Assembly: GCA_009781445.1 (NCBI GenBank)
Contig: WQYD01000003.1
Span: 2,464-66,463, forward strand
DNA from: Bacillota bacterium
GTDB lineage: Bacteria > Bacillota > Clostridia > Christensenellales > DTU072
Direction: 5' to 3'
DNA length: 64,000 nucleotides
In this document: positions 1-64,000 of the stretch, piece after piece
Numbering within the stretch: position 1 is the first letter of the stretch
Layout: each line of letters starts with the position of its first letter
Notes under the pieces: generated by a model
Told to the model about the DNA's origin: nothing
The model's database searches: none
The model's input: only the letters and a program-made list of their open reading frames with translations
Program-made: the position numbers and the translations under genes

Positions 1-156
1 GTTGCCGAGAGAAATATACGAAACACCCTGCGGTTTTAGCATATTTCTAAGCATTGTGCTTTTCCCAACCTGCCTCGGGCCGGTAACTATAACAACTTTC
101 TTCTTGTTTTTTACTCTTTCCACAACGGCTTCAATGTGCCTTTCTATATAATTCAT
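1..156 (-). CDS. AAA-family ATPase, N-terminal fragment (gene continues beyond left edge)
   Basis: Reverse translation from ATG at 154-156 gives MNYIERHIEAVVERVKNKKKVVIVTGPRQVGKSTMLRNML... with a Walker A loop (GPRQVGKST). Absent from the ORF track because it runs off the window. Confidence 0.6.
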   Translation of the reverse strand, partial: MNYIERHIEAVVERVKNKKKVVIVTGPRQVGKSTMLRNMLKPQGVSYISLGN

Positions 157-269
157 TACAACCTCTATTCGGAAATTATGATATCCAATGTCATTTTAGC
201 CGAAATTTAAAAGATTGTCAATTAGAACTGCGAAGTAATATAACTTTTCTGCAGGAAAAATTTCATTGC

Positions 270-299
270 AAAAGAACCGCACTAAAATGCGGTTCTTTT
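270..299 (-). terminator. Rho-independent terminator-like hairpin
   Basis: 10-bp stem aagaaccgca/tgcggttctt (272-281 / 288-297) with a 6-nt loop and a T-run on the minus strand, just downstream of CDS 357..737. Confidence 0.6.
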
Positions 300-356
300 G
301 CATGGGGGTTTTATATTTAAGTTTTAAGTTGTTTTAAGTTTTAAATTGTTTTTTGA

Positions 357-737
357 CTACAGCGGAACATCTTCGTCTATTATGATAAGTTCTTCAAAAT
401 CGTCAGGTTCAAAATATGCAGAGAGAGTGAAACGCATTGCCCTTACTAGCGGAACTTGGGGTTCGTCAAGAGTCATAGAGAAGCGTAAAGGCATAGGATC
501 GTCAAATATTATGATTTCAAGTTCGGGTTCAGGTACTACTTCAATTGTACTAAAGAAGCGTAGGGGGATGGGTTCGTCAACTATGTCAAGAGAAACTTTG
601 GCACGCAATGGAACTTCGTCATCAATTAAGTCAATAAAACTTGCCCTGATTGCGAATGCCCCTGCACCGAGTGCTAAGCATAGAACTAATGTTGCGCCGA
701 TTATTTTTTTAAGTTTATTTGTTTTAGTTGTTTTCAT
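357..737 (-). CDS. Small secreted repeat protein (hypothetical)
   Basis: Signal-like N-terminus (KKIIGATLVLCLALGAGAFA) followed by about 5 degenerate acidic D(D/E)xxPLR repeats. AAAGGAAA lies upstream of the ATG. The overlapping plus ORF 346..762 is judged a shadow. Confidence 0.5.
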   Translation of the reverse strand: MKTTKTNKLKKIIGATLVLCLALGAGAFAIRASFIDLIDDEVPLRAKVSLDIVDEPIPLRFFSTIEVVPEPELEIIIFDDPMPLRFSMTLDEPQVPLVRAMRFTLSAYFEPDDFEELIIIDEDVPL

Positions 738-1110
738 TTTAGTTGTTTCCTTTTTATTTTAGTTATTTGGTAGCCGTCCCACGGTGTGTTCTTTGGCTAA
801 CTTCAACCTATCATGTTATATTTTCATTGTCAATACCCCAAATTTTAGTAAATTAAAAGTAAAACCATGAAAGGAATATCGGCTGAATATTTGTGCTTTT
901 TGCGGTTTTTGTGAGAAACGGCAGATTTTTGAACGCGCGCGAAAACTTAGGTGCGTTTTGAGAGAATTTTTACCCAAATTTATCCCAAATTTTGTAAAAG
1001 TTATGCTAAAAATTATTATACTTTGTGGTATAATAATTTTGACACTACCAAGGTTGCTATTGTTTAAGGATTGTATCTTTAAGGTAGCAACAAAGCATGA
1101 GAGGCGGTTA

Positions 1111-2511
1111 ATGGGTGAATTCGTAGGCAGGCACGCGGAATTGAACACGCTTGAGAAAGAATACGCGAGGGAAAGTTCTTCACTCGTGGTTCTTTACGGC
1201 AGGTTGCGTGTGGGTAAAACCCGCCTTATCTCTGAATTTAAAAAACGCCACGGAAACTCTTTATACTTCCTTGCCACAGAGGAATCCGAGGCGCAGAATT
1301 TAAAAGCCTTTAAAGAACTTGTGGCAGATTTCACGGGAAATGTCCTTTTAAAAACCGCTGATGCGGATTGGGCTTTGGTTTTTAAACTTCTTGCTTCACA
1401 CAAAACGGAAACCAAGAAAATAATCGTCATGGACGAATTTCAATATATCGGACACCGCAACCCTTCATTCCCCTCAGAAATGCAAAAGATTTGGGACACG
1501 GTTTTGCAAGACGCGAATGTGATGCTGATTTTATCGGGTTCAATAGTATCCATGATGCGCGCGCAGATTTTGGATTACGATAGCCCCCTTTACGGCAGAA
1601 AAACAAGCAGAATTAAATTAAAGCAAATTGAATTTAAGCACTTTGGTGAATTTTTTAACGGTGAAAAACCTTCCATGGAATTGCTACCATATTATGCAAT
1701 CACGGGCGGTGTTCCCAAGTACATAGAAATTTTTAAGCCTTACGCTAACATTTATGAGGCAATTGAACAAACCGTTCTCTCTCATGATAGCTTTTTGTGC
1801 GAAGAACCTTTCTTCCTTTTGCAACGCGAAGTTAGCGAAATCGGCACTTACTTCTCACTGATTAAGGCTATTGCCTCAGGAAATTCCCGCCTATCCGATA
1901 TCGCTGAGGTTGCCGATATGCAAGCCACAAGCCTAACCAAATATCTTAAGGTTCTCACGGATTTAAACCTCGTGAAGCGCGAAGTGCCTGCCACGGAAGA
2001 TAACCCCGAATCAAGTAAATCGGGGCAATATAGCATAACGGATAATTACCTAACCTTTTGGTTTAGATTTATTTACCCCTACCGCGCCAATCTTGAACAA
2101 GGCGAAACCGCGCTTGTGCTTGAAAGGATTAAAACGGATTTCATGAAAAGCTATGTCCCACTTGTGTACGAACAAGTTTGCCATGAAACTATGTGGGAAT
2201 TATCCCGCCAAGAAAAATTTAAATTTCTTTTTAACAAACTTGGTAGCCATTGGGGCAAAAAAATTGAGGACACGGGCATAGTAGCCGTGGATTCAATCGG
2301 GAAAAACATTATCGTGGGTTGCTGTGAATATGCCACTGAACCCAAAGGCTTAAGCGTGCTTCGTGAACTTGAAAGCAAGGTAGATGCCCTAAAAGAACTC
2401 ACAGGAAGCAAAGGCGCGCAATTCGTAATCTTCAGCCCCTCAGGTTTCACCCAAGAACTAATTGAAGAAGCCATGGAAAGCCAAGATGTGGTTTTGGTGG
2501 AAGGGTTTTAA
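1111..2511 (+). CDS. ATP-binding protein, archaeal-type AAA ATPase with DUF234-like C-terminal region
   Basis: P-loop YGRLRVGKT and Walker B IIVMDEF. The ATG at 1111 is preceded by GAGAGG; the 958 start in the ORF track only adds a hydrophobic extension. Confidence 0.65.
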   Translation: MGEFVGRHAELNTLEKEYARESSSLVVLYGRLRVGKTRLISEFKKRHGNSLYFLATEESEAQNLKAFKELVADFTGNVLLKTADADWALVFKLLASHKTETKKIIVMDEFQYIGHRNPSFPSEMQKIWDTVLQDANVMLILSGSIVSMMRAQILDYDSPLYGRKTSRIKLKQIEFKHFGEFFNGEKPSMELLPYYAITGGVPKYIEIFKPYANIYEAIEQTVLSHDSFLCEEPFFLLQREVSEIGTYFSLIKAIASGNSRLSDIAEVADMQATSLTKYLKVLTDLNLVKREVPATEDNPESSKSGQYSITDNYLTFWFRFIYPYRANLEQGETALVLERIKTDFMKSYVPLVYEQVCHETMWELSRQEKFKFLFNKLGSHWGKKIEDTGIVAVDSIGKNIIVGCCEYATEPKGLSVLRELESKVDALKELTGSKGAQFVIFSPSGFTQELIEEAMESQDVVLVEGF

Positions 2512-2613
2512 TTACTTAACGCAAAGAACATTTTACATAAAAACATGGGCTACTTGATATAAAAACTAATTATATGGTATAATTTAAACATAAATTTAAG
2601 TAAAGAGGTTTAT

Positions 2614-2883
2614 ATGCCGTCAATATCTATGTTCTACGGAATTATAATATATATGTATGGGCGAGATAACAAGCAACATAATCTGCCACACATTCATGCG
2701 AAGTATGCTGGCGAATATGCGGTGTTTGACATTGCCACAGGCGAACTGCTTGACGGTAAAATACCGCAAAAGCAAATTCAGCTTGTTAAAACATGGATAT
2801 TGCTTAGGCAAGAAGAATTGTTTGCAAATTGGGAACTTGCCGTATCGGGCGATGTTCCTTACAAAATTTTGCCGTTGCAATAA
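2614..2883 (+). CDS. DUF4160-like small protein
   Basis: The N-terminus FYGIIIYMY...HNLPHIHAKY is the pattern I associate with DUF4160. An AGAGG RBS precedes it. Confidence 0.6.
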   Translation: MPSISMFYGIIIYMYGRDNKQHNLPHIHAKYAGEYAVFDIATGELLDGKIPQKQIQLVKTWILLRQEELFANWELAVSGDVPYKILPLQ

Positions 2884-2898
2884 GCACAGGGGCGGACT

Positions 2899-3135
2899 AT
2901 GATACGGATTACAAGCGTAATGCCACAAGACGATTATAAATTAGCCTTGGTTTTCTCAGACGGGAAAGCAGGGGTTTTTGATGCAAAGCCCTATTTGTAC
3001 ATGGGTGTTTTTAAAGAACTGCTTTGCCCTTCGCTTTTTAAAAGCGTTAGGATTGCCGATGCCACGATAGAGTGGGCAAACGGTGCAGACTTATGCCCAG
3101 ATTGCGTTTATTTGGAAACTAAATTTGTGCAATAA
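2899..3135 (+). CDS. DUF2442-like small protein
   Basis: 78-aa protein with ...I.W.NG.DL.PD.. at the C-terminus. It sits immediately after the DUF4160-like gene, a commonly seen pairing. Confidence 0.5.
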   Translation: MIRITSVMPQDDYKLALVFSDGKAGVFDAKPYLYMGVFKELLCPSLFKSVRIADATIEWANGADLCPDCVYLETKFVQ

Positions 3136-3168
3136 ACACTCTGCCGTAATTTTTGCAGGGTTCTTTTT

Positions 3169-3684
3169 TTAAAATTCTTTTTTAATCAAAACTTCCATTA
3201 TTTCGCCGATATAGAAATGGTGGAAATCTTTGTTAGGATAGACGGCTTTGGGGATTTCGCTGTTTACGAAGTGGGATTCGCAAATTTGCTGATTGCCGAA
3301 AAGTTTTTTGCAGATAAACACGCGGTTTGCTTCCTCAAATGTGGTTGTGCCGTTAATGAAGAGGGGGGTTAATCCTGATTCTTTAACCTTATCGCAATTT
3401 TTGCCTGATTTTGAACCAAGAAGCGAAAGTGCCTTTTTATACTCAGCAGGGAAAAAACTTACGGTAAATAATTCGTTATTATCAATAAACTCTTTGGTGA
3501 ACCGTTGGGGGCGCAAAACAATGTTAAGCACAGGCTTATACCACATTACGCCCATAAAGCCCCAACTTATCGTCATTGTGTTAAAGCTATCCTTGCTTCC
3601 TGCCGTAACCAAAGCCCATTCGTCATTAAGCATGGTAAACGGATTCATGTTAAGCGTTCTTAAATCTTGAACTTCAAATGCCAT
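3169..3684 (-). CDS. Flavin reductase-like (FMN-binding split-barrel) protein
   Basis: 171 aa. The motif ALVTAGSKDSFNTMTISWG...RPQRFT resembles the flavin reductase-like domain family. Confidence 0.6.
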   Translation of the reverse strand: MAFEVQDLRTLNMNPFTMLNDEWALVTAGSKDSFNTMTISWGFMGVMWYKPVLNIVLRPQRFTKEFIDNNELFTVSFFPAEYKKALSLLGSKSGKNCDKVKESGLTPLFINGTTTFEEANRVFICKKLFGNQQICESHFVNSEIPKAVYPNKDFHHFYIGEIMEVLIKKEF

Positions 3685-3844
3685 TTTAAACCTCTTTATG
3701 TTTTAAACCTTTTTATGTTTTGAAACCTATTTATATAATGATACGCACGCGCACACGCGTATATATTAACTATATCATATATTAAATGAAATATATTTGT
3801 TTTGGTTTGAAAATACCCCTAAAGTAGTATATACTTTTAATATT

Positions 3845-4699
3845 ATGAGTTATCAAATTGAACTTGTGTGTAAAATCGGCTCTATGGCACTTATCAATAA
3901 GGCTTACGGCGATGTGGATTATAACATTATCGCAAGGCTTTCGCGTGAATTAAAACCGGGGTATGTTTTGGTTACTTCGGGCGCAACCGAAATCGGGCGG
4001 ATTGATTATTTCAAACGGAACGGCAAAGAACTTGAGGGCGGTTGCAAGGAAGATATTAAAACCGATTATGCCTCTCAAGGGCAAATTGTGCTAATGGAAA
4101 CTTACAGAAGATTTATGAATTCTTCCTATTCCTTGCGCCAATTTTTGGTGGAACACCAACATTTTAATGACGAAAAGAAGCGCGAACACCTTAAAAACGC
4201 ATTGCTTCGTTGCCCTCTCGCCAACGCTGTGCCGATAATTAATTATAACGATCCTGTGAGTGATGAGGAAAACCGCAAACTTGAAATCCGCGCCCTGCGT
4301 GAAAAGCACAGCGGAAAAGCAGTGGCGGAATGCGTGGATAATGACGAAACCGCCTCTGAAATAGCCTGCCTTTTAAAGCCTAAGAACTTAATAATCTTCA
4401 CAGGGGTAGACGGAATTTTTACAAATGTAAACGATCCCGATTCATTAGTGAAAGAAATTTCGGCAAAAACCGCAAGCGAAACGGTGGAAAAAATTAACTA
4501 CTACCAAACCTTTTGCTCAGGCGCAAGCCGTGAGGGCGCAAACGGCGCAGGCATGAAACTGGAATTTATTAAGCAAGCGGTAATAAACGGCACAATCGTG
4601 TTTGTGGCGAACAGCAAATATTCTATTTCGGAAATCTTAAGCGGTGCTAAACCGTGTACGAAGATATTTATCAGCGCACAGCGCACAGTGAAGGAATGA
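3845..4699 (+). CDS. Amino-acid kinase family protein (glutamate-5-kinase-like)
   Basis: KIGSMALIN...VLVTSGATEIGR resembles the aspartate/glutamate/uridylate kinase fold. I prefer the ATG at 3845 over the TTG at 3797. The last residues (SAQRTVKE) and the stop codon lie inside repeat 4672-4804. Confidence 0.45.
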   Translation: MSYQIELVCKIGSMALINKAYGDVDYNIIARLSRELKPGYVLVTSGATEIGRIDYFKRNGKELEGGCKEDIKTDYASQGQIVLMETYRRFMNSSYSLRQFLVEHQHFNDEKKREHLKNALLRCPLANAVPIINYNDPVSDEENRKLEIRALREKHSGKAVAECVDNDETASEIACLLKPKNLIIFTGVDGIFTNVNDPDSLVKEISAKTASETVEKINYYQTFCSGASREGANGAGMKLEFIKQAVINGTIVFVANSKYSISEILSGAKPCTKIFISAQRTVKE

Positions 4700-4804
4700 T
4701 TTATAAGATATTTGATCCACGCCTGTTGCCTATTGCCTAATCAATAATGAGATTTAGAATCCACCATTGTGCGCTGTGCGCTGTGCGCTGTGCGTTGTGC
4801 GCTG
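4672..4804. repeat. Family-1 heptamer-array palindromic element
   Basis: (CAGCGCA)x2.5 - agtgaaggaatga - TTGCCTA-type array - core aataatgagatttagaatccacc - (TGTGCGC)x5. The closest copy is 44863-45015 in the opposite orientation. Confidence 0.9.
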
Positions 4805-4812
4805 AATTAATC

Positions 4813-5709
4813 TTATTTTTCCTCAAACTTGCCAAAAAATTGTGCGGTACTATACGCCGAATCCCTGTTAAACCGATTAAGCCTAAGCAGTGTTTCGGGG
4901 TTACCGCGTGAGATAATGTTTTCCCTTTCACAGCAATTAAAAATCATTTTAAAGCCCATTTCTTTTAAATATCCGCGGGTGGTTTTTTCAAATTTTCCGA
5001 AAGGATAAGCAAAGGTTACAGGGGTGAAATCACATTCCTTGATAATCTTATCTTGCAGGCGTTTAATATCTTTTTGAAGTTCTTCTTTGTAACCACATTC
5101 AGATTCACCGCCCTTTTTGCCCACGCCGTAACGCGGTGCGAATTTGTGCATATTGTAAGTATGGTTTCCTATTTCATAATTTTTGGAATCCGAAAGTGCT
5201 TTAATTTGATTCCATGTCATATAAGAATATTGGGGCTTGCTGTGTTCACCGCTTGCGGTGCTGAATTCGCAATGCGCGCCTATCACATTAAAAACCGCCT
5301 TGCACCCAAGTTTTTCAAGAATAGGAACGCCGTAATGAATGTTGTTATAATGCCCGTCATCAAAGGTTATCATAATGGGCTTTTTGGGAAGTGAACCGCC
5401 GTTTTCGCAAAAATTAATTACCTCGTGGGGAAGCACCGTTTCGTAGCCCCGCTTTTTAAGTTCGCGCAAATCATTTTCAAAATCCTTTGCAGAAACCACA
5501 TAGGTGCTGTTCTTGCGGGAATTTAAAATTTGGTGATACATTATTATAATCAACCGCCTTTCATTTGAATTAAAAACTTCGCTTGCCTCTGCTTTAGGGC
5601 TTTCCGCGGTTGAGGATAAACCTTTTTTAACAGAGAAACTTGCACCAAAAAATGCTAACGCGCAAATAAAAACCAAAGCTACCACGCTTAATAATACTTT
5701 CTTTACCAT
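4813..5709 (-). CDS. Polysaccharide deacetylase (NodB-homology) family protein, membrane anchored
   Basis: MITFDDGHYNN and later His motifs, with an N-terminal TM (VVALVFICALAFF). The start is set to the ATG at 5709; the longer ORF-track start overlaps the upstream gene. Confidence 0.75.
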   Translation of the reverse strand: MVKKVLLSVVALVFICALAFFGASFSVKKGLSSTAESPKAEASEVFNSNERRLIIIMYHQILNSRKNSTYVVSAKDFENDLRELKKRGYETVLPHEVINFCENGGSLPKKPIMITFDDGHYNNIHYGVPILEKLGCKAVFNVIGAHCEFSTASGEHSKPQYSYMTWNQIKALSDSKNYEIGNHTYNMHKFAPRYGVGKKGGESECGYKEELQKDIKRLQDKIIKECDFTPVTFAYPFGKFEKTTRGYLKEMGFKMIFNCCERENIISRGNPETLLRLNRFNRDSAYSTAQFFGKFEEK

Positions 5710-5740
5710 GCTTTTAGGGTGCGCGGTTTGTAAAAAATTA

Positions 5741-6676
5741 TTACTCAACCGCTTCCGCGGGCGCGCTTTCTTTGGCTTTTTTGGCGCGCGGATAAGAGGC
5801 AAGGGCTGTGCCGAGGCTAAAAAATGCCACAAGCGAAATGGTATCCGCAGGGTAAGGGAATGAAAACGATTCTTTAGGCGGTGCGATAACCTCGCGTGAT
5901 TCATATTGCGCAGTTGCGCCTGATATATAGTTAAATCCCTTGTTGCAAAGTATAAGCGTAAGGGGGCAAAACTTTGAACAGGCAGTACACCTTAATCGGC
6001 TTAAGAATTCTTTTAATGTTAGTTCGTTACCGCTTTCGTCCTCATAAACTGCGTCTGGGTAGCTATATTTTCCGCTTGGCGCACCGCCCGATAACGCCGA
6101 ATTAACTTCGTTTTTATAGGTAAAGGGTGCAACAATGTTTTCCCTTTCAGAGGTAAAGCCAAGCGTAAACACCCCTATTCCGCCTGCCACAATCACCACC
6201 ACGGCAAGCGCAGTTTTGGCTACTGCCAAAGGAATCTTTTTATTATTTAAAATTCTTCTAACAGGAATATGAAGCCCCAAGTGAACAGAGGCAAGAATTA
6301 AAAATGAATAAGCCACAAACCTGTGGATATTTAGCCACTGCCCGATTTCCGCACGCGGGTGATAAATTACCCCGCTAATAATAAATCCGCTTATCAATAT
6401 GATTACCGCCTGCGCTAAAAGGGTGAAATTTATTAAAAATGCGAATTTGGTTTTTAGTTTAATCTTCCACGAAAACAGCAACGGAACTATTTTCTTAATG
6501 CTTTTAAAGTTCAAAGAAAGATGCAAAACGAACAAAGAAAGCAACACATATCCCAAAACTTCATGCAGTAAAACATTGCCGTTAATTAACCGCATGGATA
6601 ATAGAAGCAATATTAGCATAACCGCGTCAAGGCAGATTTTGGTGATTTTTAAAGCTTTCCGCTTTGTTCTTTCCAT
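5741..6676 (-). CDS. Integral membrane protein, DUF4405-like (cytochrome-b-like His pairs)
   Basis: Multiple TM helices carry H...G......H..N patterns (LHEVLGYVLLSLFVLHLSLN; NIHRF...SVHLGLH). The C-terminal part is Cys-containing. Confidence 0.45.
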   Translation of the reverse strand: MERTKRKALKITKICLDAVMLILLLLSMRLINGNVLLHEVLGYVLLSLFVLHLSLNFKSIKKIVPLLFSWKIKLKTKFAFLINFTLLAQAVIILISGFIISGVIYHPRAEIGQWLNIHRFVAYSFLILASVHLGLHIPVRRILNNKKIPLAVAKTALAVVVIVAGGIGVFTLGFTSERENIVAPFTYKNEVNSALSGGAPSGKYSYPDAVYEDESGNELTLKEFLSRLRCTACSKFCPLTLILCNKGFNYISGATAQYESREVIAPPKESFSFPYPADTISLVAFFSLGTALASYPRAKKAKESAPAEAVE

Positions 6677-6727
6677 TTTTTTACTGTAACACTTCTTGCC
6701 TTAAAATGCAACTTCTTTGTTTTTTAA

Positions 6728-6756
6728 TTGCGTTGTTTGTTTTTTTATGTTAAAAT
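6728..6756 (+). promoter_or_regulatory. Sigma-70-like promoter for the 6868.. operon
   Basis: TTGCGT, a 17-nt spacer, then TAAAAT with TGT immediately upstream (extended -10). It would give a leader of about 100 nt. Confidence 0.4.
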
Positions 6757-6867
6757 TAGCTATCACAAAAATCCGATTGCGCTTACCTAAGGGGTTTTTA
6801 TCTACGGAAGCGTAACAATGGGTATAGTTGGAAACGGCTATGCCTCCCGTATTGGAAAGGAAGCAAT

Positions 6868-8886
6868 ATGAAGAAGTTTTTTAAAGTTACCACATTGTTA
6901 TTAGTTCTTGTGTTTGCAGGCACGCTTATTTTAACGGCTTGCAATGACGGAAATCCGAATAGTGCTATAAGCGATGACGATTACACGCTTACTATCAAAG
7001 GCTATTTAGATGACGGCAAAGATCTTGTAATCAAAAAGAGTGTTATCAAAGAGTTTTATGCAGAAAACCCCGATAAGCGCGCACCCGAAGACGGCGAACG
7101 CGTGGCAGGAATCCGCACCCACAAGGTAGACGGAAAGGACGAACTTATCACTTATGAGGTAAGCGGGGTTTATCTTGACGATATTTTGGCACTTTACGGC
7201 GAAAAAACCGCGTCTGACTTTGATGTTATGACGGTTATTTCCTTAGATGACGGCTATGAGAATATTTTAAAGCCCGACATTTTTGATACAACCAAGGGTG
7301 GCGTTAAAATGATTATTGCCCTATTTTATGAGGGTGAAGAATTAACGCAAGAATCCCAATCGGGCGCACTTCGTGCAGTTTTCCCCACAAAGGCTAACAA
7401 CGCTTGGGCAAAGCACCTTTGTGAAATAAGGTTTGGCGAAACCGCCCCTATGCAAGACGCAACCACCACTGCTTACTTTATGGAAACGCTAACGGACTTC
7501 GTGGATACCTTCTCAAAAGGTAACGCTTGGTACAGCGGTGTAAGCATTTCCGCACTTCTTGACGCAGGAATTCTTGCAGATAATGAAGATCTTTATATGT
7601 TCATTACAGGGTTTGACGAAGAAGAAGATTACCTCGTGGTAAAGAATTATCTTAATTACGCAAGCGCATTTTTAACTGATAAAATTTCTTTAACGGGCGA
7701 AAACGGGCAGTATAACGCACTTGCAAAAAGCCCTGTGTTTGACGGCGCGGATTATCTTAACGCATTAAAAATCAGCAACACAGCTTTCTTAACCCTTGGC
7801 AAAACCGCACTTGTTTCTTTTGCACAGCTTGCAGAACGCCACGCAAACGCACAAGGCGATTTAAAAGTTTCAGACATTTTAACCGAACTCAATATGCCTA
7901 AAACAGGCTTAGTTAATTACGAAGTTAAAGATACTAACGGTGAAATGGCGGTGCTTACCGCAGACATTTTCAACTCGGCAACTATTAAATCTGAGGGCGG
8001 TAATTTCGTACTTACCCACGCAAACGGCACGCTTAATATAGCTTCGTTTGTTTGTAAAGAATTTTCATTTTTGTTGGATATTCTTGACGGAAACGGTGAA
8101 TTGCTTCGCACAATAACCACCGCAGATTTAAATAAGCTTAAAGGTACAGTTCTGACGGTAACAAGTGGCGGTGGCGCAGTAACAGAATACCTCGGCTATG
8201 ATTTGGGGCAAGTTTTAACAACTGTTGGCGTGAGAGGCACATTTACAAGCATAACCGTAATAGAAAATGACGGTGGCGAATGGGGCAGAGATATTACCAC
8301 GCTTAACGGCGCGTTTATATCTGTGGGCATTGTAAATGCCAATAACGAACTAACAACGGACGCAAACGGCCCGCGTTATATAGGTGGCTTAAATGTGGGT
8401 GGCAGTAGCACCCGTTCAAGAACGGCTAAAATCCGCTTAGAGGGCTTTGAACCTGCACCCCTACCAATCTATTTTGACGACATTGAGGTTAATATTGAAA
8501 TCGTGCATGACGGAAATTTGCTATTCACTATAAAGAATGAACATTTTGCGGGAATAACCCCAACAGTTCTTATTGCCACCGATAACAACGACCGCCATTA
8601 TTTTTGCTACAGCATTGAGGCAATTTTGGCAAAGGCGAATGTGGACATTAGCGCGCTTGACTTTAACCGCATTGTTGCAAACGGCAAAACCTCACAGGGC
8701 GACCAAAACCAAGATAGGACTTACACCGCTTCGTCTTTGGCAAACACATATATCTCAGTGGCTTTTGGTAGCAATGCTTCAAATATAACCACCGATAGAG
8801 TAAGGTTCTTTATCTATGACCATGAGAAAAACCAAATCGGAACATTCTCACAGTTTACTTACAGGCTTAACCTTGTAACTATTTAA
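6868..8886 (+). CDS. Large extracytoplasmic lipoprotein (hypothetical)
   Basis: Lipobox LILTAC. 672 aa with several internally similar domains. One segment (GALRAVFPTKANNAWAKHLCEIRF) resembles the SUOX-fold Moco-domain C-terminal motif. Confidence 0.55.
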   Translation: MKKFFKVTTLLLVLVFAGTLILTACNDGNPNSAISDDDYTLTIKGYLDDGKDLVIKKSVIKEFYAENPDKRAPEDGERVAGIRTHKVDGKDELITYEVSGVYLDDILALYGEKTASDFDVMTVISLDDGYENILKPDIFDTTKGGVKMIIALFYEGEELTQESQSGALRAVFPTKANNAWAKHLCEIRFGETAPMQDATTTAYFMETLTDFVDTFSKGNAWYSGVSISALLDAGILADNEDLYMFITGFDEEEDYLVVKNYLNYASAFLTDKISLTGENGQYNALAKSPVFDGADYLNALKISNTAFLTLGKTALVSFAQLAERHANAQGDLKVSDILTELNMPKTGLVNYEVKDTNGEMAVLTADIFNSATIKSEGGNFVLTHANGTLNIASFVCKEFSFLLDILDGNGELLRTITTADLNKLKGTVLTVTSGGGAVTEYLGYDLGQVLTTVGVRGTFTSITVIENDGGEWGRDITTLNGAFISVGIVNANNELTTDANGPRYIGGLNVGGSSTRSRTAKIRLEGFEPAPLPIYFDDIEVNIEIVHDGNLLFTIKNEHFAGITPTVLIATDNNDRHYFCYSIEAILAKANVDISALDFNRIVANGKTSQGDQNQDRTYTASSLANTYISVAFGSNASNITTDRVRFFIYDHEKNQIGTFSQFTYRLNLVTI

Positions 8887-8892
8887 GAAGTA

Positions 8893-9747
8893 ATGAAAAA
8901 ACAACGGTTTTTGCAAGCGTTTAGCGCGTATGATTTGATTTTAATCGCGATGCTTACCGCGCTTGCCGTTGCTTTTAAAGTTGTAGTAAAAATGCTTATA
9001 GGACTCATTGCCACACCCCTCGGAATACCGGGGGGTGCTTTGGCAGGCGGATTTTATATGCTTTGGATTCCGCTTACCGTGGCAATAGTGGGAAAGCGCG
9101 GTTCGGCTTTTTTAATGACATTTGTGCAATGCCTTGTGATAATAATCACCGCCATGCCGGGTAGCCACGGTATTTGGACATTTGCCACATACCTGCCACC
9201 TGCTATTTTGGCGGAAGTGGTTATGCTACGCAGAACGCAGGCAAAGCCTGCGAGAGACGAGAGACGAGAGACGAGAGACGAGATAAGGAATGATAACAAT
9301 ATAATTACGAATGACGACTTACGACTTACGAATGATAGAGGTATCAATGAAGATTTCGCAAATCAAAATTCACCACCTCTCGTCTCTCGTCTCTCGTCTC
9401 TCGTCTCTAATCCCTCACAATACACAGTTCTTCACTTCATATTCGCCTGCATTCTTGCAAACCTTGCGGGGACATTCGGAAGTAACCTGCTATTCTTCCG
9501 CCTAGGGTTTGTGCCGTTGTTTTTTGCAATGTCGGCGGGTGCGTTTTCGGGCGCAATGGGCGGTGTGCTTGGGTATTTGGTTTATAAACTTGTGGCAAAA
9601 TCAGGCATTTTTACTGCACACGCAACGCAGTATAAAAATTATAACGAAGAATCGCCAAGTGAATTCTGTGCGCCGAAAGGTGAAACGCCGTGGGAAGAAA
9701 TGAGTCAGCGCACAGCGCATGAAGATATGAAGACGCTACGCTTGTGA
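8893..9747 (+). CDS. Putative ECF-transporter substrate-capture (S) component, carrying an in-frame repeat insertion
   Basis: Polytopic membrane protein (DLILIAMLTALAVAFKVV...) next to ECF A/T genes. Residues encoded by 9253-9408 come from a palindromic element. The C-terminal tail runs into repeat 9705-9958. Confidence 0.45.
   Translation: MKKQRFLQAFSAYDLILIAMLTALAVAFKVVVKMLIGLIATPLGIPGGALAGGFYMLWIPLTVAIVGKRGSAFLMTFVQCLVIIITAMPGSHGIWTFATYLPPAILAEVVMLRRTQAKPARDERRETRDEIRNDNNIITNDDLRLTNDRGINEDFANQNSPPLVSRLSSLVSNPSQYTVLHFIFACILANLAGTFGSNLLFFRLGFVPLFFAMSAGAFSGAMGGVLGYLVYKLVAKSGIFTAHATQYKNYNEESPSEFCAPKGETPWEEMSQRTAHEDMKTLRL
9253..9408. repeat. Family-1 element inserted in frame in a CDS
   Basis: Perfect 30-bp inverted arms, (GAGACGA)x4 at 9253-9282 and (TCGTCTC)x4 at 9379-9408, flank a centre with an ACGACTT array. 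Near-identical copy at 12556-12708. Confidence 0.9.
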
Positions 9748-9958
9748 AGTGCGCCTTTGGCGCGTGAAGACGCTACGCTTGTGAAGACGGCTTCGCCTTA
9801 TTATGGATAATTATATAAACATTCCGCCACGAAAGCAAAGCAACACTTCACAAGTGAACGATAGACGAACGGCTTCACAAGCGTAGCGTCTTCACAAGGC
9901 GAAGCCGTCTTCACTAAACTTCCACCACTATGCCCGTAGCCCAAACACCTATGCCCTA
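9705..9958. repeat. Family-2 element (GTGAAGAC-word type) with GCGCACA and CTATGCC array remnants at its ends
   Basis: Left arm gtgaagacgctacgcttgtgaagacggcttcgcctt is complementary to right arm aaggcgaagccgtcttcacaagcgtagcgtcttcac. The centre is ...cattcc...gcaaagcaaca. Confidence 0.85.
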
Positions 9959-9965
9959 AGAAAAT

Positions 9966-11366
9966 ATGAAAAAACTAACTTTCCTTATCTTCATTTCCCT
10001 ACTCTTCGCCCTGCTGTTTGCTTGTGGTGGTGATTTGGGTGAAAATTTATCCCCTCTTTATATTGAGGTAAACGGCGATATTGTCGGCGTGTCTTTAGCG
10101 GTGGATTTAAATAAGGTTGCAAAGGCGGAATTTAGCACGCAGGACGGAAATCTTAAAGGGCATGAACTTGATAAGATTCTTGCAAAAACTTCCCTAAACT
10201 TTAGCGGTGGCGGAAGCGTAATGATAACCGCTAAGGACGGAACAAGCGCGCTTATTGATTTGGAAAATGCCAAAGGTTGCTTTGTGGTTGAAACTGAAAA
10301 CGGCTTTAACCTCGTTGCGCCCAATCACCCCCGCGTGCTTGGCATTAAGGAAATTAAAGAACTAACGGTGATTTCCAAAAGTAAGGGTGCTGATTTTAAA
10401 ATCCTATACCTTTACGGCGAAGAAAGCTATTCCTTTGGAAATGCGAAAATGCTTTTTTACGAACAAGAAGGGGGCGTGCAAACGCTTAACGGAATAACTG
10501 CACGAAAGTTTACCCCCCTTGCAAAAGCCGTTACCGCGCAGTCTCTTGTGGGTGAAAGCTGTTTTATATATCTTGATAATTTCAATATTGTTAAGAGTGA
10601 TAACAGCAAGGTTTTCTCTTGGGAAAGCGGAAGAGTTTGTTATGACGGCGAAGCGGTTTTCGGCATTGTGGCAGGCGCGGGGGATTTAATTAGTAAAGCG
10701 TTTTATGATATTAAATCCGCACTTGACGGCGGTGAAAAGGTTATTGCTGTGCTACTGGACGGGCTTTCTTTAAACCAAGTGAATATCTTTAATTCTCAGT
10801 TAAGCATTTTAAAAAGCGGTTACTCTGCCACGGCTTCGGTGTATCCTGCGATTTCCAATGTTGCGCTTGCCTCAATTATCACAGGCGCAACCCCTTTTGA
10901 AACGGATATTTACGAAAGAAATGTAAAATTCCCTGCCGTCCCCGATATCTTTGACTATGCAACCGAAACGCTTGGGCTTGAAGCCATTTTCGTGGAAGGA
11001 AATTCCCGCCTTGTGCGCACAAATATAAAGCAGGAATTGCACCCTACAGACGATAACGGATTTACGGATTCAGCCGTGTATCAAACTGCGCGCCAAGCGG
11101 TTATAAATGAGGTTGATTTTGTGTTTGCGCATTTCCACGGAATAGACGATATAAATCATGATTATTCGCCGAACAGTGCCGAAGCCCTTGCAAAAATTAA
11201 AGAAATTGAGGATTATATTGAAAGGCTGATAAGGGGCTTCAGCGGTAAGCTGATAATCATTAGCGATCACGGGCATTCAACCGTGGACGGCAAGGGCGTA
11301 CACGAAGGTGTTTTTGATATTTATAATATGTTCGTACCGTATTACATTTTGGATATAACAGCATGA
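9966..11366 (+). CDS. Lipoprotein with alkaline-phosphatase-superfamily (nucleotide pyrophosphatase/phosphodiesterase-like) domain
   Basis: Lipobox LLFAC. Motifs VLLDGLS, HFHGIDDINHDYSP and IIISDHGHS. The N-terminal domain ends in a SUOX-like motif (NHPRVLGIKEIKELTVI). Confidence 0.6.
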   Translation: MKKLTFLIFISLLFALLFACGGDLGENLSPLYIEVNGDIVGVSLAVDLNKVAKAEFSTQDGNLKGHELDKILAKTSLNFSGGGSVMITAKDGTSALIDLENAKGCFVVETENGFNLVAPNHPRVLGIKEIKELTVISKSKGADFKILYLYGEESYSFGNAKMLFYEQEGGVQTLNGITARKFTPLAKAVTAQSLVGESCFIYLDNFNIVKSDNSKVFSWESGRVCYDGEAVFGIVAGAGDLISKAFYDIKSALDGGEKVIAVLLDGLSLNQVNIFNSQLSILKSGYSATASVYPAISNVALASIITGATPFETDIYERNVKFPAVPDIFDYATETLGLEAIFVEGNSRLVRTNIKQELHPTDDNGFTDSAVYQTARQAVINEVDFVFAHFHGIDDINHDYSPNSAEALAKIKEIEDYIERLIRGFSGKLIIISDHGHSTVDGKGVHEGVFDIYNMFVPYYILDITA

Positions 11367-11920
11367 AAAAACCGATTTCAAAAAATGCGATAATCGCCAT
11401 AGTTCTTATCTTCGTTCTCGCCGTGGCATTCGGGGTGGGGCTTTATTTGATTCTTGATTTTAATAAGGAATTTAAAGAACTTTACGAAAGCGAAAAAATC
11501 CGCATAATATCCAAAGATTTTGTGAAAGATTTTTCTTTTGACGAACTTAAAGAATTAGCAACGCCCAAAACCTTTACCGCAACTTACAAGCCAAACCAAC
11601 GCTTGCCGATAACGCGTGAGTACACGGGCTTTTGCCTTTTGGATATTTTTTCAGCACTTGATATTGAACTAAGCAAAAGTAAGGGCGTTTCATTCATGCC
11701 GTCTGACGGGCGCGAAACGGTTTATAATATAAACGACATACTAACCCCAAACAATGTGTTTATTGCTTTTAAGTGGGACGGAAAGGCTTTCCCCAAAGGC
11801 AATGCGGGCATTTCGCCGTATCCAGACGAAAACGGCGGGCCTTTTGTGGTTATCCGTGCCAAAGATTTAGTAAGCACGAACAGAGTAAAGTGGCTTGTGC
11901 AAATTGAGGTTTTATTTTAA
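11363..11920 (+). CDS. Membrane-anchored protein with SUOX-fold (Moco-domain-like) module
   Basis: N-terminal TM. The C-terminal GGPFVVIRAKDLVSTNRVKWLVQIEV resembles the G.P.R..vP......VKW...IEV motif of YedY/sulfite-oxidase-type domains. ATGA overlap with the upstream gene. Confidence 0.45.
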   Translation: MKKPISKNAIIAIVLIFVLAVAFGVGLYLILDFNKEFKELYESEKIRIISKDFVKDFSFDELKELATPKTFTATYKPNQRLPITREYTGFCLLDIFSALDIELSKSKGVSFMPSDGRETVYNINDILTPNNVFIAFKWDGKAFPKGNAGISPYPDENGGPFVVIRAKDLVSTNRVKWLVQIEVLF

Positions 11921-13350
11921 TGGAAACCGTGCTTGAAATTAAAAATTTAACCTTATCTTACGGCGAAAGGATTTTGTGTGAAAACCTTAATTTTAGCGTG
12001 AACGCAGGCGAAATTGTGGGGGTAAGGGGCGGTAACGGCACAGGAAAATCCACCCTGATAAAGCGGATTTCCGCACTTATGCCCGCAAATTTAAACAGTG
12101 AAGGCAGTGTGCTTTTGTACGGTGCGGAAACGCTTGATTTAAACATTAAGGATAGGTGTACCGCCATTGCCACGATTTTCCAAGAACCCGAAGCACAGCT
12201 TTTTTCCTCTTTCGTGGAAGACGAACTTTCCTTTGCAAACGAAAACCTGCGTGTTCAGCGTGAAGAGATAAGAAAAAGGATAAACGCCGTTTCAGAACTT
12301 ACGGGCATTAGCCATTTAACTGATAGCAAATCCGAAAAGCTATCAGGCGGTGAAAAACAGCTTGTGGCAATAGCCTCTGCTATTTCTTCTTATCCGCGCG
12401 TAATCCTCGCAGACGAAATCACCGCACGGCTTGATTTAGAAGCCCGCACAAGAATAAGAACCCTCTTAAAAGATTTTGCCAAAGCAGGCGGTGCGGTTAT
12501 ATTCGTTCACCACACGGAAGAAGACGGGGGGGTTTGTGATAGGGTTATTGAAATTAGAGACGAGAGACGAGAGACGAGAGACGAGATAAGGAATAATAAT
12601 ATAATTACGAATGACGACTTACGACTTACGAATGATAGAGGTATCAATAATGATTCTATAAATCAAAACTCACCACCTCTCGTCTCTCGTCTCTCGTCTC
12701 TCGTCTCTAATCCCCAACAAACAATCGTCCTCAACAACCTTTCTTTCTCATACCTCAAAACTAAAGCCCTGATAAGCAATTTAAGCATGAGTTTTGAAAG
12801 CGGTAAGTGCTATCTTATTACAGGCAAAAACGGTGCAGGGAAAACTACTCTCGGCAAACTTATTTTGGGGCTTTTAAAGCCTCAAAGCGGAAGTGTGGAA
12901 ATCGGCGGTGAGTGCGTGGCTAAAATGCGGATAGGCAGTGTGGCAAAGAAGATAGGTTATGTGTTTCAGAACCCTGATTTGCAGTTTTTCACAAATTCCG
13001 TTGGGGAAGAATGTGAGTTTAGTTTTAAACTTACAAGCGCATTAACCGATAGTGTAAAAGAAAGAATCAATGATTGTTTAGTTAAGTTTGGGCTACAAGA
13101 CTTTAGAGAACGGAATCCCTTAACGCTGTCTACAGGCGAAAAGCAAAGGCTTGCCCTTGCCATAACTTCTTTAAGCGGTGTTAGTTTTTTATTGCTTGAC
13201 GAACCCACTTCTTCTCTTGATAATGAAGCTAAAAACTTTGTGGTTGATTATATTAAACGCTTTGTGGCGGACGGTGGTGGCGCGATAATTATCACGCATG
13301 ACAGCACGCTTTTAAGCCACTTGCCAGAGGGGGTAATTTATGAAATTTGA
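11920..13350 (+). CDS. ECF/ABC transporter ATPase, fused duplicated NBDs (EcfA-EcfA'), with in-frame repeat insertion in the linker
   Basis: Two Walker A sites (GGNGTGKST, GKNGAGKTT), two signatures (LSGGEKQ, LSTGEKQ) and Walker B motifs (ILADE, LLLDEP). TAATG overlap with the upstream gene. Confidence 0.85.
   Translation: METVLEIKNLTLSYGERILCENLNFSVNAGEIVGVRGGNGTGKSTLIKRISALMPANLNSEGSVLLYGAETLDLNIKDRCTAIATIFQEPEAQLFSSFVEDELSFANENLRVQREEIRKRINAVSELTGISHLTDSKSEKLSGGEKQLVAIASAISSYPRVILADEITARLDLEARTRIRTLLKDFAKAGGAVIFVHHTEEDGGVCDRVIEIRDERRETRDEIRNNNIITNDDLRLTNDRGINNDSINQNSPPLVSRLSSLVSNPQQTIVLNNLSFSYLKTKALISNLSMSFESGKCYLITGKNGAGKTTLGKLILGLLKPQSGSVEIGGECVAKMRIGSVAKKIGYVFQNPDLQFFTNSVGEECEFSFKLTSALTDSVKERINDCLVKFGLQDFRERNPLTLSTGEKQRLALAITSLSGVSFLLLDEPTSSLDNEAKNFVVDYIKRFVADGGGAIIITHDSTLLSHLPEGVIYEI
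12556..12708. repeat. Family-1 element inserted in frame between the two ATPase domains
   Basis: Same 30-bp GAGACGA/TCGTCTC arms as 9253-9408. It differs by one 3-nt indel and a few central substitutions, and is translated in the same frame. Confidence 0.9.
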
Positions 13351-14068
13351 TCCCCGTACAAAGCTATTTATTATCGCAGTTTTAACCGCTGTTTCGGTGT
13401 TTGCGCCAAGCATTTTTTACCTCTTGGGAATCCTATTTGTTACGCTTGTTTTTGATATTATCTTAAAGGTGAATTTTTTAACCGTGCTTAAGCGGTTAAA
13501 GTTTTTATTATCTGCAATCGTGTTTGTGTCCTTAATTCAAAGTTTAACAATTAAGGGCGAACCGCTTATCACAATAAACGGTTTTACCTTAATTAGCTAT
13601 CAAGGCTTAATGCTTGGGCTTGAATTTTTGGTGCGCATGAGTATAATTATATTTGCCTCGGCAATCGCGCTTACCTCAAGCGGTAAGGAAATGACGGACG
13701 CGCTTATTCGGTTAAAGTTTCCTTATGAGGTTGCTTTTATGGTTAGCACGGCAATATCGTTTTTGCCAATGTTCCGTGAGGAATTTTTGCACCGCGTTAC
13801 AGCGGTTAAGCTAAGGGGCATTGATATTAAAAAGCTACCGATAGGCAAAAAATTTAAGGTTTATGCTTTTGTTCTGTCCCCCGCGGTGGTGGGTGGCGCG
13901 ATAAAAAGCCGTGCGCTTGCAGATTCAATGACTGCCAAAGCCTTCCGCGCGCACAGTTCGCGCACAATGCTTAGAGAATTAAAGTTAAAACCGCGTGATT
14001 TTATTGCTATAATATTAGTAGCCTTACTTATGGCAGGGTTCTTTGCAACCCTCATGATTATCGGCTAA
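13340..14068 (+). CDS. ecfT: Energy-coupling factor transporter transmembrane (T) component, CbiQ family
   Basis: 242-aa polytopic protein directly after the double ATPase, with an 11-nt overlap. Typical EcfT size and the coupling-helix region ...ALADSMTAKAFR. Confidence 0.7.
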   Translation: MKFDPRTKLFIIAVLTAVSVFAPSIFYLLGILFVTLVFDIILKVNFLTVLKRLKFLLSAIVFVSLIQSLTIKGEPLITINGFTLISYQGLMLGLEFLVRMSIIIFASAIALTSSGKEMTDALIRLKFPYEVAFMVSTAISFLPMFREEFLHRVTAVKLRGIDIKKLPIGKKFKVYAFVLSPAVVGGAIKSRALADSMTAKAFRAHSSRTMLRELKLKPRDFIAIILVALLMAGFFATLMIIG

Positions 14069-14099
14069 CACGGCAAAAAATGCGGTTATAGGGGGATTT

Positions 14100-14750
14100 A
14101 TGAAAATTTTTAGCGTAACAGGCTTAACGGGTTCGGGAAAAACCACGGTTATTGAAGCTATCATTAGGGAACTTAAATCAAGAGGTTTCAGCGTTGGCAC
14201 GGTTAAAAACATTCACGCGGAAAGTTTTAAAATGGACACTGAGGGAAAAAATACTTGGCGACACCGCAACGCAGGCGCGGATACGGTGGTGGCGCACGCG
14301 CACTATGAAACGGATATTTTATATAATTACCGCCTTCCGCTTCACACTCTTTTAAAGCATTTTACTGAGGATTTTGTGATTCTTGAGGGAATGGGCGAAG
14401 CAAGTGTGGAAAACATTGCCGTGTGCAAAGAGGGTGAAACGCCTCAAATCGGCGATTTAACCGTTGCCGTTAGCGGTAGGTTTGCAAACTCAGGGGTTAA
14501 GGAATTTAAGGGGTTGCCTGTGTTTAACCTAAGTGATATAAAAGCCCTTACGGATTTAATTATAAATAAGGTTTCTTTTGTGCCTGCTAAGGATTTAATT
14601 CATGGCGGAAATGTTGAGGTAAAGGTGAACGGCGAAGTGCTTACCCTTGTGCCGTTTGTGCAAAATATTTTAAAAAATGCGGTTCTTGGGGTAATTAAGG
14701 AACTTAGAGGCTATAACGAAGGCGCAGAAGTTGAGGTTATTTTAAAATGA
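14100..14750 (+). CDS. mobB: MobB-like P-loop protein (molybdopterin-guanine dinucleotide biosynthesis adapter) with C-terminal extension
   Basis: MKIFSVTGLTGSGKTTVIEAIIRELKSRGFSVGTVKNIH...KNTWRHRNAGADTVV matches my recollection of the MobB N-terminal domain. At 216 aa it is longer than typical MobB. Confidence 0.65.
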   Translation: MKIFSVTGLTGSGKTTVIEAIIRELKSRGFSVGTVKNIHAESFKMDTEGKNTWRHRNAGADTVVAHAHYETDILYNYRLPLHTLLKHFTEDFVILEGMGEASVENIAVCKEGETPQIGDLTVAVSGRFANSGVKEFKGLPVFNLSDIKALTDLIINKVSFVPAKDLIHGGNVEVKVNGEVLTLVPFVQNILKNAVLGVIKELRGYNEGAEVEVILK

Positions 14751-15292
14751 AAAACAAGGTAACCTTTAGCGAAAACGGAACGGTTATTAAAGAATTTTTA
14801 ACCTTAAAGGGCTATAAGAAAGAACTTTCCGTGCTTAAAAAAATGAATTGCAACCTTGCCCCAAAAATTATCCGCACGGAAAAAGGCATTATTGAAATGA
14901 GTTTTATAAGCGGTGTAAGCCTTATTGATAAACTTATTGACTTAGAAAAGAACGGCGAATGCCCTGCCCCTACCGCTTCTGCGCTTGCAGAGTTTTTTAA
15001 GGTTTTCCACAGCTTAAATAAATATAAATCATTGGGGGATTTAAATTTTCATAACTTTATTGCCACTGAAAACGGTGAAATTTTCGGTATAGATTACGAA
15101 GAAGTAACGGTGGGAAGTATCTACAGCACTACCGCACGCGCCCTTGCCTTTCTTTATTCGTATAATGATTTATCTGATACAACCAAAGAAACATTTTCCC
15201 AAACCCTTTTATCCGAACTAAAAATCCCCCCCCACCGAATAATTACCCGAATTTTCCGCCATATTATCTTTTTAAAAAAGAGAAGGGGTTGA
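14747..15292 (+). CDS. Small atypical protein-kinase-like protein (Bud32/RIO/Kdo-kinase-like)
   Basis: 181 aa with the pattern ...IIEMSFISGVSL...LGDLNFHNFIATENGEIFGIDYEE (catalytic-loop and DFG-like). ATGA overlap with mobB. Confidence 0.4.
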   Translation: MKNKVTFSENGTVIKEFLTLKGYKKELSVLKKMNCNLAPKIIRTEKGIIEMSFISGVSLIDKLIDLEKNGECPAPTASALAEFFKVFHSLNKYKSLGDLNFHNFIATENGEIFGIDYEEVTVGSIYSTTARALAFLYSYNDLSDTTKETFSQTLLSELKIPPHRIITRIFRHIIFLKKRRG

Positions 15293-15381
15293 AATCTATA
15301 TAAACTTATGGTATAATTTTCCTTAAGGAAACAATGAATAGACAGACGGTATTTATTCAGTGATTCATTAAAGGTGATATA

Positions 15382-16278
15382 ATGAGTTCTTTTTGGGGTA
15401 AAACTTTAAAGCTAAGTATGTTCGGCGAAGTTCAGGGCGACATTGTGGGCGGGACGCTTCATGATTTTCCTATAGATGTTGCTGTTAATTTGGATAGGAT
15501 TAAGCTGGGATTAAAGCTAAGGCAAGGTTCTGTAAATTTTGCAAGCGCGAACAGAGCGGAAGATAGGCCAGAAATTATTTCGGGCATTACCGCAGGCGTA
15601 ACTAACGGCGCGCCGATTACCGTGCAGTTTCAAAATAAACAAAAAACGGATAGGGTTTTCAGCAGTTATTTTTCACCGCGGTTTACGCTTCCAATGGTGT
15701 TTTTCGGAATGCTTGCGTCCGATTATCTTTCCAAACGCGGAATTGAGATTTGTTCTCACATTAAATCCGTGGGTTCAACTGAGGACGATTCTTTACCGCT
15801 TGTGTGCGATCAAGTTTTGTTTGACAGGCTGAACGCAAGCCCCCTTGCCACAATAAATCCAGACGCAAGAAAGCAAATGGTTTCATTGCTTGAAAGCGTG
15901 AAAGCCACAGGGGATTCCGTGGGCGGTACGGTGGAAACGGTGGTTGTGGGCATGCCCGATAGCCTAAAAAGCCCTCTTTTTGACAGCTTGGATGCGCGCA
16001 TTGCAAGGACGGTTTTTCCCATTCCGGGGGTGAAAGCGGTTAGCTTTGATAAACTTATAACCAATTCGGTTGTTATGACAACCACATTCCGCCCCACACC
16101 CACAGTTAAGCAACAGCAAGCCTTTTTGCAACAGCAGGCAGATTCTTCCAAGCACATGGATTTAGATTTAAAGCGCGAACATGTGCCGTGTGCAGGAATA
16201 AGAGGTTCTATTGTGGTAACCTCTGCCGTGGCACTTGCGGTTCTTGACGCACTTCTTGAAAGGGATTTAAGAGTATGA
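15382..16278 (+). CDS. Chorismate-synthase-like protein, short and divergent (possibly non-catalytic)
   Basis: Colinear similarity to AroC (FGEVQG vs FGESHG; GDSVGG; C-terminal ...VPCAGIRGSIVVTSAVALAVLDALL). It is only 298 aa and core motifs are replaced or missing. Confidence 0.5.
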   Translation: MSSFWGKTLKLSMFGEVQGDIVGGTLHDFPIDVAVNLDRIKLGLKLRQGSVNFASANRAEDRPEIISGITAGVTNGAPITVQFQNKQKTDRVFSSYFSPRFTLPMVFFGMLASDYLSKRGIEICSHIKSVGSTEDDSLPLVCDQVLFDRLNASPLATINPDARKQMVSLLESVKATGDSVGGTVETVVVGMPDSLKSPLFDSLDARIARTVFPIPGVKAVSFDKLITNSVVMTTTFRPTPTVKQQQAFLQQQADSSKHMDLDLKREHVPCAGIRGSIVVTSAVALAVLDALLERDLRV

Positions 16279-17030
16279 CGGGTTTACCCTATCTTGCACC
16301 AAAAACCGTGCTTATCACAGGCGCGGGCGGTGGCATAGGTGGCGAGATTGCAAGAGGCTTTGCAAAACTTGGCTACACCTTGGTGCTTGCCTATAACAAT
16401 TCCGAAAAGGAATGCCTTTCACTTTGCGAGGAACTTAAAGGGCAATGCTTAACTTATGCTTTTAAGGCGGATTTAAGCAACGGCGAGGGGATTGATTCCC
16501 TTGTGGATTTTTGCAAAAAAAGCATTGGCTATCCCGAAATTTTAATTAACAACGCAGGGATTTCCTTAATTGCGCCCTTAAATGAAGTTAGCGGTGAAGA
16601 TATTGATTTGCTTTTAAAAACGAACCTTTACGCACCCATAAAGCTAACCAAAGCATTTTATGATAAACTTCTTTTAAACGAACGGGGCTTGGGGCGGATT
16701 ATAAATATTTCAAGCGTGTGGGGAATATCGGGCGGTTCGTGCGAAGCCGTGTATTCCGCGTCCAAAGCTGGGCTTATCGGGTTTACGAAAGCACTTTCTA
16801 AAGAAATAGGGCTTTACGGCACAACGGTAAACTGCATTGCCCCCGGGTACATTGAAACCGCCATGAACAACGCGCTTTCGGAAAGCGAAAAAGAAAATAT
16901 AATTAAAGATATCCCCATGCGCCGTGCAGGCACACCAAAAGACATTGCCGATTCCGTACTATTCCTTGCAAGCGAAAATGCAAAGTATATCACGGGTGAG
17001 GTTTTGAGTGTGAGTGGGGGGTGGAAGTAG
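16275..17030 (+). CDS. SDR-family oxidoreductase (3-oxoacyl-ACP reductase FabG-like)
   Basis: TGAGGGIG, NNAG and YSASK motifs, 251 aa. ATGA overlap with the upstream gene. Confidence 0.8.
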   Translation: MTGLPYLAPKTVLITGAGGGIGGEIARGFAKLGYTLVLAYNNSEKECLSLCEELKGQCLTYAFKADLSNGEGIDSLVDFCKKSIGYPEILINNAGISLIAPLNEVSGEDIDLLLKTNLYAPIKLTKAFYDKLLLNERGLGRIINISSVWGISGGSCEAVYSASKAGLIGFTKALSKEIGLYGTTVNCIAPGYIETAMNNALSESEKENIIKDIPMRRAGTPKDIADSVLFLASENAKYITGEVLSVSGGWK

Positions 17031-17205
17031 GTATGATGTGCGCCTTTGGCGCATGATGATATGATGACGCTACGCTAATGATGGGCGGGCAAGCCCGCAT
17101 GAACTGATTTAATTTAGCATTCCTTAATGTTGCGAAGCAACACATCATAAGGCGAAGCCGACATCATACCATCATAAGCGAAGCGACATCATAAGCGCAC
17201 GCGCC
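17031..17205. repeat. Family-2 element (ATGATG-word type)
   Basis: Left half has ATGATG words separated by GC-rich mini-palindromes. The conserved centre is gggcgggcaagcccgcatgaactgatttaatttagcattccttaatgttgcgaagcaaca. The right half has CATCAT words. Confidence 0.85.
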
Positions 17206-17209
17206 CAAC

Positions 17210-17626
17210 CTATTCCCCAATAACCTTTATCAGCACCCTCTTTGGCCGTTTGCCGTCATATTCGCCGTAAAAAATTTGTTCCCAAGTGCCGAAGTCAAGT
17301 GCGCCGTTTGTGATTGCGCAAACTACTTCGCGCCCCATAATTTGGCGTTTTAGGTGTGCGTCTGCGTTATCCTCATAGCCGTTGTGCTTATATTGGCTGT
17401 GGGGTTTTTCGGGCGCAAGGGTTTCAAGCCATTTTTCAAAATCACTGTGAAGCCCGCTTTCGTTATCGTTTATAAAAACGCTTGCGGTTATATTCATTGC
17501 GTTCACAAGCACAAGCCCCTCTTTAACCGTGCTGTCATTAATCGCTTTTTGAATATCGGGGGTTATGTTCACATAACCTCTGCGTGAGGGAACTATCAGC
17601 GTTAATTCCTTTCTAAAAGATTTCAT
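17210..17626 (-). CDS. YjbQ/UPF0047 family protein (secondary thiamine-phosphate synthase-like)
   Basis: 138 aa with YVNITP...[14 protein letters not shown]...WL..L.P....Y.HN...DNADAHLK, typical of UPF0047. Confidence 0.8.
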
Positions 17627-18963
17627 TATTCCTCCTTGGCTAATTCAGCCCTTTTATTTAAATACTTTAATATCAGCATCATTGCTATGCCTGCTACGGC
17701 GCAAGAGGATGATATTATAAATGCAGGTAACATTAGTGTAACATTTGTTGAAGCCAAATCCTTATAATATCCTGCAATAAATGAAGAAATTATCGCGCCT
17801 GCGCCAAAACCCAAAAGCACAACGCCGTAATTTGTGGCTTGGCTTTTTGCGCCGAATGTATCCGCAGTTAAGGACGGGAACACGCTTAACAGCCCCCCGT
17901 AGAAGAATCCGATTAGTGCGATAAGCGCGTAAATGAAGTATCCGTTTGCAAGGATAACGAACGGCGCAACAACGGCACTGCCCGAAAGCAATATTAAAAG
18001 TGTGTTCACACGCCCAAGTTTATCCGAAGCTATGCCCCATGTAAGCCTGCCGAGGGAATTAAATATTGATATTATCATTACCCCCACATAGGCGGTATCG
18101 CCAAGCCCTTTTGCCACAGCAATAGGTTTTGCAAACCCGATAATCATTAAACCGCCCATGCAAGCAAGCATAAATGTAAATATAATTAGGTAAAATTCGG
18201 GCTTTTTAAGCATTTCGCTTGTGGAATAGCTTTGCTTTGTGCAAGGAACTGCGGATTTCGGCACTATTTTGCTTATCAGATAATTATCAGGCGGATTTTT
18301 AAGAAAAATGCTACTAACCGAACAAACCACAAGAAAGATTCCGCTTAAAACCATAAATGCGAATGATTCGCCCACGCCCTCACCGCCGAAAGCCTTAATT
18401 AACGCTTCCACAACGGGGGTGAAGATAACCCCGCCAAAGCCGAGCGCGGAAACTATTATGCCCGTAACAAGCCCCTTTTTGTGCGGATACCATTTTTGCG
18501 CGCAAGCAATGGTGGTGGAATATGTGAAGCCCATGCCCACACCGCCCATTACGCCATAGGTAAACCATAAAAGCCAAGGCGCATTTGCGGTAACGAAAGA
18601 TGCGAGGAAAAACCCAAGGCTTAAAATCACACCGCCCAAGAGAATAACCGATCTTAGAGGGATTTTGGTGGCAAGTTTTCCGCCTATTACACTGCCGATT
18701 GTGAGTGTGGCAAGAAGAAGCGAAAAGGTTAGGCTTGCTTGCGCGCTGTTTCCGCCAAAAAGCGTAACCGCAACCCCAGTTTGAAACAAACTCCACAAAT
18801 ACGCAATCCCAAGCGTAAGCTGAATTGCAATAGCGGAAATTTCAGAAAGAAGCCCTTGCCTTGCAAGCGGTTTTTTACTGCCCTTTTCTTCTGCCACTTC
18901 CCTTTTTAAATCAAGCGCGGTGGCATTGTTGTTTGAAACTTCATGAGTGGTTTCGTTTTCCAT
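17626..18963 (-). CDS. MFS transporter, oxalate/formate antiporter (OFA)-like
   Basis: 445 aa with about 12 predicted TM segments and a composition and order like OFA/L-lactate-type MFS proteins. Confidence 0.7.
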
Positions 18964-18982
18964 AACTTCTTCCTTATGCGAA

Positions 18983-19012
18983 CAAAAAACCCTACGGCGT
19001 TGTACCGTAGGG
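18983..19012 (-). terminator. Leader terminator (attenuator) upstream of the MFS gene
   Basis: On the minus strand: ccctacgg-tacaacg-ccgtaggg followed by TTTTTTG, only about 20 nt before the AAGGAAG RBS and ATG of 17626..18963. Confidence 0.55.
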
Positions 19013-19036
19013 TGAATAACTTAATTATTCGTTAGC

Positions 19037-19117
19037 CTATTCGGTACAACGCGAAACTGCCTTACTAATAATAAGGATAATCAGCGATATTCCGAACACG
19101 AAAACGATATTTAACAT
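19037..19117 (-). CDS. Candidate 26-aa hydrophobic leader peptide
   Basis: ATG at 19117 preceded by AAAGGAC encodes MLNIVFVFGISLIILIISKAVSRCTE*. Its last codons (cgttgtaccg) are complementary to part of the downstream terminator. Confidence 0.3.
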   Translation of the reverse strand: MLNIVFVFGISLIILIISKAVSRCTE

Positions 19118-19295
19118 TTTGTCCTTTTGTAATTTTCTTAATGATAGCACGGCGCAAACCTAATGTAAAGGATTATTTACTGCTTTTTTTGCGATTTTTC
19201 GCATTTAAAATTTTGTTTGAATCTTGCCGTGATTTTATTCAGAGTTTTTTAAGTTTTTTAGGTTTTACATTTGTTTTATATGGTAAAATATAATT

Positions 19296-20534
19296 ATGAA
19301 AAAGCATATTATTGAAGACGCGCAAAGATGTTTGCAGTGCAAAAATCCGCTTTGTGAAAGCGGTTGCCCTATCGGCACGCCTATTAAAGAGGCAATTCAG
19401 CTACTAATCGGAAGCAATCTTAACGAAGCAGGCAAACTTCTTTTTGAAAACAATCCGCTTTCTATCGTTTGTAGCCACATTTGCCCCCAAGAAAACCAAT
19501 GCGAAGGGCATTGCGTTCTCGGCAAAAAGGGTTCACCTGTTTTTATAAGCGCGATAGAAGGTTATATTTCTGACTATTATTTAAATATCCACAAGCCTGC
19601 CACTATCGCGGATAAAAACGCGCCGAAAGTTGCCCTAATCGGTTCTGGCCCTGCTGGGCTTGCCATTGCTTTTATGCTTTGCACGAAGTACCGCGTAACC
19701 ATTTTTGAGGGAAATGATAGGCTTGGCGGTATCCTCAGATACGGAATTCCCGAATTTCGCTTACCAAAGGACATTGTGGACAGGCTTAGCGACATTTTGA
19801 TTAAAAGCGGTGTATCCGTCCGCCCCAATACCGCCATAGGTTCAAATTTAACAATAGACGATCTTTTTAGGGACGGCTTTAAGGCAATTTTCATGGGTAC
19901 GGGGGTTTGGCGTCCGCGAAAGCTAAATATAAAGGGCGAAAGCCTCGGGCATGTTCATTTTGCCATTGAATATTTAAGAAGCCCTGACGCCTATCGCCTT
20001 GGCAAGGAAGTAAGCGTGATAGGTGCGGGCAATGTGGCAATGGATGTGGCAAGAACTGCCCTAAGGCAAGGCGCAAGAGAAGTTACAATTTTTTGCAGGG
20101 GCGGTGAGGATGCTATTGCCGCAGGCAAATCCGAAGTGCAATATGCAAAAATTGAGGGCGCGAAGATAGAGGTTTTAAAATCCCCCGTGGAAATTACAGA
20201 CGAAGGCTTAATACTTGTGGATAACGAAGTGAAAATCAATGAGGACGGCACTAAATCAATAATTCCGATTGCAGGCAGTGAAAAACTTCACCCCTCAAGT
20301 TCCGTGATAATTGCCGTAAGCCAAGGCCCGCGTTCGGTGGTAATTTCTTCCACTAAGGGAATCAATATTAAAGATAGCGGGCTTGTTGCCGTGGACGAAT
20401 TCGGACACACTTCGCGCGCAGGGGTTTTTGCAGGCGGTGATGTGGTAACAGGCGCAAAAACCGTGGTTGAAGCCGTGGTTGCGGCGCGAAAAGTGGCGAA
20501 GGCGATTGAAGAATATCTTATGCATAATGCGTAA
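19296..20534 (+). CDS. GltD/NfnB/SudA-family NAD(P)H-dependent oxidoreductase (glutamate synthase small-subunit-like)
   Basis: N-terminal Cys clusters (CLQCKNPLCESGCP; CSHICPQENQCEGHC) and two dinucleotide-binding motifs (GSGPAGL, GAGNVAMD). Confidence 0.75.
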   Translation: MKKHIIEDAQRCLQCKNPLCESGCPIGTPIKEAIQLLIGSNLNEAGKLLFENNPLSIVCSHICPQENQCEGHCVLGKKGSPVFISAIEGYISDYYLNIHKPATIADKNAPKVALIGSGPAGLAIAFMLCTKYRVTIFEGNDRLGGILRYGIPEFRLPKDIVDRLSDILIKSGVSVRPNTAIGSNLTIDDLFRDGFKAIFMGTGVWRPRKLNIKGESLGHVHFAIEYLRSPDAYRLGKEVSVIGAGNVAMDVARTALRQGAREVTIFCRGGEDAIAAGKSEVQYAKIEGAKIEVLKSPVEITDEGLILVDNEVKINEDGTKSIIPIAGSEKLHPSSSVIIAVSQGPRSVVISSTKGINIKDSGLVAVDEFGHTSRAGVFAGGDVVTGAKTVVEAVVAARKVAKAIEEYLMHNA

Positions 20535-20546
20535 ACGCATTATGCA

Positions 20547-20683
20547 ATGCACAACGCACAACGCACAGCGCACAATGAAGGATTAATTCAGAATTAAGAA
20601 TTCAGAATGCAGAATTATGGATTAATTAACTAATAATGAGATTTAGAATCTATCATTGTGCGCTGTGCGCTGTGCGCTGTGCA
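20547..20683. repeat. Family-1 heptamer-array palindromic element
   Basis: (CA[A/G]CGCA)x4 - aatgaaggattaatt - (CAGAATT-type)x4 - atggattaattaactaataatgagatttagaatc - (TGTGCGC)x3.5. Confidence 0.9.
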
Positions 20684-20706
20684 TTTTTAACGCTTTGCGT
20701 TAAAAA
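20684..20706. terminator. Bidirectional terminator-like palindrome overlapping a stop codon
   Basis: tttttaacgc-ttt-gcgttaaaaa. The right arm contains the TAA (complement) of CDS 20700..21614. Confidence 0.5.
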
Positions 20707-21614
20707 TTCACCCTCACATTCCCCGTTGTGGCTTTGGCGGTGAGGCTTTTTTCGCCGTCTATCTTGATATAGGGTTTTCCTACGCTTTGGTGATTTAAGT
20801 AGCATTTTCCTGTGTTTGCGGAAAGGTGCAATCTGTAATCTGAAAGCGTGCCGTTAACTTTAATGTCAATATCCCCTGTGGTTACCTCTACGGAAATTTT
20901 TGGTGAGGTTACACCGCTTAAAGATACCGCGCCTGTGGTGGCTTTTGCGCTAAGTTCGCTACTCGCGGTAACATTTTCACACCTTATGTACCCTGTGGTT
21001 GAATTAAGCCTTACCGCGAGGGCTTGAGAATTTGCAAGCCTTATATAACCTGTGGTGCTTTTTACATTAATTTCGTTTGCGGTTATTCCGCCTAAGTTCA
21101 CATATCCTGTGGTTACCTCAGCTTGAAACTTTGAAAATGCGCCAAGGTTGCTTCCTCTTATATCTGCGGTTTTTGCGCTTACGCTTAATTCGCCGTTAAA
21201 TCCGCTTGGCAAAAGAATCTTAACCGCAAAAAAACTTGAAGGCAATCTTGCGAAACCTATGAACCCCCATGCTTGCCATTGCTTTTTGCTTTGGGCATCG
21301 TCATGATAGATTCTAAGGCTTTCCCCCTGCTGGTTTATCTTAATATCTAATAGCCTAATGTGCTTTTCACTTTTGGGGTAAGATATTGTGATAGCTTCCA
21401 CATTCGCCCTTTCAATTACCACAGGGCTTCGGCTACCGCCTTCCATGGATATTTTGCTAATATTGCCCTCTGCCGTATATTCTTCCCTTGTAAAATCTTC
21501 CGCCACGGCGAAATTGAGGTTTTCAATATCAAACCCTATAACCGAAAAGCCTGCAAGCGCAAGCACCAAACCAAGTGCTATGCACACAACTAAAACTCCT
21601 ACTAATGCTTTCAT
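20700..21614 (-). CDS. DUF4097-family beta-repeat protein (putative adhesin-like), membrane anchored
   Basis: N-terminal TM, then repeated ..TTG.I.L.. strands (TTGYVNL, TTGYIRL, TTGAVSL, TTGDIDI, TTGNVRV). Confidence 0.7.
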   Translation of the reverse strand: MKALVGVLVVCIALGLVLALAGFSVIGFDIENLNFAVAEDFTREEYTAEGNISKISMEGGSRSPVVIERANVEAITISYPKSEKHIRLLDIKINQQGESLRIYHDDAQSKKQWQAWGFIGFARLPSSFFAVKILLPSGFNGELSVSAKTADIRGSNLGAFSKFQAEVTTGYVNLGGITANEINVKSTTGYIRLANSQALAVRLNSTTGYIRCENVTASSELSAKATTGAVSLSGVTSPKISVEVTTGDIDIKVNGTLSDYRLHLSANTGKCYLNHQSVGKPYIKIDGEKSLTAKATTGNVRVNF

Positions 21615-21663
21615 AATCTTTCTCCTTTTTAATAAAACCGTTCTTACGCCGATTCGTGCTAAT

Positions 21664-22431
21664 TTAAATTTGAGGATTGGGGCTATTAACCGCCTTGTTC
21701 TTTTTTCCGTAAAACGCTTTCGCCGATGCCACCGCGCCTTTTAAAAGATATTTAAGGAATATCTTTCCAAGTTTGTAAGAAATTATTGCAAGAATTCCAA
21801 GAACCCCTGTGGCAATAAGCAATCCCCCTGCCGTGAATAACGCCCACGGCGTTCCCTCTGTGGCAGAAAGCACCGCCCCTGGGATAACCGCAAGCAGGCA
21901 AGCAAAGGAAGAAACCGCAAGCCCAAGAATCGTACCGCCCACCGCAAACACCGCACTTATAAACAGCACAAAAAACACAATCCCCACAGGAATCAAAATC
22001 GGCGCACTAAAAAGCCTTGCAACCATTGCAATGGTACTGCCTTTTTTAGAGGGTGCAGCTTGCAGGTTGCAGGGTGCAGGGTTGGATTGGTGATTGGTGA
22101 TTGGTGGTTGGTGATTGGTGGCGGAATTATTATTATTAAATAATCCTTCATTCTGAATTCTGAATTCTGAATTCTTAATTAGTCCTTCATTGTGCGCTGT
22201 GCGCTGTGCGCTGTGCATTGAAGAAAGCCTTTCCCCCGCAAGTTCAGCTTGAATTTGACGGCTAATCATTCTTATATCGCCAAGGTTATGCACCACGCGA
22301 TATTCATTTTCGCCTGCCTCAATTTTATCGCTGATAAGTTCGTCATAATAATTTAGCACCCTGTTAAGTTCGTCTGCACTGAACCCTTTTAGGTAAGACG
22401 ATAGTACACTTAAAAATTCATGTTTGTTCAT
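21664..22431 (-). CDS. DUF1700-like membrane protein with repeat-derived linker
   Basis: N-terminus MNKHEFLSVLSSYLKGFSADE...YYDELI is DUF1700-like and the C-terminal half has TM helices. The central ~55 aa are encoded by element 22051-22217. Confidence 0.6.
   Translation of the reverse strand: MNKHEFLSVLSSYLKGFSADELNRVLNYYDELISDKIEAGENEYRVVHNLGDIRMISRQIQAELAGERLSSMHSAQRTAHNEGLIKNSEFRIQNEGLFNNNNSATNHQPPITNHQSNPAPCNLQAAPSKKGSTIAMVARLFSAPILIPVGIVFFVLFISAVFAVGGTILGLAVSSFACLLAVIPGAVLSATEGTPWALFTAGGLLIATGVLGILAIISYKLGKIFLKYLLKGAVASAKAFYGKKNKAVNSPNPQI
22051..22217. repeat. Family-1 module concatenate inside a CDS (non-palindromic)
   Basis: TGCAGGG-type array, GGTGATT array, CTGAATT array, tccttcat junctions, then a (TGTGCGC)x3 array. 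All are read through in frame on the minus strand. Confidence 0.85.
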
Positions 22432-22452
22432 TTTCGTTTCCTCTTAATTCTT

Positions 22453-22764
22453 TTATCTAAAATTCGCAATTATAAAATCGTACGCTTTAACTAACTCACG
22501 CCATTCTTCGGTGAAGTTAAAAAGTTTTTCGCGCCCTTCACGCGTTATACCGTAATACTTCCTTAGCCTGCCGTTGTGTTCCCTGCTATAGGTAATCAGC
22601 GCGCCTTGCAATTCAAGCCTTCTCAAAATCGGATATAGCGTTGATTCACTGATTTCCACCACAGGGGTTATATCTTGAATAATCCTATAGCCGTAAGAAT
22701 CCCCGCGCATTAGCGAGGCAAGCACTATCGCATTTAACAGCCCTTTCTTTAATTGAACTTCCAC
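22453..22764 (-). CDS. PadR-family transcriptional regulator
   Basis: GTG start at 22764, 6 nt after GGGAGG, giving (M)EVQLKKGLLNAIVLASL...GYRI...LYPILRRLE. The ORF-track start at 22815 would include the promoter. Confidence 0.8.
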   Translation of the reverse strand: MEVQLKKGLLNAIVLASLMRGDSYGYRIIQDITPVVEISESTLYPILRRLELQGALITYSREHNGRLRKYYGITREGREKLFNFTEEWRELVKAYDFIIANFR

Positions 22765-22786
22765 GGAATACCTCCCACTGCGGTAT

Positions 22787-22815
22787 ATTATACATTGCAT
22801 AGTATGCGGTGTCAA
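22787..22815 (-). promoter_or_regulatory. Consensus sigma-70 promoter of the padR operon
   Basis: On the minus strand: TTGACA (22815-22810), a 17-nt spacer, TATAAT (22792-22787). Confidence 0.65.
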
Positions 22816-22859
22816 GAGAATTTGTAAAAAAATTTAAAAATTTTTTGCAGGGCATTTTT

Positions 22860-23016
22860 CAGCGCACAACGCACAGCGCACAGCGCACAATGAAGGAATC
22901 ATTTATTGATGAGATTTAGATTCCACCATTCGTAAATCGTAAGTCGTAAGTCGTCATTACTCTTAATGAGATTTAGAATCCACCATTGTGCGCTGTGCGC
23001 TGTGCGTTGTGCGCTG
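22860..23016. repeat. Family-1 element with duplicated core
   Basis: (CAGCGCA)x4 - aatgaaggaatc - core 1 (gatgagatttagattccaccatt) - (CGTAAGT)x3 - core 2 (taatgagatttagaatccaccatt) - (GTGCGCT)x4. Confidence 0.9.
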
Positions 23017-23689
23017 TTTTGCGGTTTATGAAATAAACAATAAAAAAGAACCCCGCAAGCAAAGCAAACAGCCCAACATAATATATCGCGTAAAATCCGC
23101 TTATCGCACTTGAGTCAATAATGCCGTTAAAGAGGTTTCCTTCCGCAAGATCCAAAATTACATAACTGCCCTGCGGGTTTATAAGCCACCTCATAAAGAA
23201 TGCGTAGCCCACGGATATGCCCGTGAAAAGAGGGGCTTGCCTTATGTAATGCCTATCAAGTTTGTGGGTAATTAAAAGCGTAAGCCCTGATAGATATAGC
23301 AGTGCGTGATTAAAAGTTGCCATTATAAAAAGGAAAGTTCCGTCATTTTCAAAGAGGTATATTGCTGGGGTGGCAATCCCTGTAAGGAAGTAAAAGAACC
23401 CTGCCACAGGCGCGCAAAACACGGCAAAATTTATTAGCGGTTTTTTATTGGTAAGCACTGCAAGCGAAAAAACAAAATAGCTGATTGCGCTGAATTCAAT
23501 AGGCACTTTGTGGTGAAGCCCCACTATTTGCCAATAAATATATTCAGTAATTTTATATGTTAAGAAAAATATTGCTGAGGAATAAAGCAGAATTTTTGAC
23601 GCTTTTTTGTTATCTTTAAATATGCCGAACACGGCAAGATTTAAGCCTATAAAAATCAGAATTAACAGCAGAGAAAACAGATAAATCAT
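22973..23689 (-). CDS. Polytopic membrane protein (hypothetical)
   Basis: About 7 hydrophobic segments. I prefer the ATG at 23689 (MIYLFSLLL...). The C-terminal [15 protein letters not shown] and the stop lie in repeat 22860-23016. Confidence 0.45.
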   Translation of the reverse strand: MIYLFSLLLILIFIGLNLAVFGIFKDNKKASKILLYSSAIFFLTYKITEYIYWQIVGLHHKVPIEFSAISYFVFSLAVLTNKKPLINFAVFCAPVAGFFYFLTGIATPAIYLFENDGTFLFIMATFNHALLYLSGLTLLITHKLDRHYIRQAPLFTGISVGYAFFMRWLINPQGSYVILDLAEGNLFNGIIDSSAISGFYAIYYVGLFALLAGFFFIVYFINRKTAHNAQRTAHNGGF

Positions 23690-23756
23690 ATGTAATTTTA
23701 TCTTATCACAGTAAAAAAGCCTAAGCAAGCGTGTTTACAAAAAAGGATAAATTCCA

Positions 23757-23790
23757 CCAAAAAACCGCCTCAAAATTGAAGCGGTTTTTG
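23757..23790 (-). terminator. Rho-independent terminator downstream of the ferredoxin gene
   Basis: aaaaccgc / gcggtttt stem with a 12-nt loop and a T-run on the minus strand. Confidence 0.55.
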
Positions 23791-23812
23791 GATTAAAAAC
23801 TGTGTTCCGATA

Positions 23813-23986
23813 TTAGCCCGAAATTGCTTCCGTGGGGCAAGTGCCTTCACAGATGCCACAATCAATGCACTTGTCTGCAATGATTTCGTACTTGTTATCA
23901 GGTGCGGGAACTATTGCTTCTGTGGGGCAAGCGCCTTCACATTCACTGCAACCAATACACTTTTCTTTTTCAATTACATATGCCAT
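23813..23986 (-). CDS. 2x[4Fe-4S] ferredoxin (57 aa)
   Basis: Hand translation gives [57 protein letters not shown], with two CxxCxxCxxxCP motifs. It is below the ORF-track size cut-off; plus ORF 23832..24035 is its shadow. Confidence 0.8.
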
Positions 23987-24065
23987 ATTCAATCTCCTTA
24001 AATCTCATGTGTTATCTCATTATAACCTGTTTTAGTTAGCTTGGCAAGCGTTTTATGTTTAATTT

Positions 24066-27000
24066 TTATCTACGCGGTGAACGGCTGTAACGGCGTCCTG
24101 CGTGAGTTCTGTCTTTCCGCTTGAAAATCATGCTAAAGAAGAACAGAATGATTAACAGCGCAACACCGCCGATTGCAAACCCAAGAACATAATTCATATA
24201 TTCAGGCATTTCAGGAATCCTTAATCCGCCCACGCTTATGGAACGCACAGGGATATAATTCTCTGAATCAAAGTTCTCGCCTGCAAACAGCACCTCAACC
24301 ACAAACGCTTGGTTCGCGCTTATGCCGTTAAACACATTACTGCTTTGCCCCGGTGCAATTTCATTGCCCTCCAAATCAATCAATCTGTACACAGTGCCTG
24401 CGGGCGCATTGGTTGAAATAACATGGATAGTACCGTCCTCATTTCTTGTTACGCGGATATCAATATTAAATTCTGCCCTGTTTATAGTTAGAATTGCACC
24501 TATGCGGGCAACCTCAAAGCCGTAGTGCATTATAACAGCGGTAACATCGTATTGCCCTGCGTTCACTGGGAATGTGGTAAGCTGAAGCCCGTCCGACATT
24601 CTTATAAAGCTATAGTAAACCGATACGCCCTCTTGGGTAAAGCCTTGCGGTTGCGAACCGAAGTTCACTGCCCCTGGGGATTTCGCATTGCCGTCATACA
24701 CATATTCTGCGTCCCCCACAACTATTGCATTGAACGCATTGGCGGTAATCCTCAATGTGGTTGTTACCGTTTCAAATGTGTAGTTATCCGCCACTATTGA
24801 AAGCACGAATTCGTAATCACCAAGAAGCGTGGGGTTAGCTTCGCTTCCGTCTTTATAATAATTGGTAAACACTGTGATATTCTCAATATCGTTTCCGAAC
24901 AGCCCCAATATATTATATGTTGCTTGCTTAGCCGTACCGCTGTACTTGTGTTCAAGCCCTGCGATTGACGCGGTAAGAATTGCTTTAAAGATTTCAAAGT
25001 GGAACATGGTTTCGCCGTCATAGCTATAGTTTCCGAATTCGTCTTCAAAGCTGATAACCACAATGTATTTGCCTGCACCGCTTGCGTTTTCCACGATTTC
25101 ATAACCGCTTGGCACGCTGATTCCGAATGCGCCCCCGCTTGCGTTTTTGGGTGCGGGATTTCCTGCATTTACATATGTTTCACGCATGAAAATCATATGC
25201 GGAATAACCTTATAATCTTCGTCATACTGCGCAAATAAATTGATATTTGCGTTACCGCCGTTGAAGCTTAATTCGCTAATAAATTCTTCTTTTAGTTCCA
25301 CTTCGCGTGCGTGAATATCAAAGGAATAAGCGTAAACCTCAGTGAGTTCGCTGTTAGGATTTTGAAGCCTTACTTCCACGCTGTAAGTTCCCACATTACG
25401 CACTTGGCTTACTGGAATCTCATTTCCGTTTCTAAAGTACACGAATATTAAATCGCTTGAAATTTCCTCACCGCCGTCAAAAGCGAATGCTTTTAAGGTT
25501 TGCGTAAGCGCGCCGATTCCGTTTTCTTTTGCAGAGAACTGGAATGTTTTTCCGTTAGGCGCGTCCGATTCGTCAAGCACAGCTTCCGCCCTGCTTATCG
25601 TAAATGTTATGCCCGAAACCACGAAGGGGTGAATTGTGTTAGGCGAAGAAACGGTGAACGAAACAACGAAACTTCCTGCGCCCCTAATTTCCTTACCGCC
25701 TAAATCTGCCACGAACGATAAGCCGTGCGCATTGGGCAGGTTGGTTATTACAGGGGTTGTGATTTCGCCGTTGTACACCCTTGTGGCGTTATTGAATAAA
25801 AGTTCGGCTTGCAAGAAGTCCTCTGTGTACATTGCCCTTGCAATCACGAACACCGCGCTTAGCCCTGCGCTTGGCATTTCAAAATTAGAATCGTTTACCA
25901 CAAGGTTAACCACATATTCGCCTGCGTTCACGGGGACTACTTGGGTGCTTAAATCGTCTGAACGGAAGAAGTATTTTTCTAAATCCGCAACGGTGAAGCC
26001 GTTTCCTTGGGCATCTTTAAATAAGAAGGAAGCAATGTAATGCTTGCTTAGCCCGTCATACACCACCGCGTTTCCAGTTGCCTCTGCAAGGCTTAAAGCC
26101 CTTGGCATAACAACGATTTCAAAAGCGGTTTCGCTTAACTCATAATATGCGTTTGCCAAGGTGTTAAGGCTTAAGGTAACCAAGTACGCGCCTGCGTTCT
26201 TAACCGCGCTTGCAACCGCGCCGTTAAGCCTTATATCCTTATCAATAGTAAGGGCAACGCCACTTACAACAGGGAATGCTTGTGTGGAAGCCACCACTTC
26301 AAACTCTTCGCCAGAGTAAACGAACTGCGTGCTTGAAGTAAGTGAGGACTGAACCAAAATCTTGCTTATATAAATAAGGATACTAATATTAGCTGAGGAC
26401 GCGTCAAGCAACACATTACCGCCAACCACATTCACGGTTATGGCGTTTGCACCCACGCTAAGAGGTTGGTTGCTTATGAATCCGCCGAACTGCGTGCTTG
26501 CAATAAAGCTGTTCACAATGAATGCGTTATCAGGGAATAAGGAATTAAGAACTGAGTTAATCTCTTCCGTAATACCGCCTTGGAACGCGCTAAACGATGC
26601 AAGATATTCCACCCTTTCGCTTTCGCCGATTGAGATATCAATGCTAAAGTTTTCCACCGTAAACGGCGCAACATTTAGCGTGATTACATATGTTGCATTG
26701 TAATAAACACTGTTTTCATTGAGGCTTAAAGCGAACAAATCGTTATAGCTGTTCACGGTTAATTCATTAAGATTTACACCGCCGTTTGGTTGAAAGATTA
26801 GCCCCTTACTTGCAAAGTTAGCCTCTGCCCTGTTCACGGCAAATGCTCTGCCAAGTTCGTCAATATCATTTATATCAAGGGTATCCGTGCTAACGCTTTC
26901 CACGGTGTAATCACTTAAGGAATAAAGTTTTGAAAGCTCAATTTCCGCAAGCACATTAGCACGGCGCATTGTAAGCGTTACGGATAAATCCGCCACCTCA

Positions 27001-30000
27001 TAGTTAGAAGCCAAGCCGTTTAACATTGCGTAAGGGTTATTATCAAAATCGTTTTCCTTATTGAAATCAATTCTGAATTCATAGCCCACACCGCTGATAA
27101 ATTGAAGCTGTGTAACCGAAAGCGTGATTAAACCAAGTGCCTCAGAGGGCTTAACGAAATCACTTGCATTAGCATGAAGAACATATGCGGAAGCACTTGA
27201 GAAATCATTTCCGCCTGCTGTGTAATTGATTACCGCACCGCTGTTAACCGCGCCACCGCCAAAGAAGTTTATGGAAACAGGCAGGTTCTTTTTTGTAACC
27301 TCAAACACATATTGGGGAACTGCCGAAGCCACCACATAGTTCACGCTTGCAAAGCCTGCCGAATTGGCTACATATGCAAGGGTGTAAGAATCTGCATTAA
27401 GATATTCGTCATTAAGCGGAACGGAAACACCGAAGCCGTTTCTTAAAGTAAGCCCAAGCCTTATTAGGCGGTTATCCGTTTCACCCACCACAAGCTGTTC
27501 GCCGAACAAATTAAGCGCGTTGATTTCGGCTATCGTCATGCTTTCAAAGTCAAGATCCACCGAACTTGCGCGCATACTTCCGTACTCGTTTTGAAGGTTC
27601 GCAAGCCTGCTTAAGTTAAGCGTGAGTTGCCTCGGGCGGATTTGCACCACAAGCCTATTGCCGTTTGCAAGAAGCAAATAGCTTCCGATTGCCTCAATGT
27701 TATCTATATCATAATTCCTTTGCGCGCTTAAATAATTTATGCTTGCAAAGTAGTCGCCCACATCACCAAGAGTTCCCGCGCCTATTCTCTCAAGATTCAC
27801 TTCCACCGTGCTTCTAACTTCTGCACCAGCGGGAAGGTTCGTAACATTTGCGCCACCGTTAAACACGCTGAAATCATTTAACGCGCCAAGTTCGTCATAG
27901 GTAAGGGCGAATGTTCCGCTGTAATTTATGCTTAGAAGCAAGCGCAGAATCTCAATTGGGAAACTGCCGATATCAAGCGCAAAATTAAAGTTTTGGCTTT
28001 GGTTTGCGCCTGCTTGAAGCGACCAGAAATAGTTGCCTGCGTTCACTGCCTGCACGCCGTTTTCGTCCGAAGCCGTAACGGTAACGCCTGCAAAATACCC
28101 TGCCACATAAGTGCGCAAGTTGCCCTCAACTATATTTCCGTTTAAGTATACTTCATATGAAAGTGCGGTTAAAAGCCTTGTGATTACTGCGCCTGTGTAG
28201 TTCGCGCTGTTAGAGGTTGAACCTATAGCAATGTCTATTGTAATCGCTTCAATTACATATGTTAACACCACATTGCCGAAGCTATAATTGGCTACAGTTT
28301 CGTCACTTAAATTAACCGTGTAAATGCCTGCGTTTCTAAAGCCCACAGCGGTTATATTATCACCCGCGGGATTCTTAAATTGATACGCGCCTTGCAACAC
28401 ATTGTATATACCTGCGCTGTCCTTTGAATTATCCCATGCGGTAACGCCAAGCATTTCATAATCATTAAGCACGATATATCCGCTTGCGTCAAACGCACGG
28501 CTGAATGCTGTTTTGCTGAACGATACAGCGCGCCTTGTGATTGAGAGTGCGCCGTTCACAAACGAAATATTATAGTTATCCGAAGTGAAACCGCCTATGC
28601 TGATTACATATGAATCACCCACCGCACTCTGTTCGTTTGCGCTAAGGATTTGGATATTTAGAGTACCGCCTAAGTCTTGATAAGTGTCCTCACCAAGTAA
28701 CGAATCGCCGATTGAAGTTCTGAAAATTACATTGCTAATGCTTAAAGAAGGATTAGCTTCACCGTACACACGGCTTATGTTTTTGGCTATAACTTGAAGC
28801 GAAGCAGGGGTTATTATTTTTGTTTCTGTAAGCCCCGAAACCGCAAGCTGATAGTTATCATTGCTTGGTGCGTTAAAGCCCGTTACGGTTAATGTGTGCG
28901 TTCCCACATTCCTAAAATCATTTTGTTCTTGCGTAACAAAGGAAACAACTTCGCCGTACGCAGCGGCTAAAGGAAGGGCAACAGGGTTAAATTTTACACC
29001 CGAATAAACCGCCGTTTCAAAACCGCTGAACGAAACGGTAAGAGTGAATTTGGTAACGGTGAGCGTACCGCCCACAAATGCAATATCATAGTTTGGTGAA
29101 GAAACACCGTCCACGATAATCTCATATTCCGCCACATTTAAATGCCCCGTTTCGGCAAGCCTTGCGTTAAGCGTGCCACTTAGAACAGAGGCATTTTCGC
29201 CCTGTGCAAACGGTGAGAATCCATATGAAAAGCTTGGCGTTCCGCCGTAAACCATGGCGATGTTATCTGCCCTTACGGTTAATGCCATGGGGGCAATGTT
29301 CCATGTTACTGAAAGATCAAAAACACTGATTTCATATAGGTTTGTGGTTTCCGCACTTATGGTTGTGGTGTGCGTTCCTGCGTTTCTTGCGCTTGCATTA
29401 ACTAATTGAATTATATCGCCGTTAACGGTTGCACCGCTTATTGAAACAGTCTTATCTTCGTTGCTGTAAATTGCGTTTTGCGGTAGTAGCCAAGTAACAT
29501 TTAGGTTTCGTTTATTTACAGTTATGGTTGAACCTGAAAACAGAATGTCATAATTATCTGAAGTCAGCCCGCTTACCGTAACAGGATATGTGCCGGGTAC
29601 GGAACGCGCGTCAGCCACGGTGGAAATAACTAATTTACTGTTAGTTGCCGTTTCCACAGATTCTATTGTTTGCCCCCCAACCAATCCGCTAACGCTATAT
29701 TGCAGTACGGGGTTAGGATTGCCGTACTGTCTGCTACCGGCAGGATTGGCTTGAATTGATAGGCTTGCCCTGTTGATTACATATGAAATTTCGTCCACGG
29801 AAGGAATTTCGTAATTATTGCGATCCGATAAATCAATAACTTTTGCAGTGTATGTTCCTGCGTTTATTGCACTTCCGCCCGAAACGGTGGTGGTGATTGT
29901 TTCGCCGTTTGCAGGGTTGGTAACAGTGGCGGTAACGCTAACCGGCCCACCGATATAAGTAAGCCCTGTATGCCCGTTCCATTGAAGCCCTACCACGCGT

Positions 30001-32327
30001 TTGGTAATTGTGATTGTGCCTGTGGGGAAAGAGATATCATAGTTGTTAGACGAGAATCCGCTTGGGGTAACCACGCGCTGAGAACCTGCCACGGTGGTTG
30101 TGGTGGCATCGTGTGCATAGCTTATTGAACCGCTGAGGACACTAACCGTTTCGCCGTTCACAAAACCGCTTGCGGTGTAGCCAAGCATGCTTGCATTAAA
30201 ACTGCCGTAATCAGTGGTTACATTGTTTGCCCTTATCGTGAGAGGCGCAGGGAAGATTGACCATGTTTCAGAGGTGTTACCCATAACCACATTGTACCTT
30301 GTGAGGGTGGTTTGGATTATGGAAGCGGTGTAACCCCCTGCGTTCGTTTCGGTGTTTCCCGAAAGCAAAATGCTATCACCGTTCACAAGGTTGGTGCTTG
30401 ACGCGGTAACCGTTTGAGGCACGCCTGTGTAAAGCGCGTAACCATTCCCCGGTTTGTGCCATGTAACGCTTATGCTTCTTCTTTCTATCGTGAGTTGCGC
30501 GTTGGTGGTTGAAATTTCATAGTTGCCCGAAGTGAGGGAATTAACCGTTATTGTGTAAGTCCCCGGTAAATCCGTAACAGTCGCATTTGTGGTTGCGCCG
30601 TGCGTTCCCCAACCGGTGAGAACCGTGCTTGCTTGTTCGCCGTTCACCAGCCCGGTAACCGTTAGGCTTGGGGCAGGGTTGGCGTCACCGTATTGGCGGG
30701 ATTGGTTTCCTGCCACCACTGAAAGCGTTGCCCTTGTTATGTTCCATGCTTGGGAAGAGTTAGAGGGTAACGCATAGTTAGAATTTTGAATAGTTGCCGA
30801 AGCGGTATAGCTTCCCACATTGGTTGCCTTAGTGTTAGCAAAACTTACCACGCTTGCTTGGCTTGCACCAAGTAAGCCCGACACGGTAGGTTCATGCGTT
30901 TGTTCCACACCCGAATAGGGGCGCGAACTGCTTGGCCACGAAAAAACTAAAGGCGCAGGGTTTATGGTGAACGCATAGTTTACCTCACCTATCGTGGTAC
31001 TGCTACCATTCCTCAGCACCGCCCGCAGTCGGTAACTGCCTGCATTTGTGGGGGCGGTAACACCTATGTTCGTGCCTGCCGAATTTTGGTAATACGGCGA
31101 GGTAGACCAAGCTACCCCTGTGGGCAGTCCCCCCCCGCTTGGCAAGGTTACAGTAGGCCCTTGCGCCGAACCGCTGAATGTGTACGAACTACCGCCCGAA
31201 ATTGTAAAAGATACGAAGTTTGCAGTAAGTGTGATTGCCCTGCCGTTATAGCTTACCTCACCTGCAATTGAGGGGGTTAGCGTGGGGCTTGCGTTGCTTA
31301 TATAGGTTGCACCTGTAATGTTTGCAGACCAATCTCTAAAGTAATAGTTAGCGTTAGGGCTTGCGGTGTTTGCAAGCATACCAGTAGTGCCGTTAGACGG
31401 AAGCGTAACGGCAAGGCTTGTTCTTGTAAGAGAACCGCCCGCACCGCCTGCCGCACCGTTAGTGGTGATGCCATAGGTGTGCGTTGAAGCGCTGTAAGTC
31501 CATGTAATTGTAACGCTATTTACAGTTAGATTCGCATAAACCCTCGCCCTGCTTCCGCCTGCTGAACCTGAGTTGCAGGTTGCGTGCTGATAGGATTGGT
31601 ATTCAAGGCGGATACCCGTCATGTTAGTTGCTGCGGCAAAGCTCGCAGTGTTGCTATTTCTTGCGCCGGTATTTGAGCCGGTAAAGGTGGTTGTGCCACG
31701 GCTTGTAACTGTGCCACTTACATTAGAGTATATTTCTGACCAGCCTTCGTATCTGCTCCCGCCACCAGTGCTTCCGCTTATAGAACCGCTCCATATGCCG
31801 TTTGTAACCACAGATATATTGGTAATCTTGCCACTAGATATTGCACGCAAAACATCCCCTGTAAATGTAATGTTATATTGGAATCTGAGCATTGCGTGCG
31901 CCCTTTTATCATTACCTGCGATAACCGCCTTGTAATCTGATTCCATATCCGCTGTCCAACCGCCTCTTACTGTGGAGTTTGACCAGCTTGCACCGGGAGT
32001 CCCGCCGGCATCTATATTCACCACATGGAGTGCGTTGCTACTTGGGGCTGCGTTGGGAATATTTGTGCTTCCGTTGTTGTTACCAGAACGGTTACCCGAA
32101 AGATCATGGTTCATACGGCGGTTATTATGGCTATTATTATTGTTATCCCTGCCGTTCCACCCAGGTAAAGCGGCATCTGCCGATTCAATAACTTCTCTAT
32201 CAAAAATTGCAGGGGCAAGCCGTCCAAGGCTGAACACCCCCATGGTAAATAACAGCGTAAAGCAAATAAACAGCCCTAAGCCAAGCAGTAAATATGCTGA
32301 TAATCTTCTTTTTGTGTTTGTTTTCAT
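24066..32327 (-). CDS. Giant cell-surface repeat protein (MBG-domain-like repeats), 2753 aa
   Basis: N-terminal signal/anchor and an Asn-rich segment. At least a dozen repeats carry YG..NP.L.....G.VNGE...L.G...GTY.I......S.NY.I.F..G.L.I. C-terminal TM (FAIGGVALLIILFFFSMIF) plus a basic tail; AGAGGTGA RBS. Confidence 0.85.
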   Translation of the reverse strand: MKTNTKRRLSAYLLLGLGLFICFTLLFTMGVFSLGRLAPAIFDREVIESADAALPGWNGRDNNNNSHNNRRMNHDLSGNRSGNNNGSTNIPNAAPSSNALHVVNIDAGGTPGASWSNSTVRGGWTADMESDYKAVIAGNDKRAHAMLRFQYNITFTGDVLRAISSGKITNISVVTNGIWSGSISGSTGGGSRYEGWSEIYSNVSGTVTSRGTTTFTGSNTGARNSNTASFAAATNMTGIRLEYQSYQHATCNSGSAGGSRARVYANLTVNSVTITWTYSASTHTYGITTNGAAGGAGGSLTRTSLAVTLPSNGTTGMLANTASPNANYYFRDWSANITGATYISNASPTLTPSIAGEVSYNGRAITLTANFVSFTISGGSSYTFSGSAQGPTVTLPSGGGLPTGVAWSTSPYYQNSAGTNIGVTAPTNAGSYRLRAVLRNGSSTTIGEVNYAFTINPAPLVFSWPSSSRPYSGVEQTHEPTVSGLLGASQASVVSFANTKATNVGSYTASATIQNSNYALPSNSSQAWNITRATLSVVAGNQSRQYGDANPAPSLTVTGLVNGEQASTVLTGWGTHGATTNATVTDLPGTYTITVNSLTSGNYEISTTNAQLTIERRSISVTWHKPGNGYALYTGVPQTVTASSTNLVNGDSILLSGNTETNAGGYTASIIQTTLTRYNVVMGNTSETWSIFPAPLTIRANNVTTDYGSFNASMLGYTASGFVNGETVSVLSGSISYAHDATTTTVAGSQRVVTPSGFSSNNYDISFPTGTITITKRVVGLQWNGHTGLTYIGGPVSVTATVTNPANGETITTTVSGGSAINAGTYTAKVIDLSDRNNYEIPSVDEISYVINRASLSIQANPAGSRQYGNPNPVLQYSVSGLVGGQTIESVETATNSKLVISTVADARSVPGTYPVTVSGLTSDNYDILFSGSTITVNKRNLNVTWLLPQNAIYSNEDKTVSISGATVNGDIIQLVNASARNAGTHTTTISAETTNLYEISVFDLSVTWNIAPMALTVRADNIAMVYGGTPSFSYGFSPFAQGENASVLSGTLNARLAETGHLNVAEYEIIVDGVSSPNYDIAFVGGTLTVTKFTLTVSFSGFETAVYSGVKFNPVALPLAAAYGEVVSFVTQEQNDFRNVGTHTLTVTGFNAPSNDNYQLAVSGLTETKIITPASLQVIAKNISRVYGEANPSLSISNVIFRTSIGDSLLGEDTYQDLGGTLNIQILSANEQSAVGDSYVISIGGFTSDNYNISFVNGALSITRRAVSFSKTAFSRAFDASGYIVLNDYEMLGVTAWDNSKDSAGIYNVLQGAYQFKNPAGDNITAVGFRNAGIYTVNLSDETVANYSFGNVVLTYVIEAITIDIAIGSTSNSANYTGAVITRLLTALSYEVYLNGNIVEGNLRTYVAGYFAGVTVTASDENGVQAVNAGNYFWSLQAGANQSQNFNFALDIGSFPIEILRLLLSINYSGTFALTYDELGALNDFSVFNGGANVTNLPAGAEVRSTVEVNLERIGAGTLGDVGDYFASINYLSAQRNYDIDNIEAIGSYLLLANGNRLVVQIRPRQLTLNLSRLANLQNEYGSMRASSVDLDFESMTIAEINALNLFGEQLVVGETDNRLIRLGLTLRNGFGVSVPLNDEYLNADSYTLAYVANSAGFASVNYVVASAVPQYVFEVTKKNLPVSINFFGGGAVNSGAVINYTAGGNDFSSASAYVLHANASDFVKPSEALGLITLSVTQLQFISGVGYEFRIDFNKENDFDNNPYAMLNGLASNYEVADLSVTLTMRRANVLAEIELSKLYSLSDYTVESVSTDTLDINDIDELGRAFAVNRAEANFASKGLIFQPNGGVNLNELTVNSYNDLFALSLNENSVYYNATYVITLNVAPFTVENFSIDISIGESERVEYLASFSAFQGGITEEINSVLNSLFPDNAFIVNSFIASTQFGGFISNQPLSVGANAITVNVVGGNVLLDASSANISILIYISKILVQSSLTSSTQFVYSGEEFEVVASTQAFPVVSGVALTIDKDIRLNGAVASAVKNAGAYLVTLSLNTLANAYYELSETAFEIVVMPRALSLAEATGNAVVYDGLSKHYIASFLFKDAQGNGFTVADLEKYFFRSDDLSTQVVPVNAGEYVVNLVVNDSNFEMPSAGLSAVFVIARAMYTEDFLQAELLFNNATRVYNGEITTPVITNLPNAHGLSFVADLGGKEIRGAGSFVVSFTVSSPNTIHPFVVSGITFTISRAEAVLDESDAPNGKTFQFSAKENGIGALTQTLKAFAFDGGEEISSDLIFVYFRNGNEIPVSQVRNVGTYSVEVRLQNPNSELTEVYAYSFDIHAREVELKEEFISELSFNGGNANINLFAQYDEDYKVIPHMIFMRETYVNAGNPAPKNASGGAFGISVPSGYEIVENASGAGKYIVVISFEDEFGNYSYDGETMFHFEIFKAILTASIAGLEHKYSGTAKQATYNILGLFGNDIENITVFTNYYKDGSEANPTLLGDYEFVLSIVADNYTFETVTTTLRITANAFNAIVVGDAEYVYDGNAKSPGAVNFGSQPQGFTQEGVSVYYSFIRMSDGLQLTTFPVNAGQYDVTAVIMHYGFEVARIGAILTINRAEFNIDIRVTRNEDGTIHVISTNAPAGTVYRLIDLEGNEIAPGQSSNVFNGISANQAFVVEVLFAGENFDSENYIPVRSISVGGLRIPEMPEYMNYVLGFAIGGVALLIILFFFSMIFKRKDRTHAGRRYSRSPRR

Positions 32328-32341
32328 AGTTCACCTCTTTT

Positions 32342-32470
32342 TCAGCGCGAAGCGCACAATGGTGGTTTTTTTAATAATGATATTTAGAATCCTTCTCGTT
32401 TCATGTTTCTCGTTTCATGTTTCTCGTTTCATGTTTCTCGTTTCACACGCTACGCATACGCGTAGCGCGC
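32342..32470. repeat. Family-1 element with 14-nt tandem repeat, in the 5' leader of the giant gene
   Basis: cagcgcgaagcgcacaatggtgg - core taataatgatatttagaatcc - (TTCTCGTTTCATGT)x4 - hairpin cgctacg..cgtagcg. Confidence 0.85.
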
Positions 32471-32508
32471 AGGGTTGGCAAACAATCCGCCCCCCGTGCG
32501 GTACTTTT

Positions 32509-32537
32509 ATTGTATCACAGGTTGCGCGTGCGTGCAA
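32509..32537 (-). promoter_or_regulatory. Sigma-70-like promoter for the giant surface-protein gene
   Basis: On the minus strand: TTGCAC (32537-32532), a 17-nt spacer, TACAAT (32514-32509) preceded by TGA (extended -10-like). Confidence 0.45.
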
Positions 32538-32668
32538 TAGCAATATATGCGCGCATGAGGGGAAAAAGGTAAAAAATAGCAAAAACACGCGAAAACGCGG
32601 TAAAATGAACTTAAACTTATGAATTTTAATGGTAAGATTTACTAAGTTTTTACTAAAAGGCATTATTT

Positions 32669-32833
32669 CAGCGCACAGCGCACAGCGCACAGCGCACAGC
32701 GCACAGCGCACAATGGTGGATTCTAAATCTCATTATTGGTTAACTAATCCATAAATTCGTACTTCGTACCTTGTACTTCGTACCTAAATAAATCATTCCT
32801 TCACTGTGCGCTGTGCGCTGTGAATTGTGCGCT
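32669..32833. repeat. Family-1 heptamer-array palindromic element
   Basis: (CAGCGCA)x6 - aatggtggattctaaatctcattatt (core, reverse) - TTCGTAC-type array - aatcattccttcac - (TGTGCGC)x3. Confidence 0.9.
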
Positions 32834-32859
32834 ATTCCGTAGCCTCAGCTACCAAATTT

Positions 32860-33522
32860 CTACAAAATCCCGTTATCCCTAAAACTAAACCACCCACCGC
32901 TTGGCGTTACAATAACATGTTCGTCCAGCGTGATTCCAAGGCATTCAAGCACATTTTTAATCTTTTGTGTGGCTTCAATGTCGTGGGAAGAGGGTTCTGT
33001 ACTGCCCGAAGGGTGGTTGTGTGCTAAAATTACGCGTGAAGCACCTGCGGAAACCACTTCGTCTGCAATTTTTCTAATTTCGCAAACGGTAAAATCAATA
33101 TCGCCGTTAAAAATCTTTCGGCGGATAAATTTGTGGCGCGAATTAAGCGAAATTACCTCAAGAAACTCTGAATTCGTGTCAATTCCCCTTGCGCTTAAGT
33201 ATTCTTTAAGTTTTTGAGGGGTTAAAATGCTGATATCTTCAACTTCGTCAAGCAAAACTCTTTCATAAAACGGCTGAAACTGCCCAAAGAAATATGCCGC
33301 GCTTTTTGGCATTAAAGGAACTTCAAGAAGTTCTTCCTCTTTTGCAAGAATCACACCGCGAAGTGAACCGAACCGCTTTAAAAGCTCTCTTGCAAGCATA
33401 CCCGTATCCTTGCGCTTTTCAAACGCATAAAGCATGGCTTCAAGGCATTCATGGCTTGCAAGCGCGTCAAAGCCCACTTCGGTTAGCTTTGATTTGGTTC
33501 GCTGTCGTCTGCCTTCAGCCAT
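32860..33522 (-). CDS. radC: RadC-family JAB/MPN-domain protein
   Basis: C-terminal ILAHNHPSGSTEPSSHDIEAT (JAMM motif), 220 aa. It directly abuts the upstream HTH gene. Confidence 0.8.
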   Translation of the reverse strand: MAEGRRQRTKSKLTEVGFDALASHECLEAMLYAFEKRKDTGMLARELLKRFGSLRGVILAKEEELLEVPLMPKSAAYFFGQFQPFYERVLLDEVEDISILTPQKLKEYLSARGIDTNSEFLEVISLNSRHKFIRRKIFNGDIDFTVCEIRKIADEVVSAGASRVILAHNHPSGSTEPSSHDIEATQKIKNVLECLGITLDEHVIVTPSGGWFSFRDNGIL

Positions 33523-33837
33523 TTACTTTTTTTGGCGGAAACTTCTAACTATCGCCCTTACAGCTTCTTTTTCGGAGGAGGAAAGCGCACACCAGCTATC
33601 ATAAAGCTCTTGTTTTTCTTTTGTAAGCTCAATGGTGTTATCTTCTGCAAAAAAATCTGAAAGTGTCATTTGAAATACTTCGCAAACTTTTTCAACTGCG
33701 GGCAATGAGGGAATCACATCTTTCCCAAACCATTTATGAAGCGTTTGAGGATAGATACCGCTTTCCTGCGCTAACTTATATAGCGACATTCCGCGTTCTG
33801 CCCGCAATTTATCTATTTTTGCAACATATTTGTTCAT
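33523..33837 (-). CDS. XRE-family helix-turn-helix transcriptional regulator
   Basis: N-terminal KIDKLRAERGMSLYKLAQESGIYPQTLHKW is a typical Cro/C1 HTH. Confidence 0.7.
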   Translation of the reverse strand: MNKYVAKIDKLRAERGMSLYKLAQESGIYPQTLHKWFGKDVIPSLPAVEKVCEVFQMTLSDFFAEDNTIELTKEKQELYDSWCALSSSEKEAVRAIVRSFRQKK

Positions 33838-33907
33838 ACTTACTTAAGATTATACAACATAACGAACATTAAGTTAATAATTTTATGTATAGAAAAATAT
33901 CCCCTAA

Positions 33908-33934
33908 AATTGATTAGTTTCTCACAAATCAATT
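33908..33934. promoter_or_regulatory. Candidate operator (inverted repeat) upstream of the XRE gene
   Basis: aattgatt-N11-aatcaatt lies about 70-95 nt upstream of the ATG at 33837. A TATAAT sits about 20 nt upstream of the ATG, implying a near-leaderless transcript. Confidence 0.35.
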
Positions 33935-33965
33935 ATACCTAATTGGTGTTAGAATTGCGCTACGG

Positions 33966-33994
33966 CAAAAAGGCAACACCCCGTTGCCCTTTTC
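33966..33994 (-). terminator. Rho-independent terminator downstream of the nitroreductase gene
   Basis: On the minus strand: ggcaac-ggggt-gttgcc followed by TTTTT. Confidence 0.5.
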
Positions 33995-33996
33995 CC

Positions 33997-34698
33997 TTAT
34001 CCCTCAAAAACGATTTCAGTCCCAAAAGTATTCCCCTTATCAATAGGGGTAATGGAAACGATTTGTTTGCCTTCGTTTAAAAGCGCAAGTTCTGTAAAGC
34101 GCGTTACGATACCAATATCAAATTTACTCATTTTCTTTTTAAGGATAAATTTAAGAGGCCCTCTTCCGAAGTAATCAATATTAACCTTGTTTTCACTAAA
34201 GGTTAATTTCCAAGGCTGATCGTTAACAGCAGAGGGGGCAATTCTTGCGGTGCGGGCGATTTTATTATCTTCATTACTCATTTCTAAAACGCTAACGCGC
34301 TTAAAATCCTGTTCGCCTTTTCTTAACGGCACTTCGGTTTTGCCGAAAGCTATCATGATTGCATATTCCTGCCGTTCGGTTTTGGATTTGGGGCGCGCCA
34401 GCCCAAGCCAAAGCGAACCAAGCCCTTTTGCTTGAAGCCATAAATCAAATTCCTGAATAACGAAACCCGCGTTAATATATTCTAAAGTTAACGGTTCGCA
34501 GTAAGCAAGCGCGTAATGCGGTGCGTGGTTATCATTAACCGCTTCGCCTGTGCTAAGTTCAAACCTCACCGTGCAACCGCTTAATTGCTTAATGCCGTTA
34601 AGATAATCTTTAATTTCATTTAATTCTAATTCGGATAATTTTTCATTTAAAAATTTTCTTACCGAACGCCTTTTAAACATTGTTTCATATAAGTTCAT
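33997..34698 (-). CDS. Nitroreductase-family protein
   Basis: MNLYETMFKRRSVRKF is a typical nitroreductase N-terminus. The start is set to the ATG at 34698, preceded by GGGGAATGAGG. Confidence 0.7.
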   Translation of the reverse strand: MNLYETMFKRRSVRKFLNEKLSELELNEIKDYLNGIKQLSGCTVRFELSTGEAVNDNHAPHYALAYCEPLTLEYINAGFVIQEFDLWLQAKGLGSLWLGLARPKSKTERQEYAIMIAFGKTEVPLRKGEQDFKRVSVLEMSNEDNKIARTARIAPSAVNDQPWKLTFSENKVNIDYFGRGPLKFILKKKMSKFDIGIVTRFTELALLNEGKQIVSITPIDKGNTFGTEIVFEG

Positions 34699-34969
34699 TT
34701 GCCTCATTCCCCTTAATATTTGTTCTGTGATTCCTTTAAAACATACTAACACAAAGGTTGACAAATGTAAACCAATGCCACATAATTAGGTGTGTCCACT
34801 GCGTGGATTTAAAAAAATTAGCAATGAGTTTTAGGTTTAGTTTTGGCTTTTGCGGGCTTCGGGCGTACTTGCTGTACGCTAAAAAGCACGCAAAAGGCGG
34901 AAATAAGCCAAAAATGCAAGCTAAGGTTTTAAGTCCACGCAATGGGCGCGCCTCATATAATAAAGGAAC

Positions 34970-35875
34970 ATGGGAAAATCACAATATATTACAAAGCATG
35001 ACAAAAGCACTAAAATCGTTCTTCGCGTAACGATTATCGGCATTCTTGCCAACCTTGTGCTAGTGATTTTGAAATCCGTTTTCGGGTTTATTTTTGGCAA
35101 CCTTTCTGTGCTTTCCGATGCCGTGCATTCTGCTTCGGATTTATTTACTTCGCTTTTTATTATTGTTGCGGTTTTTATTTCAAGCCCCAAAAGGGATAAA
35201 GAACATAACTACGGGCATGAAAAGGTGGAATATCTGTTTGTGCTGTTCTTCGCTGTGGTTATTGCCGTGGTGGGCGGGCTTTTGGCTTGGCAGGGGGTTG
35301 AGGGAATTGTTTCACCCAAAAAATCCGAATTTAATTGGTACCTTGTAAGCGTAACGGTTGCGTCTATGGTTATCAAAGAGGGGCTTTTTTGGTACGAAAT
35401 CTATTACGCGAAAAAGACTGGTTCGGAAATGCTAAAAGCAGACGCTTGGCACAGCCGTTCGGATAGCTTATCCTCAGTTGCCGTACTCATTGGCTTAGTT
35501 TGCGCGAACTTTATTAAAACCAATATTGCGGAAAGCATTGCGGTACTAATCGTATCCTTAATGATGTTCAAAGTGGCTTATGACATTGCAAAGCCTGCCT
35601 TAAATCAGCTTACGGACAGGGCTGCAAGCGATAAAACCATTGAAAAGATTAAAGAAGTTACCCTATCGGTAAGCGGTGTAAATTCAGTGGAAAGCCTAAG
35701 AACAAGGCTTTTCGGAAAAAGCATTTTTGTGGATTTGATTATAGGGGTTAACGGAAATTTAACCGTTAATGAAGCGTACGAAATCGCCGAAACCGCACAT
35801 AACGCACTTGAAGCTACGGAAGAACTTACGATTAAACATTGTGTGGTGAGTGTGAAGCCAAGTAATGAAATATAA
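34970..35875 (+). CDS. Cation diffusion facilitator (CDF) family metal efflux transporter
   Basis: SDAVHSASD and HNYGHEKVE motifs, 6 TM helices and a C-terminal cytoplasmic domain. Confidence 0.8.
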   Translation: MGKSQYITKHDKSTKIVLRVTIIGILANLVLVILKSVFGFIFGNLSVLSDAVHSASDLFTSLFIIVAVFISSPKRDKEHNYGHEKVEYLFVLFFAVVIAVVGGLLAWQGVEGIVSPKKSEFNWYLVSVTVASMVIKEGLFWYEIYYAKKTGSEMLKADAWHSRSDSLSSVAVLIGLVCANFIKTNIAESIAVLIVSLMMFKVAYDIAKPALNQLTDRAASDKTIEKIKEVTLSVSGVNSVESLRTRLFGKSIFVDLIIGVNGNLTVNEAYEIAETAHNALEATEELTIKHCVVSVKPSNEI

Positions 35876-35940
35876 AATATAAAATATAAGAACCTGCCTG
35901 TGGCAGAACCTTGGTGTCGCCTTGCAGGCTTAACTAAAAA

Positions 35941-36099
35941 TATGAATTATGGAATTTTTTATTAAGAATTTATCTTAATTAGATTTAGAATCCACCATTC
36001 GTAAATCGTAAGTCGTAAGTCGTCATTACTCTTAATGAGATTTAGATTCCACCATTGTGCGCTGTGCGCTGTGCGCTGTGCGCTGTGCGCTGTGCGCTG
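35941..36099. repeat. Family-1 element (one-armed; duplicated core)
   Basis: Degenerate AAGAATT part - core - (CGTAAGT)x3 - core - (TGTGCGC)x6. The inner part is nearly identical to 22905-23016. Confidence 0.9.
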
Positions 36100-36104
36100 A
36101 CACA

Positions 36105-36767
36105 TTACGCTTCGTCCCTAAACCACTTCTCAAGTGAATCGTCCTCGGGGTTTGAGGAACTTGAACTTAAGAGGCGGAAAAGTTTTGAAAAGCCTTCTGC
36201 GCCCTTAATGATTTTTGGTTCAAGAACAGGGGAAAACTTTTTAAGTGTTTCTTTATTAAAATCTTCACCGATTCCCACAGGGAAAATTTTAATCTCTCTT
36301 GATTTAACCATTTCGCTTAGGGCTTTGGCGGATTCTTCGTAATCGTCCGTAGGTTCGCCGTCCGACATTAATAGCATAATAGGCTTATAATGTTCAATAT
36401 CATTTTCGCGGTAATAATTGCGCCGTGCTTTCAAAAGTTCTATCGCCTCGCTAACCGCCGAACCCATTGGGGTTTTGCCTCCTGCGTACAGCCCCAAAAA
36501 TTTAATGTTTTCAATGCTTTCGTAGCCCCATTTAACTTTAACCGTGTCGCCGAAAGTGATTATGGCAATATCTGCAATTCTGCCCGCCTTGGGATCGTTT
36601 TTTACATAACGCAAAAAGTCCTCAATGTTTTTATTGAGTTCTTTAATCTTCTCACCTGCCATGCTTCCGCTATCGTCAAGAACCATGCAAATAGGAACTT
36701 TGCGCGAAATCTTTATCGTTTTTGCGCTGTAATCACCGAAATCAAGTTCGTCAAAAAAATCTCTCAT
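36105..36767 (-). CDS. von Willebrand factor A (vWA) domain protein, TerY-like
   Basis: MIDAS motif VLDDSGSM, ...GGKTPMG... and LLMSDGEPTD, 220 aa. Confidence 0.75.
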   Translation of the reverse strand: MRDFFDELDFGDYSAKTIKISRKVPICMVLDDSGSMAGEKIKELNKNIEDFLRYVKNDPKAGRIADIAIITFGDTVKVKWGYESIENIKFLGLYAGGKTPMGSAVSEAIELLKARRNYYRENDIEHYKPIMLLMSDGEPTDDYEESAKALSEMVKSREIKIFPVGIGEDFNKETLKKFSPVLEPKIIKGAEGFSKLFRLLSSSSSNPEDDSLEKWFRDEA

Positions 36768-36774
36768 ATTAAAA

Positions 36775-37683
36775 TTATCCTCTATTTAAAAAGAAGTTCA
36801 GCATTTCCCTGTTAGTTTCCTCGCTTTCCTTATAATCATGGTTAATAACAGGGAAAACATGGGTTAAAGGTTTTTTAGCCTTATCCCAAAAGCGCAATTT
36901 ATATTCCGCGCCCAAATTATCAAGGATTTTTACAAAACTTTTTGTTTGGAATTTCAAAAAATCCTGTTCGCTACTCGCCACATAAATCGGGGGCAAAAGT
37001 TCTTTGTTGGCGCAGTATTTAAAGGATATATCTTTCCTGATATCCGATTTCCTATATCCCTTGCCAAGAATCATTTTAAGCATTCCGCCAGCAGGGGCGA
37101 ACAGGCGGTATTTATACACAATTTCAAGATCCGTGGCAGGGCAAATCAATCCAAGTGCCTTAATTTTTAATTCAGACGGCTTTTGGTTAAACCTTTCTTG
37201 ATACCCTTCGCAATTATTTATCATTGAAGCAAGCACGGCAAGATGCCCGCCTGCGGAATCACCCACCACAAAAAAATTATCCTTATCGCCACCGTATTTG
37301 GTTATATTTTGATTTGCCCATTCAAGCGCACTAAAAATATCCTTAACTTGTTCTTTCAACGAAACCTCAGGCACAAGGCGGTAATTGATATTAAAAACCA
37401 AAAAGCCCTCGCTTGCAATAAACATTCCGAAGTGCTTATTAAGCCTTTTTGTGCCGTAAAGCCAACCGCCACCGTGAATATTGAAAACCACAGGAAGCAT
37501 ATCGCTTGCACCCTTTTGCTTATAAATATCCAAAAGGTGCATAGGATTTTCACTGCCGTTTATGTAAGGAATATCCTCATAAATATCCGCACCCTCTGGC
37601 GCAGTTTGCTTTGCGATTCTTTTATTGTCGCACCTCGCCGTGTGATTCCAAAAAGCCTTAAGCATTAGTTTGCTGATTAACAT
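36775..37683 (-). CDS. Alpha/beta hydrolase (esterase/lipase, HSL-like)
   Basis: HGGGW oxyanion motif and GDSAGG nucleophile elbow. Confidence 0.75.
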   Translation of the reverse strand: MLISKLMLKAFWNHTARCDNKRIAKQTAPEGADIYEDIPYINGSENPMHLLDIYKQKGASDMLPVVFNIHGGGWLYGTKRLNKHFGMFIASEGFLVFNINYRLVPEVSLKEQVKDIFSALEWANQNITKYGGDKDNFFVVGDSAGGHLAVLASMINNCEGYQERFNQKPSELKIKALGLICPATDLEIVYKYRLFAPAGGMLKMILGKGYRKSDIRKDISFKYCANKELLPPIYVASSEQDFLKFQTKSFVKILDNLGAEYKLRFWDKAKKPLTHVFPVINHDYKESEETNREMLNFFLNRG

Positions 37684-37699
37684 TTGTTACACCTTCTTT

Positions 37700-37787
37700 A
37701 ATTAAGAATTCAGAATTCAGAATTCAGAATTGTGGATTAATTAATATTGAAATTAAAATTCCGCCATGTTTCTCGTTTCTCGTTTCA
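37700..37787. repeat. Family-1 element (short)
   Basis: (AAGAATT/CAGAATT)x4 - gtggattaattaat - degenerate core attccgccat - (GTTTCTC)x2.5. Confidence 0.8.
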
Positions 37788-37790
37788 CTT

Positions 37791-37823
37791 TATAAAAATA
37801 TGCAGGACTTTCGCCCTGCATAT
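37791..37823 (-). terminator. Rho-independent terminator downstream of lipoprotein gene 37849..39297
   Basis: atatgcagg / cctgcatat stem with an 8-nt loop and TTTTT on the minus strand. It directly abuts repeat 37700-37787. Confidence 0.6.
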
Positions 37824-37848
37824 ATTCTAACATATTTGTAACTAAAAG

Positions 37849-39297
37849 TTAATCGGAAATTTCCGTGTAGGTGTTTAAATCAAGCGGAAGCCTTGGAACT
37901 AAGGACGAAATCGTTTCGCTATACTCTGTTTCGCCCACTGTAAGTTTACCGCTTTTGTACTCTGTGTTATCAAAGTTAAGTGTTATTATTTCGCTTGTTT
38001 CGGTATCTGTTTCAAGAGTTAGGGTAACCGTAACCGCCAAGTTATCAAACACTACTGCCACATTGCCTTCGCTGTTAAGTGCGGTGAAAATTATGGCTTT
38101 GGGGATAAACAACTCTATATCTTCTTTATACATTGGGTTAGAATAAAGTTCTTCACTCATAACTAAAAACTTCTCAAGCCCTGTGTTAACATAGCTTAAC
38201 CGCTTACCCAACTCATTATCAATATAGGAATAGAATAGCTTTTCGCCGTTCTTGTAATAATACTTTCCGCTATCCGAATACACCCCGAAAATGTTAGTTT
38301 CTTCACCGTTTGTAACGGTTGTTTCGTAAAATTCCATGCCCCAAATTTTGCCTTTTAAGAAATCAAAAATCACCCCGTCATTAACTTCGGGAATATAATC
38401 CGAACTTTCATAAGATTCTAAATCCTCAAAAGGGACTATCGTGCTTGCCTCTTTGCTGATATTAACTTCGGAATCAAGACGGCTGTTTATGGTTATTGTT
38501 TCGGTTTCGCTGTTTTCATTTTCTGTGGCGTACACAAGCCTTATATCAAGGTTTGTTTTAATGCCTCTTATAAATCCGTCCTGAATTGTAACGATAACTT
38601 CGCCCTTTGCATGAGAGTTGCTTTTGTGTTCTTCAGCCATGGTTACATTCTCGCCACCGCCAAACGAATTGTAAAGCCCTAAAATAGTTTCTTCCTCGTT
38701 AATCGTGCGTGTTACCGTGGTAATGCCTTCTTTCATTATTCCTGTGTGCTTAGAAAAGGAAATGCCGTCAAAATCAACCATGGATTTAACGAAAGGAATA
38801 GATTTTAAGCCAAATATCTCATTTTTTAAGCAAAAATCCACATATTTTTCGGGTATTGCGCGCTTAATTTTGTGGCTATTTTCTTCGCCTGTTTCTTCCT
38901 CACTCATATAAAGCACAAAATCAGCGAAATAGGTTTTTGAAGTCCGTTCCCTTTCGGTTTCTTCCTCATAAATATCCTTTTGGATTTCGGCGGTATAAAT
39001 AACGGGCTTTCCGCCTATTTCTGCCTTATCCGCCCTTGATATAACGCGCGTTTCCTGCTTATCTTTGGTTATTTCCTCGCCGTTATCGGACAAAAATTCC
39101 TGAATTTGATTGTACTGCGCGTGAACCCCATAATTATTAAGTGCCAAAGTTTTGTCCTTTGCAGATTCCAAAACGGTGTGTGCGTTTTCAATTTCTTTAC
39201 CGTGGTTGCCGTTTTTATCGTTGCAAGCAACGGCTATTGCCATCACAAACGCGATAGAAATCAGCAAACTTACAAATAATTGTAGTTTTTTCTTCAT
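37849..39297 (-). CDS. Lipoprotein (hypothetical), 482 aa
   Basis: Lipobox AIAVAC. Acidic, Thr/Glu-rich, with no recognisable catalytic motif. Confidence 0.5.
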   Translation of the reverse strand: MKKKLQLFVSLLISIAFVMAIAVACNDKNGNHGKEIENAHTVLESAKDKTLALNNYGVHAQYNQIQEFLSDNGEEITKDKQETRVISRADKAEIGGKPVIYTAEIQKDIYEEETERERTSKTYFADFVLYMSEEETGEENSHKIKRAIPEKYVDFCLKNEIFGLKSIPFVKSMVDFDGISFSKHTGIMKEGITTVTRTINEEETILGLYNSFGGGENVTMAEEHKSNSHAKGEVIVTIQDGFIRGIKTNLDIRLVYATENENSETETITINSRLDSEVNISKEASTIVPFEDLESYESSDYIPEVNDGVIFDFLKGKIWGMEFYETTVTNGEETNIFGVYSDSGKYYYKNGEKLFYSYIDNELGKRLSYVNTGLEKFLVMSEELYSNPMYKEDIELFIPKAIIFTALNSEGNVAVVFDNLAVTVTLTLETDTETSEIITLNFDNTEYKSGKLTVGETEYSETISSLVPRLPLDLNTYTEISD

Positions 39298-39385
39298 AAA
39301 CCTCCAAATGTTTGGTTTAGTATTAGCAAATATTAAAAATGTATGCTATCATATCACCAAATGCCATTACTAAAAAGGAATTGCT

Positions 39386-40525
39386 ATGAACAAAGTTTTT
39401 TTATGTAAAGAAATTGCCAAGGGTGAAACGCGCGTTGCTTTAAACCCTGCCGATGCCAAAAAGCTTATTGAACTCGGATATGAACTATCCGTGCAAAGCG
39501 GTGCGGGTGCTGTGGCAGGATATAAGGATTCGGAATACGAATCCGCAGGTGCAAGCCTTGTGAAAACGCTTAAAGACGGCTATGCTTTTGCAGATATTAT
39601 TATAAGGATTAACAAGCCCGACAGCGTGGCAGGAATTAAGGAAAACACATTGCATGTTAGTTCGCTTGATGTTTTTAACGAAACAGGGCTTGTGCAGGAT
39701 TTTGCAAAAGCAAATGTGAAAGCCGTTAGCCTTGAAATGATGCCCCGTTCCACAATAGCGCAAAAAATGGATATTCAAAGTTCGCAAGCCTCTCTTGCAG
39801 GCTATTATGCGGTGATTCTTGCTTCCTCACGGATTCCCAAAATCTTCCCCATGATGATGACGCCTTCGGGAACAATACCCCCCGTAAGCATTTTTATTAT
39901 CGGCGTGGGCGTGGCTGGGCTTCAAGCTATTGCCACAGCTAAGAGGCTGGGCGCAAGGGTTTCCGCATTTGACACCCGCCCCGTGGTGGAAGAAGAAGTG
40001 AAATCCCTCGGTGCAAAATTCGTTAAAATTGATTTGGGCGAAACAGGGCAAACAGAACAAGGCTACGCCAAAGAACTAACCCCCGAACAAATTGAAATTC
40101 AAAGAAAAGCGCAGGCAAAAGTTTGTGCCTCGTCTAATGTGGTTATTACCACAGCTAAGGTTTTCGGACGCAAAGCCCCCTTACTTTTAACCAAAGAAAT
40201 GATAAGCCAAATGAAAAGCGGTTCAATTATTATAGATATGGCGGTTAAGACGGGCGGAAATGTGGAAGGTTCAGATCCCGAAAGAGATGTGGTTCTTGAA
40301 AACGGCGTAACCATAATCGGCGGTGATTCTCTTGAACGCTTTGTGGCAAAGGACGCAACGGATATGTTTTCAGGAAATATCCTTGCTTTCCTCTCTCACT
40401 TTTGGAATAAAGAAGCTAAATCTTTCAACCTTGACACCGAGGACGAAATTATCAGCGGTTGCTTAATAACCGCAAACGGCGAAGTTGTGAACAGCAGGGT
40501 TAAGCAAGTGTTGGGCAACGCTTAA
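39386..40525 (+). CDS. pntAA: NAD(P) transhydrogenase subunit alpha, part 1
   Basis: 379 aa with an alanine-dehydrogenase/PNT fold and a GVGVAGLQAIATAKRLGA dinucleotide motif, followed by pntAB and pntB. Confidence 0.85.
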   Translation: MNKVFLCKEIAKGETRVALNPADAKKLIELGYELSVQSGAGAVAGYKDSEYESAGASLVKTLKDGYAFADIIIRINKPDSVAGIKENTLHVSSLDVFNETGLVQDFAKANVKAVSLEMMPRSTIAQKMDIQSSQASLAGYYAVILASSRIPKIFPMMMTPSGTIPPVSIFIIGVGVAGLQAIATAKRLGARVSAFDTRPVVEEEVKSLGAKFVKIDLGETGQTEQGYAKELTPEQIEIQRKAQAKVCASSNVVITTAKVFGRKAPLLLTKEMISQMKSGSIIIDMAVKTGGNVEGSDPERDVVLENGVTIIGGDSLERFVAKDATDMFSGNILAFLSHFWNKEAKSFNLDTEDEIISGCLITANGEVVNSRVKQVLGNA

Positions 40526-40531
40526 GCGTTG

Positions 40532-40655
40532 TAATTCAGAATTAAGAATTCAGAATGCAGAATTATGGATTCTAAATATCATTAATAATATAATCTGTCA
40601 TTCGTAAGTAATAATCAATCCGCAATTCTTAATTCTGAATTCTGAATTCTTAATT
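40532..40655. repeat. Family-1 element with CAGAATT arrays on both arms, inside the pnt operon
   Basis: aattcagaattaagaattcagaatgcagaatt ... aattcttaattctgaattctgaattcttaatt flank a reversed core (ggattctaaatatcatta) and cgtaagt. Confidence 0.9.
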
Positions 40656-40674
40656 AAAAAAATAAGAGGTAAAT

Positions 40675-40962
40675 ATGGATTTCATGTTGTTAATTTTCAT
40701 TTTTGTTATCGCCGCATTTTTGGGGGTGGAACTTATATCCAAAGTTCCCTCTCAATTGCACACACCGCTAATGTCTGGCACGAATGCGATTTCGGGCGTT
40801 ACTGTGGTGGGTGCGCTTGCAATGTGCGCCACGCAGTTCACAGGCTCGCTTGGCATGGTTCTTTCATTTATTGCGGTGGTTCTTGCCACAATCAATGTGG
40901 TTGCGGGATATATCGTTACAGATAGAATGCTCGGAATGTTTAAAAATAAGGGGGCGAAATAA
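40675..40962 (+). CDS. pntAB: NAD(P) transhydrogenase subunit alpha, part 2 (membrane)
   Basis: 95 aa with 3 TM helices and AAGAGG RBS. Confidence 0.8.
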   Translation: MDFMLLIFIFVIAAFLGVELISKVPSQLHTPLMSGTNAISGVTVVGALAMCATQFTGSLGMVLSFIAVVLATINVVAGYIVTDRMLGMFKNKGAK

Positions 40963-40964
40963 TT

Positions 40965-42380
40965 ATGTATTTAAATATCGCTTACATGGTTGCATGTGTT
41001 CTTTTTATTATCGGTATCAAGAAGCTATCTAAGCCAAAGAGTGCGCGCCAAGGCAATATGCTATCCGCAGTGGGTATGCTTATTGCGGTTGTTGCGGTGT
41101 TCTTTGATAACGATGTGGTTAAATCTTGGGATACCTCAAATTGGTTGCAAAACGGATATTTGTGGATAGCTATTGCTATCGCGATAGGTTCTGTAATCGG
41201 TGTTATTTGGGCAAAAAAGGTTAAAATGACTAAAATGCCCGAATTGGTGGCAATTCTTAACGGAATCGGTGCGCTTGCGTCTGCGTTCGTTGGGTTTAGT
41301 GAATTTTTGAAAGATAACACAGGCGGAAACGCGGTAACCGCGGTTTCCATAGGGCTTGCAATACTTATCGGCGCGGCAGCTTTCACAGGTTCAATTCTCG
41401 CGTGGGGCAAACTTGCAGAAAAAATCCCGGGGAAAGCCATTGTGTTCAGAGGGCAAAACGCTTTGAACGCGCTTTTAATTCTTGTGGCGGTGGCGTCAAT
41501 TGTGCTGTTTGCAATCCCCTCTCTTGATGTTCAAATTAAAGTTATAGCGGTTTATGTGCTATGCGCGATTTCCTTAATCTTCGGTGTTACGCTTGTTCTG
41601 CCTATCGGCGGTGGCGATATGCCCGTGGTAATTTCGCTTATAAACAGCTTGACTGGTGTGGCAGTGGCAATGGTTGGCTTCATCCTTTCAAACACCGTTC
41701 TTGTGGTTACGGGTTGCTTGGTGGGTGCGTCAGGAATAATCCTAACCCTTATTATGTGCAAAGCCATGAACCGTTCTATCGGCAACCTCTTATTCAGCGG
41801 ATTCGGTTCTGATAAGAAAACCGCAGGAAAAGGCGGTTCGGCAGGTGCAGAACCAAAATCAATTTCGGTTGAAGACGCGTATGTTATGCTTGAATCCGCA
41901 AGTTCGGTTGTTTTCATTCCGGGGTACGGCATGGCGGTTGCGCAAGCCCAACACGCGGTTAAAGAACTTTCTGCAAAACTTGAAGAAAACGGTGCTGAAG
42001 TTAGCTTCGCCGTTCACCCTGTGGCAGGGCGTATGCCGGGGCATATGAATGTGCTTTTGGCTGAGGCGGATATTCCTTACGAACAGCTTAAAACCATGGA
42101 AGAAATCAATCCCACCATGCCCACGCAAGATGTGGCAATAGTTATAGGCGCGAACGATGTGGTTAACCCTTCCGCCGAAACGGATAAATCTTCCCCCATT
42201 TACGGAATGCCGATAATCAAAGCCCACGAAGCAAGAACCGTGTTTGTTCTAAAGCGCGGAAAAGGAAAAGGCTTCTCAGGCATTGAAAACGAATTATTCT
42301 CACGCCAAAACGCACTTATGATTTACGGCGATGCAAAGGCAACCATTTCTTCACTTGCAGGGGAATTTAAGGCGGAATAA
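40965..42380 (+). CDS. pntB: NAD(P) transhydrogenase subunit beta
   Basis: 471 aa with an N-terminal membrane domain. The C-terminal NADP(H) domain has ...GYGMAVAQAQH...VHPVAGRMPGHMNVLLAEA... Confidence 0.9.
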   Translation: MYLNIAYMVACVLFIIGIKKLSKPKSARQGNMLSAVGMLIAVVAVFFDNDVVKSWDTSNWLQNGYLWIAIAIAIGSVIGVIWAKKVKMTKMPELVAILNGIGALASAFVGFSEFLKDNTGGNAVTAVSIGLAILIGAAAFTGSILAWGKLAEKIPGKAIVFRGQNALNALLILVAVASIVLFAIPSLDVQIKVIAVYVLCAISLIFGVTLVLPIGGGDMPVVISLINSLTGVAVAMVGFILSNTVLVVTGCLVGASGIILTLIMCKAMNRSIGNLLFSGFGSDKKTAGKGGSAGAEPKSISVEDAYVMLESASSVVFIPGYGMAVAQAQHAVKELSAKLEENGAEVSFAVHPVAGRMPGHMNVLLAEADIPYEQLKTMEEINPTMPTQDVAIVIGANDVVNPSAETDKSSPIYGMPIIKAHEARTVFVLKRGKGKGFSGIENELFSRQNALMIYGDAKATISSLAGEFKAE

Positions 42381-42444
42381 CCTTAAAATGAAAAACCAAA
42401 AGCTTCTATTGTTCTGCCAGCTGAACTAAAAGTGTGCGCAAGTC

Positions 42445-42474
42445 TTGACAATTAAGCCTTGGTTTTGCTAAAAT
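42445..42474 (+). promoter_or_regulatory. Sigma-70-like promoter of the orphan two-gene cassette
   Basis: TTGACA (42445-42450), an 18-nt spacer, TAAAAT (42469-42474). Confidence 0.5.
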
Positions 42475-42571
42475 GAATATAGGAAGTGCGCCTGTCGCGG
42501 TTAAATATATCCTGATAAGCGTAAGTTTCCTGCAAACGAAGCATACTTATAAATAGGAAGAGAAACAAACA

Positions 42572-42766
42572 ATGAATACTGATATTATGGAAAGGGCTTA
42601 CATTACACCCATTGTAACGCACAAACATATTGATTTTATTGAAAAAAACCCTCACCTTCACAGGGGTAGCGTTTTGCTTGCAACGGCGCGAATTTTTACT
42701 AACGATGAATTGGAACACTTGCGTTGCAAAGAGTTTGAAAAGATTAGAACAAAGAAGAGGAAATAG
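42572..42766 (+). CDS. Hypothetical 64-aa protein
   Basis: ORF with AGGAAGAG upstream. No recognisable motif; basic C-terminus. Confidence 0.3.
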   Translation: MNTDIMERAYITPIVTHKHIDFIEKNPHLHRGSVLLATARIFTNDELEHLRCKEFEKIRTKKRK

Positions 42767-42768
42767 CC

Positions 42769-43395
42769 TTGTTTACAAAAGCTGAAATTGAGGATATTTT
42801 AAGCCTTTACAGAGAAACGAAAGCCTACATACTTAATGCCGAAACTTTTTCGGATAAAGGCTCGCCGACACTTGCGTACGAACTTAGAAATAGCTATGAC
42901 CATTTTTTGCGTGCCGCTCAATACAGAATCCATAAACAGGAAGAAAAGGCTTTAGAAGCATTAAGTCATTCTAAAAATCACATAGTAAGAACTCTTTTTG
43001 ACGCTATTGAGATGCACTTCCTTAACATAAAGTCCGCAATAATTGAGTTGGAAAATAATTACTCTTTTGGCTTGTTGATTCTCGCGATGCCTGACTATAT
43101 TGAAAAGGTGCGAACCAAATTTGAAGAACTTGCTATTGAGTTTAAAAAACTAAAAACAAAAAAGGAAGTAGAAGCCTTTGTTCCTTCGCAAGTTTTAGAA
43201 GATGGCAAAAAATATCTAACCGAAAGCATAGAGTTGTCTGACCTTTTAAAAACAAAACTGCAAACGCTGAGTAGGCTTAAAAAAGAAGAAGAAAGTAGGC
43301 GCAAAAAAGATACAACGAAAAATATACTAATCACGGTTATTGCTGGCGCGGTAATGACTGGTATAGGCTTTATTATGGGGTACTTCATTCCTTGA
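42769..43395 (+). CDS. Hypothetical tail-anchored membrane protein (helical N-domain plus single C-terminal TM)
   Basis: 208 aa. The ORF-track start is TTG and the true start is uncertain. Coiled, charged region followed by ILITVIAGAVMTGIGFIMGYFIP at the extreme C-terminus. Confidence 0.4.
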   Translation: MFTKAEIEDILSLYRETKAYILNAETFSDKGSPTLAYELRNSYDHFLRAAQYRIHKQEEKALEALSHSKNHIVRTLFDAIEMHFLNIKSAIIELENNYSFGLLILAMPDYIEKVRTKFEELAIEFKKLKTKKEVEAFVPSQVLEDGKKYLTESIELSDLLKTKLQTLSRLKKEEESRRKKDTTKNILITVIAGAVMTGIGFIMGYFIP

Positions 43396-43421
43396 TTCGC
43401 TTAAGCAAATCACAATCACCG

Positions 43422-43448
43422 CCCACCGCATTTGGTGGGTTTTGTTTG
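43422..43448 (+). terminator. Rho-independent terminator (also the 5' end of the family-3 repeat)
   Basis: cccacc-gcattt-ggtggg followed by TTTTGTTTG. Confidence 0.55.
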
Positions 43449-43568
43449 TGTGGGTTAGCTTGCTGTGCCGTTACTTTGCCACGGGTTTCACCCGTGGTTA
43501 TGCACATTGCGCCCCCTTGGGTTTCACCCAAGGTTATGCATATCCTGCCCACTACGGGGCAGTTGCGG
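43449..43568. repeat. Family-3 hairpin-cluster repeat
   Basis: gtgtgggttagcttgctgtgccgt...ccacgggtttcacccgtggttatgca...ccttgggtttcacccaaggttatgca...ctgccc..gggcag. Homologous block at 60112-60205. Confidence 0.8.
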
Positions 43569-43616
43569 AATTATTAATGAGATTTAGATTCCACAATTCG
43601 TACTTCGTACCTAAAT
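43569..43616. repeat. Family-1 fragment (core plus TTCGTAC array)
   Basis: attattaatgagatttagattccacaa-ttcgtacttcgtacc. Confidence 0.8.
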
Positions 43617-43621
43617 TTGCC

Positions 43622-44839
43622 TTAAAGTCCGTTTTCGTTAAATATCTCAACCGCCGTAATACATACTTCAAACGCTTTCTGCATACATTCAACACTCAAG
43701 TTATCCGCATTATCAAGCCTTGTGTGGTAAAAGGGCGCGGGGGTGTGTTCCATGCCGAGGATTGCCACGGCAGGAATGCCCTTTTGCGCGAATGCGGCGG
43801 CATCGGTTGAACCAAGGGGTACGCCTTTGTGGGGCAGGGGTTTATCAAAGTGCTTTTCGGCAGATTTGTCTATCAGCTTTACGGCGCGTTTATCGTGCTT
43901 AACGATTCCGTTTAAATCCTTAGATATAACTTGAAAATGTTCAAGTTGCCCCAAGGTTTCAAGCCCCACAAACACCGTTTCCACATTTTTATCTTTAAGC
44001 AAACTTAAATTTTGCTTTACAAAGGCTTTTGCACCGCGAAGTCCTGCCTCTTCACTGCCTGTGTTAAGCGCGCAAACTTCGGTGTTTTCATAATTGATAT
44101 TGTTATCTTTAAGGTATTTAAGTACGCAAACCGCCACAAGTGAGGCACTTAAATTATCGTTAGCACCGTCTACCACCGTTTTAAAATCAATAAAGAACAG
44201 AATTAAAAAGATAAACGGCAGGAAAGCCACTGAGATTCCGAAGAAAATCCATTTGTGCATATCGGTGTAACTACCAAGCATTTTAAAATGAAGCGCGGTG
44301 ATACTCATGGCAAGCGAAACCAAGATTCCCACTATGGCGGTAACAATTAACAGCTTTGCAGGTTTTGCGCCGAATTTATGCCCAAGAGTCATTTCGTAAG
44401 CGGAATCTGCGTGTCCGCCGAAGATTATCCGCCTTTTAACTTCGCCCAAGGGGGATTTAACCGCGTAAAGGTTTACCGAAGTTTTCTTTTTGAAAAACGG
44501 GTTAAGCACAAGGCGGTATAAAATCATGTGCGACACGAAGAAAAAGAGTGAAACCGCCACCGCCACAATAAGTGCGACAGGGTGAAGCAAGAACAGCCCT
44601 ATTCCTATCGCCATTAAAAACGGCAATATTTTAGTGAAAATAAGGAATGCTTTGGGCGCAACCTTAAAATCTTGAAGCGAAACCTCATTCGCCCAACCAT
44701 TTTGCTTAATTTCCCCTGCAAGGTATTCTTGAGAATCCCTCTCGCCCTTACTGCCCGGTTCGCGCTTGCCAAAACTTTCGCAAATGTGCCTGATTTGTTC
44801 TTCCGCATAGTCTGCGTACTGTTTTGTGTTGTTTGTCAT
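43622..44839 (-). CDS. M28-family metallopeptidase with membrane-spanning insert
   Basis: GGHADSAYE and GSEEAGLRGAKAF motifs, with several TM helices between them. Confidence 0.7.
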   Translation of the reverse strand: MTNNTKQYADYAEEQIRHICESFGKREPGSKGERDSQEYLAGEIKQNGWANEVSLQDFKVAPKAFLIFTKILPFLMAIGIGLFLLHPVALIVAVAVSLFFFVSHMILYRLVLNPFFKKKTSVNLYAVKSPLGEVKRRIIFGGHADSAYEMTLGHKFGAKPAKLLIVTAIVGILVSLAMSITALHFKMLGSYTDMHKWIFFGISVAFLPFIFLILFFIDFKTVVDGANDNLSASLVAVCVLKYLKDNNINYENTEVCALNTGSEEAGLRGAKAFVKQNLSLLKDKNVETVFVGLETLGQLEHFQVISKDLNGIVKHDKRAVKLIDKSAEKHFDKPLPHKGVPLGSTDAAAFAQKGIPAVAILGMEHTPAPFYHTRLDNADNLSVECMQKAFEVCITAVEIFNENGL

Positions 44840-44862
44840 TTTTTTGTCCCCCTCTTGTTGTT

Positions 44863-45015
44863 TAATTCAGAATTATTTTTCAGCGCACAGCGCACAACGC
44901 ACAGCGCACAATGTTGGATTCTAAATATCATTATTGATTAGGCAACAGGCAATAGGCGCGGAATTATTATCAATATTTCCTTCACTGTGCGCTGTGCGCT
45001 GTGCGCTGTGCGCTG
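44863..45015. repeat. Family-1 heptamer-array palindromic element
   Basis: (CAGCGCA)x4 - aatgttggattctaaatatcattatt (core, reverse) - AGGCAA[C/T] array - ttccttcac - (TGTGCGC)x4. Reverse-orientation homologue of 4672-4804. Confidence 0.9.
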
Positions 45016-45022
45016 ATTTATG

Positions 45023-45805
45023 CTATTTCGCAAACCCCGCTATTATCATCATAAACTGCCCTAACTGCCCCCCGAATTCGGGTGCGCCGTCCATAATAAG
45101 TTTGCTTTCGGCGGTGTAGCTAAGCATATCCGCTTTTTGTAGTAAGATATTAAGCGCGCTTTCAATGCTATCAAACCTCATGCGGAAAAACGGCATACAC
45201 CTTTCATATTCGCCCCTGCCCGCTTTGCTGTTGCCTGCTTTCACGCGAACCCAAGCGGAAACCTCGGGCATTCCGTTAACTGCAAAAGCATAAACCCTAT
45301 CAGGGCTTTTTTGCGCCCATTCTTTAACTTCGGGGTGTCCTGCTTTATTTAATTGGCTGATTCCGCCCGAAAGAAGATAAAAATATAGCTTAACAAGCAA
45401 AACCCTATCCGCCTCTTTCTTTGGCAAATCCTTTGCCTGCAAAAGCGATGCCATTTTCAAAAGCAACCGCATTACGGATATAAACGCGCCGAAATTCTTC
45501 ATTGCGCCCTTAATCTTGGGCAATTTCATGGTTTTTCCTGCCATAAAGTTCACAAAATGATCTATATTCGGAAAGGACAACTCTATATCGGGGCTTTCAT
45601 GCACACTAAGCACGGTTTTAAATTCACCGCTTTCAATCACGAAATGCGTGGCATACTTCACCCCCTCGTCTATCGCAGAAAGCTGTAACACAAAACTTTT
45701 GCCTTTAAGCTTTAAGCCAAGTGGCGTGTCCGTAGCCACCACTTTAAGTAGCGGTATTGCTGATTTAAAAAATATTGAACTTGCGTATTTTTGATTATCT
45801 GTCAT
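45023..45805 (-). CDS. Tandem SCP2-like domain protein (hypothetical), paralogue of 49239..49997
   Basis: Start set at the ATG at 45805 (MTDNQKY...); the ORF-track N-terminus MRCALCAEIPTTNHKSPITKKI is repeat-derived. Two halves have SCP2-like ...F.N.D.F..FM.GK....K.KG... patterns. Confidence 0.45.
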   Translation of the reverse strand: MTDNQKYASSIFFKSAIPLLKVVATDTPLGLKLKGKSFVLQLSAIDEGVKYATHFVIESGEFKTVLSVHESPDIELSFPNIDHFVNFMAGKTMKLPKIKGAMKNFGAFISVMRLLLKMASLLQAKDLPKKEADRVLLVKLYFYLLSGGISQLNKAGHPEVKEWAQKSPDRVYAFAVNGMPEVSAWVRVKAGNSKAGRGEYERCMPFFRMRFDSIESALNILLQKADMLSYTAESKLIMDGAPEFGGQLGQFMMIIAGFAK

Positions 45806-45813
45806 GATTTTTT

Positions 45814-46025
45814 TGGTGATTGGTGATTTGTGGTTGGTGGTTGGTATTTCAGCGCACAGCGCACAACGCACAGCGCACAGTGAAGGAATTATTTATTTAG
45901 ATACGAAGTGCGAATTGTGAATTACCTAATTTTCAGTTACCGACTGAAAAATTGCTTGTGTTAATTTGTTAATAATGAGATTTAGAATCCGCCATTGCGC
46001 GCTGTGCGCTGTGCGCTGTGCGCTG
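45814..46025. repeat. Family-1 composite element
   Basis: GGTGATT-type array (45814-45846) - (CAGCGCA)x4 - agtgaaggaatt - degenerate GTACGAA array - small hairpin tttcagt/actgaaa - core - (GCGCTGT)x3. Confidence 0.9.
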
Positions 46026-46048
46026 ATTAGTGCGGAACGCGTTCCGCA

Positions 46049-47056
46049 CTAAATATCATCACTCCAATCCTCGTCTGCCTCAAAGTCTGCCTTTAAGAGT
46101 TCGCCTGCGTTTTTAACTATGCCGTTAGCGTCTATCTCGTGCATTGCCATTAAATCTTCGTGTAGCCCGATTGGGGAAAATTTATCTTGAAGCCCAAGCA
46201 TTCTGAACGCACAACCCTTTCCGCTACCTGCAATAACTTCAGCTACCGCACTTCCCAAACCGCCGATAACGGAATGATCTTCCACGGTTATAATTCGGCG
46301 CGTATCTTTAACTGCCGATAAAATAGCTTCTTTATCTATTGGCTTAATTGTGTGAATATTTAAAACGCGTGCTTTTATTCCGCTTGCGTTTAAAATTTTG
46401 GACGCCTCGCGTGCTTGGAAAACGCAAGAACCTGTGGCGATAATCGTGAGATCCGTTCCCTCGCACACCTTAACCGCCTTGCCGATTTCAAAGCCGTAAT
46501 CTTCCTTATCATAAAACACATTGTCAAATCCTCTGTTAATGCGGATATAAAAAGGGCCGGGGGTTTTGTGCGCCATTTTAACTGCGTTTGCGGTTTCAAT
46601 TCCGTCTGCTGGGATAATAACCGTCATGTTCACAAAGGAACGCATTACCGCAATATCCTCAATCGCATGGTGGGTTGAACCTGCCTGCCCGAAAGAAGTT
46701 CCGCCGTGCGTGGCGATAATTTTCACATTCAAATTTTGATAGCAAACATCCGAATGCACTTGATCCGCACACCTTAAAGAGGTGAAAACGGAAAATGACG
46801 AAACGAAAGGTATCAGCCCTGCTTTCGCCATGCCTGATGCCATGCCGATCATATTTTGTTCGGCAATCCCCACATTGAAAAATCTATCGGGGTATGCGTC
46901 CCCGAACATTCCTATTTTTGTGGACTGCGCAAGATCCGCCGTAAGCGCAACTACTTTTTTATCCTTCGCTCCCAATTCCACCAAGGTTTTTCCGTAAACC
47001 TCTGAGGTGGATAGCTTTGTGGTTTCCACTGCCGTGTAAGTTAAACTTCCTGCCAT
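46049..47056 (-). CDS. Transketolase, C-terminal (pyrimidine-binding) subunit
   Basis: 335 aa with ...FNVGIAEQNMIGMASGMA... and C-terminal domain motifs, immediately downstream of the N-terminal subunit gene. Confidence 0.85.
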   Translation of the reverse strand: MAGSLTYTAVETTKLSTSEVYGKTLVELGAKDKKVVALTADLAQSTKIGMFGDAYPDRFFNVGIAEQNMIGMASGMAKAGLIPFVSSFSVFTSLRCADQVHSDVCYQNLNVKIIATHGGTSFGQAGSTHHAIEDIAVMRSFVNMTVIIPADGIETANAVKMAHKTPGPFYIRINRGFDNVFYDKEDYGFEIGKAVKVCEGTDLTIIATGSCVFQAREASKILNASGIKARVLNIHTIKPIDKEAILSAVKDTRRIITVEDHSVIGGLGSAVAEVIAGSGKGCAFRMLGLQDKFSPIGLHEDLMAMHEIDANGIVKNAGELLKADFEADEDWSDDI

Positions 47057-47065
47057 AATTCCCTC

Positions 47066-47926
47066 CTATGCCTTAATTCTTTTTTCATGGTAAGCCTTTA
47101 GGCTTAAGTTTGCTTCATTATACTTCTTTTCGTCTATCGCGCCGTAATGCCAGCGGTAATCGTCTTCCATATAATTGATGCCTGCGCCTTTAATTGTGTT
47201 TGCGATTATCACAGTGGGTTTTTCCGCCGTCTTCGCACCGTTTTTGGCTTTTTCAAGTGCGGAAACAAGTTCGGGAATGCTGTGTCCGTCCACTTCCACC
47301 ACTTCAAAACCAAAAGCGCGCCATTTATCCGCAAACGGTTCAAGTGCCATAACGCTTTCGGTGCGTCCGTCTATCATGCACTTGTTGCGATCAACAATCG
47401 TAACCAAATTTGTAATCTTAAAGTGGCTTATTGCCATTGCCGATTCCCAAATCGCGCCTTCGTTACATTCGCCGTCCCCAAGAATGCAATAGGTTATATA
47501 ATCCTTATTATTTATCTTCCCAGCCAAGGCAATGCCCGAAGCCATGGAAAGCCCGTGTCCCAATGAACCTGTGGAAGCGTCTACCCCTGCAACCTTGTTA
47601 GAGTCCAAGTGGATTCCCAGCTTTGAACCTGTGAGGTTAAAAGTTTTTAAATCCTTTTTATCAATAAAGCCAAGATCGGCAAGAACAGAGGCGTGCGCAA
47701 TGCCTGCGTGTCCTTTACTCATAATCATTCTGTCTCTATCTTCCCAATTCGGATTTTTAATATCAATTTTCATTATCTTGTGGTATAAAACCGCCAAAAT
47801 ATCCATTACACTCATGCCACCGCCGATATGCCCCGAACCTGCGTCATAAGTGGTTAACAAACACAAAGCGCGCAAATCCGCCACTTTTTGTTCAAGCCTT
47901 AGAAGTTCTTGTTTGTCCATTATCAT
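47066..47926 (-). CDS. Transketolase, N-terminal (TPP-binding) subunit
   Basis: 286 aa with SGHIGGGMS, SKGHAG and GDGECNEG motifs. Confidence 0.85.
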   Translation of the reverse strand: MIMDKQELLRLEQKVADLRALCLLTTYDAGSGHIGGGMSVMDILAVLYHKIMKIDIKNPNWEDRDRMIMSKGHAGIAHASVLADLGFIDKKDLKTFNLTGSKLGIHLDSNKVAGVDASTGSLGHGLSMASGIALAGKINNKDYITYCILGDGECNEGAIWESAMAISHFKITNLVTIVDRNKCMIDGRTESVMALEPFADKWRAFGFEVVEVDGHSIPELVSALEKAKNGAKTAEKPTVIIANTIKGAGINYMEDDYRWHYGAIDEKKYNEANLSLKAYHEKRIKA

Positions 47927-47949
47927 TCTCCTTATATTCTTTTTCTCTA

Positions 47950-49218
47950 TTAGTCCCCAAAGAATTTTGGGTTGTTTTTTCTTGTAACTTTAAATGCCTC
48001 TTCGGCTACTTCGCCTGTGAAATTGATGTCGCTATCCGTCATTGCCATGCAGGTGAAGTGGTTGTGGTGGTTTGTTAAAAACACACCTCTCTTAACGCAT
48101 TCCGCCACCCATTGTTGGTGAATTATTTGGGAATAATCATTTTTAAGCATTAAGTAAAAAAGCGCGGGTTCGCCCGATACTTCCACCTCAAAGCCGTGCA
48201 ATGCCCCTGCTTTAACTATAATATCGGTAACCTTTTGCCCCGTTTCCTTTAAAAATTTGGGTGCGTTAAGTTTTTTAAGTTTGTTAATATTCGCAATTGC
48301 CGCCGCCATTGGCGCGGAAGACATCCAATAGCTTCCCGTGAACATTATTGCACTTGCCACTGGCTTTAAAAAATCCTTACCGCAAAGCGCGGAAATGTTA
48401 TAGCCGTTTGCGATTGCCTTGCAAAAGCAGATTAAATCCGCCTCAAATCCGTAAAAATGATCAGAACCTGCCAAATCAAGCCTGAATCCGCAACGGATAT
48501 CGTCTATGATAAGCACAGAACTGTGCTTGGTGCAAAGTTCACGCACGCGTTGCCAATAGCCGTTTGCAGGGGTTACATTTGTTTTAAAATTTCCGTGCAT
48601 ATACGGCGTGCCGATAAATCCCGCAATGCTGTCCCCGTGTTCGGCAAACACTTTTTCAAGGGCGGTAAAATCATTAAATTCAATGTAAAGCGCGTTTCTT
48701 ATATCGTCCTCAATCACGCCTGCATTATCAATTTTTTGACACCACGGCATAACCCCGTGGTAAAACCCGTTCACAAACACTATCTTTTTGCGCCTTGTTG
48801 CCTCGCGCGCGATCATAATAGAATAGCTTGTGGCATCACCGCCGTTTTTCATGAAATATGCCCAATTTGCAGATTTCACGGTATCCACCAAAAGTTCCGC
48901 AAGTTCCACCATTTTAAAAGACGGTAAGGTTAAGCAATCGCCGTCTGCAAGCTGTTTTTTAAAAGCCTCGTCTACATCGGGATCACCATATCCAAGCACG
49001 CTTGGGCCATAGGCGCACATATAATCAAGAAATTTATTTCCGTCTGCGTCCCAAAAATATTGCCCTTGCGCTTTTGAGGCAAAAAACGGATACGCTTCCA
49101 CAGGCGTCATGCAACCTGAAGCAGGGCCTAAATGCCCATAAACCCCGCTTGGTATAACCTTAAGCGCGCGTTCAAAATATTCTCTTGATTTTGTGTAATC
49201 GTTTAATTTGTTTTGCAT
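47950..49218 (-). CDS. Class-III (omega/GSA-like) pyridoxal-phosphate aminotransferase
   Basis: 422 aa with ...DYMCAYGPSVLGY..., ...LIIDDIRCGFR... and ...DLICFCKAIANG (PLP-lysine context). Confidence 0.75.
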   Translation of the reverse strand: MQNKLNDYTKSREYFERALKVIPSGVYGHLGPASGCMTPVEAYPFFASKAQGQYFWDADGNKFLDYMCAYGPSVLGYGDPDVDEAFKKQLADGDCLTLPSFKMVELAELLVDTVKSANWAYFMKNGGDATSYSIMIAREATRRKKIVFVNGFYHGVMPWCQKIDNAGVIEDDIRNALYIEFNDFTALEKVFAEHGDSIAGFIGTPYMHGNFKTNVTPANGYWQRVRELCTKHSSVLIIDDIRCGFRLDLAGSDHFYGFEADLICFCKAIANGYNISALCGKDFLKPVASAIMFTGSYWMSSAPMAAAIANINKLKKLNAPKFLKETGQKVTDIIVKAGALHGFEVEVSGEPALFYLMLKNDYSQIIHQQWVAECVKRGVFLTNHHNHFTCMAMTDSDINFTGEVAEEAFKVTRKNNPKFFGD

Positions 49219-49238
49219 TATAAATCCGTAGCCTCTCT

Positions 49239-49997
49239 TTAATCCTTAAGATAGATTGATACTCTGTTCAATATATTGTTAAGGTTCATCATTATGGGAA
49301 AATAGCCCTTGGTTTCAAGCGTACCCTTGCCGATTTCCGCCATGGCGTCCTTTTCGCCACTAAATACGCCTTTTGCCGTAGCCAAGCTATCAAAGCGCAT
49401 GATTGCGCGCGGGTTAGGGCTTTCCGATTTAATTAAGGAAAGTTTATTTTCTTCTGTGCGGATAGTTAGCTTAACTTCGCCTGCCTCAAAACTTAAATCC
49501 CCGTTTGGAATTCTTTTTGCGGAAGTTTTGCCCACAGGATCATGGTTGCCGATTTCACAAATCGCGCCTGCCACCACACTGCACATAATCTTGGTGCTGA
49601 TTTCGCTAAACTCTTTATCTTCATGCTTTTCGGGCGGGGCTTTTAAATAGCTTTCAAGCATTGCGCCAAGTTTTTTAAAATTATTAAGCACAAAACCAAG
49701 TTTTAAAAACCCTTTTATCGGCAAAGGGTTGCCCTTGCCGTTTGCCATATCGTTAAGTGCCTCGGGGCTTTTAAACCAAAGCGTAACAGAGGGTTTTGCA
49801 CTTTCGGGCAAAATTTCGCACTTTCCGCCAAAAAATTTAAACACCGCTTTGGGGCCGTTTTTAACAGAAAATTTAATAAGCACAGGCTTTTTGGGCGAAG
49901 CAAGCGCAGTGGCTTCGCTATCCAAAGCGCAAAGCGTTTCAATCGCGCCGAAAACCGCGAAGAGGTTTATGTAAGAGAGAGTTAGTGTGTCTTTCAA
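49239..49997 (-). CDS. Tandem SCP2-like domain protein (hypothetical), paralogue of 45023..45805
   Basis: 252 aa. Two halves each end in ...F.S.E/A....G...........KG... patterns reminiscent of SCP2 sterol-carrier folds. Confidence 0.45.
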   Translation of the reverse strand: MKDTLTLSYINLFAVFGAIETLCALDSEATALASPKKPVLIKFSVKNGPKAVFKFFGGKCEILPESAKPSVTLWFKSPEALNDMANGKGNPLPIKGFLKLGFVLNNFKKLGAMLESYLKAPPEKHEDKEFSEISTKIMCSVVAGAICEIGNHDPVGKTSAKRIPNGDLSFEAGEVKLTIRTEENKLSLIKSESPNPRAIMRFDSLATAKGVFSGEKDAMAEIGKGTLETKGYFPIMMNLNNILNRVSIYLKD

Positions 49998-50012
49998 TTT
50001 TGGAACTCCTTT

Positions 50013-50163
50013 TTTAATTCAGAATTCAGAATGCAGAATTATGGAATTATTTATTTAGGTACGAAGTACAAGGTACGAAGTACGAATTATGGATTAATTA
50101 ACTAATAATGAGATTTAGATTCCTTCATGTTTATCGTTTATCGTTTCTCGTTTCTCGTTTCAT
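50013..50163. repeat. Family-1 module concatenate in a divergent intergenic region
   Basis: (CAGAATT)x3 - atggaattatttatttag - (GTACGAA)x4 - ttatggattaattaactaataatgagatttagattccttcat - (GTTT[A/C]TC)x4. Confidence 0.9.
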
Positions 50164-50238
50164 ATTCCATTATATACCATTTTTTCGCTTCCGTAAATAG
50201 GGAAAATCGCAATAAAAGTGCAATAAAAGTGCGGTTGC

Positions 50239-50267
50239 TTGCTTTTGGGGTTAAAAGAGAGTATAAT
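50239..50267 (+). promoter_or_regulatory. Sigma-70-like promoter for prfB
   Basis: TTGCTT (50239-50244), a 17-nt spacer, TATAAT (50262-50267). Confidence 0.5.
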
Positions 50268-50297
50268 TCCTGATAATGCGTAAAGCGCGGTGAGAGA

Positions 50298-51392
50298 ATG
50301 GATTTTTATAATCAGAAAGAACAGCTTAAAGAATATTTAGCGTCCTTAAGAACTTCAGAGGACGCGCTTAATGTTTCCGCGCTTAACGCGGAACTTTCCG
50401 CAATTAAAATTAAGCAGGAAAATCCTGACTATTGGCAAAATGCAGACGAAGCGAAAAAGGACGGGCAAAGGCTATCCTTCATTGAAAAAAAACTTGGCGC
50501 GGTGAGTGCGCTTAATGAAAAAATTAAGTACCTTAGCGAACTTTTTGAACTTGCCGAACTAATGCAGGATAATGAAGTTAAAGCGGAAGCGGATTCGCTT
50601 TTGGTTGAGGTGGGAAAAGAAAGCGAAGCGTTGTTTTTGGAAACGCTTATGAACGGAAAGTACGATAATTTAAACGCAATTTTAAGCCTGCACGCAGGCG
50701 CAGGCGGTACGGAAGCGCAGGATTGGGCAGAGATGCTTTACCGAATGTATTCCCGCTATGCAGAACGCGCAGGATTTATAGTTACAGAACTTGACAGGCT
50801 TCAAGGGGACGAGGCAGGCATTAAAAGTGCCTCGTTCTTAATTTCGGGAAACAACGCGTATGGGTTCCTAAAAGCCGAGAAAGGGGTACACAGACTGGTG
50901 AGAATAAGCCCTTTTGATTCCAATAAAAGAAGGCACACTTCGTTCGCTTCTCTTGAGGTTATGCCCGAAATTTTGGATAGTAATGAGATAACCATTAACC
51001 CAGAAGAACTAAGGATAGACACCCTTAGAAGCGGTGGCGCAGGCGGACAGCATGTGAACAAAACCGAAAGCGCAGTGCGGATTACCCACCTGCCCACAGG
51101 CATAGTAACCCAATGCCAAAACGAACGATCTCAAATCCAAAACCGCGAAACCGCCATGAAAATGCTGATTTCCAAGCTAACCGAAAAGCGCGAAAGAGAA
51201 CTGCTTGAAAGAGATCAAAGCATAAAGGGCGACATTAAAAAAATTGAATGGGGTTCACAAATCCGTTCGTATGTCTTTTGCCCTTACACCCTCGTAAAAG
51301 ATCACCGCACCGCCTACGAAAACACAAATGTGGGTGCTGTTATGGACGGGGACATTGAGGGGTTTATTTTTGATTATCTTAAAAGAGTTTAG
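50298..51392 (+). CDS. prfB: Peptide chain release factor 2
   Basis: SPF tripeptide (RISPFDS), GGQ (SGGAGGQHVNKTESAVRITHLPTGI) and 364 aa as a single uninterrupted ORF. Confidence 0.9.
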   Translation: MDFYNQKEQLKEYLASLRTSEDALNVSALNAELSAIKIKQENPDYWQNADEAKKDGQRLSFIEKKLGAVSALNEKIKYLSELFELAELMQDNEVKAEADSLLVEVGKESEALFLETLMNGKYDNLNAILSLHAGAGGTEAQDWAEMLYRMYSRYAERAGFIVTELDRLQGDEAGIKSASFLISGNNAYGFLKAEKGVHRLVRISPFDSNKRRHTSFASLEVMPEILDSNEITINPEELRIDTLRSGGAGGQHVNKTESAVRITHLPTGIVTQCQNERSQIQNRETAMKMLISKLTEKRERELLERDQSIKGDIKKIEWGSQIRSYVFCPYTLVKDHRTAYENTNVGAVMDGDIEGFIFDYLKRV

Positions 51393-51611
51393 TGAAGACG
51401 GCTACGCCTTATGAAGTCGCGTGCGCTGCACGCTTGTGAAGACGGCTACGCCTCATGAAGACGCTACGCTTATGGAGCGCGGGCGCGCCCGCATGAACTG
51501 ATTAAATTTAGCATTCCTTCATGTTGCAAAGCAACACTTCACAAGTGAACGAAGTGAACGACTTCACAAGCAAACTTGTTTGCGTCTTCACGCGCAAAAG
51601 GCGCACTTCAT
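51393..51611. repeat. Family-2 element (GTGAAGAC/ATGAAG-word type)
   Basis: Left words are gtgaagac/atgaag plus GC-rich mini-hairpins. The centre is gcgcgggcgcgcccgcatgaactgattaaatttagcattccttcatgttgcaaagcaaca. Right words are cttcac. Confidence 0.85.
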
Positions 51612-51714
51612 TAATATTGCATTCTGCCGAAAGCAGAATGTAATTATTCATTGCGCATTTTGTTTTTATAATATATAATTATTTATAACACAAAATATGA
51701 AGTGAGGAATTTTT

Positions 51715-52434
51715 ATGAAAAAGAATTTTGAAAAGATTGTATCTATCGCACTCGGCACGATGTCTTTGATTTTCGTGGTTGCTTTGTTGATATTTATTTT
51801 TAACACCGATGCCGCTATTGAGGCAAATAATTCAGTGGTTCATGCCCTGTTTGTGGTTTTCTTTGTTATCTTTGCCGCGCTTACCGCACTCAATATCTAT
51901 TCCGCTTTCACGGATAATGACAAGGTAAACCAAGTTTTGATTTTCAAATCCAAGGGTGGCAAAACTGAGGCGACAGTGGGCGTTATCGGCAAACTTTCCA
52001 AGAAAGCCGTTACCATGGCAGGCGGGGTTAAGGTTGGCAAGCCTCACCTTTTAGTAGACGATAATTTTGAAGTTACCATGAGGATAGCTATAAAATTAAC
52101 AGACGAAAAGGTGGAAGCAGTTGTGCCTGTTATCCGTGAATCCCTTGAAATTGCGTTTGCAGAAGAACTTGGGCTTAAGTTTAAAGCTATAGACTTTAAG
52201 GTTACAAGCATGAAGAGTAAAAAAGCGAAAGCTGAAAAAGCGGAAGATAGCCCTGCTAAATTTTATAATGAAGAACCTGTTCTTGCCACAACTGAGGACA
52301 TTGTGCCTTTTGAAGTAAGTTCGGCTTACGATAAGTTTGCAGAAGAAAAAGCAAGCGAAATTAAAGCGGAAGAAATTATTGCAGAAGAACCTATTGCCCA
52401 AGAAGTAGCAGAAGAAGCAGATACGGACAAATAA
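51715..52434 (+). CDS. Membrane protein with Asp23/AmaP-like region and acidic tail (tentative)
   Basis: Two N-terminal TM helices, a central region with a pattern like alkaline-shock-family proteins, and a Glu/Ala/Lys-rich C-terminus. Confidence 0.35.
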   Translation: MKKNFEKIVSIALGTMSLIFVVALLIFIFNTDAAIEANNSVVHALFVVFFVIFAALTALNIYSAFTDNDKVNQVLIFKSKGGKTEATVGVIGKLSKKAVTMAGGVKVGKPHLLVDDNFEVTMRIAIKLTDEKVEAVVPVIRESLEIAFAEELGLKFKAIDFKVTSMKSKKAKAEKAEDSPAKFYNEEPVLATTEDIVPFEVSSAYDKFAEEKASEIKAEEIIAEEPIAQEVAEEADTDK

Positions 52435-52451
52435 CCCTTTAAAATACCAAA

Positions 52452-54698
52452 ATGAACGATTTAAAACTAATAGCCGAACGCATTAAATATTTAAGAGATA
52501 TTTTCGGGCTATCCCAACCTGCCATGGCTGAAGTGGCAGGCGTTAGCCTTGAAGAATACGCGCTTTACGAAGAGGGTAAGGCGGATTTCACCTTTAGCTT
52601 TTTGCAAAAACTTGCCAAATTTTACTCTGTGGACATAGTTGAGATTATATCGGGCGGTTCGCCCAAGCTTTCGGGCTTTCAAGTTATGCGTGCGGGTGAG
52701 GGCATGCCTTTTGAAAGGCGCAAGGGGTTTTCCTACTTACATAAAGCGTCCAAGTTTAAGAATAAACTTGCCGAACCCTTTGTGGTTACCGCGCCTTTTA
52801 ACGCAAGCATTAAGGAATTAAGCCTTTCTGCGCACAATGACGATGAACTCAATTTTATTTTAAAAGGTAGCCTCAGATTTAAGATAGGTGATTACGAAAC
52901 CGTGCTTAATGAGGGTGATTCCGTTTATTATAACGCGCTTGTACCACACGGAATGTCTGCCACGAACGGCAAAGAATGCACATTTTTATCCGTTGTGGTT
53001 AAAAAAGATTTGGCGGATAACGGCATTGCCACAGTGATAGGCGCAGACGAAGTTAAGAAAATTAAGGATAAAACCGCAATTTACCGCAAGTTCGTTATTC
53101 CCGAAGAAAATGAAAAAGGTAATTTAACCAAAATATCATTTGATATCCCCACAAATTTTAACTTCGCTTACGATGTGGTAGACGCCTTGGCTAAGAAATG
53201 CCCCGATAAGCCTGCCATGCTTTGGGTGGGCGCGGATAAAAATGAAAAAGTTTTCACATTCGCGGATATGAAAAGGCTATCCGATAAATGCGCTAATTTC
53301 TTTTTATCTGAGGGCATAAAGAAGGGTGATAAAGTTATGCTTGTGCTAAAACGCTATCACCAATTTTGGCCTGCGATTCTCGCGCTTCATAAAATCGGCG
53401 CAATCGCGATTCCTGCCACCCACCTTTTAACTAAAAAGGATTATCTTTATAGATTTGAGTCCGCAGGGGTTAACCATGTGGTTATCACTTCAGACGGCGA
53501 TGCCACGGCGGAATGCGAAGAAGCGGGCAAAGAATATAAGAAGATTGATAAAAAATTCATAGTGGGCGCGGATAGAAAGGGTTGGATAAATTTTGACAGT
53601 GGTTTGGAATCGGCAAGCGAAAGCCTAAACCGCATAAATAATTTTGCGGACGATCTTATGCTTATGTACTTCACCTCAGGCACAACGGGCTATCCTAAAA
53701 TCACCGCGCATTCTTACAAATACCCCCTTGGGCATTTAATAACCGCCAAATATTGGCAAAATGTGGATCCAGACGGTTGCCACTTTACCGTGGCGGACAC
53801 AGGTTGGGCAAAATCTGTGTGGGGTAAACTTTACGGACAATGGCTTTGCGAAGCCTGTGTATTCACTTACAATATGGAAAAGTTTGTGCCTCAAGATTTG
53901 CTTGAAATGTTTGCAAGGTATAACATTACCACATTTTGCGCACCGCCCACCATGTACCGCTTTTTCATAAAAGAGGATTTATCAAAATATGATTTATCCT
54001 CATTAAAGCACTGTTGCATTGCAGGTGAAGCACTTAACCCCGAAGTTTACGAACAATGGCAAAAAGCCACAGGCTTAAAGCTAATGGAAGGTTTCGGGCA
54101 AACTGAAATGACGGTTTGCGTGGCAAATCAACCCGCAGACGAACCAAAACCCGGTTCAATGGGCAAGCCCATGCCTCTTTATGATATTGCGATAGTTGAT
54201 TCGGATAACAAGCCCGTGAAAAGCGGTGAAATCGGCGAAATCGTGATAAGAACTGATAAAGGCGTTCCCCCCGGAATGTTTTTAGGATATTATAATGACG
54301 AAACGGCAACCAAAAAGGCTTGGAACAAGAATGTTTACCACACAGGCGATGTGGCATGGCAGGACGAGGACGGATATATTTGGTATGTGGGCAGAACGGA
54401 CGATGTGATAAAATCCGCAGGCTACCGCATAGGGCCTTTTGAAGTGGAATCCGTGATTATGGAAATTCCTTACATTCTTGAATGCGCTGTAACGGGCGTG
54501 CCAGACGAAGTCCGCGGGCAAGTAATCAAAGCCACAATCGTGCTTAAAGGAAAACCCCCTTCGGAAGAACTTAAAAAGGAAATCCAAAAATATGTTAAAG
54601 AACACACCGCCCCTTACAAATACCCGCGCATAATAGAATTTGTGGACGCTTTGCCAAAAACAATAAGCGGAAAGATTATGAGGAAAGACTTGAGATAA
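52452..54698 (+). CDS. Fusion protein: XRE HTH + cupin + AMP-forming acyl-CoA synthetase/ligase
   Basis: N-terminal HTH (IKYLRDIFGLSQPAMAEVAGVS), a cupin (GDSVYYNALVPHGM), then the AMP-binding signature MYFTSGTTGYPK, ...YHTGD... and a C-terminal ...PKTISGKIMR. Confidence 0.8.
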   Translation: MNDLKLIAERIKYLRDIFGLSQPAMAEVAGVSLEEYALYEEGKADFTFSFLQKLAKFYSVDIVEIISGGSPKLSGFQVMRAGEGMPFERRKGFSYLHKASKFKNKLAEPFVVTAPFNASIKELSLSAHNDDELNFILKGSLRFKIGDYETVLNEGDSVYYNALVPHGMSATNGKECTFLSVVVKKDLADNGIATVIGADEVKKIKDKTAIYRKFVIPEENEKGNLTKISFDIPTNFNFAYDVVDALAKKCPDKPAMLWVGADKNEKVFTFADMKRLSDKCANFFLSEGIKKGDKVMLVLKRYHQFWPAILALHKIGAIAIPATHLLTKKDYLYRFESAGVNHVVITSDGDATAECEEAGKEYKKIDKKFIVGADRKGWINFDSGLESASESLNRINNFADDLMLMYFTSGTTGYPKITAHSYKYPLGHLITAKYWQNVDPDGCHFTVADTGWAKSVWGKLYGQWLCEACVFTYNMEKFVPQDLLEMFARYNITTFCAPPTMYRFFIKEDLSKYDLSSLKHCCIAGEALNPEVYEQWQKATGLKLMEGFGQTEMTVCVANQPADEPKPGSMGKPMPLYDIAIVDSDNKPVKSGEIGEIVIRTDKGVPPGMFLGYYNDETATKKAWNKNVYHTGDVAWQDEDGYIWYVGRTDDVIKSAGYRIGPFEVESVIMEIPYILECAVTGVPDEVRGQVIKATIVLKGKPPSEELKKEIQKYVKEHTAPYKYPRIIEFVDALPKTISGKIMRKDLR

Positions 54699-54700
54699 TA

Positions 54701-54726
54701 AAAAACCGCCGAAAGGCGGTTTTTTC
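54701..54726 (+). terminator. Rho-independent terminator
   Basis: aaaaaccgcc-gaaa-ggcggttttt followed by T. Repeat 54727-54856 starts immediately after it. Confidence 0.75.
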
Positions 54727-54856
54727 AGCGCACAATGCACAGCGCACAATGATTGATTCTAAATATCATTATAGATTAATCCATAATTCTGCATTCTGAA
54801 TTCTTAATTCTGAATTAATCCTTCATTGTGCGCTGTGCATTGTGCGCTGTGCGCTG
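54727..54856. repeat. Family-1 heptamer-array palindromic element
   Basis: (CAGCGCA/CAATGCA)x3 - aatgattgattctaaatatcatta (core, reverse) - AATTCTG-type array - aatccttcat - (TGTGCGC/TGTGCAT)x4. Reverse orientation of 20547-20683. Confidence 0.9.
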
Positions 54857-54858
54857 AA

Positions 54859-55293
54859 TTAAATCAATCCAATAACCGCCGTTGCCCTTTCTTCCCTTGC
54901 AAGGATTATATCCACATTCGTGGTTTGGTTGTGGGCTTTCATGGTGTCAAGGGCGGTGAGTAAACTTATTTGCAAATCAATAAGCAAATCTTTTCCGCGC
55001 GGATAGTTACCGTTTCTTTTTTGGCAACAAGACGGGTGGGCAATACCGCTACCCCTTAAATTGCACAAATCCACAAGCGTTAACCGCTTAAGGCTTTCAA
55101 GATATGTAAGCGCGCTGTTAGTTTGCCGTCCGCACGCAAGCGCAACGGTTATAATATCAAGCTGTTTTTCCACTATTTCAATAAGTTCGTCTGCATGGGC
55201 GAACGGCATACCGTGCGTTTTTAAGGCTTTGCCGTATTCCCTCGCAAGTTCTTCCATATATCCTATTTCCACTTTTAACCCCGCTTTTTGCAT
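54859..55293 (-). CDS. Hypothetical protein (144 aa)
   Basis: ORF with plausible codon usage and no motif I recognise. Confidence 0.35.
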   Translation of the reverse strand: MQKAGLKVEIGYMEELAREYGKALKTHGMPFAHADELIEIVEKQLDIITVALACGRQTNSALTYLESLKRLTLVDLCNLRGSGIAHPSCCQKRNGNYPRGKDLLIDLQISLLTALDTMKAHNQTTNVDIILAREERATAVIGLI

Positions 55294-55360
55294 TGTTTTT
55301 AATGGTGAGAAAACAACGCCACACTATATATATGCGTGGCGCGCGCTATGTGTTCATTAT

Positions 55361-55440
55361 ATTGCAAATTATTGCACACATTTTTGCTTTAAATGTGTTA
55401 GAATATTTACACAAACAATAATTGCAATATTTTGCACACG
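55361..55440. promoter_or_regulatory. Two 20-nt direct repeats bracketing an extended -10 element
   Basis: ATTGCAAATTATTGCACACA (55361-55380) and ATTGCAATATTTTGCACACG (55421-55440) flank TGTTAGAAT (55396-55404). Confidence 0.35.
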
Positions 55441-55448
55441 AGGTGAAT

Positions 55449-55820
55449 ATGTTACTTGATACAACGGGCAAATTAGTTAAAAAACTTGATTTCCGTGGCA
55501 CAAAGTTTTCCTACCTTGATAAGGTTTCCGCAAAGGATTTACTTCTTATCATGGCTTCGGCACAGCAGTTGGTTAACGCTAAGGATAGCTTTAAGGCAAC
55601 CGATCTTTTACCTAAAGATTGGTCTAAAACCATTTATCAGCCAATAATGCAGGCTTGCGAAGAAAACGAAGCGGATCACGCAAAAGCAAGGGCTGCGGCT
55701 AACCGCCTGTTCGGCGTAATTATTAAGCAAGCCCTAATAATGACACCCCTATTATTCAGCCAAACAAGTGGCGGTGAATGGGAAGGGGTTGTGTACTCAA
55801 GGGAATCGCTTGATTTCTAA
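55449..55820 (+). CDS. Hypothetical protein (123 aa)
   Basis: ATG at 55449 preceded by GAGGTG. No recognisable motif. Confidence 0.35.
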   Translation: MLLDTTGKLVKKLDFRGTKFSYLDKVSAKDLLLIMASAQQLVNAKDSFKATDLLPKDWSKTIYQPIMQACEENEADHAKARAAANRLFGVIIKQALIMTPLLFSQTSGGEWEGVVYSRESLDF

Positions 55821-55855
55821 TTACTTAAGTATAGAATCTAAGTGTCGCGGTGTGT

Positions 55856-56006
55856 CAGCGCACAATGCACAGCGCACAGCGCACAATGAAGGATTCTAAA
55901 TCTTATTATTAGTTAACTAATCCATAATTCGTACTTCGTACCCTGTACTTCGTACTTAAATAAATAATTCCACCATTGTGCGCTGTGCATTGTGCGCTGT
56001 GCGCTG
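55856..56006. repeat. Family-1 heptamer-array palindromic element
   Basis: (CAGCGCA/CAATGCA)x4 - aatgaaggattctaaatcttattatt (core, reverse) - TTCGTAC array - aattccaccat - (TGTGCGC/TGTGCAT)x4. Confidence 0.9.
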
Positions 56007-56019
56007 AAAAAACAGAAAA

Positions 56020-57279
56020 ATGCTTGATTTTAGATTTGTTGCAGAAAATATAGAACTTATTGAGAAAAAGTGCCGTGATAGACGGCTTAGCCTTGATTTA
56101 ACGCCCGTTAAAGAACAGGCTACTAAAAGGAAAAACCTCATAAGAGATGTTGAGGCTTTGAAGGCACGCAAAAATACCGTGAGTGCGGAAGTTGCCACGA
56201 TTAAAAAGGCGGGTGGAAATTGTGATAGCCTTATCCTTGAAATGCGCGAAACTGGCGATAAGATTAAGGAAATGGATTCACTTCTTTCCGAAGTTGAAGA
56301 ATGGTTAAGCGAATTTATGTTTAACATTCCTAACCTTGTGGACGACAGCGTGCCAATCGGCAAGGACGCAGAGGATAACAAAGAGGTTAGGAAATTTCTT
56401 GAACCCACCAAATTTAGCTTTAAGCCCCTGCCTCATTGGGAAATAGGTGAAAAGCATGATATTCTTTCGGCTTCACTCGGCGCAAGGATAGCGGGCGCGC
56501 GGTTCACCGTTTATAAAGGAATGGGGGCAAAACTTGAACGCGCAATTATCAATTTAATGCTTGATACGCACGGCGAAGCAGGCTATACCGAAATTTTTCC
56601 GCCCTTCCTTGCAAACCGCGAAAGCATGATTGGCACGGGGCAACTTCCCAAATTTGAGGAAGATATGTTCCGCGTGGCAAACACTAATTTTTATTTAGTG
56701 CCTACCGCCGAAGTTCCCGTAACGAATTTATTCAGAAATGATATTATAGACGGCGCAAAACTTCCAATTAAATACACCGCTTACACGGCTTGCTTCCGCG
56801 CGGAAGCTGGAAGTGCTGGCAGAGATACAAGGGGGCTTATCCGCCAACACCAATTTAATAAGGTGGAACTTGTGAAGTTTGCGCACCCGGACGAAAGTTT
56901 TAAAGAACTTGAAAGCCTAACGGCAGACGCTGAAAAAATCCTAAAACTATTAAAACTTCCTTACAGAGTTGTTATGCTATGTTCGGGCGATACGGGGTTT
57001 AGCAGTTGCAAAACTTACGATTTAGAAGTTTATATGCCAAGCTATGAAAGATATGTGGAAATCTCAAGCTGTTCTAACTTTGTGGATTTTCAAGCACGGC
57101 GTGCAAATATCAAATTCAGGGACGAAAGCGGAAAATTGCGCCTTGCCCACACCTTAAACGGTTCGGGGCTTGCCGTGGGCAGAACTGTGGCGGCAATTTT
57201 AGAAAATTACCAACAAGCAGACGGCAGTGTGATAATCCCCGAAGTGCTGAGGAAATATGTGGGGGCGGAAAGGATTTAG
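56020..57279 (+). CDS. serS: Seryl-tRNA synthetase
   Basis: [17 protein letters not shown]..., the N-terminal coiled-coil arm and class-II motifs (...[24 protein letters not shown]...; ...GSGLAVGRT). Confidence 0.9.
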
Positions 57280-57466
57280 CGCACAACGCACAGCGCACAG
57301 CGCACAATGAAGGAATTATTTATTAAGTACGAAGTACGAATTGTGGATTAATTAACTAATAATGATATTTAGATTCCAACCCTGCACCCTGCATCCTGCA
57401 ACCTGCACCCTCAATAATAATATATAGAATCCACCATTGTGCGCTGTGCGCTGTGCATTGTGCGCT
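57280..57466. repeat. Family-1 element with five modules
   Basis: (GCGCACA)x4 - atgaaggaatt - (GTACGAA)x2 - ttgtggattaattaactaataatgatatttagattcc - (CCTGCA[C/T/A])x4 - second partial core - (TGTGCGC)x4. Confidence 0.9.
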
Positions 57467-57478
57467 GAATTAAGAAAT

Positions 57479-58117
57479 ATGTCCAAAAAAGATAAAGAAA
57501 AAGCTGAAAAGAAAGAAAAAACGGGTTCGGGTGAGGCACTCGGTTCTTTGCTACGCGTTATTGTGGGCTTTTTTAAGGTTTTATTTAAAATAATTACCTT
57601 TTTCGGGCTTTGGGCGCCTGCGCTTTACGCACTTTTCGGCGTTATTCTGCATTATTCTTCGGGGTTTGATCCCTTTCAGGACGGCGGAAATTCGCGCCTT
57701 TTTTGGGTGGGATTCGCGCTGTGCCTTGTTACCACAATAATAATTTTTATAAACAATTTATTCGTTAAGCCTATTAAGAATATTAGAAAGGGCTATAAAA
57801 ACCCTGTTTGGAAAAAGGGCGAAGAGGAAAGCGAAGATAAAAAGGGTGCGAAAAAAACCAAAAGCAAGGAAAGCGCAAAGCCTAATCAAAAGGCAGAACC
57901 TCAAAACGCCCCCAAAGGAAAAGTGCCACCCAAGCGCGAAGAGATTCAAAGGCCAAAACCGCAAGGCGGGCAATCTTACGCGCCTGAAAGAGAAATGCCA
58001 CAAATCTATTTTAGCGCACGCGAACCCGATACGCTTGTGCATGAATATAAGGATAGATTTGAGGTTTATAAAATAAGAAACGGCAAACCTTATATAGATA
58101 GGGTTGAATTTAAATAA
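57479..58117 (+). CDS. Hypothetical membrane protein with Lys-rich N- and C-terminal regions
   Basis: Start set at the ATG at 57479 (MSKKDKEKAEKK); the ORF-track N-terminus [14 protein letters not shown] is repeat-derived. Has 3 hydrophobic segments. Confidence 0.4.
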   Translation: MSKKDKEKAEKKEKTGSGEALGSLLRVIVGFFKVLFKIITFFGLWAPALYALFGVILHYSSGFDPFQDGGNSRLFWVGFALCLVTTIIIFINNLFVKPIKNIRKGYKNPVWKKGEEESEDKKGAKKTKSKESAKPNQKAEPQNAPKGKVPPKREEIQRPKPQGGQSYAPEREMPQIYFSAREPDTLVHEYKDRFEVYKIRNGKPYIDRVEFK

Positions 58118-58133
58118 TTTTAAGAGTTAGCTA

Positions 58134-59018
58134 ATGGATTCAAATATAACCGCCGAAAAGGTTAAAAAAGAGAGAAAAAAGCGCGCATGGGAACTGGACT
58201 TTTTGCGCGGTTTATCCATTCTCTTGGTTGCAATGGATCACACTTTTTACGATATGGCGCACCTGTTCGGTTGGGGCTGGAAAGATTCTGGGGTTACCGC
58301 GCTTGAAAAAGCGCAAGCCTTTTCGCTTGGCTATCTACAATCAGCTTTGCGCTTTTTTTGGTGGCCTATCTTTATTTTTATCTTCTTTTGCGTGTCGGGC
58401 ATTTGCACTGCCTTTAGCAGAAATAACCTTTGGCGCGGAATTAAACTTTCCATAGTCGCCCTTGCACTATCTGGCGCTACTTATCTTCTGGACACTTCGG
58501 GCGTTGCCGAAGGTTCAACAATAGTATTCGGGGTTATCCACTGCATTGCGGTGTGCATAATTGTTTATGCGTTTATTGAGGTTGCGGTTAACTTTTTTGC
58601 CAAAAACAAAAATGTTAAAAAGTACATTAAAGCAGGAATTTCCTTTGCAATTGCTTTAACCGTGCTTATCCTTAACGCGGTTTATAATGTGAATTATAGA
58701 AATGTAAGCGTTTCCGCTGAATATGTGGTAACAAGCCACTTCTTGGGGGGGCTGTTTGTGTACACAAGAGATTTTTGGCTTATAAGTTCGGATTACTTCC
58801 CCCTGCTTCCGCACCTTGGGTTTTTTATGTTCGGCGCAGGGCTATCCGCCATTATATATCCTAATAAAAAATCCCTTCTTCCCTCTCTTGATCGCGCTTG
58901 GCATTTGCCCGTTACTATCCCCGGCAGATTCTCACTAATCGTATATGTGGGTTCCCAAATAGCTGTTATCGGAATCCTTGTAATAGTTAATTACGCATAT
59001 TTGGGGTATTGGTTTTAA
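58134..59018 (+). CDS. DUF1624-like acyltransferase-type membrane protein (HGSNAT-like)
   Basis: ELDFLRGLSILLVAMDHTFYD is the DUF1624 N-terminal pattern. About 8 TM helices. Confidence 0.6.
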   Translation: MDSNITAEKVKKERKKRAWELDFLRGLSILLVAMDHTFYDMAHLFGWGWKDSGVTALEKAQAFSLGYLQSALRFFWWPIFIFIFFCVSGICTAFSRNNLWRGIKLSIVALALSGATYLLDTSGVAEGSTIVFGVIHCIAVCIIVYAFIEVAVNFFAKNKNVKKYIKAGISFAIALTVLILNAVYNVNYRNVSVSAEYVVTSHFLGGLFVYTRDFWLISSDYFPLLPHLGFFMFGAGLSAIIYPNKKSLLPSLDRAWHLPVTIPGRFSLIVYVGSQIAVIGILVIVNYAYLGYWF

Positions 59019-59021
59019 AAT

Positions 59022-59918
59022 ATGAAAGCATTCTATATTGAAAAAGACATTTATATAAACCCTGTGGACACGGAAAACATTGATTATGTTTTCTCGCCAC
59101 GATATGGGTATTTGAAGTTAAATAAAAATAAGAAGATAAGGGGCGGTGAAGCGTTTTTGTTCGGCACTTATAACAACTTGTTTTTAAAACTATATCACGC
59201 AAGCCACCTTTCGTACACTAATCTTAAAAAACTTCAAGCCATGCTTGAGATTGATATAAGGAATCCTTTTATCCTTTGGCCCAAAGATTTAATTTTTTAC
59301 GAAAATAATTTCGTGGGCTATGTTATGGACGAATTAAAGGATTGCCGTTCTATAGACGAACTACGGGACGAAAATTTTGCGTCTTTTAAAACGCTTGATA
59401 GGTTCGTTATCGTTAAAAACTTTTTGAAAAATATTGCGTATCTTCACAAGAAAAATATCCTTGTGGGGGATATGAAGCTGGATAATATCCTTGTTAAGCA
59501 AAATAAGGAAGTTTATATTATAGACACGGGAAGTTTCCAAGTAGAGGATTACCCTTGCGCCGTTTACCACAGAGATTACACAGAAAGGAAATTAACGGAA
59601 GAGGAACTAAAGCAAAGCCTAAGAGAATTAAAGGACGAATTTTACCCGATAAATAAAATTATATTTGAAATCCTTATGCTTAAAACCCCCTATTATAATA
59701 AGGATAATATAGAGATAGACGCCGAGGGTAGCCGTGAATTTCATTACCCAATGAACGCAGACGAAGCAGGCAAAAACCCCCCTCTTCACATAAAAATTTG
59801 GCTTTCGCTTAGCCCTGCCATGCGTGGATTTTTTAAGGATTACTATAAGGACGGAAAAATTACACCGCTAAATGTGTGGATTGAGGAACTTGAGAGGTTT
59901 ATCGGGGAAAAGCAGTAA
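59022..59918 (+). CDS. Protein-kinase-like protein
   Basis: Catalytic-loop-like HKKNILVGDMKLDNILV and an IIDTGSF (DFG-like) motif. No obvious glycine-rich loop. Confidence 0.55.
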   Translation: MKAFYIEKDIYINPVDTENIDYVFSPRYGYLKLNKNKKIRGGEAFLFGTYNNLFLKLYHASHLSYTNLKKLQAMLEIDIRNPFILWPKDLIFYENNFVGYVMDELKDCRSIDELRDENFASFKTLDRFVIVKNFLKNIAYLHKKNILVGDMKLDNILVKQNKEVYIIDTGSFQVEDYPCAVYHRDYTERKLTEEELKQSLRELKDEFYPINKIIFEILMLKTPYYNKDNIEIDAEGSREFHYPMNADEAGKNPPLHIKIWLSLSPAMRGFFKDYYKDGKITPLNVWIEELERFIGEKQ

Positions 59919-59986
59919 GTACGAAGTACGAATTAAGGATTAATTCAGAATTAAGAATTCAGAATGCAGAATTGTGGATTAATTCC
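59915..59986. repeat. Family-1 fragment (GTACGAA and CAGAATT arrays), overlapping the kinase stop codon
   Basis: gtaagtacgaagtacgaattaaggattaattcagaattaagaattcagaatgcagaattgtggattaatt. Confidence 0.85.
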
Positions 59987-60232
59987 TAACAGAACCCCGC
60001 AGGGGTGAAATGTGCATAACCCCATGCAAGCGGTAGCGAAGCTTGGGGTAAGGCAAAGGAATGTGGGTAGCAACACAAAACCCACCTTTCTGCCATTGGC
60101 AGAAAGGTGGGTTTTGTTTGTGTAGGTTAGCTTGCCGTACCGTCCTTAGCCACGGGTTTCACCCATGGTTATCCAAATTCTGCCCGCTTGGGGGCAGTTA
60201 CGGATTTTTCCATAATTTGTACTTCATAATTC
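59987..60232. repeat. Family-3 hairpin-cluster repeat (includes a bidirectional terminator)
   Basis: Shares ggtgggttttgtttgtgt[a/g]ggttagcttgc.gt.ccgt...ccacgggtttcaccc.tggttat...ctgccc..gggcag with 43434-43560. Extra left part has gcaggggtgaaatgtgcataacc. Confidence 0.8.
60081..60120. terminator. Bidirectional rho-independent terminator between convergent genes
   Basis: 14-bp stem cccacctttctgcc / ggcagaaaggtggg with a 3-nt loop, an A-run before it and TTTTGTTTG after it. Confidence 0.7.
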
Positions 60233-61603
60233 TTACTGTTTCATTTTCCTCACCTCATATAAAATCAAACTTCCCGCAACTATCGCGGCGGCGAAGTCTG
60301 CCACTGCGCCAGAGTAAAGCACGCCGTCTATTCCAAAAAAGAGTGGCAGGATTAGAATTAAGGGTAGCAGGAATATAACTTGCCGTGTGAGTGCAACCGT
60401 TACCCCCCTAATGGGCTTGCCTATGCCCGAAAATAGGTGCGCGCCAAGGGGTTGAACCCAATTAAGCGCGGTTAGCATTAAAAATATTCTAAAGTATTTT
60501 ACGGCAAATTCATTAAATAGTTCCCCTTTTACCCCAAAAATCCCTATTATTTGCAATGGGAAAATTTGAAACAGCAAAAAAGCAATTATGGAAACGGCAC
60601 TAACGGCAATAAACGCCTCAAAAAGCACGCGCTTTACGCGTTCGTACTGCCCTGCCCCAAAGTTATAGCTGATTATGGGGTGCGCGCCCTGCGCCGTGCC
60701 GATTACTATGGAAAGATAAATTATGTTAATTTTTGTGATAATTGCAAAAACCGCTTGAGGGATTTCCGCGCCGTACACGCTTGCTTCGCCGTACTTTTTA
60801 AGCATATTGTTCATAACAATTTGAAGTGCCATAAGCGAAGTTTGGTTCACAAGGGGGCTTGCGCCCAGCCCTGCGATTTTTAGCATTAAATTAAAATCAG
60901 GCTTAAAATGCTTTTTAGTAAGTTTAACCCTTTTGAATCTAAAGAAGTACGCCACCGTGAACGAAGCAGACACAAACTGCGCAATAACCGATGCCCACCC
61001 TGCGCCCTTTATGCCAAGGTTTAGCCAAAGAATAAAAACTGCGTCCAAAATCACATTCAGCACCGCGCCCGAAAGCACGCAGAACATTGCGTATTTGGGG
61101 CTACCGTCCCCACGGATTATCACGCTACCGCCCACCGTAAAAGTTATTAACGGAAAGCCTAACAGCACAATGCGCGCATAATCTTTTGCAAGCGGAAAAG
61201 TAATATCGGTTGCGCCGAACGCAACCAACACCGAATCAAGAAACACGCTTAAAAATATGGCAAGAAGAACGCTTAAAACGCCAAGCATTACGATTCCGTT
61301 TCCCACCGCCTTTCCTGCGCTTTCGCGGTTTTCTCTGCCAAGTTCCAAATTATAGAATGCAGTTGTGCCTATTCCGCAAAGAAGTGAAACGGCTGTGGTA
61401 AGCGTGGCAAGCGGAATAACTGAGGCAATAGCGGCGTTGCCCGCACTGCCGATAACATGCCCGATAAAAATCTGATCCACAATTTTATAAAGCGCGCTAA
61501 CGAGGTTTGCAATTATCGCAGGCACAGCAAAACGCACAAGTAGCCTTGTGATTTTTTCATACCCGAGGGGATTTTTATCATTTAGCGCAACCGTATCATT
61601 CAT
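60233..61603 (-). CDS. MATE-family efflux transporter
   Basis: 456 aa with 12 TM helices and the N-terminal ...LLVRFAVPAIIANLVSALYKIVDQIFIGH pattern typical of MATE. Confidence 0.85.
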   Translation of the reverse strand: MNDTVALNDKNPLGYEKITRLLVRFAVPAIIANLVSALYKIVDQIFIGHVIGSAGNAAIASVIPLATLTTAVSLLCGIGTTAFYNLELGRENRESAGKAVGNGIVMLGVLSVLLAIFLSVFLDSVLVAFGATDITFPLAKDYARIVLLGFPLITFTVGGSVIIRGDGSPKYAMFCVLSGAVLNVILDAVFILWLNLGIKGAGWASVIAQFVSASFTVAYFFRFKRVKLTKKHFKPDFNLMLKIAGLGASPLVNQTSLMALQIVMNNMLKKYGEASVYGAEIPQAVFAIITKINIIYLSIVIGTAQGAHPIISYNFGAGQYERVKRVLFEAFIAVSAVSIIAFLLFQIFPLQIIGIFGVKGELFNEFAVKYFRIFLMLTALNWVQPLGAHLFSGIGKPIRGVTVALTRQVIFLLPLILILPLFFGIDGVLYSGAVADFAAAIVAGSLILYEVRKMKQ

Positions 61604-61670
61604 TTACAAATTTATTCTAACACGAACAACACGCTGTATGATATACTTTAAAGAGAGTTTGGAGGCGGTA

Positions 61671-63299
61671 ATGAAATTAAATTATGTTAAAACTATTAAA
61701 GTGGGCATAGCATTTGCTATTTGCATGGCATTTTGGACGACTTATAACTTCGCAATGCCCCTGCTTCTTGAAAATGCTTACGGATTTTCAAATACCTTAA
61801 GGGGTTTGATTATGGGCGCGGGTAGCTTTATCGGGCTTATTCTTTTGCCTATATTCGGCAAACTTTCGGATAACACAAAAGGCAAGGTGGCAAGGTTCGG
61901 CAAAAGAACGCCTTACATATTTATAGGCACAATCGTAACGGTTTTGCTTATGGCGTTTGTTCCGCTTTCGGCAACTTCGCAACTAAATAAAGCGGTTGAT
62001 TTAAGAAAAGAGATTACAAATACGGCAGTTGAGGGATATTCGTATACGGACAGCAAAGGAAAAACTTATAACAACGCAAGCGAACTTTACACAATGATTT
62101 ACGAAAAAGGCGCGGAAAATTCAGACTATGCGGATTACGCATATTTAAAAAACAACGGCATTGATTCCTTAGCCAAGTACCTTGCTATTGCAGAAAACCC
62201 AAGTTCGGGGGATTACGATAAGTTCGTGAAAACAGGCATAAACACTTACGCAAGCGATGAAGTTTTTGAAAAGCTAACCAAAACCAACGGTGGCGGTGTG
62301 GCGGGGTTTATGGTGATTTTATTCTTCGCGCTTGTGGCGGTGGCAACCTTTAGAAGCCCTGCCGTTGCCCTCATGCCCGATGTTACCCCCAAACCTTTAA
62401 GAAGCCCCGCGAACGCAATAATCAACCTTGCAGGGGGGCTTGGCGGTGCGCTTGCTTTCATAATTTACACGGCGGTTTTCCTATTTAACCCCACGGGGTA
62501 CACCCTTGTTTTCGGGCTTACTGCGGGGGTTATGCTAATTTTGCTTGCGCTTTTTGTGAAATTCGTTAATGAACCGAAAATGGTTAAGGAATGTGAGGAT
62601 TTATGCCTTGAATATAACTTAACTGACGAAGAAGAACAAAAAGCAGAAAGTGAGAACAGCGAACTCATATCCGCAGACGCAGGGCAGGACACAAAGAAAC
62701 GCGCAAAACTTGTTTCGTTTTGCTTGATTCTTGCGTCCATTTTCATGTGGTTTTTGGGATACCAAGCGATAAACGCGAACCTATCCATATATTTAACCAA
62801 AACGCTGAACATTGAACCGGGGTTCGGCGGAATAATCACAGGGGTTTCTATGGGAATATCCGCAGTGGCGTTTATCCCAGTGGGAATGCTTGCAGGGAAA
62901 ATCGGCAGAAAGAAATCAATTATAATAGGATTCTTTTTGGCACTCGTTTCATTTATATTGATTTTCTTCTTTGCTTCCGCGCCTGTAACCGCGGTTGCCG
63001 TTCTGTTTACCGCGTTCTTCTTGATTTCGGGATTCGGCATGATAATTGCGAATGTGAACACTTTCCCTATGGTTGTGGAACTTTCAGATAAAAAAAGCAT
63101 AGGAAAATACACTGGGCTATATTACACCGCAACTATGAGTTCGCAAGCAATAACCCCCTTTATTGCAGGGCTTATTATGGATAGGTGGGGCAATAAATTT
63201 ATGTTTCTTTACGCAGTGTTCGCAATCGCGGTGGGAATTGTGCTAATGATGCTTGTGAAGCATGGGGATAGTAAGCCTGTACCAAAAAGCAACGCATAA
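61671..63299 (+). CDS. MFS transporter (GPH/SLC45-like) with a large hydrophilic insert
   Basis: ATG at 61671 preceded by GGAGG. GKLSDNTKGKVARFGKRTPYIFIG motif, and an insert of about 115 aa after the early TM helices. Confidence 0.7.
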   Translation: MKLNYVKTIKVGIAFAICMAFWTTYNFAMPLLLENAYGFSNTLRGLIMGAGSFIGLILLPIFGKLSDNTKGKVARFGKRTPYIFIGTIVTVLLMAFVPLSATSQLNKAVDLRKEITNTAVEGYSYTDSKGKTYNNASELYTMIYEKGAENSDYADYAYLKNNGIDSLAKYLAIAENPSSGDYDKFVKTGINTYASDEVFEKLTKTNGGGVAGFMVILFFALVAVATFRSPAVALMPDVTPKPLRSPANAIINLAGGLGGALAFIIYTAVFLFNPTGYTLVFGLTAGVMLILLALFVKFVNEPKMVKECEDLCLEYNLTDEEEQKAESENSELISADAGQDTKKRAKLVSFCLILASIFMWFLGYQAINANLSIYLTKTLNIEPGFGGIITGVSMGISAVAFIPVGMLAGKIGRKKSIIIGFFLALVSFILIFFFASAPVTAVAVLFTAFFLISGFGMIIANVNTFPMVVELSDKKSIGKYTGLYYTATMSSQAITPFIAGLIMDRWGNKFMFLYAVFAIAVGIVLMMLVKHGDSKPVPKSNA

Positions 63300-63317
63300 T
63301 GCGGGGCATTATGTGTT

Positions 63318-63476
63318 AGGCCATAGGCCATAGGGCATAGGCCATAGTAATTGAATTTTCTAATTCAGAATTGTGGATTAAATAATAAATTGAATTTTCT
63401 AATTCAGAATTGTGGATTAAATAATAATGAGATTTAGAATCCACCCCTATGCCCTATGCCCTATAACCTATGCCCT
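63318..63476. repeat. Family-1 element with GGCATAG/CTATGCC arms and a 39-bp internal tandem duplication
   Basis: aggccataggccatagggcataggccatag ... 2 x (aattgaattttctaattcagaattgtggattaaataata) ... tgagatttagaatccacc - cctatgccctatgccctataacctatgccct. Confidence 0.9.
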
Positions 63477-63477
63477 C

Positions 63478-64000
63478 TTATAAATCATAATACTTCTTAA
63501 ACTCAATCGGGTGTGGCATCATGTTAACTTCTTCTGCGTCTTTTCTTAATTTTTTAAGCTGACTTGTGATTAGTTCTTTGCTGAAAACACCGCCGTTTAA
63601 TAAAAACTCGTGATCTTTTTCTAATGCGTCTGCGGCTTCGTCTAAAGATTTGGGAAGAGATTTAACGGTTTTCTTTTCTTCCTCTGTGAGGTTGTACATA
63701 TTTTTATCATAAGGCCCGAAACCGAGTGCAGTGGGGCAGGATTTCTTTTGAATGCCGTCTATCGCCGCCATTGCTATTGCCGAAAAGCAAAGATAAGGGT
63801 TGGCGGTGGCATCTGCGGGGCGGAATTCAAAGCGTTTGTCCTCTGGTTTAATTGCGTACCCCGGGATTCTTATAACGCTACTGCGGTTGGCAGTGGCAAA
63901 GCAAATTGTTACAGGGGCTTCATACCCCGGGACAAGCCTTTTATACGAATTTGTGGAAGGGCAACAAAACGCGGTAAGCGCAGAGGAATGTTCTAAAATT
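63478..64000 (-). CDS. glnA: Glutamine synthetase type I, C-terminal part (gene continues beyond right edge)
   Basis: The frame stays open to the window end. It reads ...CCPSTNSYKRLVPGYEAPVT... and a C-terminal ...LPKSLDEAADALEKDHEFLLNGGVFSKELI...PHPIEFKKYYDL. Confidence 0.85.
   Translation of the reverse strand, partial: ILEHSSALTAFCCPSTNSYKRLVPGYEAPVTICFATANRSSVIRIPGYAIKPEDKRFEFRPADATANPYLCFSAIAMAAIDGIQKKSCPTALGFGPYDKNMYNLTEEEKKTVKSLPKSLDEAADALEKDHEFLLNGGVFSKELITSQLKKLRKDAEEVNMMPHPIEFKKYYDL

Follow-up and report, generated by a model that had tools for sequence, protein, structure and literature searches.

What does it mean for a bacterial membrane protein to carry, between its two domains, a linker encoded from end to end by concatenated seven-nucleotide repeats? 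The window (the whole stretch of 64 kb analysed here) holds such a case on its minus strand, where a single intact ORF of 255 amino acids (21664–22431) encodes a HAAS (DUF1700-like) membrane protein with the repeats inside it. The codon table and the orthologue alignment define an in-frame heptamer-module element (22048–22220, minus strand) that makes up the entire interdomain linker, residues 72–128. A preliminary description had reported a repeat-built linker in a DUF1700-like protein, and we recovered it as four arrays and two TCCTTCAT words, all in frame; the translation quoted there across the repeat region matches the minus-strand ORF exactly.

The domains on either side of the linker are recognisable. 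The HAAS domain (residues 5–58; 22258–22419, minus strand) scores 31.1 bits on PF22564 (cut-off 27), and both known orthologues match this family too; PF08006 (DUF1700) itself gave no match at E ≤ 0.01 in the Pfam search of the protein. On the 3' side of the element the frame is kept, and a hydrophobic membrane region follows (approximately residues 143–219; 21775–22005, minus strand), conserved in both orthologues and modelled by AF2 as long helices. The AF2 model, built on a 3-sequence alignment with a mean pLDDT of 61.7, gives 86–91 for the HAAS domain against values below 50 for residues 75–143, low pLDDT being a weak sign of disorder. Within the domain, L50-G51-D52-I53, with a G but without a P, is invariant in an alignment of the three orthologues.

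The genomic setting is equally recognisable. A stand-alone gene for a PadR-family wHTH regulator of 103 amino acids (22453–22764, minus strand; Pfam PadR, 59.6 bits) lies directly upstream on the same strand, separated by 21 nt, its extent being that called in the ENA assembly (L052 9668–9979) and mapped onto the window. Directly downstream is the gene for a DUF4097 toastrack protein with an N-terminal hydrophobic anchor (20700–21614, minus strand; 67.8 bits), which gives the Toastrack association. The operon has good ribosome-binding sites and is preceded by a sigma-70-type promoter-like site, TTGACA-17-TATAAT, matching at 12/12 positions (22787–22815, minus strand). Pfam, the alignment and AF2 thus agree with the earlier placement of the linker between a DUF1700-type domain and the membrane region of a PadR-DUF1700-DUF4097 triad.

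Read along the minus strand, the element begins with Module 1 (22183–22220), a (CAATGCA/CAGCGCA)x4.3 array with the tail AATGAAGGA behind it, read as ..HNEG, and continues with Module 2 (22144–22182), an (AATTAAG/AATTCAG)x4.4 array that ends in the same tail and is read as ..QNEG. An AT-rich loop with a reversed tail, TTATTTAATAATAATAATTCCGCC, comes next (22120–22143), and is common to the GH31, MscL, PFL-activase and AddA copies described below. Module 3 (22085–22120) is a (CACCAAT)x5.1 array of the same type as an intergenic array at 45813–45845, and Module 4 (22050–22082) is an (ACCCTGC)x4.7 array with the unit-variant order of the intergenic array at 57379–57411, from which it differs at 2 positions. 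The order is therefore CAGCGCA array and tail, AATTCAG array and tail, loop, reversed tail with the CACCAAT array, and finally the ACCCTGC array. Tandem Repeats Finder delimits the same four arrays as AGGGTGC x4.7 (22050–22082, 84% matches), GATTGGT x5.1 (22085–22120, 93%), ATTCTGA x4.4 (22150–22180, 95%) and TGTGCGC x3.7 (22191–22216, 100%). The junction word TCCTTCAT occurs at 22144–22151 and again at 22183–22190, and the repeat-coded linker is bounded by the conserved ...QIQAELAGERLSS and KKGST...LFSAP. Tryptic peptides predicted from the linker include TAHNEGLIK and IQNEGLFNNNNSATNHQPPITNHQSNPAPCNLQAAPSK.

Two forward modules, an AT-rich loop and a reversed tail with its arrays retain the convergent layout of a hairpin element, with arms that are not complementary. 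A search for long complementary arms in the HAAS element found none, and the predicted RNA fold (-30.5 kcal/mol, z = -3.2) contains small local hairpins only, as the earlier reading of this copy as a non-hairpin had proposed. Just one of its six reading frames is open, and this is the frame in use. The search for an internal promoter or terminator within the element returned only a weak promoter match, at 9/12 positions.

The HAAS element belongs to a family of modular DNA elements that is multi-copy and specific to the lineage, and this much is confirmed. In the grammar of the family, a conserved tail, ATG(A/G)(A/T)GGA(A/T)T, comes after a short array of 7-nt units; such modules are concatenated, as a rule convergently about an AT-rich loop, and in intergenic copies the arms are complementary, giving long hairpins. 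Period-7 arrays number 49 in the window, where 50 first-order Markov simulations gave 1.1 on average and never more than 5; arrays of period 8–11 are absent. These 49 arrays fall into approximately 19 elements in the 64 kb that have units and junction words in common, the junction word ATGAAGGAWT occurring 8 times (0.35 expected) with 7/8 occurrences inside elements. By our own count, about 10/49 arrays lie wholly within three CDS-embedded elements, the arrays as a whole being predominantly intergenic. Among the 14 elements of at least 130 nt, an open frame is present only in the 3 inside CDSs, in each case one frame of six and the one used, while all 11 intergenic elements of this size are closed in six frames (Fisher p ~0.003). 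Two palindromic copies do occur within ECF-transporter genes, with a fold of -69.5 kcal/mol (z = -8.0) and a 31-bp stem for the palindromic ECF copy, and two intergenic copies in the window have hetero-arms (37700–37791 and 50016–50161). Rfam has no family that matches any element, its sole hit being a Moco riboswitch elsewhere, and a literature search of incomplete coverage found no description of a heptamer-array element family.

Copies of the element recur on four other contigs in this MAG, and those in proteins were located by an index-free HMMER scan with the linker. The assignment to one genome is based on accessions within MCL26298xx–26313xx and on contigs that all derive from ENA ERZ27264051. 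Spo0A is encoded on one of these contigs (L051), and best matches are to Christensenellaceae and Clostridia, on which grounds the host is placed in the Bacillota; among named organisms, Christensenellaceae are its nearest relatives. In-frame modules of the HAAS type recur at 10 further sites with orientation and frame unchanged, in AddA (4), AddB, RqcH/NFACT (2), PFL-activase, GH31 and MscL, so that the HAAS-type module set occupies 11 sites in 7 proteins with the ORF preserved, to which the 2 ECF-transporter sites are added; apart from the HAAS protein, at least eight proteins, most of them with housekeeping roles, thus have such copies in frame. One and the same frame, giving [QH]N[ECG]G, is used for all tails (22/22). 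The left half of the HAAS copy is 93% identical to the GH31 copy, and its right half, on the Module 3 side, is 87% identical to the mscL copy. Array copy number varies from 2.7 to 8.3 units among paralogous copies, module order varies from gene to gene, and the host genes have no common functional theme. RqcH and PFL-activase differ in length between NCBI and ENA; array polymorphism was suspected and then rejected, since differing start-codon calls account for the difference.

None of the in-CDS copies of the HAAS-type module set that were checked at the DNA level has complementary arms. The earlier statement that module concatenates exist independently of palindromy therefore turns out to be the rule for the in-CDS copies of this set, and it extends to the two intergenic hetero-arm copies. 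Apart from that in the HAAS gene, these in-CDS copies were found through intact annotated proteins, a route that misses disrupted genes and carries a survivorship bias. Hairpin arms made of CAGCGCA and TGTGCGC would be free of stop codons; simple stop-codon filtering therefore falls short of a full explanation for the absence of arms in coding copies.

Only two orthologues of the HAAS protein are available, with 42% and 33% identity and longer linkers (around 115 residues, low-complexity); no sister strain or close orthologue was found among 5.8 billion proteins. The orthologue P0003 has a K/Q/P/Y-rich linker without heptamers. The 42%-identity orthologue carries at the same place its own, different heptamer element, starting with a similar (CARYGCN)n array, so that colonisation of the site could be old rather than a recent insertion. 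The element of the L001 orthologue is palindromic (a hairpin), L001 is the only place where TAACTGA was found (2314–2345), and the PadR-HAAS-DUF4097 gene order is retained there. In both orthologues the flanks QIQAELAGER and KKGST..LFSAP.LIP.G are present, with no conserved internal start. A scan of GTDB genomes with the orthologue alignment returned 48 HAAS loci in other Bacillota, mostly matching in the N-terminal domain alone; all are at or below 47% identity and heptamer arrays are present at 0/48, which indicates that no sister genome is among them. A metagenome scan with the 17-mer CAGCGCACARTGAAGGA gave at least 83 matches, most apparently due to chance. Five of these metagenome loci were read: an array adjoins the 17-mer match in 4/5, and the full grammar is present in 3 (L074, L082 and L099).

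Regarding how the element reached its present sites, the clearest case is PFL-activase, a protein of 308 residues against 236–245 in relatives, where a module segment of about 75 residues is a clean insertion after the CxxxCxxC motif by comparison with 7 homologues. Insertion polarity is shown for this copy only. The preliminary description had spoken of an insertion in the HAAS gene, which is a putative origin for this gene, its only orthologues being at 42% and 33% identity with longer linkers. No terminal inverted repeat, target-site duplication or candidate transposase was found for the element family, and the HAAS, MscL, GH31, PFL-activase and AddA-1 sites lack a direct repeat that consistently flanks the copy; mobility is thus deduced from the similarity of copies only. 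Several candidate flanking sequences were discarded. GCGGAC beside the MscL copy is probably inside the element, given that the AddA-4 peptide starts alike, and GCCTTT beside the HAAS copy lies 188 nt apart, which is not a multiple of three, and is absent at other sites. The string CCACAGGCGA, found 3' of the GH31 and MscL copies, is a coincidence, and in the window it is ordinary coding DNA away from elements.

These observations lead to a reading that we consider probable, namely that the repeat element is selfish or neutral DNA, accommodated at a permissive site, that becomes a disordered spacer when translated and is no device dedicated to a function. From sequence we infer the insertion origin, the translation and the neutrality of the HAAS copy, and likewise the mode of spread. 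The element, or a parental composite, would have been copied into the HAAS gene at a site where the linker acts as a disordered tether whose sequence is irrelevant. It would have persisted because its orientation and frame are the only stop-free choice of six and its length keeps the membrane domain in frame. With a stop-free frame, a frame-keeping length and a tether site indifferent to sequence, transcription and translation of the element would yield a spacer of 57 residues, polar and low in complexity, that joins the cytoplasmic PadR-binding HAAS domain to the membrane anchor and sensor. Since no target-site duplications or terminal inverted repeats accompany the copies and the module order is shuffled, the elements may spread through template switches from one array to another instead of transposing. 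More tentatively, at somewhat short of an even chance, we propose that this is an undescribed combinatorial heptamer-array family of uncultured Christensenellales-like Clostridia, in which a coding-compatible, non-hairpin subclass colonises protein loops and linkers and is translated. Any 7-nt tract within a CDS also exposes the gene to frameshifts, and may open the way to phase variation.

This last aspect leads to a functional alternative, a contingency device in which slippage at the four tracts would shift the frame, uncouple HAAS from its anchor and switch PadR control in a subpopulation. A unit length of 7, not a multiple of 3, in four tracts of 3.7–5.1 units within the CDS is what such a device would need, and the spread in copy number among paralogous copies tells us that tract lengths do change over time. 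However, the tracts are short for efficient slippage, and no polymorphism is seen at the HAAS arrays, which are identical in the two assemblies, though these are from one sample. Furthermore, such tracts are also present in genes with housekeeping roles (addA, addB, PFL-activase, rqcH, ECF transporter), for which on/off switching is implausible, pointing to a by-product rather than a designed switch. We regard the device as unlikely.

Improbable to a similar degree is a function at the RNA or DNA level with the peptide as an incidental product, be it a heptamer-binding platform, a signal for mRNA stability or processing, or a translational pause between domains. There is precedent in the TAACTGA heptamers of Beggiatoaceae and cyanobacteria, proposed as binding sites of a post-transcriptional regulator (PMC4679880), and the fold z-score of -3.2 reveals some local structure in the HAAS element. 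That in-CDS copies lack long hairpins even where the arms would be stop-free also hints at selection at the nucleic-acid level. Against this, no candidate heptamer-binding protein was found, module order is unlike from gene to gene, and a functional theme is missing among host genes.

A native low-complexity linker without relation to the intergenic elements, generated within the gene by local slippage during replication, is strongly disfavoured and very improbable. The orthologues also have long low-complexity linkers, that of P0003 being free of heptamers, but whole modules of the HAAS element (tails, loop and unit-variant order) are 87–94% identical to copies in unrelated genes and intergenic DNA, and independent slippage would not reproduce the junction words and the common variant order. 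A broken, split or mis-assembled gene, with HAAS made as a soluble protein and the membrane part as another on either side of an intergenic element, or with a repeat-induced assembly chimera at the join, has hardly any likelihood left: elements in this genome are overwhelmingly intergenic, repeats can mislead assemblers and an ATG (M136) lies just 3' of the element, yet no stop codon interrupts the used frame, HAAS, linker and membrane region are likewise fused in both orthologues, no internal Met being conserved and gene order being identical in L001, the two assemblies are base-for-base alike at the gene, and the modules are below 40 nt while the element, at about 173 nt, is close to what a read would typically span. 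The organism is also represented by an independent ENA assembly (L052), which aligns gap-free across 20.8 kb at 99.99% identity and has the 255-residue protein unchanged. The possibility of two ORFs flanking an intergenic element, raised with the preliminary description, thus gives way to an intact gene.

In terms of the host protein, the locus resembles the HAAS-PadR-Toastrack dyad (Ravi et al. 2024, PMC11237479) in its N-terminal HAAS domain, adjacent PadR gene, multi-TM fusion and neighbouring DUF4097 gene. It differs in a linker that comes from repeat-element DNA, and possibly in the GxP kink motif conserved in HAAS helix 3 (PMC11237479), for which the HAAS protein and its two orthologues would read G-D-I. 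If the HAAS linker is fully replaceable, tethering or sequestration would be favoured over a rigid conformational coupling between sensor and HAAS. As in SSR contingency loci, tandem units that are not a multiple of three lie in a CDS and a change of one unit shifts the frame; here, however, there are four short tracts of unlike units instead of one long tract, and they also occur in housekeeping genes.

Small non-autonomous multi-copy repeats such as BOX, ERIC, Correia/NEMIS and REP/BIME/REPIN are mostly intergenic and hairpin-forming, and BOX and BIME are modular with variable module numbers. The present elements differ from these MITE-like repeats in having no TIRs or TSDs, a variable part that is a tandem heptamer array, and no partner transposase (e.g. 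RAYT) found. Cyanobacterial STRRs are heptanucleotide repeats, tandem and scattered in intergenic DNA. TAACTGA heptamer repeats occur in Beggiatoaceae, cyanobacteria and Bacteroidetes (PMC4679880). Both resemble our elements as arrays of about 3–6 copies of specific heptamers, mainly intergenic, and sometimes read into ORFs. Stop codons limit their orientation, since within three units a stop has come up in each of the three frames. The units here are different (CAGCGCA, AATTCAG, CACCAAT, ACCCTGC and others), as is the host, one of the Bacillota rather than of the cyanobacteria or Beggiatoaceae; in addition, many unit types coexist, each array has a tail, and the composites are hairpins or have hetero-arms. 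To our knowledge, internal multi-module in-frame copies in housekeeping proteins have not been described for STRR or TAACTGA repeats.

Rickettsia provides the best-known case of repeat elements colonising coding genes in frame. Its palindromic elements (RPEs) are described as a dispersed multi-copy family of about 100–200 nt with many copies in frame in unrelated, often essential genes (Ogata et al. 2000, as summarised in PMC10969869), the host ORF being preserved and the element-encoded peptide lying in loops or linkers (PMC10969869). Our family is alike in being multi-copy and dispersed, with in-frame copies in several unrelated genes and preserved ORFs. It differs in that RPEs are single-consensus palindromes of an alphaproteobacterial endosymbiont, whereas here combinatorial 7-nt arrays with tails are found in Bacillota, and the in-CDS copies of the HAAS-type module set are non-palindromic, the ECF copies and the L001 element being palindromic. 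If our reading is true, this would be a Firmicute counterpart of the RPE phenomenon, with DNA-repair, ribosome-rescue, glycyl-radical-activating and transporter proteins among the hosts and frameshift-prone 7-nt tracts remaining in every host gene. It would bear on selfish DNA as a source of new protein segments, on the filtering of mobile DNA in genes by stop codons and hairpins, and on the phase variability of ordinary genes, while offering a natural experiment on where proteins can accommodate some 30–90 residues of arbitrary polar sequence. For annotation it serves as a warning, as module segments make proteins longer, supply them with C-termini and stop codons, and create spurious similarity between unrelated proteins. 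Unlike the Rickettsia case, the setting would be free-living gut-type Clostridia and the elements modular heptamer arrays; a single genome has no fewer than 13 sites that look translated, spread over nine or more proteins.

On the plus strand (window 22040-22225) the heptamer-module element of the HAAS (DUF1700-like) gene, located at 22048-22220, presents, in order, arrays of the GGGTGCA and TTGGTGA types, an AT-rich stretch with TCCTTCAT at its end, a TCTGAAT array, TCCTTCAT again and a TGTGCGC array. Tandem Repeats Finder reported four period-7 arrays, at 22050-22082 (4.7 copies), 22085-22120 (5.1), 22150-22180 (4.4) and 22191-22216 (3.7), all spanned without interruption by the minus-strand ORF 21664..22431 (255 aa), in which the codon table assigns residues 72-128 to the repeats. 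The preliminary description, which had placed arrays and junction words inside this CDS, is thereby confirmed as an observation and supported in its interpretation, and the translation it quoted is that of the ORF across the repeat region. Read on the coding strand, the copy opens with two modules, (CAATGCA/CAGCGCA x4.3, then AATGAAGGA) and (AATTAAG/AATTCAG x4.4, then AATGAAGGA), followed by TTATTTAATAATAATAATTCCGCC and by CACCAAT x5.1 and ACCCTGC x4.7. It retains a convergent layout with non-complementary arms, and its RNA fold (-30.5 kcal/mol, z = -3.2) includes only small local hairpins, in line with the earlier statement that it is not a hairpin.

The heptamer-array signal is beyond chance: the window contains 49 period-7 arrays, whereas 50 Markov-1 simulations yielded 1.1 on average, and arrays of period 8-11 are absent. 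For the junction word ATGAAGGAWT, 8 occurrences are present and 0.35 are expected. Some 19 elements are made of few heptamer types: CAGCGCA/TGTGCGC forms 16 arrays, with AATTCAG, AATTACG, AAGTACG, ACGAGAG, CACCAAT and ACCCTGC as further units. Side-by-side comparison defines the module as (heptamer)n with a tail, ATG(A/G)(A/T)GGA(A/T)T, at its end, and the element as forward left-arm modules, an AT-rich loop (often ...GGATTCTAAATCTCATTATT / AATAATGAGATTTAGAATCC...) and reversed right-arm modules, with the reversed tail before the array. Most intergenic elements have complementary arms, while hetero-arm elements are also present at 37700-37791 and 50016-50161. Stretches of the HAAS copy match other copies closely: 22129-22216 shares 93% identity with the copy in a GH31 gene and 22087-22172 shares 87% with the mscL copy, and two positions separate the ACCCTGC array (TCCA prefix, ACCCTC end) from the array 57379-57411. 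Entire modules are thus homologous between copies.

Elements also supply C-termini and stop codons to genes: the C-terminus of an amino-acid-kinase-family ORF (3770..4699), ...ISAQRTVKE*, falls within a CAGCGCA array and tail (4672-4699), and a TMEM164-like minus-strand ORF (22973..23728) has its C-terminus inside a TGTGCGC array and junction (22973-23017). Two further repeats were observed. At 63349-63427, inside an intergenic element, 39 nt are duplicated exactly in tandem (2.0 copies, 100% identity), with (TAGGCCA)n and (CCCTATG)n arms at the flanks. At 32393-32445, the 14-nt unit TTCTCGTTTCATGT, two heptamers alternating, is repeated 3.8 times with 100% identity, adjoining on the upstream side the gene of a 2753-aa MBG_2-domain surface protein (24066..32327, minus strand).

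To locate other in-frame copies, 1.84 billion representative proteins were scanned with index-free HMMER using residues 69-131 as query, and carriers were placed by cluster and contig look-ups. All carriers of related peptides belong to the MAG of the window ('Firmicutes/Bacillota bacterium', MCL26298xx-26313xx, ENA ERZ27264051): a UvrD/AddA-like helicase (four sites), a PD-(D/E)XK AddB-like nuclease (one), NFACT/RqcH (two), a radical-SAM PFL-activating enzyme, GH31 and MscL (one each). Including the HAAS gene, there are 11 sites in 7 proteins, and 22/22 tails in these proteins lie in one frame, reading [QH]N[ECG]G. The addB, addA (four sites), PFL-activase, GH31 and mscL concatenates, on other contigs of the MAG (L136 985-1207, 2388-2566, 4361-4498, 5179-5351 and 5666-5791; L137 1620-1870; L051 4205-4340; L002 10468-10555), are non-palindromic, and 0/9 in-CDS copies checked at DNA level have complementary arms. 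Together with the intergenic hetero-arm copies, they bear out the proposal that module concatenates occur without palindromy.

One composite, (AATTCAG)4-tail-(CAGCGCA)4-tail-(CAGCGCA)4-tail-loop-(CCTGCAA)4, is present both in the PFL-activase and at AddA site 1, and therefore composites are copied as units. The PFL-activase has 308 aa, compared with 236-245 aa in its relatives, and alignment with seven homologues shows its ~75-aa module segment as a single, clean insertion that follows the CxxxCxxC motif, which gives the polarity of insertion. The best matches among named relatives are Christensenellaceae and Clostridia MAGs (about 50-57% identity), and further support for a Bacillota host comes from Spo0A on L051. 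Two palindromic copies, (CGAGAGA)n...(CTCTCGT)n, lie in frame in one ECF/cobalt-type operon, in an S-component-like permease (9251-9408, CDS 8893..9747) and a double ABC ATPase (12556-12708, CDS 11920..13350). They share 92% identity and both encode ...RDERRETRDEIRN...NQNSPPLVSRLSSLVSNP; the RNA stem is 31 bp, with a fold of -69.5 kcal/mol (z = -8.0) for the ECF-gene copy. A Moco/tungsten riboswitch (RF01055, 57.7 bits; 6762-6876) precedes a 672-aa lipoprotein-like gene and this operon.

Stop codons were counted in six frames for 18 window elements. Among those of 130 nt or more, the three inside CDSs (HAAS, ECF-S and ECF-A) each have exactly 1/6 frames open, the frame used, and the 11 intergenic ones have none. 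Since an array cycles all three frames per three units, any unit with TGA, TAA or TAG shuts the whole strand; the CTGAATT and TGATTGG units close the plus strand of the HAAS copy, which is thus readable on the minus strand only. The TGA of the tail ATGAAGGA shuts one more frame.

The best-supported account is a modular repeat, selfish or neutral, that would have been copied into the HAAS gene, surviving only where orientation, frame and length spare the ORF and the protein tolerates added polar sequence, and being translated as a spacer. No TSDs, TIRs or candidate transposase were found for the elements; speculatively, template switching would be compatible with a module order that is shuffled and with junctions that fall at arrays. 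Tracts of 7-nt units carry a frameshift liability as a side effect of the elements; dedicated phase variation is unlikely because the same tracts are present in housekeeping genes.

Pfam places the HAAS domain (PF22564), carved in part from DUF1700 by Ravi et al. 2024 (PMC11237479), at aa 5-58, with a PadR regulator upstream and a DUF4097 toastrack protein downstream, the triad already proposed under the name DUF1700. A 12/12 sigma-70-type promoter match (TTGACA-17-TATAAT; 22815..22787, minus strand) lies upstream of the operon, and Shine-Dalgarno-like sequences are located ahead of the start codons of both HAAS and DUF4097. Among 5.8 billion proteins only two orthologues were found, P0002 (42% identity) and P0003 (33%). 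In the three-protein alignment, invariant blocks run through ...QIQAELAGER and resume at KKGS/KKNT...LFS.P.LIP.G into the membrane region, so the repeats do lie between cytoplasmic domain and TM region; the linkers between them are unrelated (58 aa, versus about 115 aa in P0002 and P0003). The gene order is kept on the contig of P0002, and an independent ENA assembly (L052) matches the window at 99.99% in a gap-free alignment of 20,768 nt, where both differences fall in another gene, and its HAAS protein is identical. Given these orthologue blocks, operon order and identical protein, the HAAS gene is intact, one ORF; a split gene or an assembly chimera is ruled out by the conserved flanks, the gene order beside P0002 and the agreeing assembly. 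AlphaFold2 (shallow, 3-sequence alignment) gives pLDDT 86-91 at aa 1-60 and <50 at aa 75-143, the latter consistent with a disordered tether. The element-derived sequence would tether the cytoplasmic PadR-binding domain to the membrane module; an entirely replaceable linker, we infer, would favour tethering/sequestration over rigid coupling, extending the proposal of PMC11237479.

Heptamer arrays are essentially absent from 48 HAAS loci of other Bacillota in GTDB (<=0.09 per kb, save one 2-kb contig); their density is 0.77 per kb in the window and 2.5 per kb on L001, the JGI metagenome contig of P0002. There the HAAS linker holds a different in-frame element (610-875), partly palindromic, with complementary (GATGGGA)4 ... 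(CTCCCAT)4 arms, a fold of -90.9 kcal/mol (z = -7.5) and a directly repeated (CAATGCA)n-CAATTGCGGT module whose tail reads 'HNCG' in the same frame. Hairpin elements of the same grammar, (heptamer)n + CAATGAAGGA tail with other units, occur on three JGI metagenome contigs (Ga0123353_10042241, Ga0123353_10001054, Ga0209755_10382408), which indicates related uncultured hosts. From this distribution the family is characteristic of a small set of uncultured relatives, and, with the L001 element, the HAAS linker has been colonised either repeatedly or anciently.

The HAAS copy is one case of a wider, seemingly undescribed phenomenon; no description of a heptamer-module element family was found in the literature searched. 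Cyanobacterial STRR repeats are similar material, although units and host differ. The copy has neither the TIRs nor the TSDs of MITEs. The TAACTGA heptamers, abundant intergenic direct repeats of Beggiatoaceae, cyanobacteria and Bacteroidetes, are also similar material, for which the argument from stop codons in all frames was already made (PMC4679880); on L001, (TAACTGA)x4.6 lies immediately after the DUF4097 stop codon (2314-2345). Rickettsia palindromic elements likewise enter unrelated genes in frame (PMC10969869), but they are palindromes and the HAAS copy is not.

Follow-up and report, generated by a model that had tools for sequence, protein, structure and literature searches.

A lineage-specific family of modular heptamer-array repeats, probably selfish, between and within the genes of a Clostridia-type bacterium

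In cyanobacteria of the genus Nostoc, small dispersed repeats (SDRs) are reportedly embedded in heptamer arrays of the STRR type, and these SDRs sit within a single direct array. Foldback (FB) transposons, found in Drosophila and other eukaryotes, are kilobase-sized and made of 10–31-bp units; we know of no bacterial counterpart. Heptamer arrays are the commonest long-unit microsatellites of bacteria and were recognized in cyanobacteria decades ago; how they originate, and whether they are linked to mobile DNA, is unsolved (PMC4679880); arrays in other bacteria include, e.g., TAACTGA (PMC4679880). Rickettsia palindromic elements (RPEs; Ogata et al., 2000, via PMC3184786 and PMC1458961) are palindromic selfish repeats found in frame in conserved proteins, and in-frame gene fusions have been described for other repeats as well (Delihas, 2007; PMC2759123). 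Mosaic extragenic repeats include the BIMEs of E. coli, composed of REP and linker motifs, and the pneumococcal BOX elements, with the structure boxA-boxB(n)-boxC (PMC3184786, PMC3733652).

We analyzed a 64,000-nt stretch (the window) from a Clostridia-type Bacillota MAG, representing an uncultured bacterium of gut type. A scan of the window for arrays of at least 20 nt returned 49 with a period of 7, versus 0, 1, and 0 with periods of 5, 6, and 8. After curation there were ~54 period-7 arrays, grouped in 20 composite elements of 40–330 bp each that make up ~5% of the window and occupy most intergenic gaps, whatever the direction of transcription. Like MITEs (small, 50–500 bp; non-coding; high copy number), these 20 composites are short and numerous, and their intergenic copies are stop-rich. 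The elements, with positions in the window and strand, were as follows:

E1, 4672–4806, +: GCGCACA array, junction, GCCTATT array, core, TGTGCGC array
E2, 9251–9412, +: GAGACGA ... TCGTCTC; in frame within ECF S-component ORF 8893–9747
E3, 12553–12712, +: 94% identical to E2; in-frame linker of fused EcfA ATPase ORF 11920–13350
E4, 20545–20682, +: GCGCACA, AATTCAG, core, TGTGCGC; between convergent genes
E5, 22050–22216, −: four different arrays, without core; in frame in HAAS-domain ORF 21664–22431
E6, 22860–23017, +: array, core, TCGTAAG array, core, array
E7, 32373–32444, +: core and 14-nt (2 × 7) array, TTCTCGTTTCATGT ×3.8
E8, 32669–32833, −: canonical element, reversed orientation
E9, 35974–36099, +: core, TCGTAAG array, core, TGTGCGC ×6.3
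E10, 37700–37786, +: AATTCAG array, degenerate centre, GTTTCTC array
E11, 40533–40650, −: AATTCAG array, core (reverse), ATTCTGA array
E12, 43573–43612, +: core, then short TTCGTAC array
E13, 44881–45015, −: counterpart of E1 in reverse orientation, 91% identical
E14, 45813–46025, +: GATTGGT-type array and canonical element with an additional 47-nt insert
E15, 50016–50161, +: AATTCAG, GTACGAA, core, GTTTCTC; in a divergent promoter region
E16, 54726–54856, −: counterpart of E4 in reverse orientation, 94% identical; adjoins native terminator hairpin 54707–54730
E17, 55856–56006, −: canonical element; end lies 14 nt upstream of the serS start
E18, 57278–57466, +: focal copy; four arrays, two cores
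E19, 59914–60240, +: GTACGAA and AATTCAG modules, degenerate right arm; ~70-nt modules enclosed
E20, 63317–63476, +: TAGGCCA array, 39-nt duplication, core, CCCTATG array

E1 provides the stop and the last ~8 codons of the amino-acid kinase gene at 3797–4699, E6 provides the stop and the last ~14 codons of ORF 22973–23728 (−), and the inverted termini of E19 (CAGTAAG/CTTACTG) hold the TAA stops of both convergent genes.

The modules are directional: a left form, (7-mer)n-RTGNNGGAWT, and a right form, AWTCCNNCAY-(7-mer)n. Left-form modules and their reverse complements face each other over an AT-rich centre (L*-centre-R*), the junction word being always on the array side that faces the element centre. 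The unit of construction is a directional module, a short tandem array of 7-nt units ending in RTGNNGGAWT. In most intergenic copies the centre holds a 20-nt core, AATAATGAKATTTAGAWTCC, immediately before the right-form module; roughly half of the arrays, namely those of most left-hand modules and of every in-frame coding copy, have a junction and are core-less. There are only ~10 families of heptamer unit, some differing by one substitution and homogenized within arrays. Inverted arms were seen with GCGCACA/TGTGCGC, AATTCAG/CTGAATT, GAGACGA/TCGTCTC, and GTACGAA/TTCGTAC ends; other elements, such as E5, E10, and E15, end in non-complementary arrays.

The initial annotation of this DNA had proposed that every heptamer array ends in a junction word, and that a conserved core always precedes an array. 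We found GGAWT (≤14 nt downstream) or AWTCC (≤14 nt upstream) at one flank, and never at both, in 42 of the 54 curated arrays, against a background of 9% of random window positions (binomial P = 2.6e-33). The remaining 12 had one-mismatch words (GATCC, AATCT, AGTCC, TTTCC, TGATT) or none (e.g., at 63317 and 45813), so that "every array" was an overstatement. All of the junction examples originally listed were present. The statement about the core held throughout: there were 18 matches in the window at ≤3 mismatches (0.02 expected; 0 of 100 shuffles reached 18), and an array followed within 10 nt in all 18, as it did in all four cores in 7.6 kb of the same contig outside the window. The phase of the 7-nt array relative to the junction, for which a check had been suggested, was constant within each family; e.g., 20 of 20 GCGCACA modules end in ...GCGCACA + (A/G)TG.

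The focal copy, E18, is 189 bp long and lies between serS and the next gene. Its parts, all on the + strand, are:

57278–57306, +: left outer array, 4.1 units of (C)AGCGCA, read AGCGCA-CAACGCA-CAGCGCA-CAGCGCA-CA
57307–57316, +: junction word ATGAAGGAAT, then connector TATTTATTAA at 57317–57326
57327–57349, +: inner left module, GTACGAA ×2 and junction TTGTGGATT
57350–57377, +: AATTAACT and core 1, AATAATGATATTTAGATTCC
57378–57412, +: right-form array, CCCTGCA type, 4.7 units, in the context AA-(array)-CCCTC
57413–57437, +: core 2, degenerate, AATAATAATATATAGAATCC (2 mismatches), and junction ACCAT
57438–57466, +: right outer array, TGTGCGC ×4.1

It had been read as five modules in one element; we counted two cores and four arrays. 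The first bases of the left outer array overlap the TAG with which serS stops (57277–57279). The outer arrays are complementary, giving arms of 41 nt (90% complementary) separated by 115 nt, with a predicted fold of −85 kcal/mol (z = −11.3 versus shuffles). The 3′ flank is GAATTAAGAAAT, with no U-run after the hairpin.

The very stable folding of copies with complementary outer arrays, the location of most copies at gene 3′ ends, and a CAATGCA variant common to both arms of E16–E18 would fit functional cis-elements kept by selection rather than by selfish spread, i.e., terminators, REP-like mRNA-stabilizing hairpins, or binding-site arrays for a nucleoid- or RNA-binding protein. We nevertheless consider this explanation unlikely. 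Folding was not universal, z being −2.4 for E5 and −0.06 for E15, i.e., no better than shuffles. The hairpins carry no T-run, and separate native terminator-like hairpins occur beside elements or, in E19, enclosed within one (a real terminator hairpin at 60073–60123). Orientation relative to transcription was random (in co-directional gene pairs the core was sense in three cases and antisense in four), one copy occupies a divergent promoter region, and others lie within coding sequence. With Rfam 15, the only match in the window was a Moco riboswitch at 6762–6876, with nothing at E ≤ 1 in 57200–57520. Relatives with the same operon structure (below) are also without elements.

Three specific candidates for signals were rejected. 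The core contains TAGAAT, but a sigma-70 scan for promoters showed no enrichment, with one core flagged, and the core is mostly antisense to the neighboring gene. Intrinsic terminators, in which a GC-rich hairpin runs directly into a U-run, were not enriched, a consensus scan flagging only one in-element site, at 44994–45013 (the right array of E13). In a putative conserved central hairpin, GGAWT-core-AWTCC, the W positions showed no covariation, with four of six pairs compatible; this also counts against the cis-element explanation.

Three relatives share the gene order aminotransferase-serS-245/251-aa gene-HGSNAT, and their SerS proteins are 70–72% identical to that of the window. In these relatives the distance from the serS stop to the next start is 1–4 bp (4 bp in the closest), and their 14–21-kb loci contained no arrays or cores. 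The comparison with these relatives shows that the elements were inserted in this lineage. A search for the core in 185,579 species-representative genomes gave three single matches, with ~4 expected by chance; these three loci (L002–L004) and the metagenome loci L007, L008, and L010 lack the grammar and were rejected as chance or unrelated matches. L004 and L010 carry AT-rich heptamers of another kind. The core was absent from viral contigs, phages, and plasmids, in which nothing relevant was found. The same grammar and core did occur in three contigs of one JGI metagenome, and metagenome contig L006 carries a tandem run of at least four (array + junction + core) units of ~55 nt each.

Short-read contigs tend to break in arrays, and one contig, L001, has arrays at both ends, as might be seen if the elements were an artefact of assembly or binning, i.e., chimeric joins at low-complexity repeats. 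This is extremely improbable, because three assemblies, which may stem from the same reads, show 100% identity across stretches of 12.7 and 13.7 kb that include elements, with every base in agreement over 26 kb and eight elements; moreover, host reading frames are intact through multiple inserts, and synteny with relatives is unbroken on both sides of E18.

Unlinked composites were closely related to one another, with full-length identities of 94% for E2/E3, 95% for E6/E9 (where it concerns the right half of E6), 94% for E4/E16, 91% for E1/E13, and 89% for E17/E8. The pairs share the order of variant heptamers, with alignment gaps in 7-nt steps. The series AATTCAG-AATTAAG-AATTCAG-AATGCAG occurs at 20585, 40533, and 59942, and reverse-complemented at 54786, and GTACGAA-GTACAAG-GTACGAA-GTACGAA occurs at 32742, 50050, and 55912. 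Because unlinked loci repeat an identical succession of variant units, in composites that are 89–95% identical, the arrays must have been inherited with the module rather than regrown, and these comparisons show that whole composites have been copied between unlinked loci. E15 and E17 share an interior of ~85 nt that is ~95% identical, yet their outer arrays differ (AATTCAG/GTTTCTC versus GCGCACA/TGTGCGC) and the similarity stops ≤3 nt from the junction words on both sides. The comparison shows that arrays have been exchanged exactly at junction words, and it upholds the earlier proposal that junction and core are conserved and the heptamer interchangeable. Near-identical copies also differ by whole units (4.3 versus 6.3 units in E6 and E9; 4 versus 2 GTACGAA units in E17 and E18), showing that arrays lose and gain whole 7-nt units. 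Nested insertion of symmetric elements was ruled out: left and right modules often differ in number, and the inner arrays do not complement each other, which also counts against simple nested transposition.

According to the model offered in the initial annotation, a protein or RNA would recognize the core and junction, and the heptamer arrays would be generated or expanded secondarily. In such a model the adjacent array could be synthesized or expanded in place, in a telomerase-like or slippage-primed manner, the array sequence being secondary. The arrays that follow 22 of 22 cores, the constant phase between junction and array, the copies differing by entire units, the tandem run in L006, and the homogenized families one substitution apart are all consistent with it. 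The identical order of variant units in 89–95% identical composites at unlinked loci, the restriction to ~10 unit families, the core-less half of the arrays (left modules and coding copies), and the lack of a nearby RT or polymerase-like gene argue against it, and we think it improbable. Thus, secondary expansion agrees with the whole-unit changes between copies, but de novo generation of arrays beside the core does not fit the few families, the inherited unit order, and the core-less arrays. No candidate for the predicted partner protein was encoded in the window or the contig extensions.

Genes retain in-frame copies of the element whose host frame contains no stop. E2, E3, and E5 are free of stops only in the host frame; the 17 intergenic copies are open in only 5 of 102 frames. 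In an AlphaFold2 model of the fused EcfA that hosts E3, both ABC domains had pLDDT values of 80–95, and residues 217–265, derived from the element, were below 50. A phmmer search of 1.84 billion representative proteins with the peptide encoded by E5 (SAQRTAHNEGLIKNSEFRIQNEG...TNHQPPITNHQSNPAPCNLQ) matched AddA (four inserts), AddB, MscL, NFACT, a radical-SAM enzyme, and a partial hypothetical protein, all from the same MAG (accessions MCL2629888–MCL2631387); within these representatives the peptide signature was found in no other organism. EcfA P0122 of this MAG has three inserts, and in all at least nine further proteins of the MAG contain elements in frame, with at least 15 coding copies beyond the three in the window. 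The insert peptides correspond exactly to the translated arrays (AHSAQRT, NSEFRIQ, LCPMPYA, TNHQSPI, ETRDERR, SSLVSRL) and junction (NEG); further predicted element-encoded peptides are SAHSAQRTAHNEG, RDERRETRDE, QNSEFRIQNEG, TPMPYALCPMP, and RDERRETRDEIR. A word-indexed protein search with the RDERRET... peptide gave no match, probably due to low complexity. Judging by the open reading frames and structure prediction, in-gene copies would be read as low-complexity disordered loops, linkers, or C-terminal tails.

The GAGACGA/TCGTCTC copies would make strong hairpins in mRNA, which could suggest that in-gene copies are untranslated, being eliminated or passed over through RNA splicing, ribosomal bypass (cf. 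the mitochondrial "byp" elements), or protein splicing. We regard this as very unlikely: the host frame is kept, with zero stops, in every coding copy examined (the three of the window and no fewer than 15 in other MAG proteins), nearly all frames of the intergenic copies are interrupted by stops, the stop-rich core is missing from coding copies, and openness would not be needed if the elements were skipped.

Since 7 = 1 mod 3, translation of an array gives one and the same 7-residue periodic peptide whichever frame is read, and the gain or loss of a single unit moves the frame by one position, so that compatibility with the host frame would be easily reached. Selection for stop-free heptamers was considered and rejected, 16 of 20 being stop-free versus 61% expected (P = 0.058, not significant); any "frame-neutral" advantage is therefore a matter of arithmetic and inference rather than demonstrated selection.

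No transposase, HUH/RAYT protein, recombinase, or reverse transcriptase was found among the ~50 ORFs of the window or in the flanking 10 kb. Pfam analysis of ~58 ORFs from the window and metagenome contigs revealed only housekeeping genes, apart from two finds on other contigs, an IS3 fragment and a sub-threshold IS1595 zinc ribbon; the IS3-type fragment, which adjoins an element in L005, has no ends in common with it. MITE copies are flanked by a target-site duplication and share their terminal repeats with a parent IS or transposase. Around the copies described here there was no target-site duplication or clear target motif, the flanks being only A/T-rich (T|CAGCGCA...TGCGCTG|A); the absence of a duplication would fit a hairpin- or ssDNA-type mechanism. 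REP/BIME-RAYT systems have a 20–40-nt imperfect palindrome with a conserved GTAG or CGTC head and an associated RAYT (IS200-like Y1 transposase) gene. The comparison with them was also negative, with no GTAG/CGTC tag at the ends ((T)CAGCGCA, AATTCAG, etc.) and no Y1_Tnp among the window ORFs.

Taken together, the elements are probably a lineage-specific family of small, non-coding, modular selfish repeats, nearest in behavior to MITE/foldback elements and to mosaic repeats of the BIME/BOX type. An enzyme supplied in trans from elsewhere may drive their spread, with the junction, the core, or the folded arms as its substrate; the mosaicism might result from recombination or template switching at common 10–20-nt words, and replication slippage could change array length. 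A more ambitious proposal, which we hold to be possible but rather doubtful, is that they represent an undescribed bacterial class of foldback-type mobile element with heptamer-microsatellite arms, in which the RTGNNGGAWT junction, or else the core, is recognized by a dedicated enzyme that joins or swaps modules there like miniature cassettes, the 7-nt period being adaptive (frame-neutral arms, self-correcting by slippage). If so, the period would let the element colonize coding sequence to an extent otherwise seen only in Rickettsia, and the family would be a tractable model of how heptamer arrays, long unexplained, arose in cyanobacteria and other bacteria.

Tying the arrays to a junction word and a core allows concrete hypotheses, i.e., a junction-specific enzyme, template switching, or slippage, and provides an uncommon opportunity to study the origin and spread of such repeats. 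The family is an extreme case of selfish repeats absorbed as disordered inserts into essential proteins (AddA four times, EcfA, MscL, the radical-SAM enzyme), and the in-gene copies bear on the origin of low-complexity linkers and new C-termini. Caution is warranted, in that annotation pipelines called the insert-bearing proteins ordinary genes and assemblies break at such repeats.

Compared with the known systems, the elements resemble FB transposons in having long terminal inverted arms of tandem short units in variable number and a variable central segment; they have no homology to those eukaryotic, much larger elements with longer units. Like BIMEs and BOX elements, they are composite and intergenic, with a small vocabulary of modules in variable number and alternating orientation and stable hairpins in many copies, but there is no GTAG/CGTC-tagged REP palindrome, no RAYT was seen, the variable parts are 7-nt microsatellite-like arrays rather than 35–45-nt units, and insertions in coding sequence are frequent. 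With RPEs they share, as a functional analogy only, in-frame occurrence in conserved proteins as well as between genes, peptides in tolerant loops or termini, and the lack of a recognized transposase; RPEs are fixed 100–150-nt elements without tandem heptamer arms or interchangeable modules, whereas here up to four inserts per protein are drawn from a combinatorial set of modules. As in the cyanobacterial STRR/SDR system, several 7-nt unit types occur in tandem, intergenically and mixed in one spacer, short conserved elements of 20–27 nt are physically tied to arrays (a resemblance of organization only), and the repeats are lineage-restricted and missing from orthologous spacers of relatives. 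The host here is one of the Bacillota (Clostridia), and the units (GCGCACA, AATTCAG, GTACGAA, etc.) seem unrelated in sequence to STRR1–3 and SDR1–8. Unlike SDRs, the arrays described here end in one common junction word of fixed polarity, head to head in the L*-centre-R* arrangement and often with long inverted arms, and no comparably massive in-frame presence in housekeeping genes is known to have been described for STRRs.

Using Tandem Repeats Finder and our own scan, we found about 54 period-7 arrays in the window, forming 20 composite elements (E1-E20). Among window arrays of at least 20 nt, 49 had a period of 7, and the numbers with periods of 5, 6 and 8 were 0, 1 and 0, respectively. 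The conserved 20-nt core had 18 matches in the window (with up to three mismatches) versus 0.02 expected, and an array followed it in all 18 cases, as well as in 4/4 cases elsewhere on the same contig. Within 14 nt of the array, GGAWT downstream or AWTCC upstream was found for 42 of the 54 arrays (background 9%, P = 2.6e-33), in all 42 cases on one side only, and the phase between array and junction was constant inside each unit family. These counts confirmed the association of arrays, junction words and core described in the initial annotation. Its claim that every array ends in a junction was slightly overstated, as the remaining 12 arrays had one-mismatch versions or, rarely, none; so was its count of five modules in the copy at 57280-57466.

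In one orientation, every module has the form [7-mer]n followed by the junction word RTGNNGGAWT. Composites have this left form of module on their left side and its reverse complement, AWTCCNNCAY followed by [7-mer]n, on their right, so that the junction words all point to an AT-rich centre (L*-centre-R*). The core precedes a right-form module in most intergenic copies, and the context 5' of it varies, being GGATTARTTAACT or another array directly. A second conserved connector, GGAAT-NATTTATTTAG, lies 3' of the outer left junction. The unit families number about 10; of these, GAGAAAC/GAGACGA, GTACGAA/TTACGAA and AGGCCAT/AGGCAAT are one substitution apart after register shift. Palindromy was not universal: E5 and E15 have four and three unrelated arrays, respectively, and fold no better, or barely better, than shuffles. 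E20 (63349-63427) contains a perfect 39-nt tandem duplication (AATTGAATTTTCTAATTCAGAATTGTGGATTAAATAATA twice) that includes a junction and its flanks, an example of higher-order duplication inside an element. A second class of mosaic element, at 9700-9960 and 17030-17200, has the L*-centre-R* layout with longer arm units, i.e., GTGAAGA or ATGATG plus a short GC hairpin (CGCTACGCT, TGCGCCTTTGGCGC, GGCGGGCAAGCCCGC or GCGAAGC) with a period of 17-25. Its right arms are reverse complements of its left arms, its centres are core-like (…ATTTAATTTAGCATTCC…), and its repeated word, RTGAAG/ATGATG, resembles the beginning of the junction word.

The focal copy, E18 (57278-57466), is placed between the serS stop TAG (57277-57279), which it overlaps, and the ATG with which the following gene begins (57479). 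It consists of:

Left outer array: (C)AGCGCA x4.1, then ATGAAGGAAT, then TATTTATTAA
Inner left module: GTACGAA x2, then TTGTGGATT, then AATTAACT
First core: AATAATGATATTTAGATTCC
Array 3' of the first core: CCCTGCA type, x4.7
Second core, degenerate: AATAATAATATATAGAATCC, then ACCAT
Right outer array: TGTGCGC x4.1

The outer arrays and their junctions form 41-nt inverted arms, 90% complementary and spaced by 115 nt. The predicted fold of the strand, as RNA or DNA, was -85 kcal/mol (z = -11.3), and no Rfam family matched. Compared with an E17-type element, E18 lacks two GTACGAA units and has an additional 53-nt unit of core and CCCTGCA array; a similar unit occurs in at least four tandem repeats in a metagenome contig (L006). 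The end of E17 is 14 nt from the serS ATG. The start codons of serS and of the gene after it lie 13-14 nt 3' of an element (56006-56020; 57466-57479), and neither gene has a recognisable Shine-Dalgarno sequence; GGAGG-like sites occur at many other window genes.

The insertion proved to be lineage-specific. The best homologues of SerS were 70-72% identical and came from MAGs named Clostridia or Christensenellales. Three relatives keep the order aminotransferase - serS - 245/251-aa gene - HGSNAT, with 1-4 bp from the serS stop to the next start (4 bp in the closest), and their 14-21 kb serS loci were free of such arrays and cores. In a set of 185,579 species-representative genomes there were three isolated core matches versus about four expected by chance, with the element grammar absent at all three, and a core search of viral contigs, phages and plasmids yielded nothing. 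Three contigs of the JGI metagenome Ga0123356 have the core with the same grammar. The window is part of a Firmicutes/Bacillota MAG at NCBI, which includes protein MCL2630033.1, and the ENA ERZ27264051 and Logan SRR10512954 assemblies were identical to the window over 12.7 and 13.7 kb, elements included. One contig of Ga0123356 (L005) has a truncated IS3-family integrase (rve) ORF at 8-451 on the minus strand, with a heptamer element about 1 kb away (~1440-1490) that adjoins the apparent IS end. An IS may have inserted beside the repeat, as known for REPs, or the proximity may be coincidence. Other heptamer arrays (AAATTCC, ATTTGTG/ATTTGTA) are clustered in contigs of an unrelated AT-rich organism (L004, 1-200; L010, 2620-2840), where a stretch ...CTAAATCT-ATTCGTAC... 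faintly recalls core plus array; the exact core match elsewhere on these contigs looks like chance.

Composites at unlinked loci were 89-95% identical over their full length (E2/E3, E6/E9, E4/E16, E1/E13 and E17/E8). Such near-identical composites also shared the order of variant units inside their arrays (AATTCAG-AATTAAG-AATTCAG-AATGCAG at four loci; GTACGAA-GTACAAG-GTACGAA-GTACGAA at three) and differed in length by whole 7-nt units. E15 and E17 have an interior of ~85 nt in common and different outer arrays, the similarity breaking at junction words. Thus, copying passes on modules and whole composites, arrays subsequently grow or shrink by units, and arrays are swapped at junctions. The elements are tolerated in intergenic DNA and protein loops. 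The interpretation in the initial annotation, that arrays arise secondarily beside a recognised core, was partly supported. De novo generation of the present arrays is contradicted by the shared variant order and by core-less arrays, and synthesis beside a core may be the historical origin of each unit family. We suggest that a trans-acting mobilising activity would be encoded elsewhere, with mosaicism arising by recombination or template switching at shared words and slippage altering array length. Since 7 = 1 mod 3, the same heptapeptide results from three units in any frame, and gain or loss of one unit moves the frame by one, so that copies could easily become frame-compatible. Stop-free heptamers, however, were not in significant excess (P = 0.058).

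Seventeen of the 20 composites are intergenic, with convergent, co-directional or divergent neighbours, and there was no bias of core orientation relative to transcription. Elements are packed close against genes, and several provide a gene's last codons and stop:

3797-4699: ORF with element-supplied end ..SAQRTVKE*
22973-23728, minus strand: ORF with last codons and stop from an element
8893-9747: ORF with element-supplied end ..SQRTAHEDMKTLRL*
E19: both TAA stops of the adjoining genes within the element

Native terminator-like hairpins adjoin elements or, in E19, lie inside. It is unlikely that a regulatory role, whether as terminator, stabiliser or array of binding sites, explains the elements in general, although individual hairpin copies within operons must affect mRNA. 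None of the ~50 window ORFs encodes a transposase, HUH enzyme, recombinase or RT; they are ordinary housekeeping genes. In the E19 region (59986-60205), ~70-nt modules (GAACCCCGCAGGGGTGAAATGTGCATAACCCCATGCAAGCGGTAGCGAAGCTTGGGG...) without an Rfam match lie either side of a genuine bidirectional terminator hairpin (60073-60123), and occur twice more in a metagenome contig (L009, 439-544 and 4074-4156; 88-90% identity). E7 and E8 lie upstream of a 2753-aa ORF (24066-32327, minus strand) that carries five MBG_2 (YGX-type) domains and probably encodes a giant surface protein. A Moco/tungsten riboswitch (6762-6876; RF01055, 57.7 bits) precedes a molybdopterin-oxidoreductase-like gene and the ECF transporter/MobB operon bearing E2 and E3.

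Three copies lie in frame within genes: the host gene of E2 encodes an ECF S-component, that of E3 a fused EcfA ATPase and that of E5 a membrane protein with a HAAS domain. All three copies have zero stops in the host frame only; intergenic copies are open in 5/102 frames. In the AlphaFold2 model of the EcfA ATPase, both ABC domains had pLDDT values of 80-95 and the element-encoded residues 217-265 were below 50; homologues have a variable linker at this position. The first ATPase ORF of the closest relative (P0123, 60% identical) apparently ends (..EVKSED) exactly where E3 starts, although its 1,187-bp contig also ends nearby. E3 may therefore have joined two adjacent genes through its open frame to give the 476-aa "fused" EcfA of the window (11920-13350).

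An exhaustive phmmer search of 1.84 billion representative proteins with the E5 peptide gave strong matches confined to the source MAG, namely AddA (four inserts), AddB, MscL, an NFACT protein, a radical-SAM activase and a partial hypothetical protein; the element signature was found in no other organism among these proteins. The MAG's EcfA (P0122) has three inserts. Translating the arrays and junctions gives exactly the inserted peptides (AHSAQRT, NSEFRIQ, NEG, LCPMPYA, TNHQSPI, ETRDERR...SSLVSRL). The coding copies keep the L*-centre-R* order without the stop-rich core, and in all of them the reading direction starts at the left-form side. Judged from sequence, many housekeeping proteins of one organism thus contain the element grammar. 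We consider this, together with its absence from other organisms among the proteins searched, the most interesting result, and it goes beyond the initial annotation.

Assignment as a MITE is not favoured, no TSD being found and no parent IS seen in the window and contig extensions; nor is assignment to REP/RAYT, with no GTAG/CGTC tag and no RAYT seen among the window ORFs. We file the elements with small non-autonomous mosaic repeats. Closest in organisation are cyanobacterial STRR heptamers, in which SDR elements are embedded, and other heptamer arrays (PMC4679880); closest in behaviour are Rickettsia palindromic elements, along with other repeats that have fused in frame with genes (PMC3184786). 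BIME and BOX elements are closest in modularity, and eukaryotic foldback elements in arm structure. All of these are likenesses, and a sequence relation to any of them is not expected.

Follow-up and report, generated by a model that had tools for sequence, protein, structure and literature searches.

The region between an MFS transporter gene and glnA is one copy of a non-coding, mosaic palindromic repeat family that is lineage-specific in an uncultured Clostridia genome. This copy, at positions 63318-63476 of the 64,000-nucleotide stretch of DNA analysed here (the window), is a genuine but variant member of the family, which is built of heptamer modules, and it occupies the gap between the two convergent genes. 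We favour an explanation of its matching arms by the way in which such elements form over an explanation by selection for a folded RNA. The parts of the copy, whose modules occur in two orientations (R and U), and a hairpin next to it are the following.

63291-63313, - strand: small terminator-like hairpin with a T-run, overlapping the MFS stop codon TAA (63297-63299); context, outside the repeat
63318-63346, + strand: left arm, the array of an R-oriented module (Tandem Repeats Finder, in-register table)
63349-63387, + strand: first 39-nt unit, a complete short R module with a single heptamer (period 39, 100% matches)
63388-63426, + strand: second 39-nt unit, identical to the first and in tandem with it
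63427-63447, + strand: prefix, head and spacer of the right (U) module (20-mer match, in-register table)
63448-63476, + strand: right arm, the array of the U module (Tandem Repeats Finder, in-register table)

The module order is R-R-R-U, in which the outer R and outer U modules carry the TATGGCC/TATGCCC heptamer and both inner R modules are the 39-nt duplicates. Tandem Repeats Finder delimited period-7 arrays at 63317-63347 (TAGGCCA, 4.4 copies) and 63445-63476 (CCCTATG, 4.6 copies), and a period of 39 at 63349-63427. Read on the - strand from the centre outward, the left arm units are TATGGCC, TATGCCC, TATGGCC, TATGGCC and T, and the head of this module has decayed to ATTC-AATTAC instead of ATCC-ACCCC. 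The 39-nt unit, which was compared with other AATTCAG modules (family D2/D6), consists in module orientation of the prefix TATTATTTA, the head ATCC, the spacer ACAAT, TCTGAAT and T. The right module has the long prefix ATGAGATTTAGA (63427-63438), the head ATCC (63439-63442) and the 5-nt spacer ACCCC (63443-63447), with an exact match to the 20-mer AATGAGATTTAGAATCCACC of the long prefix and head at 63426-63445; its units are TATGCCC, TATGCCC, TATAACC, TATGCCC and T, and the arm ends 1 nt from the glnA stop codon (63478-63480, - strand). The sequence features reported in the initial annotation, including the exactness of the 39-nt duplication, were all found where it had placed them, the right-arm string that it quoted being one base short of its own coordinates, and the further copies that it cited at 9253, 12556 and 40532 exist as described.

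On the - strand, the glnA stop codon is followed by the element and then by the terminator-like hairpin, for which the terminator scan gave a stem running 63313->63295 with the tail CGTTGCTTTT and folding gave a 12-bp stem. Given this position between the two, transcription of the copy as a 3' UTR is probable, and the copy is then predicted to be able to form a long imperfect stem-loop. The intrinsic-terminator pattern of a hairpin plus a U-tract was present near the copy only in the separate small hairpin, the long hairpin having no T-run after it on either strand. Window-wide terminator scans gave counts barely above those of shuffles, so that the idea of elements lying beside terminators draws on a few strong cases only. 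The GC skew of the region did not indicate a replication strand.

The family comprises about 23 elements in 71.6 kb, or 4.7% of the DNA, and the 20-mer alone has 18 matches with up to three mismatches in the 64-kb window, compared with 0.00 expected. A module of about 60 nt consists of an A/T-rich prefix, a WTCC head, a 5-nt spacer, usually four heptamers and T(G)AAW. About 55 arrays align as WTCC plus 5 nt plus heptamers, most of them with exactly four units, and the heptamers belong to at least 10 types. All heads in a cluster face a single centre (R^a U^b); the 42 adjacent module pairs were 19 RU, 12 RR, 11 UU and 0 UR (P < 1e-5 with shuffled orientations), and identical element types are found in both orientations. 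The order of variant units is kept between copies, as with TCTGCAT-TCTGAAT-TCTTAAT-TCTGAAT in five of them, which argues that arrays are copied as blocks and do not slip freely. What is conserved across copies is the inner head and prefix, whereas the arms vary (four outer types). Set against the MITE pattern of terminal inverted repeats, target-site duplication and a related autonomous IS, the outer arms are terminal inverted repeats; no consistent target-site duplication was found at the element borders.

In the initial annotation the arms of this copy were called entirely different and unrelated to GCGCACA, a description that does not hold because they share the module architecture of the family and the same register after the WTCC head. 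They match every other left or right arm in the window at only 0.40-0.71. Their units are, in phase, 5/7 identical to the standard TGTGCGC unit and one or two substitutions away from TATTGCC, an inner module of other copies. The right module, ATCC-ACCCC-TATGCCC, resembles the inner module ATCC-ACGCC-TGTTGCC/TATTGCC (4721/44941) of the copies at 4672 and 44881, and the centre of the copy is most similar to the element across glnA. These conclusions on heptamer kinship rest on in-register comparisons only, since the connectivity of the heptamer types as a single-step mutational network, rotation allowed, was not clearly above the random null (six merges, P = 0.046; largest component, P = 0.12). 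Variant patterns did not cluster by genomic neighbourhood (P = 0.37).

Three relatives (SerRS 70-72% identity, MFS 62% identity; 61 kb in all) contain 0 arrays and 0 heads, compared with 45 arrays and 16 heads in the 71.6 kb of this genome region, and the gap from SerRS to the next gene is 4-6 nt in the relatives and about 200 nt, with an element, here. By this sequence comparison, and by two copies that sit in frame in unrelated proteins, the elements appear to be insertions rather than ancestral. Neither a transposase, a RAYT or an IS nor any other mobilising gene turned up in the 72 kb formed by the window and its flanks. A metagenome scan with the exact 20-mer returned one true relative (contig L055) and one chance match, and a viral scan returned no match. 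The scan of a genome collection used a degenerate 17-base head pattern, too short to be specific, and its 52 loci were all chance matches except for an incidental Nostoc locus. BLAST against plasmids with the element and nine synthetic arrays gave only lone heptamer arrays without heads or partners, and a literature search on the exact arm and head sequences gave nothing relevant.

Regarding the arms themselves, the left arm matches the reverse complement of the right arm at 26/30 positions (best ungapped match). The complementarity claimed for them is thus real in that 26 of 30 positions pair, but the majority units are not exact complements (GGCCATA, whose reverse complement is TATGGCC, compared with TATGCCC), and three of the four heptads of the GGCCATA-unit left arm carry a mismatch against the TATGCCC-unit right arm. 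Homogenisation has given each arm a variant of its own (G against C at one position), so that C.C and C.A mismatches remain, and we read these arm-specific variants as drift after a common origin, not as compensatory maintenance. The copy was predicted to fold with a minimum free energy of -69.2 kcal/mol (z = -6.8) on the + strand; for the - strand the values were -74.6 kcal/mol and z = -7.6, and 0/200 shuffles folded as well.

Across the family, four arm types form complementary pairs (CAGCGCA, CGAGAGA, AATTCAG and TAGGCCA/CCCTATG). In the test against shuffled pairings that the initial annotation had proposed, the outermost arrays were matched in 14/19 elements, compared with 6.3 +/- 1.6 under shuffling, and 0/20,000 shuffles reached 14. 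The arm-level covariation suggested there is therefore borne out as far as matching above shuffled pairing goes, but unmatched elements persist and the copies are related; because they are not independent, there are at most four arm-type "events". The accompanying statement that the two arms of a copy stay complementary fails for 5-7 elements of the same 72 kb, whose outer modules are unmatched and whose folds are no better than those of shuffles (z about 0 to -3). Within the standard arm type, the arms of the same element were not significantly more alike than those of different elements (P = 0.07, a trend).

A rival reading, which develops the selection on secondary structure favoured in the initial annotation, is that of a functional RNA (or ssDNA) hairpin, selected for its structure and composed of any heptamers that pair. 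Such a hairpin may stabilise 3' ends, offer a site to RNase III or terminate transcription in both directions between convergent genes. Besides the excess of matched arms, all 15 matched-arm elements that were folded gave z values of -4 to -13, as did the copy discussed here, and about 19/20 intergenic elements lie downstream of at least one gene, only one being located between divergent genes. Where arm mismatches are uncompensated, most of them read A.C on the + strand and hence G.U on the - strand (10 versus 1), and in some elements, such as those at 22860 and 54726, variant units are mirrored in both arms. Nevertheless, four unmatched-arm elements with z values of about 0 to -3, no better than shuffles, keep the complete module anatomy, and one unmatched combination, AATTCAG...GTTTCTC, occurs twice in the region and again in L055, an unrelated metagenome contig from another organism. 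The C.C mismatches between the diverged arms of this copy also argue against such selection, as do the element flanks, in which T-rich sequence precedes the hairpin (5') and A-rich sequence follows it (3') with no 3' U-tract, and the separate canonical terminators that stand beside several long hairpins. Moreover, the - strand fold is more stable even beside + strand genes, and neither the G.U/A.C asymmetry nor the strand-specific fold energy follows gene direction and so points to the strand of a functional RNA. With related copies and four arm types there is no independent covariation, and no Rfam 15 family matched the repeat at the gathering threshold. We consequently regard a selected hairpin as unlikely, and of the two causes of the secondary structure put forward in the initial annotation, selection or a generating mechanism, the latter fits better and the former is less supported.

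An inverted-doublet origin, resembling that of REPINs and BIMEs, followed by recombination at conserved linkers in elements that behave as selfish or neutral DNA, is the account that we consider fairly probable. A single module, doubled in inverted orientation, would be the form in which elements arise and spread, so that their arms would be complementary at birth. Heptamer types would then change by point mutation and be homogenised within an array, and ectopic or unequal recombination, together with slippage, at the conserved heads and linkers would swap arms, add inner modules and produce tandem module duplications such as that of the 39-mer. Recombination at these sites would keep the convergent grammar and yet yield unmatched arms. 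The arms of this copy would descend from the "GCC" module type (TGTTGCC/TATTGCC), an inner module elsewhere, and would since have diverged to 26/30. Its persistence would not require the fold; the copy may be selfish or neutral DNA and affect the mRNA 3' end only secondarily, if at all. Against this account stand the negative search for a mobilising gene in the 72 kb, the negative search for a consistent target-site duplication at element borders and the near-constant four-unit length. The 14/19 matched arms and the 15 strong folds are also what some structural selection would give, and the A.C/G.U mismatch bias (10 versus 1) is not predicted by a neutral model.

BIMEs are higher-order mosaics with specific linkers. 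REPINs are short extragenic inverted REP doublets that form a long hairpin and occur in many copies, and REP singlets and odd arrangements have been read as decayed or rearranged doublets (PMC3116915). The family shares with them the extragenic inverted doublets, the long hairpin, the mosaics with linkers and the many copies, the hairpin-capable doublet being present in this copy (26/30 arms; z of -6.8 and -7.6) and matched arms in 14/19 family members. In contrast, REP elements have a conserved arm sequence and are tied to the RAYT transposase, whereas here the arms are tandem heptamers that vary, the inner head and linker are conserved, and no RAYT was seen in the 72 kb.

Drift and recombination do not explain the near-constant length of four units across unrelated heptamers. 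This length hints at a constraint, for instance a length ruler, the footprint of a protein or a mechanism dedicated to synthesis. Among published systems, the convergent four-unit GGGAATC arrays of Xanthomonas come closest. In X. campestris and X. citri these heptamer arrays have four units as their commonest length (Rehm et al. 2015, PMC4692102), 70-75 cases per genome consist of two convergent arrays on opposite strands, and 89-93% are intergenic, near the 3' end of the upstream ORF and rarely between divergent genes (PMC4692102). The four-unit mode, the convergent pairs and the location just downstream of ORFs recur here. However, Xanthomonas belongs to the Pseudomonadota and this family to the Bacillota, and the single G-rich heptamer of the former has been read through its G-quadruplex potential, whereas most of the at least 10 types found here (TATGCCC, TGTGCGC, TCTGAAT and others, mostly without a G3 tract) are unable to form a G4. 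Since it holds for such heptamers, the four-unit preference needs no G-quadruplexes. Furthermore, unlike in Xanthomonas, the register of every array here is fixed relative to an attached conserved head and prefix, and the modules form mosaics. It is conceivable, if rather doubtful, that a previously undescribed process writes or copies four heptamers beside a WTCC head, in convergent orientation only, that the modules are its footprint, and that it also made the Xanthomonas and Nostoc arrays; head-primed slippage or template-switch synthesis, or a dedicated recombinase or transposase, may be candidates. Such a process, if real, would explain both the complementary arms and the recurrence of heptamers, in arrays of about four units, across phyla.

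Alternatively, the modules might be polar protein-binding platforms, each a head plus four 7-bp sites, that act at the DNA level as a roadblock, a nucleoid-protein site or a recombination site, in which case arm complementarity may be a by-product of having the same site type on both sides. The WTCC head and the long-prefix palindrome GATT-N3-AATC are conserved in sequence and not in structure, heads that face each other have 5-nt spacers of poor complementarity, the orientation is strictly convergent, and the four-unit length, whatever the heptamer, parallels the mode of the Xanthomonas arrays (PMC4692102). On the other hand, the heptamers differ so widely between modules that one protein binding all arrays by their sequence is unlikely, the analysis brought up no candidate protein, and a 7-bp spacing is unlike the helical repeat, all of which makes platforms of this kind quite improbable.

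Ordinary heptanucleotide microsatellites produced by replication slippage in place, with the inversion incidental, are a very improbable and largely refuted explanation. In many bacteria heptanucleotide repeats are the most frequent of the long simple repeats, and they lie between genes (PMC4679880, citing Mrazek 2007; PMC4692102); unrelated plasmids, too, contain the same heptamers in lone arrays. Those plasmid arrays, however, lack head and partner, whereas the arrays of the family keep one fixed register with a conserved head and prefix, mostly have four units, preserve their variant-unit order between dispersed copies, obey an absolute orientation grammar (0/42 adjacent pairs UR) and belong to whole elements found in both orientations. 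The cyanobacterial STRR and the TAACTGA-type repeats of Beggiatoaceae, Cyanobacteria and Bacteroidetes are intergenic heptamers of several types (PMC4679880; Mazel 1990, as cited in PMC4692102), and TAACTGA repeats are located mostly just upstream of start codons (PMC4679880). Like them, the family has tandem heptamers of more than one type between genes, at times with different types in the same spacer, and the copy does contain head-to-tail heptamer arrays in non-coding DNA (63317-63347, 63445-63476), but with fixed register and conserved order these are not free-standing, slippage-variable arrays. A Nostoc calcicola locus contains (AATTCAG)n...(AATTCTG)n and (GCCTGTT)n in an inverted arrangement, the same heptamers as here, and an Oscillatoria plasmid contains a (CCTATGC)n array; no conserved WTCC head or prefix was found beside the cyanobacterial arrays inspected, whose lengths vary widely while those of the arrays here are mostly four units.

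Rickettsia palindromic elements (RPEs) are palindromic and are tolerated in frame inside protein-coding genes. Two family copies that are 92% identical (9249-9420 and 12554-12720) are likewise inserted in frame in two unrelated proteins, with only one of six frames open and a predicted insert of 51-53 residues, but the copy at 63318-63476 lies between genes, and none of its six frames is free of stop codons; moreover, there is no sequence relationship, and RPEs are not heptamer arrays. The BOX elements of Streptococcus pneumoniae are modular, with an internal module in variable tandem number. The BrickBuilt MITE of Porphyromonas gingivalis is a modular small repeat of the same kind, also with a variable tandem internal module (PMC4596501). 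The family shares with both the variable number of tandem internal modules; theirs measure 23-45 nt, their outer modules are conserved in sequence and a convergent multi-module grammar is not known for them, whereas the family consists of heptamer arrays. CRISPR, retron, riboswitch or attenuator, and IS200/IS605 ends were considered and rejected as the identity of the repeat. Integron attC was rejected as well, the borders of the copy having no attC cores (R''/R'; RYYYAAC ... GTTRRRY) and the neighbours being housekeeping genes in mixed orientation.

The copy was recovered in other assemblies. Contig L001 of an independent ENA assembly (MEGAHIT-style k141) is base-for-base identical to the window, with the duplication included, and Logan contig L002 (run SRR10512954, a different sample) ends at window position 63378. 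Logan unitigs are built with k=31, and a k=31 de Bruijn graph must branch where the 39-nt unit has two different predecessors, which accounts for the break at 63378. Mis-assembly of the duplication, or of the whole odd copy, from repeat-rich reads is hardly credible and was rejected, despite a genome full of near-identical modules and the k=31 unitig break inside the element, given the identical ENA contig, a duplicated stretch that at 78 nt falls short of the final k-mer size to be read from the k141 names, so that single k-mers or reads would span it, a Logan break at the very branch point that a real duplication would produce in a second sample, and arms that are unique in the window and could not have been borrowed from another copy.

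The family described here makes an unusually legible case for the origin and function of heptanucleotide repeats: its head, its register and its four-unit length are fixed, and its orientation rule is absolute; it also offers many heptamer "alleles" and copies tolerated in frame inside proteins. The birth of inverted doublets followed by conserved-linker recombination would provide a model, with testable predictions, of how paired arms change sequence. In practical terms, the elements, at about 5% of the genome region, break short-k assemblies and extend or fuse ORF calls. Elsewhere in the window, a Moco riboswitch at 6762-6876 was the only Rfam 15 match in the 64 kb.

Inspection of the sequence bore out the description that the initial annotation gave of the variant palindromic repeat at window positions 63295-63477, which takes up all the space separating a pair of convergent genes. 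The features of the locus are as follows.

Up to 63299: end of an MFS transporter gene, convergent with the glutamine synthetase gene
63317-63347: left period-7 array (Tandem Repeats Finder)
63349-63427: period-39 tandem repeat (Tandem Repeats Finder, 100% matches)
63445-63476: right period-7 array (Tandem Repeats Finder)
63478-63480: stop codon of the glutamine synthetase gene (glnA), convergent with the MFS transporter gene

The two 39-mers were identical, as had been claimed. Of 30 positions, 26 agreed when the left arm was compared with the reverse-complemented right arm, and the predicted folds of the region, at -69.2 kcal/mol on the + strand (z -6.8) and at -74.6 kcal/mol on the - strand (z -7.6), were far better than those of dinucleotide shuffles. 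An assembly artefact is very unlikely as the source of the duplication, because an ENA metagenome contig with the same genes is base-for-base identical to this copy, duplication included, and because of the point at which a Logan contig from a different run (SRR10512954) breaks off. The first recurring 31-mer starts at 63349, and its second occurrence, at 63388, has a different predecessor; in a graph of k = 31, which we take to be the Logan value, a tandem duplication thus imposes a branch at 63378, where the Logan contig ends.

Alignment of every array on its nearest WTCC revealed one module common to the family. An A/T-rich prefix, which has either a long form, ATGAGATTTAGA, or one of several short AT-rich forms, precedes the WTCC head; a spacer of 5 nt separates the head from the heptamers, which keep a fixed register and number exactly four in most arrays, and T(G)AAW forms the tail. 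About 23 such elements make up 4.7% of 71.6 kb (the window and a further 7.6 kb taken from the ENA contig as an extension), and the long prefix with its head occurs 18 times at ≤3 mismatches when none is expected. With U denoting a module whose head is on the 5' side on the + strand and R a reversed one, the 42 neighbouring pairs at a spacing of ≤130 nt were 19 RU, 12 RR, 11 UU and 0 UR (P < 1e-5), and therefore each cluster has one centre to which all heads are directed. Whole element types were found in both orientations (e.g. copies 20545 and 54726, and copies 4672 and 44881). The order of variant units was preserved in the arrays of distant copies, which rules out free-running microsatellites; judged from their sequences, the arrays propagate as blocks. 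A lone U module at 32372-32449 departs from the four-unit rule: its seven units, in strict GTTTCAT/GTTTCTC alternation (3.8 copies of an exact 14-nt period), make it the window's longest array. The start of a 2753-residue ORF on the - strand (24066-32327; Pfam MBG_2) has heptamer modules directly upstream. At 4672-4806, an amino-acid kinase ORF (end 4699) enters the left arm of an element and stops at the TGA of the element linker CAGTGAAGG, its last codons thus being supplied by the element.

The copy at 63295-63477 is a diverged member of this family, with the module order R-R-R-U. Its right module has the canonical long prefix, the head ATCC, the spacer ACCCC and the units TATGCCC, TATGCCC, TATAACC, TATGCCC and T; its left module, read on the - strand from the centre outward, has TATGGCC, TATGCCC, TATGGCC, TATGGCC and T behind a decayed head. 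What had been reported as an internal duplication is a module duplicated in tandem, since each 39-nt unit amounts to a full short R module containing one TCTGAAT heptamer. The arms matched all other arms in the window at only 0.40-0.71. They are not foreign to the family: in register, TATGCCC is identical to the standard TGTGCGC at five of seven positions. The ATCC-ACCCC of the right module is one base from the ATCC-ACGCC of the inner module of copy 4672, whose units are TGTTGCC/TATTGCC, and one substitution converts the left-arm unit TATGGCC into TATTGCC. The centre variant GGATTAAATAATAATGA is common only to this copy and the element across glnA, at about 65000-65100.

A small hairpin immediately to the left overlaps the MFS stop codon and is followed by a T-run on the - strand, so that the copy has the stop codon of glnA on one side and a terminator-like structure on the other, and is probably located in a 3' UTR. 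The host is an uncultured bacterium of the class Clostridia. Its MFS protein is identical to MCL2630078.1 (NCBI, annotated as "MAG: Firmicutes bacterium"), and the closest relatives, named Clostridia, Christensenellales or Christensenellaceae, reach only 72% identity for SerRS and 64% for MFS.

Several findings point to the elements being insertions. Three loci of relatives (61 kb) contained no arrays and no heads, compared with 45 arrays and 16 heads in the 71.6 kb analyzed here, and the gap between SerRS and the next gene, 4-6 nt in relatives, holds an element of about 190 nt in this genome. Two copies with CGAGAGA/CTCTCGT arms, 92% identical to each other, are read through in frame by unrelated ORFs.

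9249-9420: in-frame copy in a membrane protein (weak ABC_cobalt match)
12554-12720: in-frame copy in a tandem ABC ATPase, in the linker between the two ATPase domains

Both hosts gain the same peptide, RDERRETRDEIRN..NIITNDDLRLTNDRGIN..NQNSPPLVSRLSSLVSNP, of 53 and 52 residues, the copies differing by a one-codon indel, and in each copy only one of six frames is open, that of the host. Such residence within proteins echoes the Rickettsia palindromic elements. These copies show that arm type can correlate with context, because CGAGAGA/CTCTCGT arms are free of stop codons in all + frames. The 72 kb yielded no gene for mobilisation.

The proposal that structure drives the covariation of the arms was only partly supported. 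Comparison with shuffled pairings in this region gave a clear excess of matched outer arms (14 of 19 elements, against 6.3 ± 1.6). Several observations speak against selection at the level of base pairs. Only four arm types exist, in copies related to one another, and unmatched outer modules occur in four elements (22050, 37700, 50016 and 65001) that keep the full module anatomy despite folding no better than shuffles. The unmatched pairing AATTCAG...GTTTCTC occurs twice here and once more in a JGI metagenome contig (L055) that is unrelated and differs in G+C content. Homogenisation has given the two arms of the 63295-63477 copy a variant each, leaving two C.C and two C.A mismatches, and for the standard arm type, arms of the same element were not significantly more alike than arms across elements (P = 0.07). 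Family hairpins are typically flanked by T-rich sequence 5' and A-rich sequence 3' (CTTATAAATC in this copy), and the missing 3' U-tract, together with canonical terminator hairpins beside several of them, rules them out as intrinsic terminators.

Each element probably began as an inverted doublet of a single module, the origin proposed for REPINs (PMC3116915). The heads and linkers, being conserved, would then have served as sites of recombination or slippage that swapped arms, added inner modules and duplicated modules while preserving the convergent grammar. A length of four units whatever the heptamer is not accounted for by drift and recombination, and modules never diverge. In matched-arm elements (window plus extension), uncompensated mismatches were mostly A.C on the + strand, equivalent to G.U on the - strand (10 versus 1), a bias that a neutral model does not predict, and the - strand fold was more stable in most elements whatever the direction of the flanking genes.

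The family adds a modular form to the kinds of intergenic repeat known from bacteria, and its element sequences were absent from the Rfam, plasmid, phage and literature searches. Among published systems, the GGGAATC heptamer arrays of Xanthomonas come closest; they most commonly have four units, form 70-75 convergent inverted pairs per genome and lie in intergenic regions near the upstream ORF (PMC4692102). These traits recur in the present family, which differs in having many heptamers incapable of G-quadruplexes, a conserved head and mosaics. REPIN/BIME elements follow the same doublet-hairpin and mosaic logic, but their arms are conserved and a RAYT is their partner. The heptamer unit also recurs in cyanobacterial STRR and TAACTGA repeats. 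A Nostoc calcicola FACHB-3891 locus, retrieved through a chance pattern match, has (AATTCAG)n...(AATTCTG)n and AGGCAACAGGCAA...(GCCTGTT)n inverted around intergenic hairpins (positions 4090-4390 and 5220-5400 of the retrieved sequence); it shares two heptamer sequences with the Clostridia window but lacks the WTCC head. A BLAST search of plasmids gave (CCTATGC)n and (TCTGAAT)n matches from Oscillatoria and Nostoc plasmids, with a sole match for TCTGAAT among these. The interest of the family would rise if the fixed four-heptamer module reflected a dedicated mechanism shared across phyla.

Other features were recorded in the window and in the JGI contig L055, which carries the family relative named above.

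43474-43557, 59974-60061, 60145-60192; L055 439-544, 4074-4156: second repeat family, ~36-nt units (CCACGGGTTTCACCCGTGGTTATGCACAT)
17061-17151, 51455-51545: third repeat, 91 nt, two copies with 87% identity
9728-9914, 17143-17193: 17-25-nt tandem repeats (GACGCTACGCT..., AAGGCGAAGCCG...) neighbouring the third repeat
6762-6876: molybdenum cofactor riboswitch (Rfam RF01055, 57.7 bits)

The ~36-nt units, whose two L055 occurrences show 87-90% identity, form small hairpins that adjoin strong terminators and heptamer modules, and their outer stem bases vary between units yet stay complementary (CCACGGG/CCCGTGG, CCTTGGG/CCCAAGG). Two ENA contigs jointly cover the window, and the point where they join (about 51346-51350) is some 100 nt from one 91-nt copy. 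The ORF downstream of the riboswitch matches Oxidored_molyb faintly.
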